DNA of 21,617 nt, taken from assembly GCA_964012805.1 (NCBI GenBank), contig CAXGUD010000057.1:1-21617 (forward strand), given 5' to 3'. Position numbers and translations under genes: made by a program. Below are positions 1 to 21,617 of this stretch, one piece after another (position 1 is the first letter of the stretch; every line of letters begins with the position of its first letter). The DNA comes from an uncultured Bacteriovoracaceae bacterium (GTDB lineage: Bacteria; Bdellovibrionota; Bacteriovoracia; Bacteriovoracales; Bacteriovoracaceae). The notes below the pieces were generated by a model, which was given only the letters and a program-made list of their open reading frames with translations, was not told the DNA's origin and ran no database searches.

Positions 1-14
1 TTCCTTTTAAAGTT

Positions 15-42
15 TTGAATTGAAGGATATTTCTATTATGAT
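15..42 (+). promoter_or_regulatory. Putative sigma70 promoter for the radical SAM-ABC-heparinase operon
   Basis: TTGAAT (15-20), 16-nt spacer, TATGAT (37-42); GGTGGA SD-like sequence at 68-73 precedes the ATG at 77. Confidence 0.45.
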
Positions 43-76
43 CTTAGGGATCAATTAAAATATTCTTGGTGGACCA

Positions 77-904
77 ATGGACTTAGGAACAAGAGTAAAA
101 AATTTAAAAATTGAAGGGAAGAGGCTTGTCAAAAAATTTGTTGCGAGAACTGAAATTGTAGACCCTTTTAAAGTCAACTTTAAGGAGTTGGAGTTTGAGA
201 CGACGGCTTATTGCAATAGGAAGTGCACTTACTGTCCTGTAAGTATGTACCCTCGAAATGGCGATCAAGACGGCCGCTATATGAAAGAAGAGGTCTTTTC
301 GAAGCTTATTTCAGATTTAGTTGAACTTAACTATCAGGGGCTCGTCTCCCCGCATCTCTACGGAGAACCTTTAACAGACCCAAGAATCGTGGAATGGGTT
401 AAGGCCTTGAGAGATGCTTTGCCCAAAGCTCAAATTAAAGTTGTTACCAATGGAGACTACCTCAATAAAGATATATATCAAAAGCTTGTCAGCGCTGGTC
501 TAAGTTTTTTTCACCTTTCAAAACATGGCGAGTCCTTATCAAAAAGTTGTTTGGACTTGCTTGATAGTTTATCAAAGGAAGAAAAAGATCGGATGTTTAC
601 ACTCATTGACTTTTACTCTGATTTTAAAACAGATCAAACTCTGCTGAATACAAGAGCGGGGGAAGTAAAACTTAAAATTAAGAAAAAAAACCCAATTATG
701 TGCAGTTATGTAAGTTACCCAGTTCTTGATACCTTTGGAAACCTGATCCTTTGCTGCAATGATTATCATAGTGAGCACAAGTTCGGTAATATTATGGACA
801 GCAGCTTAAAAGAAATCTGGTTTTCGAAAAAAAATATTGAAACGAGAAAGAGGATTTTCAAGGGGCATTTTGATTATAAAATTTGCCAAGACTGTTATAT
901 GTAG
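77..904 (+). CDS. Radical SAM protein with C-terminal SPASM/twitch domain
   Basis: CNRKCTYC (CxxxCxxC), YGEP and VTNG motifs; C-terminal C..GNLILCCND..GNI..SLKEIW..CQDC auxiliary-cluster pattern. Confidence 0.9.
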   Translation: MDLGTRVKNLKIEGKRLVKKFVARTEIVDPFKVNFKELEFETTAYCNRKCTYCPVSMYPRNGDQDGRYMKEEVFSKLISDLVELNYQGLVSPHLYGEPLTDPRIVEWVKALRDALPKAQIKVVTNGDYLNKDIYQKLVSAGLSFFHLSKHGESLSKSCLDLLDSLSKEEKDRMFTLIDFYSDFKTDQTLLNTRAGEVKLKIKKKNPIMCSYVSYPVLDTFGNLILCCNDYHSEHKFGNIMDSSLKEIWFSKKNIETRKRIFKGHFDYKICQDCYM

Positions 905-927
905 CGCCTATTAAGGAGATACCTCTC

Positions 928-2679
928 GTGGTTTATGTTCTATCCAGGTTTTTTCAAATATACAGGTTTCAGTCTTTAGGCCTTATTTTAATTTTTCTTT
1001 TTGAAAATATTATTGAAGGTCTTGGTATTACACTTATTATACCTGTTTTTGAAAAATTATTTTCTGAAGGTACTAAGACAAACATTCTCACCAAGTTTAT
1101 TGACTCGTTTTTCTTAACGATTGGTTTTGAATCAAGTACATTTAATATTCTATTTTTAATTGTTTGCCTCTTTTCTATTAAGGCGTTTTTGATGCTTTGG
1201 GGGAGAAGAATCATTGCAAGAACTTCTAGTCGTTTCCTTCAAGATTTTCAAACAAAAAGTTTCAACGGAATGTTAGAAGCAGAGTATGCTTTTTACTTTA
1301 AAGAAAGAATCGGAGATCTTACCAACGCTTTGACTCAGGAAGTTCATAGAGCTTCAGTCTCCTTTGTTTTTGCCCTTCAATGGATATCAGTTTGCCTCTC
1401 CTTTATCCTCTACTTGGCCTTTGCTTTTTCTATTTCCGGTATGATGACAATAGGAGCTTCACTTGTCGCTGCTCTTTGCCTAAGCCCTTTAAAGTTAGTG
1501 ACTAAAAGAGTTGAAGAGTATGGAGTCAAAACGACTTTATTGAACGAAAGGCTTCAAAATGAAGTTTTAGAAATTTTTCATGGAATAAAGTTTATTAAAG
1601 GTGGGGCTTATGAGGATCTTGTAAAGAAAAGATTTTTTAAGACCGCTGAAACTTATAGATCAAATTGGGAGAATGTTTATTTCTTTTCAAATTCAATTCA
1701 TGTCTATTCTCAGCCTATTATTGTTTTGGTACTTTGTTCACTTCTTTTTGTTTCAAAAAACTTAGGACTCCCCATAGCTGAAATTATCGTTTTTTTAGTT
1801 GTCTTTCAAAGACTGCTTCCGACCTTAACAAACCTTATCAATATAAAAAATAACTTAAACGCCACATTACCAGGGTTTTCAAAAATTGACTCTATTTTGG
1901 AAAAAACTCTTTCTTTCAAAGAAAAAGATGAGGGTAGTCTCTCCGGGAATTTGAAAGGAGGTATCGAAATCAAAAATGTGTCTTTTTCATACGATAAGAA
2001 TAAGACGGTTCTTAAAAATATAGATTTAAAAATAAAGGAAGGTGAGACAATAGCCCTTCTCGGGCCTTCTGGTTCGGGGAAAACGACACTTATCGATTTG
2101 ATTTTGAAATTTTACAGGCTTCAAAGAGGGCAAATTTTGGTAGGCGGAGTTGATCTCAATGATATTAAGTTAGAAAGTTGGAGGACGCACATTTCTTATG
2201 TTCCACAGGATCCGATTCTCTTCCATGGAACAGTTTCCGAAAATATCGCATGGGGGAATTCTACCTTTTCTCAGGGAGAAATAGAAAAAGCTGCGACCTT
2301 GTCTCATGCACATGAATTTATTAAGAGTTTAAATAAGGGATACGAGACTATTGTTGGCGATAAGGGTATCAATCTTTCTGGAGGGCAGAAGCAAAGAATT
2401 GTTCTGGCAAGGGCCCTCATCAAAAAGCCAAAAATTTTAATTTTAGATGAGGCAACAAGCTCCCTTGACCACGAATCTGAATCTTTTATTAAAAACTCAA
2501 TTTCAAAGCTCAAAAGAAACAAGGATATGACAATTATTATGGTCGCTCATAGACTTACGACAGTTAAGGAAGCAGATAAAATTCACGTCTTAAAGGATGG
2601 ACTCATTCTAGAAACAGGAACTTGGGAAGAGCTTTCTACGAGTGATAAAAGTTATATTAGTGCTCATTTGACAAGCTAA
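928..2679 (+). CDS. ABC exporter, fused TMD+NBD (MsbA/PglK-like, probable lipid-linked glycan flippase)
   Basis: Hydrophobic N-terminal half; Walker A GPSGSGKTT, LSGGQKQR signature, Walker B ILILDEATS, H-loop VAHRL. In-frame GTG at 928 follows AAGGAG at 913-918 and is preferred over the ORF-track start at 883. Confidence 0.88.
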   Translation: MVYVLSRFFQIYRFQSLGLILIFLFENIIEGLGITLIIPVFEKLFSEGTKTNILTKFIDSFFLTIGFESSTFNILFLIVCLFSIKAFLMLWGRRIIARTSSRFLQDFQTKSFNGMLEAEYAFYFKERIGDLTNALTQEVHRASVSFVFALQWISVCLSFILYLAFAFSISGMMTIGASLVAALCLSPLKLVTKRVEEYGVKTTLLNERLQNEVLEIFHGIKFIKGGAYEDLVKKRFFKTAETYRSNWENVYFFSNSIHVYSQPIIVLVLCSLLFVSKNLGLPIAEIIVFLVVFQRLLPTLTNLINIKNNLNATLPGFSKIDSILEKTLSFKEKDEGSLSGNLKGGIEIKNVSFSYDKNKTVLKNIDLKIKEGETIALLGPSGSGKTTLIDLILKFYRLQRGQILVGGVDLNDIKLESWRTHISYVPQDPILFHGTVSENIAWGNSTFSQGEIEKAATLSHAHEFIKSLNKGYETIVGDKGINLSGGQKQRIVLARALIKKPKILILDEATSSLDHESESFIKNSISKLKRNKDMTIIMVAHRLTTVKEADKIHVLKDGLILETGTWEELSTSDKSYISAHLTS

Positions 2680-2690
2680 AAAGGTCTAAC

Positions 2691-4409
2691 ATGTCTAAAT
2701 TTACTGAGATATTTTTAAATAAGGAAGTCCGGCGGTGGATGGCCTACAAAGTTTTAAATCCCAAATCAAAGAGTTTTGGAAAAGAGGAAATGTGTGAGCT
2801 GCCAGAATATATGGATAAATTTAAAAGGGCCCAATTTAACTCTTTTAGTTGCAAGCTTGATTTACCATTATTATTACCATTAACATATTCTGAAAACAAG
2901 AGTGAATTTTCATATGAGTTGGCCAACGGATCTTTAATCAAAATTAACAGAGGGAATATCAAAGACCTTTTTGATGTTTACCGATCACCTGCCCTTAAAA
3001 TGGAAGATAGTGAGAATACGGCTTCTATTTATCGTTTATCAGGTCTATTAAAGCATTTGGAAAGAGATCAAACTTACGGTCCAATTGAAGAACAGGTTAT
3101 TAAAGAATGGATGACGAGTGTTTGTTCCGACAGATTGGCTTGGGAGAGCTATACGATCGCAGAAAGAATTTCAAACATCGGTCTATTTCTTTGCCGGACT
3201 CAATGTCATAAAAGATGGGACGACCGATTTAGACTTATTTTTTTCAATAAAATAATAAGAGAGGCCAAGCATATTTTTGATAACCTCGAATACTTTGGTG
3301 AAATAGTAACTTGCAACCATTACTCAAATAACGGACGAGGACTTGTTTGGGCTGGGTTTTTGACAGGACATAAGTACCTCTTAAAAGTCGGCCTTAAGAT
3401 TATGGAAAAGGAGTTTTCCCGACTCTTTAATAAAGAAGGTGAGTTTTTAGAGGGTTCTCTTCACTATTGGTGTTTAGTCCTTAGAAATTACTTTGAAGCT
3501 CTTTGGATTTCAAAAGAAAGGGGAAATTTGGACTTCGAGAACTCTTTAATTGAAAAGCTGAAATTAAGTACATCGGTTTTAAAAAAGCTGATTGTAAACG
3601 AAGATATTCCAACTATAGGAGACCTCTCTCCTGATTTTAAAAGAGAATGGCTTTCCCAGATCCCCTATTATTTTGATACCCAAGAAAAAAATGGCCATTT
3701 GTCAAAAGCGAAAGGGTGGATGTCCTCTTTTTTTGAGAACATTTATATACCAAATAACGAAGGGGCTCATTCCGGTCGTGAATTTTTTTCAATTAAAAAA
3801 GGTGATTACACCGCTTTAACACACGTGAATTCTTTTGGTTGGCCAAAATACGCCAGTCATTCCCATTGTGATTCTTTTTCTCCAGTTGTTTATTTTAAGG
3901 GAACACCCTTTCTTATAGATCCAGGAAAAAAAGATTATTTAGAGTCGAGCAAAGTTTTTGCAGGTCAATGGGCCCATAATGGACTTATTATTGACGGTCT
4001 TCCAAATGAAATTTTGGCCAGGGCAATTTATGGGTCGTCTTACATGAATAAGCGTTGCCAAGAGGGCTTCCAGGTTTGTAGTGAAGAAAACGCTCTTAAA
4101 GGAAGCTATTTTGTAAAGTCTAAAATTGAAGTAAAAAGAGAGCTTATTTTAGATGATGGTCTTATTTTAAAATTCTCACTTTTTGGTAAGGGGAAGTGCC
4201 AGATTGATATACCCTTTTATATTAACGAAGCGGTTCCTTATGAAGTGATAGGCGTAGAATCTTTTATCATAAAAAGGAAGTTCAGAAGGTTAGTTAAAAC
4301 CTGGGCCCAAGATTACGGAAAAGAGTGTAACGTGGATTCTTTTGTACTTTCAAAAAAAGTTCAACTACCTTTTCATTGCACAATTCTTCTTAAGCCTCTC
4401 ATAAGTTGA
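2691..4409 (+). CDS. Heparinase II/III-like protein (alpha-toroid plus beta-sandwich lyase-like family)
   Basis: TCNHYSNNG, EGSLHY, IGD, HSHCDSFS, LIDPG..Y and AHNGLIIDG motifs, in the order typical of glycan-cluster heparinase II/III proteins; no obvious signal peptide. Confidence 0.8.
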   Translation: MSKFTEIFLNKEVRRWMAYKVLNPKSKSFGKEEMCELPEYMDKFKRAQFNSFSCKLDLPLLLPLTYSENKSEFSYELANGSLIKINRGNIKDLFDVYRSPALKMEDSENTASIYRLSGLLKHLERDQTYGPIEEQVIKEWMTSVCSDRLAWESYTIAERISNIGLFLCRTQCHKRWDDRFRLIFFNKIIREAKHIFDNLEYFGEIVTCNHYSNNGRGLVWAGFLTGHKYLLKVGLKIMEKEFSRLFNKEGEFLEGSLHYWCLVLRNYFEALWISKERGNLDFENSLIEKLKLSTSVLKKLIVNEDIPTIGDLSPDFKREWLSQIPYYFDTQEKNGHLSKAKGWMSSFFENIYIPNNEGAHSGREFFSIKKGDYTALTHVNSFGWPKYASHSHCDSFSPVVYFKGTPFLIDPGKKDYLESSKVFAGQWAHNGLIIDGLPNEILARAIYGSSYMNKRCQEGFQVCSEENALKGSYFVKSKIEVKRELILDDGLILKFSLFGKGKCQIDIPFYINEAVPYEVIGVESFIIKRKFRRLVKTWAQDYGKECNVDSFVLSKKVQLPFHCTILLKPLIS

Positions 4410-4413
4410 TAGA

Positions 4414-4569
4414 ATGATGGTTCCCATTTAAGATCATCTCCTAATTTTACCTAGATCCAAATTGCGTATTAAAAGACTGAAAAAAGGAGTATCCAATAGG
4501 ATTGTAATGATTACTTTTGATGTAGAAATTTTTGGTTCGATGCTCCAAAAAAGAGTCTATGAAGTTTAG
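4414..4569 (+). pseudogene. Possible N-terminal remnant of a polysaccharide deacetylase-like gene
   Basis: ATG at 4414, 4 nt after the upstream stop; in-frame TAA at 4429; frame continues ...NRIVMITFDVEIFG... to TAG at 4567-4569. TFDVE resembles CE4/NodB-like motif 1. Confidence 0.25.
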
Positions 4570-5615
4570 ATAAACTCAAACTTCATAGGTGTTCCCTTTT
4601 TCACCTCTTTTTTGACTTTTTGACCGATAAGCCTTTCGTAGTGCTTTGGAGGAAGGCCAAAGCCAGGTCTGATGCACCTTAGGTTTTTCTCAGTCAAAAT
4701 ATCCCCAGCTTTAAGGTCATCACAAATGTAAATAGATCTTCTAAAGGCCTTTGATTTTTCTTCATTTTTAGCACAGCCGTAAGTAACTTGACCAAGTGAT
4801 TGCCATGCTCTTTCCGTTTCTATGACGAGGCTTTTAAGCTCAGCTGGCTCCAGAGAAAAGGCTGAGTCGACTCCACCTTCGGCCCTGGAAAGGGTAAAGT
4901 GTTTTTCGACGACTGTCGCCCCAAAAGCAACTGAAGCACAGGCTACGCCAATACCCATAGTGTGGTCTGAAAGGCCCACTTGAACACCAAAGAGCTCCCT
5001 CATATGTTTAATAGTCGAAATATTTGTATTGGAAGGGTCTGCTGGATAAGTACTGGTACATTTTAAAAGGATAATGTCTTTGCAACCATTGTTTCGTGCT
5101 GTTTTGACACTCAATTCAAGTTCCGATACTGAGGCCATACCAGTAGAAATAATCATTGGTTTTCCGGTTTGAGCAACCTTTTTAATAAGAGGAATGTCGG
5201 TGTTTTCAAAGGAAGCTATTTTATAAAAGGGGACTTCTAACTCTTCAAGAAAATCTACAGCAGTTGTATCAAACGGGGTTGAAAAACAAAGGACATTTCG
5301 CTTTTTACAATGGTCAAAGATGGCCTTATGCCATTCCCAAGGAGTATGGGCCTCTTCATAAAGCTCATAAAGACTCCGCCCTTTCCAAAGGCTTTTATCA
5401 TCATTGATATAAAAATCGCCCTCAGTAATATCAAGGGTCATGGTTTCCGCTTTATAGGTTTGGATTTTAAGGGCATCGACACCTGAATCAGCGGCAGCAT
5501 CAATAATTTGAAGGGCCCTCTCCAAAGATTGGTTATGATTTCCAGACATTTCTGCAATTATGAAGGGTCTATGATTTTGTCCAATCCATTTACCGCCAAC
5601 TTTTATGTCTTTCAT
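4566..5615 (-). CDS. pseI: Pseudaminic acid synthase (NeuB family with C-terminal SAF/antifreeze-like domain)
   Basis: PFIIAEMSGNHNQSLERA, KIQTY, AHTPWEWH, KIASFE, LKCTSTYPA, GLSDHT, EKHFTL and IRPGFGL. Start at 5615 preferred: AAGGA SD lies 8 nt upstream and overlaps the alternative ATG at 5624. Confidence 0.88.
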   Translation of the reverse strand: MKDIKVGGKWIGQNHRPFIIAEMSGNHNQSLERALQIIDAAADSGVDALKIQTYKAETMTLDITEGDFYINDDKSLWKGRSLYELYEEAHTPWEWHKAIFDHCKKRNVLCFSTPFDTTAVDFLEELEVPFYKIASFENTDIPLIKKVAQTGKPMIISTGMASVSELELSVKTARNNGCKDIILLKCTSTYPADPSNTNISTIKHMRELFGVQVGLSDHTMGIGVACASVAFGATVVEKHFTLSRAEGGVDSAFSLEPAELKSLVIETERAWQSLGQVTYGCAKNEEKSKAFRRSIYICDDLKAGDILTEKNLRCIRPGFGLPPKHYERLIGQKVKKEVKKGTPMKFEFI

Positions 5616-5650
5616 GGCCCACATCCTTTCTTGTTTGTTAAAGATGAATA

Positions 5651-5680
5651 ACGATATAAAGATTTTTAAGGGATTGTCAT
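5651..5680 (-). promoter_or_regulatory. Putative sigma70 promoter for pseI
   Basis: On the minus strand ATGACA (5680-5675), 18-nt spacer, TATCGT (5656-5651), about 35 nt upstream of the start. Confidence 0.3.
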
Positions 5681-5845
5681 GTCATATTCTAAAAATTGAG
5701 GGAGCGTTTTTTACTAACACTTTGCGTTTCATTAGGGCACTGGTGACCACTATCACTTACCTCAGGGAATAGATTTGACCTTCGATTGAATCATCATGTA
5801 GCTTACTTATTGGACTTAAATATTTTTTATATCTTTGTGAAAATT

Positions 5846-6565
5846 ATGGAACAAGAACTCACCCTATCATCGAAGATATCTATTGCCTTGGAAAAGTCTT
5901 CTGACTTCGAGTCTCGTATTGAAAAGTTTAGTGAAAAAATTGATATTTTCTGGAATCAAGAAAAAAGAAAAAAGAATTTGACCAATGGAAGCCTTTTAAA
6001 CTTTTCATCCCTTTCTCAAGTGGGGGATTCTCTTGAAATTAAGGCCTATTTTGTTGAATACAAGCATTTTTTGTTTCAAAGAAATATGGGTGAAAACCTT
6101 TTGATAAATCCTATAGGTGTTAGCGGAATCGCTTTGCAGAATAAAGGTCATAAAGGGCATTTCTTGGTGGGAAGGCGGTCTAACTCCGTGACCCAGTATC
6201 CAGAGCATTATGAATTTATTCCTTCAGGATCGATAGAGGTTGATGCTCAAAAAAATGGGATGGTTGATTATAAAAAACAGCTTATCAAAGAGTTGAAAGA
6301 GGAGTCGGGGTTAACGGAAAAAAATATTAAGTCCGTTCATGAACTCTGTTTAATTTATGATAAACTGGATCGGGTTTACGATATAGGAATTTGCGTGGAG
6401 CTAAAAGAAGCAGAGCTTTCCCTAAACCCAGAATTGAGTGAATATAAGGGAATTAGTATTCAAACACCCAGTTCTATTGAAAAAACATTTTCTAGAGAGG
6501 ACGTTGTTCCGACGAGTAAATTATTATTTCAGGCATTCAAAATGTCGTCTCAAAAAAGGAAATAA
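5846..6565 (+). CDS. NUDIX-family hydrolase (NUDT22-like, possible NDP-sugar pyrophosphatase)
   Basis: PIGVSG..FLVGRRS..YPEHYEFIPSGSIE..LIKELKEESGL, a Nudix box with an insertion. ATG at 5846 is more plausible than TTG at 5786. Confidence 0.72.
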   Translation: MEQELTLSSKISIALEKSSDFESRIEKFSEKIDIFWNQEKRKKNLTNGSLLNFSSLSQVGDSLEIKAYFVEYKHFLFQRNMGENLLINPIGVSGIALQNKGHKGHFLVGRRSNSVTQYPEHYEFIPSGSIEVDAQKNGMVDYKKQLIKELKEESGLTEKNIKSVHELCLIYDKLDRVYDIGICVELKEAELSLNPELSEYKGISIQTPSSIEKTFSREDVVPTSKLLFQAFKMSSQKRK

Positions 6566-6568
6566 TTT

Positions 6569-7528
6569 GTGGCAAAAGATGAAAGCGGTTTGAACAACTT
6601 TCGAATGGGCCTTTACGAGGAAATGCGTTTTATAAGGTCATTTGAAGAAAACCTCTTAAAACTTTTTGATGAGGGGCTTCTTTTTGGAACAACCCATACC
6701 TCGATTGGGCAAGAGGCCCTTGCGGTTTCTCTTTCAAGAGTCACAAGAGAAGAAGACATCATTTTTTCTAACCACCGGTGCCATGGACATTACTTGGCAT
6801 GCCGTAAAAATCCGAAGGCCCTTTTACATGAAATTATGGGGCGCCAAGGAGGTGTGTGTGAAGGGTATGGTGGGAGCCAACATATCTATGACAGAAATTT
6901 TTATTCAAATGGTATCCAAGGTGGCTATGTTCCTATTGTGGCAGGAATGGCCCTCGCTGAAAAAGTGAAAAGGACTCAAAATATTGCGGTAGGACTTATC
7001 GGCGACGGCACCCTTGGCGAGGGTTTGGTCTACGAGGGTCTTAACCTGATGTCTATTTTGGAAACCCCTTCTCTTATTATCGTTGAAAATAATCAGTATG
7101 CTCAGTCAACTCCAACGAAAAGAACGACGGGTGGTCAAATTATAGACCGGGCGAAGGCCTTTGGAATATCATGTTTTGAAACGGATCACCATGATGTCTT
7201 GGCAATCCATAATCATTTGGAAAAAGCGGCCATTCAGGTGAGAGAAGAGAAGCGTCCCTTTGTTTTTGTCCACCATACGTACCGCCTTGGACCTCATAGC
7301 AAAGGTGATGATGACCGTCCACTAGATGAAATCGAAAAGTGGAAAAAAGTCGATCCTCTTAAATTGTTAGAGGAGAGTTTAAGGGCAGAAGATGTCGAGC
7401 AGGTTAAAAACAGGATTGCCACGGAGATCGGAAAAATGACCGATGAGGCAAAAAATGCAAAGCTTGCTGAACTCAAAAATGAATTCTCAAAGGATACCTT
7501 GTGGAAAGAAGATACGTTCAAGCTTTAA
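6569..7528 (+). CDS. TPP-dependent dehydrogenase E1 component, alpha subunit-like
   Basis: GQEA, NHRCHGH, GGSQH, TPP-binding GDG...ENNQYA, and YRLGPHS loop; GTG start 3 nt after the upstream stop. Confidence 0.92.
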   Translation: MAKDESGLNNFRMGLYEEMRFIRSFEENLLKLFDEGLLFGTTHTSIGQEALAVSLSRVTREEDIIFSNHRCHGHYLACRKNPKALLHEIMGRQGGVCEGYGGSQHIYDRNFYSNGIQGGYVPIVAGMALAEKVKRTQNIAVGLIGDGTLGEGLVYEGLNLMSILETPSLIIVENNQYAQSTPTKRTTGGQIIDRAKAFGISCFETDHHDVLAIHNHLEKAAIQVREEKRPFVFVHHTYRLGPHSKGDDDRPLDEIEKWKKVDPLKLLEESLRAEDVEQVKNRIATEIGKMTDEAKNAKLAELKNEFSKDTLWKEDTFKL

Positions 7529-8517
7529 ATGAATCTCTCTTTAAGCTTATGGAGGATCAGGAAGAAACCTTTGTTATTGGGGAGGATATTTTGGATCCTT
7601 ACGGTGGTGCCTTTAAGGTGACCAAGGGGTTGTCCACTAAATTTCCTGAAAGAGTTATTTCAACACCTATAAGCGAAGCTGGGATTACAGGGCTTGCAAC
7701 AGGTCTTGCCCTAAGAGGTTTTAAACCTATTGTAGAAATTATGTTTGGAGATTTTGTAACATTAATAGCCGATCAACTTGTCAATCATGCCTGTAAGTTT
7801 AAGTGGATGTATAATGATCAAGTTGATGTACCCCTTATTATCCGAACCCCTATGGGTGGAAGGAGGGGGTATGGCCCAACTCATAGTCAGACTCTAGAGC
7901 AGATGTTTTTGTCGGTGCCTCAGTTAAAAATTGTGGCCCCATCTCACCTACATGATCCAGGTGCTCTTTTGTATAAGGCCTCTAAAAGTGAGAAGACACC
8001 TCTTCTTTTTATTGAGAATAAACTTCTTTATTCTCAAAAAATAAGGCAAGGAAACAGATACAAGGATTTTTTCATTAAAGAAGAGACCGGTCCGACAGGA
8101 CACTCGACAGTGCTTGCCTCCCTTGTTCCTTTTGACGAACCGGCGGATGTCGCCCTTATTTGTTATGGAGGAATGACTCCTTTGGCACTCGAAGCTTCCT
8201 TTGAACTTTTTATGGAGGAAGAAATTGTGGTTAATGTCATCGTTCCTTCACTCATCAACCCAATCCCTATTGAGGATATTTTGAAACTAAATGGTGGAAC
8301 GGATAAAATCGTGATTTGTGAAGAAAGTAACTCAAATGGTGGTTGGTCAGGGGAATTGTCATCTCAACTATACTTTTCTCTTTTTAAAAAGTTAGATAAG
8401 CAAATTCAGAGAGTCGGAGCAAGGCCTATCCCTATTCCTTGCTCAAAGCATCAAGAGGAAATCATTCTTCCGCAATTACCAGATATTATTTCAGCAGTTA
8501 AAAAGGTTTTGAGGTAA
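7501..8517 (+). CDS. TPP-dependent dehydrogenase E1 component, beta subunit-like
   Basis: GEDI..YGGAFKVTKGL, TPISEAGITG, VEIMFGDF, DQLVNHA and HSQ motifs; GTG start after AAGGA; overlaps E1alpha by 28 nt. Confidence 0.92.
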   Translation: MERRYVQALNESLFKLMEDQEETFVIGEDILDPYGGAFKVTKGLSTKFPERVISTPISEAGITGLATGLALRGFKPIVEIMFGDFVTLIADQLVNHACKFKWMYNDQVDVPLIIRTPMGGRRGYGPTHSQTLEQMFLSVPQLKIVAPSHLHDPGALLYKASKSEKTPLLFIENKLLYSQKIRQGNRYKDFFIKEETGPTGHSTVLASLVPFDEPADVALICYGGMTPLALEASFELFMEEEIVVNVIVPSLINPIPIEDILKLNGGTDKIVICEESNSNGGWSGELSSQLYFSLFKKLDKQIQRVGARPIPIPCSKHQEEIILPQLPDIISAVKKVLR

Positions 8518-8520
8518 TCA

Positions 8521-9630
8521 ATGAAATACAACGAAATTAAAGTTCCCCAACTAGGTGTTAATGATGATTTTGTTATTTTAAATAATTATCTTTTTCAGGA
8601 AGGGGATAAGGTAACAACGGATGAGATCGTTGCAATTGTTGAATCAACGAAAATGAGTATCGATATCAATACAGATCATGGAGGTCACTTTTTTCCTCTT
8701 TGTGAAGAGGGCGCCGAAATAAAGGTAAACGAACCATTGGGCTATATTTTTGAAACAATGGAAGAGTTAAATCACTTCAAGGCAAGTTACACTTCACCTA
8801 AAGAGTCCTCTCCTCTAGAAGAAAAAGGTGTTTCTAGTGGAAAAGTAACCAAAAAGGCAAAAGAATTGCTTAAAAGACATTCCTTGAGTTTAGAGGATAT
8901 TAAGCCTGAGTCAGGAATTTTAAGAGAAAAGGATGTTTTAAACTTTCTTGCATCAAAAAATACCGATGTTAAGTTTCCCGAATATCAAAAAGATAGGGAA
9001 CAAGTTGTCATTTTTGGTTGTGGCAAAGGTTCCCGGACAGTTATGGAAACATTATCTACAAACCAATCGTATCAGGTCGTTGGTTTTATTGTCGATAGGG
9101 CAGACCCCCCAGAAGGGATAGATGGCCTTCCTGTCTTCAACCTCCCTGATTATGAATTTTTAAAAAGCAAAGAAATTTCTACAGTGGCCCTTGCCATTAC
9201 AAACTCCTTAGAGCGTTTGGATATATTTAGAAAATTGGTAAAGAGTGGATTTAAGGTGATCAATGCCATTCATAAATTGGCCTATGTTTCTCCAACGGCA
9301 TCTTTGGGCCAGGGAAACCATGTTAAGGCCGGTGCAATCATTGACACCAATTCAAAGATTTCTGATGCCTGTATTATTGATAATAACGTGACAATACCTC
9401 ATGACAATATTGTTAAAGAGGGTGCTCACCTCGCTCCAGGCGTAACTTTGGGGAGTAGTATCACTATAGGAAAAAATGCCATCGTGGGGATTGGCTCCAG
9501 TATTTCTTCTGGAGTTGTGGTCGGTGACTTTTCTGTTGTTTCGGTAGGGTCTTCTGTTACCACAAATGTTGAGCAGAATTCAGTTGTTGAAGGAGTCCCA
9601 GGAAAGGTTATAGGGATGACTAAAAAATGA
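8521..9630 (+). CDS. Fusion of lipoyl-carrier domain, peripheral subunit-binding-like domain and NeuD/PglD-type hexapeptide sugar acyltransferase
   Basis: aa 1-77 EIKVPQLG..EGDKV..VESTKM (Lys44); aa 109-143 VTKKAKELLKRHSLSLEDI..GILREKDVLNFL; aa 161-369 VIFGCG, AITN..R, NAIH, hexapeptide repeats with PHD..HLAPG and GVPGK. GAGGT SD upstream. Confidence 0.85.
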   Translation: MKYNEIKVPQLGVNDDFVILNNYLFQEGDKVTTDEIVAIVESTKMSIDINTDHGGHFFPLCEEGAEIKVNEPLGYIFETMEELNHFKASYTSPKESSPLEEKGVSSGKVTKKAKELLKRHSLSLEDIKPESGILREKDVLNFLASKNTDVKFPEYQKDREQVVIFGCGKGSRTVMETLSTNQSYQVVGFIVDRADPPEGIDGLPVFNLPDYEFLKSKEISTVALAITNSLERLDIFRKLVKSGFKVINAIHKLAYVSPTASLGQGNHVKAGAIIDTNSKISDACIIDNNVTIPHDNIVKEGAHLAPGVTLGSSITIGKNAIVGIGSSISSGVVVGDFSVVSVGSSVTTNVEQNSVVEGVPGKVIGMTKK

Positions 9631-10265
9631 CGGCACATATTTTTTTAGATTTTGATGGAACCCTCATTGACTCCCTCGACTCTCTTTATAAAGCTTATTT
9701 AGGAATTCTCAATCAATTTGGAATCGAAGGAAGTCGTGTTGAATTTGATCTTCTAAATGGGCCATCCATTTGGGAGGTCACTCTTTATCTTAAAAAAAAA
9801 TATGGGATTGAAAGAGAAGCGGAAGAAATTTATAAAATGTACAATGAGATCATAAAGAGAAAATACTTAGATTCCAAACCCTTTTCCGATTCAGTTCTCT
9901 TTTTGGAAAAGCTCAAAAACTTAGGTGTTAAATCCTCTTTAGTAACGTCAGGATCAGAAGACCTTGTTGGCGATCTTCTAAAAAGATTGGACTGGTCAAA
10001 ATATTTTCAATTTATTGTCTATGGAACTGAAGTTAAAGAGTCAAAGCCAAGCCCTCTCATTTACCTTAAGGCCTTGGAGCTTTCAAAGGCCAGAAAAGAA
10101 AAGGTAATAGTTGTGGAAGATTCCAAAAATGGAATTAAGGCTGCCATAGGAGCGGGCCTTAAAGTTTACGGATTGGAGTCTTATCACACTTCTAACGAAC
10201 TCAAAGAAGCAGGCGCACATAAAACTATCGAAAAGATTTCTTCACTAATTCCTGAGTTAAACTAA
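9627..10265 (+). CDS. HAD-superfamily subfamily IA phosphatase (CbbY/beta-PGM-like)
   Basis: DFDGTLIDS, VTS, KPSP and VVEDSKNG motifs; ATGA overlap with the upstream gene. Confidence 0.88.
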   Translation: MTAHIFLDFDGTLIDSLDSLYKAYLGILNQFGIEGSRVEFDLLNGPSIWEVTLYLKKKYGIEREAEEIYKMYNEIIKRKYLDSKPFSDSVLFLEKLKNLGVKSSLVTSGSEDLVGDLLKRLDWSKYFQFIVYGTEVKESKPSPLIYLKALELSKARKEKVIVVEDSKNGIKAAIGAGLKVYGLESYHTSNELKEAGAHKTIEKISSLIPELN

Positions 10266-10844
10266 TAAGTCATTTAAAAAGCTTGAAGTCCTGTCAACAC
10301 TATTGCCTTGAGGTCCTGTGAGGAATTGCTCATAAAATTCGTTTGACACTCGAGGCTTTTTAAAAAATTGAGAGCTTGATCCTTCCTGGCAAAGTTCGTT
10401 TATATCTTGCAAAAAATGATCAGGTGTACGTGATATAAAGACTCTTTTTTCTAAAAGCGTTTCACAGGATGCTCTTAGTTTTATGGCCCTTGAGTCAGTT
10501 AGGAGAAGTATTGGAGCTTTGGTCGCAATAACTTCACAAAGGGTGGTACTTGGAAACTCGAGTATAAAGACATCCATTTTTTTCATAATATTTGAAAGCT
10601 TTGCTTTAGAGGAATAAAAAATACCTCCTTTTTCAGGAATAGACTTCTCCAAACCTGTACCAAAGTTTTCGAAATCGTAACCACTTTTAAAGTGGAGTTT
10701 AATTTTATCTTTGTTTTCAAAGTATTTAACGGCTTTATATCGAATGTCCAAAGTAGAGGCACTATCGTAGGCTCCAAACCTCCAAAGAACAAAAATGTCT
10801 CCTATAGGTCCACAAATGTAGCAGATATTAAGTTTTGATTTCAC
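10257..10844 (-). CDS. Hypothetical protein resembling the C-terminal Rossmann domain of a GT-B-like glycan transferase
   Basis: MDVFILEFPSTTLCEVIATKAPILLL resembles the D..I...ST...EA....P pattern of GT-B C-domains; GTG start with GAGGA SD, GTGA overlap with the upstream ORF. Confidence 0.55.
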   Translation of the reverse strand: MKSKLNICYICGPIGDIFVLWRFGAYDSASTLDIRYKAVKYFENKDKIKLHFKSGYDFENFGTGLEKSIPEKGGIFYSSKAKLSNIMKKMDVFILEFPSTTLCEVIATKAPILLLTDSRAIKLRASCETLLEKRVFISRTPDHFLQDINELCQEGSSSQFFKKPRVSNEFYEQFLTGPQGNSVDRTSSFLNDLLV

Positions 10845-12079
10845 ATTAAATCCTCAAAATAGGCAGAGCCGGTGACCACATTATTTGCTGAATAAGTTGG
10901 AAATATTTCTTTGGTTTCATCTACAAAGTCTTTCACAAGTTCGCTATAGATGAGGTAATGGGAGTTTTCTTTATTTTTTAAGTTTCTTGTGCAAACTGGA
11001 GATGGAGAAAGACCATCCAATAAGCCTACCGTACCTCCATGAAGGGCCAGGACGCTCTGGATGCCTTCTCTGTCTGCGAGGTAAAACATGAGGTCTGTTT
11101 CAGTGAGTGAGTCAGTTGTAAACATTAACTTGAATTTAAATTTTTTATTAAGAGCTTTGAAAGTCTTCGCTAAGCCGCTCATTTTTTCTAGGTCTTCAAA
11201 AATAACTTTTTTAATAAGAGGCTCAAAAAGGGGAAGGAAGTTAACACCTTCTTTTAAAGTCCAAGGATGGCCATCTAGTTTAGTCATTAAATCCTTAAGG
11301 AGTTCATTTTTATCAACGGATAGGGAGCCTTTTTTTAAAAAAGGTACATCTTGCCAATAGAAAAATTCCAAATTTTTATTTTTTTCTTTTAAGGCCTTTA
11401 ATATTTTTTGTTTACCAAATGAATGACTGAAAACCAGCACCCATTTTTTTCTACTAAAAGGGAAGCTGAGAAAAGACGAAAAAAATGACGTATAACTTTT
11501 CCATTTCCGGTCTCTAAGGATGAATCTAAAAAAATTTTTGATGAAGCTTCGCGGGTAATACCAATAGGGAAAGGTCAAATCAAGCTGATGTTTTTGAGGC
11601 TTGCTTTTAATGATTTCTTCTAAATTGAGTTTTTCTTTAAATAGGGAGCAGAGAGTGTAAAAGGTATTTACTTCTTTTTTACCGTCAAAGGTGTAATAAA
11701 CTTTTTCTTCGAAATGGTCTCTCACTATTTTGAGTTTATTAAGTTCATTAATGGCCCTATAAAAGGGGAACCTCAAAGAATGAAGGCGTGCCGTAAAGGG
11801 CCAAATTTGTTCCTTTTCAAATTTTGGAATCTTTTGGTGAATAATTTTATCTGCATCATGGCACCATGAATAGAGTCCCTTTAATTTTTCATACTCTTTA
11901 TCAATTTTTACTTCCTCTTCTTTTTTGGAAATGTCTGAAAGGGTAAGGTAAGGGAGTTTTTTGTTTCTTAAAAAAATGACAGCTTCAGTTGTCCATGCAA
12001 ACAAAGCGTCAATTCCTGGCCTATAGTGAGGTTCAAAAGATTCAAAGTCAGAAGCGCCATGGACGATAAAGCATTGCAT
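10841..12079 (-). CDS. Hypothetical glycan-biosynthesis protein resembling the N-terminal part of a GT-B-like transferase
   Basis: Ends with GIQSVLALHGG..YLIYS..VVTGSAYFEDL, resembling the (Q)HG / vtGspxfd pattern of capsule and sialyl-type transferases. ATG at 12079 avoids overlap with the upstream gene (ORF-track start 12124). Confidence 0.5.
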   Translation of the reverse strand: MQCFIVHGASDFESFEPHYRPGIDALFAWTTEAVIFLRNKKLPYLTLSDISKKEEEVKIDKEYEKLKGLYSWCHDADKIIHQKIPKFEKEQIWPFTARLHSLRFPFYRAINELNKLKIVRDHFEEKVYYTFDGKKEVNTFYTLCSLFKEKLNLEEIIKSKPQKHQLDLTFPYWYYPRSFIKNFFRFILRDRKWKSYTSFFSSFLSFPFSRKKWVLVFSHSFGKQKILKALKEKNKNLEFFYWQDVPFLKKGSLSVDKNELLKDLMTKLDGHPWTLKEGVNFLPLFEPLIKKVIFEDLEKMSGLAKTFKALNKKFKFKLMFTTDSLTETDLMFYLADREGIQSVLALHGGTVGLLDGLSPSPVCTRNLKNKENSHYLIYSELVKDFVDETKEIFPTYSANNVVTGSAYFEDLM

Positions 12080-12101
12080 AGTTATACTCTCGGTATCTAT
12101 C

Positions 12102-13226
12102 TTAAAAGCAAGTGGAAAGGTCAATGCACTTGGTTTTAGTTTTCGTTTTCATTATTTCAAAAATATCCTTATAAACAAAGAGCAGGTAATCCAGTGAGTA
12201 TTCATCAATTTTGTTTGGGGGAAGAATTTCCATTCGATTTTTCCCAATGGCGAGCCCATGTTTTAAGGTATCTCTGTCAAAGCAGACCGAGCAAAGCTCA
12301 TTAAGAATTGGATAATTGGCAATGAAAAGGTTTGTACTTCCTCCAGCTCCATAAAGACCTATCTTCTTATTTTTGTAAGGGCCTAAAAGCTGGTTAATTT
12401 TTTGTGTCGTTTTTTGGATGTTTTCTTTATAGGACTCCACAATTTGCCTCGCTTTTTTGACAGGAGGCGCAGGCAGGACAGGCTTACTTGAACTTTTTTT
12501 GAAAATAAAGTGCATACAGAAATTCTCTCTTTCACTTGCAATGTACTCAAGTCCAAGAGAAGTAAAAGCATAGTGGAAAAATTCGAAATGGAAGCAGTTA
12601 ATATGTTCATGAAAAACACTATAATAGGGTCTTTTTTCTACAACGGCTTCAATGTCAGGGACCTCTATAATTAAAAAACCATCTTCTTCAAGAAGCTCAG
12701 AGATTTTTTCAAGGGCAGGACGGGGGTTATTTAGATGTTCTGCACAGTGATAAGAAAAAATAAGGTCAAATTTTTTATTTTTAAATGGGTATTGTACAAA
12801 GTCACCTTCAATAAAATGATCGACCATCTCTTTTGATTTGTCACAAACATTAAAATCAACAATGGTAGTTTCGAGTTTTGATTGGGGGAGTTGAAAGAAA
12901 ATTGAATTAACCCCTCCTCCAACATCTAAGGACTTAAGGTCTTTTCGTATTGAGTCCCCAATATGCGTTTGAAGGAATTTTATACGCCTTTCATGTATTG
13001 TGGGAATATCTTGAATAAAGACGTAGTTCTCATATAAAGATGAAATGAACTCATCCGTCATATCTTGAAGCTGAAGATGCCCGCATGTCTCACAGAGGTA
13101 GAGCTCACCTTCTTGATAGAGAGGGTCCTCTTTTTTGGATGGCCAAATATATGTTGGGAGTTTCTCAGTTGTAAAAACCTTTTTTACATTTTTTTCATAG
13201 CACCAACGGCAGCGGCTAAGGCCCAT
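12102..13226 (-). CDS. Class I SAM methyltransferase with N-terminal Zn-binding and C-terminal C-methyltransferase-type domains (NDP-sugar C-methyltransferase-like)
   Basis: CRWC..CETCG, LDVGGG, FDLIFSYHCAEH, IEVPD, FHEHINCF and IGLYGAGG; ATG at 13226 with AGGGG SD. Confidence 0.78.
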   Translation of the reverse strand: MGLSRCRWCYEKNVKKVFTTEKLPTYIWPSKKEDPLYQEGELYLCETCGHLQLQDMTDEFISSLYENYVFIQDIPTIHERRIKFLQTHIGDSIRKDLKSLDVGGGVNSIFFQLPQSKLETTIVDFNVCDKSKEMVDHFIEGDFVQYPFKNKKFDLIFSYHCAEHLNNPRPALEKISELLEEDGFLIIEVPDIEAVVEKRPYYSVFHEHINCFHFEFFHYAFTSLGLEYIASERENFCMHFIFKKSSSKPVLPAPPVKKARQIVESYKENIQKTTQKINQLLGPYKNKKIGLYGAGGSTNLFIANYPILNELCSVCFDRDTLKHGLAIGKNRMEILPPNKIDEYSLDYLLFVYKDIFEIMKTKTKTKCIDLSTCF

Positions 13227-13355
13227 TTTTGAGTACCCCTTTTCTGTTTTATTCACGTACACTTATGGATTAGTAAGGCATTGAATGGATTTTTATGGTT
13301 TCATTTTTCGCATTTTTTGTAAAGATTGCACTGCTTTTGATTTGTCGTGTCAGGT

Positions 13356-16300
13356 TTATTGCAAGTAATGAACGCCTTCACTCTTTTTTGAAGAGGAATT
13401 GAGATAAACTCCATTTAAAAAAGCTGAGGCGAGTTCGGTATTTGTGATGAGAGGACAGTTGTACTTAATAGCAATTTTCCTAATTTCCTTTCCAAAGTTA
13501 AACTTTTTTGGAAGGTCTTTACCAATCAAATTAATGACTAGGTCGATTTTTTTATTCTCCAAATCTTTAGAGAGTTTATCCAGTTGGTCCTTGTTTTCTT
13601 CAACCTCTTTGAACTCTGCATTGTTAAGGAAATCTTTTTTTATTTTAAAGTTGGTTGTGACAGGTAAACCTAGGTGAAAAGACTTATCTATAATTTTTCG
13701 GGTAAGAGGGTTTCCTTCCTGGCCTTCTGAAATGATTAAAATTCCCTTTTTAGGCTTTTTAAGGCCTACTGACTCTGTTGAGAGGAGTAAAGAGTTTTCT
13801 AAGCTCTCAGAAATACAGCCCACTTCACCCGTTGAGGACATTTCGACCCTTAATTTAGGGTCAACCCCATCAAGTCTATTAAAGCTAAACATAGGAGATT
13901 TGACACCGACTCTCTCTTTATTTTTAATCGTTATATCGTTTGAAGAAAAGCTAGTCCCAAGCAAAATTTTTGTTGCAATTTTTGCTAAGTTTACTCCAGA
14001 GACTTTAGAAACAAAGGGAAAAGACCTTGAGGCCCTGGCATTGCACTCTATGACCTTAACTTGGCCACCTTTAACAAGAAATTGAATATTAAAAGGGCCG
14101 TTAAGGTTTAAAGACCTAACTATTTTTGATCCATAGTCTTTGGCCTTTTTTAATTGATGAGGCTCAATGGTTTGGGTTGGATAAACTATAGTTGCATCTC
14201 CAGAGTGAACACCAGCTTTTTCGAGGTGTTCGGAAAAAATGGCAATAACAACCTCTCCCTTTTTAGCAACTCCATCAAGTTCAACTTCCTTAGCTCCTTC
14301 AATAAATTTTGTCAGGAGGACTGGATGTGATTTAGAAACTTTTCCCGCTTTGACTAAAAAGTCTTCCAGTTGAGCTCTATTATGGGCCACTTTCATTGAA
14401 GTTCCCGAAAGAACGAAGCTAGGTCTCACTAAAATAGGAAAACCAATACTTTTTAAAAAATTATCAACTTCGTGAATATCATTTGCTGAGATGAATTCAG
14501 GCTGGTCAACTTCCAAACCTCTTAATATGTTGGAAAAGACCACTCTTCCCTCTGCTCTTCTTATGCTTTCTATGCTGTGACCTATTATGGGAAGACCATT
14601 TTTATTTAAAGTTTCGGCCAGGCAATTAGGCAACTGTCCGCCCATACAGACGATGGCACCATTAAAGTTTTCATAGTCTGAAATATCTAAAATTCTTTCT
14701 AAAGTGAGCTCTTCAAAATAAAGTCGGTCTGCAGCATTAAAATCGGTAGAAACCGTTTCAGGGTTACAGTTTATAATTATACTCTTTATATTTTCTTGCC
14801 TAATAGCTTCAGAGCAAGTGACCGCACACCAATCAAATTCAACACTGCTTCCGATCCTGTAGGCTCCACCACCAAGCAAAAGGTAAGATTTTTCATCTCG
14901 AAAGAACTCAACGTCGGACTCTTCACCAAAATAAGTAAAATAAATATAGTTTGAGGGGGCCAAAAACTCCCCTGCGGTTGTATCAATTTTTTTGGCAAAG
15001 GGAAAAACTTCAAGTTGTTTTCTATAATTTCTAAGGGCGTTTCGGAAGCTGCCTAGGTCAATGTGATCATCGTAGTAGGGGGCTTTTTGGGTTTGAAGGT
15101 TTACAATTTGGAGGTCTGAAAAACCCGCCTGCTTCCATTTTTTAAGGGTTTCTTTATTTATAGATTTTAGGAAAACTTGGTATTCAGCGTTTGATTTGAA
15201 GGCCTTTCCTAATGCAGAGTTTGAAATACTTTTTTCAATTTTTGTAAGGTCGCTTATCTCACAAAGAAACCATTTATCGATAAAAGAAGAATTTGAAACG
15301 TCTTCTAAACTGTGGCCTCTTCTAAAGGCTTCAAAGATTTTTAAAATGCGGTCAACGGTAGGAGTTGCAATGTCTTCTAGTATATTATTCGTATTCGAAT
15401 AGGTGTGATCCAATGAAAAAATATGTTCATTTTCATGAACCATTCGTAGGGCCTTTTGGACAACTTCTTTGAAAGAGCGACCGATGGCCATAATTTCACC
15501 GACCGACTTCATCGTTGTTCCAAGGCAGTCTGAAACACCAACAAACTTTTTAAGGTCCCACTTAGGTAATTTCAAGGCCACGTAGTCAAGGGAAGGTTCG
15601 AAAAGGGCAGATGTTGTTTTTGTAACAGGATTTTTTAATTCGAGTAGGTTATATCCTATAGAAACTTTAGTCGAAAGGTAAGCAATGGGATAACCAGAAG
15701 CTTTACTGGCCAGAGCACTCGATCGAGATAACCTGGCATTAACCTCGATCACGTAGAAGGCCTTAGAAAATGGATCAAGAGCAAATTGAACATTACACTC
15801 ACCGACAATCTTTAGGTGGTTAACAATATTCAGCGAAGTTGATCTTAGGAGCTGATATTCTTCGTCGGTTAAGGTTTGGCTAGGGCATATAACAATGGAA
15901 TCTCCTGTATGGACTCCAAGGGGGTCGAAGTTTTCCATATTACAAATAGTAATGGCGTTCCCTTCACCGTCCCTCATTACTTCATATTCAACTTCCTTCC
16001 AGCCAAATAAGGACTTTTCTAATAATATTTGTGAAGAAGAGGAGAGTGCTTTTGTTGCTAATTTTTTGAGTTCCTCTTCTGAGTGGACAACACCACTTCC
16101 TAGGCCACCGAGTGCAAAAGCGGACCTCACAAGAAGAGGGAAACCTATTTCTTTTGCTGCCGAGAGGGCCTTTTCCAAAGTCGTTGCTGCAATACTTGGA
16201 ACGACTGGGATTTTGAAGTCCGTCATGAAATTGGCAAAGAGTTCCCTATCTTCTGTTAAGTTGAAGGTAGGTAGTGGTGTTCCTAGATTGCAAATATTGT

Positions 16301-16640
16301 ATTTTTCTAGAACTCCTTTTTCGTCTAGCTCTAAAATGCAATTGATGGCAGTTTGGCCACCACAATTAGCGATGATTCCGGCGGGCCTTTCTTTTTCAAT
16401 AACTTTTTCCACCCAATGGGCGTTGATAGGGTAAAGATAAATTTTTCTATTTTCTTTGGGATCGGTTTGGACGGTTGCGATATTAGGGTTCACAACAATA
16501 ACTTCAAGGCCTTCTTCTTCTAAAGATCTTAAAGCTTGGGTTCCGGAGTAATCGAATTCTCCAGCTTGACCAATGGATAAAGCTCCTGAACCAAGCAAGA
16601 GGACCTTTTTATTTTCTTTTAACCGGGGATTTAGTGGCAT
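13356..16640 (-). CDS. carB: Carbamoyl-phosphate synthetase large subunit
   Basis: GSGALSIGQAGEFDYSG, NPNIATVQTD, GVHTGDS, EVNARLSRSSALASKA, NCNPETVSTD, GVHSGDA and ECNARASRSFPFVSK; two ATP-grasp halves; 1094 aa. Confidence 0.97.
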   Translation of the reverse strand: MPLNPRLKENKKVLLLGSGALSIGQAGEFDYSGTQALRSLEEEGLEVIVVNPNIATVQTDPKENRKIYLYPINAHWVEKVIEKERPAGIIANCGGQTAINCILELDEKGVLEKYNICNLGTPLPTFNLTEDRELFANFMTDFKIPVVPSIAATTLEKALSAAKEIGFPLLVRSAFALGGLGSGVVHSEEELKKLATKALSSSSQILLEKSLFGWKEVEYEVMRDGEGNAITICNMENFDPLGVHTGDSIVICPSQTLTDEEYQLLRSTSLNIVNHLKIVGECNVQFALDPFSKAFYVIEVNARLSRSSALASKASGYPIAYLSTKVSIGYNLLELKNPVTKTTSALFEPSLDYVALKLPKWDLKKFVGVSDCLGTTMKSVGEIMAIGRSFKEVVQKALRMVHENEHIFSLDHTYSNTNNILEDIATPTVDRILKIFEAFRRGHSLEDVSNSSFIDKWFLCEISDLTKIEKSISNSALGKAFKSNAEYQVFLKSINKETLKKWKQAGFSDLQIVNLQTQKAPYYDDHIDLGSFRNALRNYRKQLEVFPFAKKIDTTAGEFLAPSNYIYFTYFGEESDVEFFRDEKSYLLLGGGAYRIGSSVEFDWCAVTCSEAIRQENIKSIIINCNPETVSTDFNAADRLYFEELTLERILDISDYENFNGAIVCMGGQLPNCLAETLNKNGLPIIGHSIESIRRAEGRVVFSNILRGLEVDQPEFISANDIHEVDNFLKSIGFPILVRPSFVLSGTSMKVAHNRAQLEDFLVKAGKVSKSHPVLLTKFIEGAKEVELDGVAKKGEVVIAIFSEHLEKAGVHSGDATIVYPTQTIEPHQLKKAKDYGSKIVRSLNLNGPFNIQFLVKGGQVKVIECNARASRSFPFVSKVSGVNLAKIATKILLGTSFSSNDITIKNKERVGVKSPMFSFNRLDGVDPKLRVEMSSTGEVGCISESLENSLLLSTESVGLKKPKKGILIISEGQEGNPLTRKIIDKSFHLGLPVTTNFKIKKDFLNNAEFKEVEENKDQLDKLSKDLENKKIDLVINLIGKDLPKKFNFGKEIRKIAIKYNCPLITNTELASAFLNGVYLNSSSKKSEGVHYLQ

Positions 16641-17728
16641 ATCAAACCTTTATGAGACTTAACGTCACTTAAGAAATCATCAATGATCCATTCTGTATCA
16701 GAGGGGCCTCCAGCTGCTTCTGGATGAAATTGGACACCTTTTATAGGTTTGGACTTATGTAAGATTCCTGCAAGTGACTCATCGTTAGCGTTTAAAAACC
16801 AAGGGCTCCAGTTTTCTGGTATACTCTCTTTTTTAACTATAAAACTATGGTTTTGGCTGGTCATAAAACCTCTGGATGGATTTTCTGTTAAGTAGACTGG
16901 ATGGTTGTGTCCTCGATGTCCAAAAGGCAGCCTGCCTGTTTGTGCACCGATTGCCAAAGACATAAGTTGAAATCCTAAGCAGATACCTAAGACTGGCTTA
17001 TCTTGGTTAAGAATTGTTTTAAGTCTTGCTGGAAGATCAAGAGTTTTATTTGGATCTCCAGGACCGTTACTAATGAGCCAGCCATCGCAATTAACTTTGT
17101 TAAAGTCTGTATTCCAAGGTAAAACTTCTACCCGACAGCCCTTTTCAATAAGTTTTCTAATGATGTTCCATTTCACTCCACAGTCAATGAGAGCAATTTT
17201 TAGAGGGCCTTTTCCTAGGGTGTAGGATGTCCGAGTAGAAACCTTTTCTATAATAGAGTGTTCGTTAGGGTCATAAAAGTCTACTGGAGTATTTGGGTCA
17301 TAGACGATTCGTCCCAAGACATTTTCTTTGTCTCTTATGATCTTAATGAGCTTTCTAGTGTCAATATTTGCTATTCCTGGAATATCATTTTCTTTAAGCC
17401 AAGCATCTAAAGTCTTTTTCCCTTTCCAGTGAAATTGTGAGTGAGAATTTTGGCTTAAAATAACACCACTTGCGTTAATTTTATCCTTCTCAAAACTTTG
17501 GGTGAGTTGATCTTTTGACAGCTCTGGAACACCGTAATTCCCAATCATTGGGTAGGAAAAAGTTATAATTTGTCCGTAGTAAGAGGGGTCAGTAATTGTT
17601 TCAACATAGCCAACCATCCCTGTTGTAAAAACCAGGTTCCCCCCAGTATTTTTTTTTGCTCCAATCGGGTGACCTACAAGTTTATCGCCAGTTGAAAGTT
17701 CTAAAATAGATGTTTCAAAGTTTGTCAT
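16631..17728 (-). CDS. carA: Carbamoyl-phosphate synthetase small (glutaminase) subunit
   Basis: FTTGMVGY..TDPSY.GQ..YPMIGNYGVP, SNGPGDP, GICLG (Cys nucleophile), GHRGHNHP, SQNH and QFHPEA. Confidence 0.96.
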   Translation of the reverse strand: MTNFETSILELSTGDKLVGHPIGAKKNTGGNLVFTTGMVGYVETITDPSYYGQIITFSYPMIGNYGVPELSKDQLTQSFEKDKINASGVILSQNSHSQFHWKGKKTLDAWLKENDIPGIANIDTRKLIKIIRDKENVLGRIVYDPNTPVDFYDPNEHSIIEKVSTRTSYTLGKGPLKIALIDCGVKWNIIRKLIEKGCRVEVLPWNTDFNKVNCDGWLISNGPGDPNKTLDLPARLKTILNQDKPVLGICLGFQLMSLAIGAQTGRLPFGHRGHNHPVYLTENPSRGFMTSQNHSFIVKKESIPENWSPWFLNANDESLAGILHKSKPIKGVQFHPEAAGGPSDTEWIIDDFLSDVKSHKGLICH

Positions 17729-18011
17729 TCAAATTCCAGGTAACAATTCTTTGTAGTGTATGGAGAGACCTCACTATTTTTATAAACGATAAAAGTCTAC
17801 TTTAAAGAATTTGAATAATCTAGAAATTCTTCAAAGGAGTCAGCCTAATGCCTAAAGTATAGTTTCTCGATAAATGAGTGATATTATTGAGGCTTTAATT
17901 TAATTGATTTTTAAAATAATTCTTTATGGTCAATTGATTTTAAATTTTTCTTTCACTAATAATTTAAATGATGTAATTTTTTGTAGTATTATTTTTTATG
18001 AGGGCAAAGAA

Positions 18012-18395
18012 TTGATAATTTATAAAGACATTTCTAAAAGTCAATGTAAGGACACCATTTTAGTTTCAGTTTTTCTATTATTTATTTTTTCTCTTTGGAA
18101 AGAGGTGGATATCTCTAAAATTGGCTTTTTAGTCGCTCTTGTGGGTCTTATTGTGCCTATTGTTTTTAAGCCAGTGGCTTTTTTTTGGTTTAATTTTTCA
18201 GTGGTTTTAGGAAATATAAGCTCTAAAGTAGTCCTAACACTTATATTTTATATTGTTGTCTCTCCAATCTCAATCTTCCGGAAAATGTTGTGGCATGATG
18301 CTCTTTCACTAAAAAGCTGGAAAAAAGATGATTCGAGCCTTTTTAAAAATAGAAACCATGAATTTGATAAAAAGGATCTAGAGACAGTTTTTTGA
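18012..18395 (+). CDS. SxtJ-family small membrane protein
   Basis: Hydrophobic segments with W....LG...SKVVLTLIFYIVVSPI...K....DAL and a C-terminal DLETVF, matching my recall of SxtJ-like proteins. In-frame TTG at 18012 with GAGGG SD is preferred over 17904. Confidence 0.75.
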   Translation: MIIYKDISKSQCKDTILVSVFLLFIFSLWKEVDISKIGFLVALVGLIVPIVFKPVAFFWFNFSVVLGNISSKVVLTLIFYIVVSPISIFRKMLWHDALSLKSWKKDDSSLFKNRNHEFDKKDLETVF

Positions 18396-18405
18396 AGGAG
18401 CAGTT

Positions 18406-18555
18406 ATGGAAACTCTAAAAGACTTTTGGGCGTTTATGAATTCAAGAAAGAAGTTTTGGCTATTACCAGCACTTCTTCTTCTCTTTTGTCTAAGTGCATT
18501 GCTTGTTTTTTCTAGTGGATCTGCTGTTGCTCCATTTATTTACACAATTTTCTAG
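18406..18555 (+). CDS. 49-aa SxtK/DUF5989-like membrane micropeptide (not in the ORF track)
   Basis: METLKDFWAFMNSRKKFWLLPALLLLFCLSALLVFSSGSAVAPFIYTIF; AAGGAG SD at 18395-18400; fills the gap between the SxtJ-like gene and the carbamoyltransferase. Confidence 0.9.
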   Translation: METLKDFWAFMNSRKKFWLLPALLLLFCLSALLVFSSGSAVAPFIYTIF

Positions 18556-18564
18556 GCGGCATTA

Positions 18565-20436
18565 ATGACAAAGATTTTAGGTATCTCGGCTTTCTATCAC
18601 GACAGCGCTGCGGCCATAATTGAGGATGGCCAAGTTTTGTATGCTGCTCAAGAAGAGAGGTTTACGAGAAAGAAAAATGACTCTTCATTTCCAATAAACG
18701 CGATAAGGTTTATTTTAAAAGAGTCAAAAATAGATTTTGAAGAAATTGAAGCGGTTGCCTTTTATGATAAGCCCTTTCTTAAGTTTGAAAGGTTGTTAGA
18801 GACTTACCATACCTTTGCTCCAAAAGGGCTCAAGAGCTTTTTATCGGCCATGCCAGTTTGGGTAAAAGAAAAAATTTTCATGAAGAGGTTAATTAGAGAA
18901 AGCTTATCCGAGTTTGCCGATAAAAATGTCATAAAAAAAACGAAGATCTTTTTTCCAGAGCACCACCTTTCACATGCTGCCAGTGCGTTTTATCCCTCGC
19001 CATTTAATGAAGCTGCTATTTTAACCATTGATGGTGTTGGAGAGTGGGCAACCACTGCTATTTCACACGGTCGGGATAAAAAAATTAAAGTTCTTTCTGA
19101 AATTCACTTTCCCCACTCTTTGGGCCTATTGTACTCTGCCTTTACATATTATTGTGGTTTCAAGGTAAATAGTGGCGAATATAAGCTTATGGGGTTGGCC
19201 CCCTATGGAAATCCAGATTCAGAGGAGACTAAGAATTATATTGCTTCTATAAAAGCAGAGCTTATTGATATTAGAAAAGATGGTTCATTTAGTCTCAATA
19301 TGAAATTCTTTAATTATGCCACAGGGTTAGAAATGTGTGTCCTTAAAGAATGGGAGAAACTATTTAATTTGCCTAAAAGGACTTCTGAAGGAAAAATCAA
19401 TCAATCCTATATGAATCTTGCCCTGGCCATTCAAGTTGTCACTGAAGAAGTCGTTTTAAAGCTCGCTCAAACTGCTAAAGAGCTGACAAATAGTAAATAC
19501 CTTGTTTTGGCCGGTGGTGTGGCCCTTAATTGTGTCGCAAATGGTAAACTTTTACAGAAAAAAATATTTGATGATATTTGGATACAACCAGCTGCTGGTG
19601 ATTCAGGGGGATCTCTAGGGGCTGCTTTGGCCTGCTATCATATTGCGATGGATAAGCCTCGAATAGAGAATAATGACCAAGCTGATTTAATGAGGGGTAG
19701 CTACCTAGGACCTTCATATGATGATCATGAAGTTGAGAGGTATTTAAAGAAATTTGGAGCAAAGTTTCAAAAGTTTGAAAAGTTTGATCAGCTTACTGAT
19801 GTGGTCTCAGAAAAAATTTCCAAAGGTAATGTTGTTGGTTGGTTTCAAGGTCGATTGGAGTGGGGACCAAGGGCATTGGGTAATAGAAGCATCTTAGGAG
19901 ATAGCCGTTTTCCTGACATGCAAAAAAAATTGAATTTAAAGATAAAATACAGAGAAGGTTTTCGTCCCTTCGCTCCTTCAGTTTTAGAAGAGGATAGAAA
20001 TGAGTATTTTGACCTCGAAAAAGATTCTCCTTATATGCTTTTGGTGAGTCCAGTAAAGGGTAAAAGAAGGACTGAGGAACCAAAAGATTATTCCGGTTAT
20101 GCTCTCTACGATAGGCTTTATCATTTAAGGTCAGATGTCCCTGCTATTACTCACATAGATTATTCCGCAAGAGTACAAACAGTCAGCCAAAAAACGAATA
20201 AAAGGTATTGGAAACTTATCAAGGCTTATAAAGAAAAAACAGGTTTTGGACTTCTTGTTAACACGAGTTTTAACGTTAGAGGAGAGCCCATTGTTTGTAG
20301 CCCAATGGATGCTTACCTTTGTTTCATGAGAACAGAAATGGATTATCTTGTTATTGGAAACTACTACCTGGAAAAGGTCAATCAACCTGTTCTTAAAGAC
20401 CAAGTTGATTGGAAGAATGCCTTTGCTTTGGATTAA
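18565..20436 (+). CDS. Carbamoyltransferase, NodU/CmcH/TobZ family (SxtI-like)
   Basis: GISAFYHDSAA, EERFTRKK, EHHLSHAASAF, DGVGE, GEYKLMGLAPYG, GGVALNC, GPRALGNRSIL, FRPFAP and NTSFNVRGEPIV. Confidence 0.95.
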   Translation: MTKILGISAFYHDSAAAIIEDGQVLYAAQEERFTRKKNDSSFPINAIRFILKESKIDFEEIEAVAFYDKPFLKFERLLETYHTFAPKGLKSFLSAMPVWVKEKIFMKRLIRESLSEFADKNVIKKTKIFFPEHHLSHAASAFYPSPFNEAAILTIDGVGEWATTAISHGRDKKIKVLSEIHFPHSLGLLYSAFTYYCGFKVNSGEYKLMGLAPYGNPDSEETKNYIASIKAELIDIRKDGSFSLNMKFFNYATGLEMCVLKEWEKLFNLPKRTSEGKINQSYMNLALAIQVVTEEVVLKLAQTAKELTNSKYLVLAGGVALNCVANGKLLQKKIFDDIWIQPAAGDSGGSLGAALACYHIAMDKPRIENNDQADLMRGSYLGPSYDDHEVERYLKKFGAKFQKFEKFDQLTDVVSEKISKGNVVGWFQGRLEWGPRALGNRSILGDSRFPDMQKKLNLKIKYREGFRPFAPSVLEEDRNEYFDLEKDSPYMLLVSPVKGKRRTEEPKDYSGYALYDRLYHLRSDVPAITHIDYSARVQTVSQKTNKRYWKLIKAYKEKTGFGLLVNTSFNVRGEPIVCSPMDAYLCFMRTEMDYLVIGNYYLEKVNQPVLKDQVDWKNAFALD

Positions 20437-21617
20437 TCGAGAGAAGAGACCCTTTTGGGGGCTTTTGAAGTAAGCTTATTTTCTTTTATGTGCTTACTGA
20501 CCAGTTTACCGGCGAGCATATTTCCGTTGATATTCCAGTGGCCGTCGTATTTCCAATAAAGATCTTTTTTAGAGTCCAACCATGGTCTGGGACTTAGGTC
20601 CGCCTCTTTTTGAAAGCCCTCTTTGAGGTCTAAATAGTTGATCCCTTGATTGTTAAAAAATGTAATCATTCGTTTCCTTACAGAATCTTGATATTCTTGC
20701 TCTTCGCTTGGAAGCATGAATGAGTAGACGTGCTCTTTTTTAGGTATAATGACAACAAGAAAATTGGCCCCCTGGGTTTCTGAAAAATTTCTTAATTCTG
20801 CTATATTATCCAAATTTTTTAAAATGGCTTTTTGAAACCAAGGGTGCCTTGGAAGGTTTTCGATAGAAGAACCTGGCTTTCGGGGAGACCCCATTAATTT
20901 GCTAAAAAAAGTTTTTCTAACTGTCTCATTATTTCTAATGACTTCTTTAAAAATATTCCACGTTACAACGTTCCTTTTAAGAAAGCATTTGAAACTTCTT
21001 AGCCTTTTATAATTAAAGTTATCGTGGGTATCGCAATATTTTTGCCAGAATTTACCAATCGTCTGAATTTCCTCTTCTGTTCGATATTTGAGTGTACCTT
21101 TTTCAATATCTTGGAAATCAACTTTATCCACAGTTAGGCCATCATAAGTGGTCCGACGAGGGAATAAATAATCATCCTCAATATCATTCCAATACCAGCC
21201 AACGACAATAAGACTAGGGGATTTACCAATTTTTTTTACTACACGTCTCCCTTTAATCAATTCTTGTTTTGTTCCAAAACCTCTGACACCACATTTAAGG
21301 ACTCTCTTACCAAGAATTTTTTCTATCTGCGTACCCCATTTATAATCAAATTCCGTCGCATATTGAGTGAAGCTATCCCCTAGAAGTAAAACGTAATCTT
21401 CACTTTTTTTCTTTTCATAAGGCTTATCAAAGCAACCTAGCTCGTTAGACCAAACGTCGTAAGAGTACATATCTCCGGTTAAGAAGGCTTTTTTTACGCC
21501 AAAATTTTCAGCAATATCAAAGCCTATTTCTTTATCTTTTTTCATATAGTCTTTGGGTAAGGTGTTGACTGAAAGAAGGGCCTTGTAATTAGTCAAACGA
21601 AGCCCTGCTTCAAAAAG
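20433..21617 (-). CDS. SGNH/GDSL-like protein (AlgX/AlgJ-like), 5' end beyond the window
   Basis: LLGDSFT (block I), GVRGFGT.QE (II), WNDIED (III) and DGHWN..G (DxH). Frame stays open to the window edge (LFEAGLRLT...), which resembles the end of an N-terminal membrane anchor. Confidence 0.8.
   Translation of the reverse strand, partial: LFEAGLRLTNYKALLSVNTLPKDYMKKDKEIGFDIAENFGVKKAFLTGDMYSYDVWSNELGCFDKPYEKKKSEDYVLLLGDSFTQYATEFDYKWGTQIEKILGKRVLKCGVRGFGTKQELIKGRRVVKKIGKSPSLIVVGWYWNDIEDDYLFPRRTTYDGLTVDKVDFQDIEKGTLKYRTEEEIQTIGKFWQKYCDTHDNFNYKRLRSFKCFLKRNVVTWNIFKEVIRNNETVRKTFFSKLMGSPRKPGSSIENLPRHPWFQKAILKNLDNIAELRNFSETQGANFLVVIIPKKEHVYSFMLPSEEQEYQDSVRKRMITFFNNQGINYLDLKEGFQKEADLSPRPWLDSKKDLYWKYDGHWNINGNMLAGKLVSKHIKENKLTSKAPKRVSSLD

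Follow-up and report, generated by a model that had tools for sequence, protein, structure and literature searches.

In the 2-oxoacid dehydrogenase complexes, exemplified by G. stearothermophilus PDH with its E1alpha2beta2, the genes are ordered E1alpha-E1beta-E2, and the E2 protein joins a lipoyl lysine, a flexible linker and a PSBD to a chloramphenicol-acetyltransferase-like core (PF00198, DHRxxDG). The left-handed beta-helix acyltransferases LpxA and LpxD take an acyl group from a carrier-protein thioester and place it on a UDP-sugar; the carrier is ACP with its phosphopantetheine, and no ThDP enzyme is involved. PglD, PerB, VioB, PglB-ATD and NeuD share a PglD_N domain and a hexapeptide beta-helix and use acetyl-CoA as the donor, as does PseH, whose GNAT fold (TIGR03585) is unrelated to the beta-helix. 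The nearest analogue of the system considered here is provided by QncN/QncL/QncM and SclQ1-4, which supply the glycolyl unit of quinocarcin and scleric acid. In the part of the published account available (PMC6335953), an unusual acyl thioester for biosynthesis is formed on a lipoyl domain by an E1-like ThDP enzyme that stands apart from central metabolism; next to the lipoyl domain comes an ordinary E2-type acyltransferase domain, with an ACP as acceptor.

Flagellar function, surface antigenicity, and recognition by phages or the immune system are all influenced by which N-acyl groups pseudaminic and legionaminic acids carry, and the enzymes that install groups other than acetyl are mostly unknown; knowledge of such modifying enzymes is described as scarce in the accessible part of one report (PMC5378307). 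Here we describe a three-gene module that pairs an E1 with a sugar acyltransferase carrying its own lipoyl arm. It occurs across many bacterial phyla in pseudaminic acid clusters and is apparently undescribed, a search of the open-access literature and bioRxiv preprints having returned no description of it. It probably acylates a sugar, taking over from the acetyl-CoA enzyme that usually does so. A preliminary description, made from the letters of the DNA, had proposed an acylation of this kind, and its reading is supported: every computational test able to contradict it came out in its favor.

Gene block and the protein in the E2 position

The window, meaning the whole stretch of 21,617 nucleotides that was analyzed, comes from an uncultured Bacteriovoracaceae bacterium. 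Pfam resolves positions 6569-9630 into three adjoining genes, for E1alpha, E1beta and a lipoyl-acyltransferase fusion, lying within a tight block of five:

4566..5624, minus strand: PseI (pseudaminic acid synthase), divergent from the block; TIGR03586 507.7 bits, cut-off 340.25
5786..6565, plus strand: Nudix-like protein, first gene of the five-gene block; start probably the ATG at 5846
6569..7528, plus strand: E1alpha (ThDP-binding subunit), dedicated clade; PF00676 (E1_dh) 183 bits
7501..8517, plus strand: E1beta, dedicated clade; PF02779 (Transket_pyr) and PF02780 (Transketolase_C)
8521..9630, plus strand: fusion of lipoyl domain, linker, PSBD-like segment and PglD/PerB-type N-acyltransferase, in the E2 position; Pfam, AF2, alignment
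8521..8751, plus strand: lipoyl domain, residues 1-77, with the codon of the presumed lipoyl-K44 at 8650-8652; PF00364 35.2 bits
8836..8970, plus strand: PSBD-like segment, residues ~106-150, preceded by a disordered linker (94-106); conservation, AF2, predicted docking
8998..9627, plus strand: PglD_N and left-handed beta-helix, residues 160-369, with the His294 codon at 9400-9402; TIGR03570, PerB 4ea7
9627..10265, plus strand: HAD-IA phosphatase; PF13419 123.9 bits

The genes are closely packed: 3 bases lead from the Nudix-like gene to E1alpha (6565 to 6569) and 3 from E1beta to the fusion (8517 to 8521), E1alpha and E1beta overlap by 28 bases (7501-7528), and the HAD start overlaps the fusion stop in the ATGA at 9627-9630. 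Promoter/terminator scans of 4300-10900 gave counts that do not rise above those of shuffles (16 vs. 15.2; 8 vs. 6.1) and carry no information. In metatranscriptome run X19, two identical 151-nt contigs fall at 9459-9609 and 9623-9773, and in run X20 one contig falls within PseI; such sparse cover does not justify a claim of expression, and the parts without cover carry no meaning. The runs holding the stretch are labeled as marine or seawater metagenomes. For a 427-aa neighbor, an Atlas search returned only unnamed clusters.

The fusion is 369 aa long, and Pfam finds in it Hexapep as well as Biotin_lipoyl (residues 4-76) and PglD_N (161-239). In its AF2 model (mean pLDDT 90.5), residues 1-77 fold as a beta-sandwich (pLDDT 86-97), 94-106 form a disordered linker, 111-119 and 136-149 are two PSBD-like helices (pLDDT ~83), and 160-369 adopt a PglD fold. 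K44 sits in VESTKMS and, together with E41, G12 and H294, is invariant in all 27 aligned family sequences; in the same alignment T110, A113 and D138 of the PSBD-like segment are at least 90% conserved, and PF02817 (E3_binding) matches two relatives (P0109 and L013). The E2 catalytic domain had been claimed to be missing, and the fusion indeed has neither a PF00198 match nor a 'DHR' string. In its place stands a domain that superposes on PerB (4ea7) with a Foldseek TM of 0.94 by target and an rmsd of 1.6 Å, matches it in sequence at 89.8 bits, and scores 154.9 bits on TIGR03570, just below the cut-off of 160.8. His294 aligns with the catalytic His of PerB, the residue mutated in 4eaa and 4eab. 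Pfam, the AF2 model and the PerB superposition thus agree with the order of domains first proposed. Compared with PerB and its relatives, the module adds a lipoyl domain, a PSBD and a dedicated E1; compared with a dehydrogenase E2, it has a PglD-type beta-helix and a nucleotide-sugar domain in place of the core.

A dedicated E1 and its linkage to the fusion

The E1 pair retains the ThDP catalytic residues of the dehydrogenase complexes. E1alpha has the motifs GGSQH and GDG...ENN and a loop His in YRLGPHSKGDD; it scores 232.9 bits on TIGR03182, under the cut-off of 393.85, and among solved structures human PDH E1alpha comes nearest to it (129.7 bits). GGSQH, held from the outset to deviate from the housekeeping motif, lies opposite GGSMH of the human protein. 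Either GGSQH or GSSQH is found in 26 of 26 family E1alpha sequences, all of which keep the GDG...NN ThDP motif and the alpha-loop His. In E1beta the corresponding residues are E59, F82, F85 and H128, with E59 and H128 invariant in 19/19 sequences. H128 lies inside GYGPTHSQ, a motif that recurs as GYGP(T/A)HSQ in all 28 aligned E1beta rows (27 with T, one with A) and from which the aligned solved E1beta chains differ at that position. The longer RRGYGPTHSQ, the other motif considered deviant, is present as read, and the 'AAQHSQ' set against it can be read in some of the paralogues that other genomes carry. In G. stearothermophilus E1p, the histidines that correspond to H128beta and to the one in the alpha loop have been implicated in handing acetyl to lipoate, according to the accessible part of the study (PMC2663715).

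The module has a dedicated E1 clade. On the family profile the E1beta reaches 532 bits, and no paralogue exceeds 238 bits; in the tree the module E1beta sequences form one clade (support 97/92), with a core of 12 at 100/100, apart from 16 paralogues. In the predicted complex, residues 106-113 and 130-136 of the fusion contact residues 189-241 of E1beta, whose C-terminal domain is the predicted binding site, with an ipSAE of 0.66, as opposed to 0.10 for the best control; in calibration, 116 of 157 solved complexes attained the mark applied, as did 2 of 215 mismatched pairs. The runs share at least 92% of contacts, with partner pLDDT of at least 71. The PSBD-like segment is therefore predicted to dock on E1beta much as a PSBD does in a dehydrogenase complex, a result that may merely echo solved E1-PSBD complexes, 1w85 among them, that the prediction model has memorized.

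The module is a widespread family and not a one-off fusion. PF00364 and PF00132 occur together at 324-400 aa in 101 of the 120 90%-identity clusters listed, the window's own cluster (P0005) included, and the record titles of relatives name at least eight phylum-level lineages. Among 36 loci with a full-length fusion, E1alpha/beta are adjacent in 28 and lacking in one; in the other seven the contig is too short to judge. Two genomes (G005 and G012) have a fusion with no neighboring E1 but carry a module-type E1beta elsewhere, so that module-clade E1beta is present in 13 of 13 fusion-bearing genomes. The architecture search with neighborhoods, suggested as a check on the original reading, thus bears out a conserved E1 linkage. 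There are variants: in L003 the module is split into PglD alone, E1alpha, E1beta and a free lipoyl-PSBD protein, and in L010, L011, L012 and L061 E1alpha and E1beta are fused to each other. A search for longer fused forms gave only one 747-aa protein, which lacks an E1 part, a hint that E1-fused forms of the fusion protein are rare. At present about 100 clusters bear the label 'NeuD family O-acyltransferase' or 'biotin/lipoyl-containing protein'. For their E1 partners the best-scoring models are those of pyruvate dehydrogenase, the scores staying under the model cut-offs, and metabolic reconstruction could be misdirected by this in uncultured phyla that lack any E2 core.

E1-like pairs need not load a lipoyl arm. 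AviB1/AviB2 and AlmDI/DII are pairs of this kind that add a two-carbon branch in antibiotic sugar pathways, and the present E1 could likewise be a ThDP carboligase acting on a keto-sugar, with the lipoyl-PSBD part a mere scaffold; PseB of the same pathway does yield a 4-keto sugar. The lipoyl features make this very improbable: the lipoyl lysine is invariant, both lipoate-transfer histidines are kept in E1, a lipoyl domain, fused or free, accompanies every module, and in one locus (L007) an LplA-type ligase gene is embedded between E1alpha and E1beta. K44 is presumably lipoylated. LipA and LipB/LplA are present in the genome from which the window comes, and a lipoate ligase is found in 5/5 genomes checked.

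Unlike the operons of dehydrogenase complexes, the block contains no E3, as was pointed out at first, and the window's contig encodes no lipoamide dehydrogenase. Two copies (Lpd) are encoded on other contigs of the genome (C61 and C16), and Lpd is found in 12 of 12 other genomes at E<=1e-30, in 11 of them above the cut-off. The housekeeping E3 invoked for reoxidation is therefore available, and reoxidation presumably depends on Lpd here as in the dehydrogenase complexes.

Pseudaminic acid setting and the candidate acceptor

The module usually stands among PseB/C/F/G/I and occupies the position of PseH. PseI-like genes, counted with any Pse gene, lie beside it in 14 of the 28 E1-adjacent loci; PseB/C/F/I surround it in relatives, and PseG is directly upstream of E1alpha in L038, L039 and L053. 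The window's own genome has PseB and PseC in addition to PseI, and no PseH above the TIGR03585 cut-off (best match 32.7 bits vs. 93.1). Elsewhere PseH exceeds the cut-off in only 2/12 genomes (G002 and G012), away from the module, and it is thus missing from 11 of 13 module-carrying genomes, absences that MAG incompleteness weakens for G001-G012. This pattern agrees with the pseudaminic-type sugar named in the preliminary description. GNAT genes adjoin the module in L007, L008 and L035, scoring only 23-28 bits as PseH or having no NCBIfam match; because of these neighbors and the true PseH of G002 and G012, the module need not always replace PseH. Nor need the acceptor always be a Pse precursor, since the subclade with fused E1alpha-beta has no Pse gene in its flanks.

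The fusion might instead act late, as NeuD does, by O-acylating a finished nonulosonic acid or another glycan hydroxyl. Relatives are annotated as 'sialic acid O-acetyltransferase NeuD family', the adjoining GNAT genes might be divergent PseH, and a second lipoyl-fused beta-helix family (L002, L037, L038) resembles WcaF/maltose O-acetyltransferases. We nevertheless regard O-acylation as improbable: the closest solved relatives, namely PerB, PglB-ATD, PglD and VioB, are all N-acetyltransferases of 4-amino sugars, PseH is absent from most of the genomes, and the module sits between PseG and PseI. The proposed site, the 4-amino group of the PseC product, is that of PseH.

PseG was found neither in the window's own genome nor in G001. 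The Nudix-like protein has no above-threshold Pfam match (NUDIX E=0.15), and an Atlas structure search led to NUDIX clusters (TM 0.76/0.89) and to a 448-aa cluster containing a HAD; it is possibly a UDP-sugar pyrophosphatase. A homologue occupies the equivalent position in L001, and HAD homologues follow the fusion directly 3′ in L001 and L005. It has not quite an even chance that the Nudix-like and HAD proteins together replace the missing PseG, converting UDP-sugar to sugar-1-P and then to free sugar. Two candidate links to hydroxypyruvate were set aside: a phosphoglycerate-dehydrogenase-like gene with a second HAD beside PseB (contig C72), which is not conserved in other loci, and xylose-isomerase-like TIM barrel genes (L002, L034, L035), for which NCBIfam gives only weak nuclease or CbiR-type matches instead of hydroxypyruvate isomerase.

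Proposed relay and the place of CoA

We favor, as the likely reading, that E1 loads an acyl group derived from a 2-oxoacid onto lipoyl-K44 and that the beta-helix domain transfers it to a 4-amino UDP-sugar. The three proteins would then form an acylation machine that, on balance, probably resembles the front half of a 2-oxoacid dehydrogenase complex, its output probably being an acylated sugar and not acyl-CoA. In such a scheme the dedicated E1alpha2beta2 would decarboxylate a 2-oxoacid, or cleave a related ThDP substrate, and reductively acylate the lipoyl group, the fusion being tethered to E1beta via its PSBD-like segment. The swinging arm would bring the acyl thioester to the PglD/PerB-type beta-helix, which belongs to the same protein (probably a trimer); there His294 would activate the 4-amino group of the nucleotide sugar for acyl uptake. 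The acceptor would most likely be the PseC product, UDP-4-amino-4,6-dideoxy-beta-L-AltNAc, and the reaction would be the step usually catalyzed by PseH with acetyl-CoA. A lipoamide dehydrogenase encoded elsewhere would reoxidize the arm, and the product would be a pseudaminic acid with an N7 acyl group from the 2-oxoacid. Of the candidate acyl groups, one other than glycolyl and acetyl is quite conceivable, glycolyl, already put forward in the preliminary description, is possible and no more than a candidate, and acetyl appears rather unlikely.

The donor proposed here, a protein-bound dihydrolipoyl thioester, differs from the acetyl-CoA of PglD and PerB. LpxA/LpxD are similar in passing an acyl group from a carrier arm to a UDP-sugar on a beta-helix, but differ in the carrier (ACP vs. 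lipoyl domain) and in the ThDP enzyme. The Qnc and Scl proteins have an E2-type domain and an ACP acceptor, whereas the module has a beta-helix, a proposed sugar acceptor and no ACP gene in the block, nor room for one within 5786-10265; the comparison with Qnc is with the accessible part of its description (PMC6335953) and not with sequences.

CoA may still be donor or shuttle, since the domain is a complete PerB/PglD fold and PerB/PglD enzymes bind acyl-CoA; 4ea7, 3bsy and 4m99 were crystallized with CoA or acetyl-CoA according to their structure titles. The beta-helix domain, or CoA bound to it, could turn the acyl group of the arm into acyl-CoA in the manner of an E2, and the same site could then acylate the sugar, the fusion serving to channel an unusual acyl-CoA. 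The basic C-terminal tail (GxRK) conserved in the family is consistent with this, and the block encodes no other enzyme able to make acyl-CoA. We consider it hardly probable, however, as we know of no thiol-to-thiol transfer described for a PglD/PerB-type beta-helix. The E2 catalytic domain, moreover, is absent from the block and, genome-wide, from 5 of 12 relatives' genomes, one of them a complete chromosome, though here too MAG incompleteness weakens the absences in G001-G012; these five would offer no canonical E2 able to deliver the acyl group to CoA. The free lipoyl-PSBD protein of L003 behaves like a carrier for a separate PglD.

It is possible, though doubtful, that the lipoyl domain of the favored machine is a true acyl carrier in a CoA-free relay from ThDP to arm to amine, installing an acyl group not commonly available as a CoA thioester. 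Tentatively, the most attractive such group is glycolyl, drawn from hydroxypyruvate or from a ketose phosphate; its use would open to bacteria, anaerobes among them, an oxygen-independent route to N-glycolyl nonulosonic acids. If the favored reading is true, the lipoyl swinging arm has a new use outside central metabolism and a well-studied transferase fold a new type of donor; the module, being only three genes, could serve in glyco-engineering of nonulosonic acids. Finally, the WcaF-like lipoyl-fused family stands beside PIG-L deacetylases, which, under such a relay, suggests that one arm might feed several transferases re-acylating both amino groups of the sugar.

The gene block and its fusion protein

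The window is the whole of contig C57 (21,617 bases) of a 4.47-Mb genome in 130 contigs with a completeness score of 100%. At 5786-10265 it carries five plus-strand genes that overlap or are spaced by 3-base gaps, with a sixth just upstream that is divergently transcribed:

Just upstream of the block, divergent: PseI, of the pseudaminic acid pathway (TIGR03586, 507.7 bits)
First gene of the block, + strand: Nudix-like protein (Atlas structure match)
6569-7528, + strand: E1alpha (Pfam E1_dh)
7501-8517, + strand: E1beta (Pfam Transket_pyr and Transketolase_C)
8521-9630, + strand: fusion protein of 369 residues (Pfam Biotin_lipoyl at 4-76, PglD_N at 161-239, and Hexapep)
Last gene of the block, + strand: HAD-IA phosphatase

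The preliminary description had placed in the E2 position, behind the two E1 genes, a protein in which a lipoyl domain, a linker and a segment like a peripheral subunit-binding domain (PSBD) precede a sugar acyltransferase instead of the E2 catalytic domain. It was correct in every detail checked, and the observation is real. Pfam finds no 2-oxoacid_dh domain in the fusion, and its sequence is without any DHR string. In an AlphaFold2 model built with 27 relatives (mean pLDDT 90.5), residues 1-77 form a beta-sandwich of the lipoyl type, the linker at 94-106 is disordered, helices 111-119 and 136-149 are arranged as in a PSBD, and residues 160-369 take up the PglD fold. The top Foldseek matches are all 4-amino-sugar N-acetyltransferases: PerB, PglB-ATD, PglD and VioB. 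PerB (TM 0.94 by target, rmsd 1.6 Å) is also the best solved match by sequence (89.8 bits), and His294 of the fusion aligns with the PerB position altered in the H141N and H141A entries. This histidine, together with G12, E41, the lipoyl-domain lysine K44, G55 and G335, is invariant in an alignment of 27 fusion sequences; conservation there is 90% or more for T110, A113 and D138 of the PSBD-like segment.

Near-identical copies of the stretch occur in marine and seawater metagenome runs from several studies, two of which span all of 4400-10900. One metatranscriptome run yielded two identical 151-nt contigs, located where the fusion gene ends and the HAD gene begins, a weak hint that the block is transcribed.

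Elsewhere in the window, the + strand ahead of PseI (77-4409) encodes a radical SAM/SPASM protein, an ABC exporter and a heparinase II/III-like protein. At 10257-12124 (- strand) are two genes, for products of 195 and 427 residues, with no family in Pfam or NCBIfam; the larger product matches only unnamed clusters in the Atlas, PF27859 LIC12162 being a weak lead. The region 13356-17728 (- strand) and 18565-20436 (+ strand) holds a second, divergent CarA/CarB pair, at 32-37% identity with the one on contig C9, adjoined by a NodU/CmcH-type carbamoyltransferase and a small SxtJ-like protein. The pair appears to be a private source of carbamoyl phosphate for glycan O-carbamoylation.

Distribution of the module and its E1 pair

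A search for the fusion in 5.8 billion clustered proteins gave 145 matches. Biotin_lipoyl and Hexapep occur together in 101 of the 120 matches listed among the 145, the window's own cluster counted; these 101 are 324-400 residues long at 30-53% identity. The sources label fusion relatives 'NeuD family sugar O-acyltransferase' or 'biotin/lipoyl-containing protein'. Locus scans yielded 14 loci on one-genome-per-species contigs and 44 on metagenome contigs; one (L031) is the window's own sequence, and the other 57 were examined for gene order. A full-length fusion match is present in 36 of them, and in 28 of the 36 E1alpha/beta directly adjoins it (21 upstream, 7 downstream). Seven more lie on contigs too short to judge E1 linkage, and one, L006, is without E1 within 8 kb. 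Likewise, no E1 is near the divergent fusion of L013, which has a Pfam E3_binding match. The genomes of L006 and L013 each hold a module-type E1beta elsewhere (365.7 and 297.4 bits on a profile of module E1beta, where every paralogue scores 238 bits or less), and such an E1beta is present in all 13 fusion-bearing genomes.

Variants of the arrangement also exist. Locus L003 has a split form: a free PglD-type enzyme (TIGR03570, 177 bits), E1alpha, E1beta and a free 145-residue lipoyl-PSBD protein. In L010, L011, L012 and L061, E1alpha and E1beta are joined in one protein. The genomes with the module belong to Pseudomonadales, Synergistia, Omnitrophota, Magnetococcales, Planctomycetales, Saganbacteria, Hydrogenedentes, Nitrospiraceae and Vulcanimicrobiota. 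The architecture is thus a family and not an accident; a one-off fusion with no conserved E1 linkage, the alternative raised at the outset, is ruled out by the 28 loci with adjoining E1.

The E1 proteins form a family of their own. A maximum-likelihood tree was built from 29 E1beta sequences of the 13 genomes. All 13 module copies fall into one group in it (support 97/92), of which a core of 12 (100/100) stands on a long stem apart from the 16 paralogues of the same genomes. The E1 motifs singled out in the preliminary description as deviating proved to be signatures across the family: G(G/S)SQH is found in 26 of 26 module E1alpha, and GYGP(T/A)HSQ in 28 of 28 E1beta. Comparison with human E1alpha bore out the difference between GGSQH and GGSMH, and the E1beta paralogues carry AAQHSQ, GGPFHSE and other variants at the GYGPTHSQ position.

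No paper on the architecture or the module was found in the full text of PubMed Central open access and bioRxiv, subscription journals lying outside the search. The parts are all of known kinds. As far as we could find, their combination, a lipoyl arm feeding a beta-helix sugar acyltransferase and served by its own E1 clade, is undescribed in that literature and widespread in uncultured phyla.

Lipoyl-fused beta-helix proteins of a second family (L002:5753-7288, L037:1234-2754, L038:10369-11916) are 506-515 residues long and have an N-terminal lipoyl domain, a SucB-like linker and a hexapeptide domain like WcaF or maltose O-acetyltransferase. Their genes share clusters with that of the PglD-type fusion, and a single E1 pair is common to both. 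A 747-residue metagenome protein (P0140) has lipoyl and beta-helix domains in its first half, followed by about 370 residues without a Pfam match.

Proposed loading and reoxidation of the lipoyl arm

The interpretation first proposed, in which the lipoyl arm would carry an acyl group from E1 to a sugar, is the best-supported one. Probably, E1 loads an acyl group derived from a 2-oxoacid on lipoyl-K44, and the beta-helix domain passes it to a 4-amino UDP-sugar. The module E1 keeps the ThDP-binding GDG...ENN, the activating Glu59beta, Phe82beta, Phe85beta, His128beta and the alpha-loop His (HSKGDD), which aligns with the His in human YRYHGHSMSD. For the E1p of G. stearothermophilus, a passage in PMC2663715 proposes that His128beta and His271alpha drive acetyl transfer to the lipoyl dithiolane. 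By this likeness the module E1 looks built for loading a lipoyl arm, and not for carboligation alone. E1alpha is nearest to PDH-type NCBIfam models and far under their cut-offs (232.9 vs. 393.85), which suggests a small substrate that need not be pyruvate.

Two E1beta chains were predicted in complex with fusion residues 98-158. The complex reached an ipSAE of 0.66 (0.10 for the best of three controls). Of 157 solved complexes 116 attain this mark, and of 215 mismatched pairs 2 do; because E1-PSBD complexes are already solved (e.g., 1w85), this pass may stem from likeness, and it indicates that the segment resembles a PSBD while saying nothing of actual binding. At least 92% of contacts were common among runs, with partner pLDDT of at least 71; in the prediction, residues 106-113 and 130-136 of the fusion touch E1beta 189-241, invariant Glu241 included.

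Genes that could serve to lipoylate and reoxidize the arm are as follows. An LplA-type lipoate-protein ligase gene lies between E1alpha and E1beta in L007 of Saganbacteria (PF21948, 89.5 bits; TIGR00545, 76 bits), and the window's genome has LipA adjoined by a LipB/LplA-type gene. Lipoamide dehydrogenase is present in all 12 other genomes (over the cut-off in 11), and twice in the window's genome, each copy adjoining a canonical E2. In five of the 12, a complete 3.36-Mb chromosome among them, no E2 catalytic domain was found anywhere, so a canonical E2 cannot hand an acyl-lipoyl group to CoA there. These five have GcvH and lipoate ligases, and in them the beta-helix domain is the only acyltransferase travelling with the lipoyl arm.

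Pseudaminic acid clusters, acceptor and acyl group

The module is usually found inside pseudaminic acid clusters: PseB, PseC, a PseF-like cytidylyltransferase, PseG and PseI surround it in loci L001-L004, L006-L009, L035, L038, L039, L046, L049 and L053. An over-cut-off PseG stands directly before E1alpha in L038, L039 and L053, and PseI follows the fusion in the first two; the module thus takes the site where a gene for PseH, the usual N-acetyltransferase of the pathway, would be. PseH over the cut-off was not found in the window's genome (best match 32.7 vs. 93.1), and only two of the 12 other genomes have it, both times distant from the module. The exceptions are GNAT genes of uncertain type adjoining the module in L007, L008 and L035, and the fused-E1 subclade (L010-L012, L061), which lies among other glycan genes with no pseudaminic acid gene in view.

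Of the pathway genes in the window's genome, PseI lies in the window itself, and PseB and PseC close off contig C72. Given these genes and the N-acetyltransferase kin of the beta-helix domain, the acceptor is most likely the PseC product, at its 4-amino group. Two further NeuB-family synthases (contigs C103 and C115) are 37-38% identical to PseI, one of them followed by a stand-alone PglD-like gene. TIGR03584 PseF was not found anywhere in this genome, so the CMP-activating enzyme of this pathway may be of some other kind or unassembled.

PseG was found neither in the window's genome nor in G001, the two genomes in which Nudix-like and HAD genes flank the module; PseG-bearing loci lack both genes. 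Pfam gives no significant match for the Nudix-like protein, whose Atlas model matches NUDIX clusters as well as a 448-residue cluster with HAD domains. On the evidence of these two genomes, it is close to an even bet that the pair stands in for PseG, taking the UDP-sugar to the sugar-1-phosphate and then to the free sugar.

As to the acyl group, the case for one other than acetyl is indirect. With acetyl-CoA available, an acetyl group would hardly seem to call for three added genes and a redox cycle. Outside central metabolism, the one described case of E1 and lipoyl proteins in biosynthesis, QncN/L/M and SclQ1-4 (a passage of PMC6335953), has a glycolyl thioester as its product. For Tannerella forsythia UB4, PMC5378307 reports a legionaminic acid that is possibly N-glycolyl, to which no enzyme is assigned. 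By inference, the group might well be neither glycolyl nor acetyl; it is possibly glycolyl, and rather unlikely to be acetyl. Two gene-context hints of hydroxypyruvate as the substrate were examined, and neither held up.

Several other genes lie in or near these clusters. PIG-L family de-N-acetylases adjoin it (L002:7420-7962, L036:1802-2512, L037:2757-3458, L053:15091-15807, L054:2401-3090), suggesting that the sugar loses its original 2-N-acetyl group and gains a replacement. B12-binding radical SAM enzymes in module-bearing pseudaminic acid clusters (L003:3633-5078, L004:184-1893, L007:971-2548 and 4844-6217, L039:2903-4267) suggest that the sugar, or its acyl group, additionally undergoes C-methylation. 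After the module in L035 come an FkbH-domain protein and a MaoC-SDR fusion (L035:7453-9240 and 6120-7439; TIGR01686, 306.8 bits, for the former), so this cluster may also make a glyceryl-type unit. Next to PseB-PseC on C72, and divergent from them (7739-10963; L030), are a phosphoglycerate-dehydrogenase-like 2-hydroxyacid dehydrogenase, an unannotated 505-residue protein and a second HAD hydrolase, none conserved in other module loci. L039 and L053 also have an ABC-exporter relative at their edge.

Follow-up and report, generated by a model that had tools for sequence, protein, structure and literature searches.

A 49-residue membrane microprotein of an uncultured Bacteriovoracaceae bacterium probably carries carbamoyl groups through the membrane for cell-surface decoration; it lies outside the DltX family and yet probably works like DltX. 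We propose such transport because the microprotein has an unchanging tyrosine and is paired with a carbamoyltransferase, an SxtJ-like membrane protein and, in many cases, a transferase that faces outward. In the MBOAT-free relay towards which we lean, if only slightly, the carbamoyl group would pass from carbamoyl-AMP to Tyr46, then to an SGNH serine and finally to a surface glycan, the tyrosine carbamoylation, the crossing, the SGNH step and the acceptor all being putative. The window (the whole stretch of 21,617 nucleotides that was analysed) contains the features listed in Table 1.

Table 1. Features of the window, with coordinates, strand and basis
Feature	Position	Strand	Basis or remark
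Putative surface-glycan island around the module	77..13262	.	Pfam families
carB, second genome copy	13356..16640	-	other copy on contig C9, 37% identical
carA, second genome copy	16631..17728	-	divergent from module; other copy on contig C9, 32% identical
AT-rich gap (24.7% GC) between the divergent carAB and J-K-carbamoyltransferase units	17729..18011	.	
SxtJ-like (J) membrane protein, 127 aa, TTG start	18012..18395	+	GAGGG at 18000-18004; Pfam and own profile
Shine-Dalgarno sequence AAGGAG of the microprotein	18395..18400	+	overlaps stop of upstream gene; read from sequence
DUF5989/SxtK-family microprotein (K), 49 aa	18406..18555	+	sequence read, Pfam, AF2, UniRef name
NodU/TobZ/GdmN-type O-carbamoyltransferase, 623 aa	18565..20436	+	Pfam, alignment
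SGNH protein (AlgX-like), runs off the window	20433..21617	-	Pfam; PatB1 match

The open reading frame of the microprotein is real. As the initial annotation had recognized, it has a Shine-Dalgarno sequence, the basic R14-K15-K16 precede a single hydrophobic stretch, and the protein terminates in F44-I45-Y46-T47-I48-F49 directly before the stop codon (tail PFIYTIF; Tyr46 codon at 18541-18543). The Shine-Dalgarno sequence stands 5 nt before the ATG. The AF2 model contains an amphipathic helix (residues 2-14) and a hydrophobic one (19-35), followed by a tail with a pLDDT of about 61. Across 83 aligned homologues, the mean number of Lys and Arg residues is 4.3 N-terminal of the helix versus 0.17 C-terminal of it, a bias that fits an N-in orientation. 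The protein matches Pfam DUF5989 (PF19451) over positions 1-49 of 49 with 80 bits against a cut-off of 27, this being the sole family found in a scan at E up to 0.01, and UniRef names one member of the family SxtK; a profile search for solved relatives yielded none that is meaningful. DUF5989 comprises 4,644 clusters at 50% identity, with many Pelagibacteraceae and Rhodospirillales among its carriers and members also in Magnetospirillum and Bradyrhizobium, and within the phylum the microprotein is present in 105 of 301 genomes.

Endings of the [FY]xYxxF type occur in 16 of the 61,256 stop-to-stop frames of the genome, one being the microprotein itself and two being MBOATs; the motif is therefore weak on its own, and the case for the microprotein rests on conservation. 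When the search profile was built without the tail, tyrosine occupied position -4 in 102/102 intact tails. The same holds for 116/116 peptides of the phylum, in which this residue is never Phe, although nearby aromatic positions vary, and a proline at -7 is likewise invariant. The initial annotation had staked its reading on both the tyrosine and the terminal Phe; the former stood, whereas invariance of the latter had to be rejected, as it is found in 104 of the 116 phylum peptides and is lost in some divergent members. Since the terminal Phe varies and is absent from a soluble form of the peptide, the core common to both forms is P-F-I-Y, not FIYxxF. A further 80 GTDB loci, 79 of which end in APFIYTIF, were retrieved in part by using the tail itself as seed and are thus excluded as evidence of tail conservation.

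Of the 80 viral enzyme loci, 42 have the soluble form, always on the strand of the enzyme. These DPFIY peptides have the same P-F-I-Y core, a basic N-terminal part, no membrane helix and no J, and they end at the tyrosine or one residue past it. Membrane-type peptides were not found in the 80 viral enzyme loci, the sole viral set covered.

The genes flanking the microprotein are those first read from the sequence, an SxtJ-like membrane protein and a soluble carbamoyltransferase. The former scores just below the cut-off of the Pfam SxtJ family (PF19588; 22.3 bits against 24.4, E 2e-4) and matches a profile built from neighbouring homologues at E 3e-24. Its helices span residues 9-29, 35-47 and 49-92 (44 residues), its last residue is aromatic in 86 of 88 homologues, and in four loci it is fused to the C-terminus of the carbamoyltransferase. 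A fold search with its model returned nothing clear (best Z 5.3), a result from which neither a novel fold nor a difference can be concluded. Judged by its fold domains and residues, the enzyme is a NodU/TobZ-type O-carbamoyltransferase: it matches PF02543 (325 bits, Kae1-like N-domain) and PF16861 (238 bits, YrdC-like C-domain) and possesses the catalytic His and metal ligands expected of this type, namely His12 (aligned with GdmN His27), HxxxH 133/137, Asp156 and Asp346, with His133/137, Asp156 and Asp346 conserved. The two-domain fold and catalytic residues are shared with TobZ, GdmN, NovN, NodU and WapO. Unlike these final-substrate enzymes, the peptide-linked ones carry Lys73/Arg76 in the acceptor-pocket helix, and those linked to the membrane form further differ from stand-alone O-carbamoyltransferases in an amphipathic insertion (at about 70-108 in the window enzyme). 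Lys73 aligns with His87 of GdmN, an acceptor-pocket residue (PMC9633730). It is Lys in 44/44 membrane-peptide and 20/21 soluble-peptide enzymes (64/65 together) versus 1/35 peptide-less ones, and is therefore common to both peptide-linked groups.

Peptide and enzyme co-occur in 100 of the 301 genomes; the peptide is found without the enzyme in 5, the enzyme without the peptide in 18, and neither in 178. Within 3 kb, an SGNH gene accompanies 29/61 peptide-linked enzymes versus 1/40 enzymes lacking both peptide and J. These counts are partly circular because the SGNH profile was derived from the neighbours of peptide loci, and related loci are not independent of one another. The single SGNH-adjacent enzyme of the latter group has a soluble Tyr peptide beside it. 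A motif-only test with a strict regular expression, which is insensitive, gave a weaker contrast (12/61 versus 2/40). Of the 179 proteins encoded next to peptide-less enzymes, the 49 selected for G-x-S and D-x-x-H motifs contained no GDSL/SGNH family according to Pfam, but Pfam also misses many SGNHs near peptide loci. Of the 29 peptides encoded apart from the enzyme, 14 have an SGNH gene no more than 200 bp away. A hydrophobic N-terminus is present in 99/104 SGNH matches near the membrane-form peptide and in 0/26 near soluble DPFIY peptides. No SGNH gene was found within 3 kb at 32/61 phylum loci and 42/76 GTDB loci, and inspection by eye of 16 loci, mostly without a profile match, revealed no clear missed case. 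With about half of the loci devoid of a nearby SGNH gene, gene context does not mark the SGNH step as obligatory.

The initial annotation had suggested predicting the peptide together with the carbamoyltransferase and SxtJ, and the outcome favours the assembly but not the placement of the tyrosine. The modelled enzyme-J-microprotein complex scores 0.61, the best of 3 controls 0.01; the mark used for such scores is reached by 116/157 solved complexes and 2/215 mismatched pairs, counts that apply only roughly to this prediction. At least 95% of contacts recur between runs, with partner pLDDT of at least 74. The interface includes Tyr46 and excludes His12, Lys73 and Arg76, so the model does not place Tyr46 in the active site. 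Its confident contacts consist of helix packing of the microprotein with the enzyme insertion and the long helix of J; peptide residues 26 and 30 face residues 96 and 100 of the enzyme, an arrangement not easily reconciled with a plain single pass, while the charge bias indicates N-in.

Such packing is also what one would expect if the microprotein and J were a structural anchor or activator, the enzyme carbamoylating a lipid-linked or nascent glycan or a small molecule directly at the cytoplasmic face, with the tyrosine as a binding residue and the SGNH genes as fellow island genes or editing esterases. Enzymes of this family are known to act by direct transfer (PMC9633730), with LPS heptose as the proposed target of WapO (PMC8005017), and the many loci without a nearby SGNH gene agree with this arrangement. 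We nonetheless consider it unlikely: the tyrosine is never Phe in the 102 and 116 sequences in spite of variable aromatic neighbours, the P-F-I-Y core persists in a soluble peptide that has neither membrane helix nor J, detached peptides follow the SGNH gene (14/29), and SGNH anchoring tracks peptide anchoring.

According to the relay, the products of the co-directional J, K and carbamoyltransferase genes would form one membrane complex, the enzyme being held on the inner face by its amphipathic insertion. It would convert carbamoyl phosphate, supplied by the neighbouring second carAB, and ATP into carbamoyl-AMP and carbamoylate the Tyr46 phenol in the P-F-I-Y tail. The SxtJ-like protein would hold the microprotein and let its tail pass where the bilayer is locally thinned, whereupon the aryl carbamate would pass to the serine of the outward, membrane-anchored SGNH protein, which would place the group on the surface glycan with no MBOAT involved. 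Acyl-Tyr to SGNH-Ser transfer has a precedent (PMC12148441). The route to an SGNH protein via Tyr46, first put forward in the initial annotation, gains from the invariant tyrosine, the gene linkage, the SGNH enrichment, the predicted complex and the second carAB; its SGNH step is the part that gene context does not make general. Lys73, the enzyme-J fusions, the detached peptides near SGNH genes and the parallel anchoring of SGNH proteins and peptides also speak for it. Further points against the relay are that by the positive-inside rule the tail would face outward, on the opposite side from the enzyme, that GdmN and a related phage enzyme act directly on their final substrates (PMC9633730; PMC8670742), and that WapO, proposed for LPS heptose, putatively does so too (PMC8005017).

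The surroundings of the module suggest a surface-glycan island: Pfam families at 77-13262 include radical SAM, ABC exporter, heparinase II/III-like, NeuB-family synthase, a TPP E1 pair, PglD-like acetyltransferase, HAD and C-methyltransferase-like proteins. Copies of carB with 48-59% identity adjoin the module in three loci (L194, L082 and L088). Promoter-like sites in the AT-rich gap number 9 against a shuffle mean of 8.0, with no excess. The SGNH gene (blocks GDSF, 21369-21380, and DGHWN, 20532-20546) is convergent with the module and outside its operon. Its start, encoding a hydrophobic N-terminus, is on the overlapping contig C93; the protein is a membrane-anchored SGNH with Ser-Asp-His. 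Beyond it, C93 carries genes that we read as acyl carrier protein-like and AMP-ligase-like, and contig C29, elsewhere in the genome, a tail-less MBOAT fragment; the window SGNH could thus serve another route. A Pfam scan of the 18 window proteins confirmed that none is an MBOAT.

The closest functional parallels are DltX-DltB-DltD in teichoic acid D-alanylation and PatA-PatB in peptidoglycan O-acetylation, in which an FXYXXF tyrosine shuttles acyl groups (PMC12148441). In common with these, the window has a one-helix microprotein ending in FXYXXF with an invariant tyrosine, and a membrane-anchored SGNH with Ser/Asp/His, which matches PatB1 weakly (E 0.0035). In contrast to them, the module contains no MBOAT or AT3, its loader being a soluble Kae1/YrdC-type carbamoyltransferase with a 127-aa membrane protein; the proposed group is carbamoyl, the Pro at -7 is invariant and a soluble form exists. 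The earlier label "DltX-like" therefore describes the architecture, FXYXXF at the stop after one membrane helix, and not the family: four matches to the DltX profile PF12459 were retrieved from the genome at E up to 10, and the microprotein, rejected as a DltX family member, is not among them.

A close known system is SxtI-SxtJ-SxtK(-SxtL) of cyanobacterial saxitoxin clusters (PMC2679770, PMC2684587, PMC12300590), with the sxt proteins compared from these papers alone. The window differs in its J-K-enzyme order, its convergent SGNH gene and its glycan island; Pfam detected no other sxt-like gene and no core sxt biosynthetic genes in it, its families being those of the glycan island and carAB.

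Crocagin biosynthesis (CgnA, CgnI, CgnD) offers a different comparison (PMC10070186): it too combines a carbamoyltransferase, an esterase-fold protein and a small peptide with a C-terminal Ile-Tyr-aromatic, the putative esterase CgnD cleaving the Ile-Tyr-Trp core from a precursor with a basic leader. The microprotein might accordingly be an end substrate, a RiPP-like precursor or a regulatory mark that is carbamoylated and then trimmed or removed by the SGNH protein, and the basic N-terminal part of the soluble form would suit such a role. We regard this as improbable, for it is the SGNH partners that are highly diverse, whereas the tail stays nearly the same from one phylum to the next; precursor diversification would show the opposite pattern. 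A membrane-embedded, single-copy precursor also fits a glycan island poorly. Moreover, crocagin, as described there, needs CgnB/C/E and consumes its peptide, whereas the microprotein combines a membrane helix with an unvarying tail and an obligate partner in the membrane. No CgnB/CgnE/CgnC-like protein appeared in the window Pfam matches or the common neighbours, and no oxygenase or CgnB/E-like constant neighbour was seen (117 of 333 neighbour clusters scanned). Very improbable indeed is the reading in which an unlinked tail-less MBOAT acylates the microprotein as a genuine counterpart of DltX and the carbamoyltransferase is an incidental neighbour, since, for all the FXYXXF match (PMC12148441), the fragment on C29 and the carrier/ligase-like genes on C93, the DltX profile fails to match at E up to 10, MBOAT genes occur in only 5/250 loci, each with its own Tyr tail, and both genome co-occurrence and the predicted complex involve the carbamoyltransferase.

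Extracytoplasmic polymer acylation has two named systems, MBOAT-SGNH and AT3-SGNH (PMC12148441). Searches of the literature, with most subscription papers and all supplements outside their scope, returned no description of a Tyr-carbamoyl shuttle mechanism and, most subscription papers again aside, nothing on DUF5989. Tentatively, and with rather less assurance than for the relay itself, we suggest a third strategy free of MBOAT and AT3, in which a cytoplasmic adenylate-forming enzyme loads a microprotein tyrosine that reaches an outward SGNH through an SxtJ-built site, soluble DPFIY peptides of phages would work with cytoplasmic SGNHs, and for LPAIYxxF peptides a QueC-like PP-loop ATPase would take the place of the carbamoyltransferase. 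If true, a third system, for carbamoyl groups and in a very large family, would stand beside MBOAT-SGNH and AT3-SGNH. SxtJ and SxtK have been listed without function since the saxitoxin clusters were described, and DUF5989/SxtK and SxtJ would gain a testable role across many phyla, Pelagibacter included. SxtL, proposed as a decarbamoylase in the saxitoxin papers (PMC2679770, PMC2684587, PMC12300590), would under the relay be of the type that acts as the last transferase, and SxtL-type GDSL proteins would be recast as transferases. Widespread carbamoylation of surface glycans would then be predicted in marine bacteria.

The 49-residue open reading frame with a Shine-Dalgarno sequence and an FIYTIF end, proposed in the initial annotation, is present as described, and the absence of an MBOAT from the window likewise holds, none being found among the 18 window proteins scanned. 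The microprotein matches Pfam DUF5989 at 80 bits (cut-off 27) and one member of this family bears the UniRef name SxtK; it therefore belongs to a known family without known function. It lies between genes for an SxtJ-like protein (J), which matches a profile built in the present analysis at E 3e-24, and for an O-carbamoyltransferase of the NodU/TobZ/GdmN type (the enzyme). The SGNH gene beyond this three-gene module encodes a protein whose best PDB match is PatB1 (weak, E 0.0035); its first codons, specifying a hydrophobic anchor, are located on contig C93 of the same genome, which shares 105 bases, one of them mismatched, with the end of the window. C93 extends the island with genes that read as carrier-protein-like, AMP-ligase-like, inositol-monophosphatase-like and GAPDH-like. 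Elsewhere in the source genome, two AlgI-like MBOATs (C91 and C119) both end in EFVYFQF and adjoin SGNH-like genes, and a third MBOAT (C29), cut by the contig end, is without a tail of this type. A tail pattern similar to that of the microprotein ends 16 of the 61,256 frames of this genome, so the motif alone proves little.

Coordinates of the module, its neighbours and related loci (C, contigs of the source genome; L, loci from other genomes or viruses)
Feature	Position	Strand	Remarks
carAB, second copy in genome	13356-17728	-	divergent from module
SxtJ-like gene	18012-18395		upstream of microprotein; 127 aa; 22.3 bits (cut-off 24.4)
Shine-Dalgarno AAGGAG	5 bases 5' of microprotein ATG	+	sequence reading
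Microprotein ORF	18406-18555	+	49 residues, end F44-I45-Y46-T47-I48-F49-stop
Two-domain carbamoyltransferase	18565-20436		downstream of microprotein; 623 aa
SGNH gene	20433 to beyond 21617	opposite to module	Ser and Asp-His blocks intact
Island extension	C93:1-6542
AlgI-like MBOATs	C91:2510-3973; C119:1211-2767
Third MBOAT	C29:45686-46225
carAB relatives beside module	L194:1299-5685; L082:1656-3142; L088:3-1489
Bacterial soluble-form set	L222:10857-13083
Viral main-clade enzyme	L251:4845-6782
Methyltransferase-like fusions	L209:6671-9562; L246:2779-6528		964 and 1250 aa

Conservation of the tail was counted with a tail-blind profile (residues 1-40 of 52 diverse members, the last nine residues omitted), leaving out the first 80 GTDB loci, which had been seeded partly with the tail. 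A search of 1.84 billion representatives retrieved 4,644 clusters at E <= 0.001, and 102 of the best 150 have the exact nine-residue end past the profile. Tyr stands at -4 in all 102 of these tails, while Pro at -7, Phe at -6 and Phe at -1 are each found in 101. The 48 left out of the tail count (45 with unrelated extended tails, 3 short) are probably frameshifts and read-throughs; Tyr occupies the position in 121 of all best 150. Within the phylum of the source genome Tyr is at -4 in 116/116 distinct peptides, with Phe at -1 in 104 and at -6 in 97, a partly circular count, as the profile included the tail and five weak motif-less matches were dropped by eye beforehand. In these counted tails Tyr is invariant and terminal Phe is not. 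Phe never replaces the tail Tyr in either set, which points to a role for the hydroxyl.

The 301 phylum genomes, among which kin are non-independent, comprise 100 with both peptide and carbamoyltransferase, 5 with the peptide only, 18 with the enzyme only and 178 with neither. We fetched 80 stretches around 136 peptide matches, spanning the score range, together with 60 of about 180 stretches around enzyme matches, chosen mostly where no peptide match was near. With a profile derived from neighbours of peptide loci, an SGNH gene was detected within 3 kb of 29/61 peptide-linked enzymes, 2/15 with J only and 1/40 with neither; the sole case in the last group has an adjoining soluble Tyr peptide. 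A motif-only test gave 12/61 for peptide-linked versus 2/40 for peptide-less enzymes, and no member of the Pfam GDSL family was found in the 49 pre-filtered of 179 neighbours of peptide-less enzymes. Peptides detached from the enzyme have an SGNH gene within 200 bases in 14/29 cases. The nearest SGNH gene lies on the opposite strand in 29/62 loci, so the convergent layout of the window is common. An SGNH gene within 3 kb is missing from 32/61 phylum loci and 42/76 GTDB loci, and 16 loci viewed by eye, most of them without a match, held no clear case of an overlooked one; that about half of the loci are without a nearby SGNH makes it less likely that the SGNH step is obligate. In four loci J and the enzyme form a single protein, with J at the enzyme C-terminus, and two further enzymes (L209 and L246) are fused to a C-terminal methyltransferase-like domain. 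The peptide gene stands apart from the enzyme-J pair in several genomes (L149, L162, L165, L175, L183 with L201-L205), three of these unlinked genes following a 545-aa multi-pass membrane protein that reads as GT-C-like.

Alignment to GdmN equates His12 of the enzyme with the base His27, Tyr67 with Tyr82 and Lys73 with His87; the GdmN acceptor pocket includes His87 and helix 85-98, according to PMC9633730. In a thinned set of 129 sequences, Lys73 is found in 44/44 membrane-peptide enzymes, 20/21 soluble-peptide enzymes and 1/35 of the peptide-less clade, and Arg76 in 40/44, 20/21 and 8/35, respectively. The peptide-less enzymes group as a single clade (support 0.95, tree midpoint-rooted only), and common descent can account for some of this pattern; the simplest functional reading of these sequences is a common acceptor for membrane- and soluble-peptide enzymes, and we infer that Lys73 and Arg76 bind the peptide end. 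Membrane-type enzymes possess an amphipathic insertion at about residues 85-108, which viral enzymes do not.

The soluble peptides, short and without a membrane helix, occur at viral enzyme loci. In 42 of the best 80 of 530 such loci, we found ORFs of at most 100 residues ending P-F/Y-I/V-Y (44/44 on the strand of the enzyme), and 34/35 distinct ones end D-P-F-I-Y plus at most one residue. No DUF5989-type peptide was found at these 80 loci, and only two have a J piece; L251 and L253 each carry an enzyme of the main clade, an SxtJ piece of just 48 aa and, within the stretch retrieved, no peptide. A hydrophobic N-terminal segment is carried by 0/26 SGNH matches at viral loci versus 99/104 at bacterial loci, so that anchoring of the SGNH parallels that of the peptide. 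Judged by sequence, the core common to both peptide forms is P-F-I-Y, and the resemblance to FXYXXF may be partly convergent. A bacterial soluble-form set (L222; short carbamoyltransferase, basic peptide ending DPYIYK, anchorless SGNH) lies 5 kb from a membrane-type module. Divergent LPAIYxxF peptides (L118, L121, L123, L132, also L127 and L131) accompany an SGNH, a QueC-like PP-loop ATPase and a 63-86 aa hydrophobic ORF; no carbamoyltransferase was found in the fetched 8-12 kb at the first four, possibly the same shuttle with a different loader. Peptides ending TFIYAG[VL] (L115, L120, L124, L125, L128) occur with a carbamoyltransferase, a WbuX-like PP-loop protein, a NifS/IscS-like desulfurase, an SGNH and, in some, an ORF that reads as TusA-like, a possible sulfur-containing variant. 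A divergent enzyme clade (L111, L114, L130, L133, L136) has no detectable SxtJ; its loci encode a protein of 200-250 aa that looks ferritin-like, carries a hydrophobic helix at its C-terminus and has no Pfam or NCBIfam match.

The proposed association of peptide, carbamoyltransferase and J is supported by structure prediction: co-folding with iron scored 0.61 over three runs against 0.01 for the best of three controls, the runs agreeing in at least 95% of contacts with partner pLDDT of at least 74. The mark for such scores was attained by 116/157 solved complexes and 2/215 mismatched pairs, counts that apply roughly here, given our own alignments and a small molecule. No resembling complex was found by peptide sequence, the enzyme fold itself being known. 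The first peptide helix is predicted to contact enzyme residues 71 and 75 and the last residues of J, and the hydrophobic helix to pack on the 44-residue helix 49-92 of J and on enzyme residues 78, 96 and 100; the predicted interface takes in peptide residues 36-43 and 46. His12, Lys73 and Arg76 are not among the interface residues, so the model supports assembly without Tyr46 seated in the active site. Because the enzyme contacts peptide residues 26 and 30, the model suggests either an enzyme insertion that reaches into the bilayer or an oblique peptide helix, and both arrangements could open access to the tail; charge bias alone places the N-terminus inside.

Identity between the window carAB and the C9 pair is 37% and 32%, and relatives 48-59% identical flank the module in three other phylum genomes, directly after the microprotein gene in two. 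This fits a dedicated carbamoyl-phosphate supply.

The most likely mechanism, to which we give a little over an even chance, is a relay in which carbamoyl phosphate and ATP would yield carbamoyl-AMP, as established for the carbamoyltransferase family (PMC9633730); the enzyme would place the carbamoyl group on Tyr46, and the J-held tail would offer the aryl carbamate to the anchored SGNH serine, by analogy with PatA/PatB (PMC12148441). Judging from the protein families of the island around the module, the acceptor would be a surface glycan that this island produces. As first claimed, this relay agrees with linkage and Tyr conservation, and fails on a nearby SGNH at about half of the loci; the pocket signature, soluble counterpart, dedicated carAB and predicted complex strengthen it, leaving it partly supported. 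That the shuttle is MBOAT-free we hold tentatively, at somewhat under an even chance. A structural anchor for direct cytoplasmic carbamoyl transfer, with roughly one chance in four, would suit the loci without SGNH and leaves the invariant hydroxyl to be accounted for; direct transfer is proposed for WapO (PMC8005017), and a phage enzyme, which may or may not fall in the peptide-linked clade, acts without partners (PMC8670742). A reading of the peptide as the end substrate of a RiPP-like pathway, such as that of crocagin (PMC10070186), is improbable. Loading of the tail Tyr by an unlinked MBOAT, hinted at only by the tail-less fragment on C29 and the carrier/ligase-like genes on C93, is very improbable, MBOAT genes occurring in 5/250 loci, each with its own Tyr tail.

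The description of the microprotein as DltX-like stands for the proposed mode of action, which would resemble that of DltX and PatA tails, and not for family membership (no PF12459 match at E <= 10, no MBOAT). The word 'carbamoyl' does not occur in the accessible text of PMC12148441, and the literature searched, covering a minority of subscription journals, yielded no description of a carbamoyl-Tyr shuttle; nor, with the same journal coverage, any mention of DUF5989. Saxitoxin clusters unite the same four gene families as the window locus; published descriptions give no function for SxtJ and SxtK, have SxtI acting together with both, and propose that SxtL, a GDSL protein, removes carbamoyl groups (PMC2679770, PMC2684587, PMC12300590, bioRxiv 10.64898/2026.06.11.731795). 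Extension of the relay to the Sxt proteins of these clusters is a prediction, and a small-molecule acceptor would call for a separate account of location.
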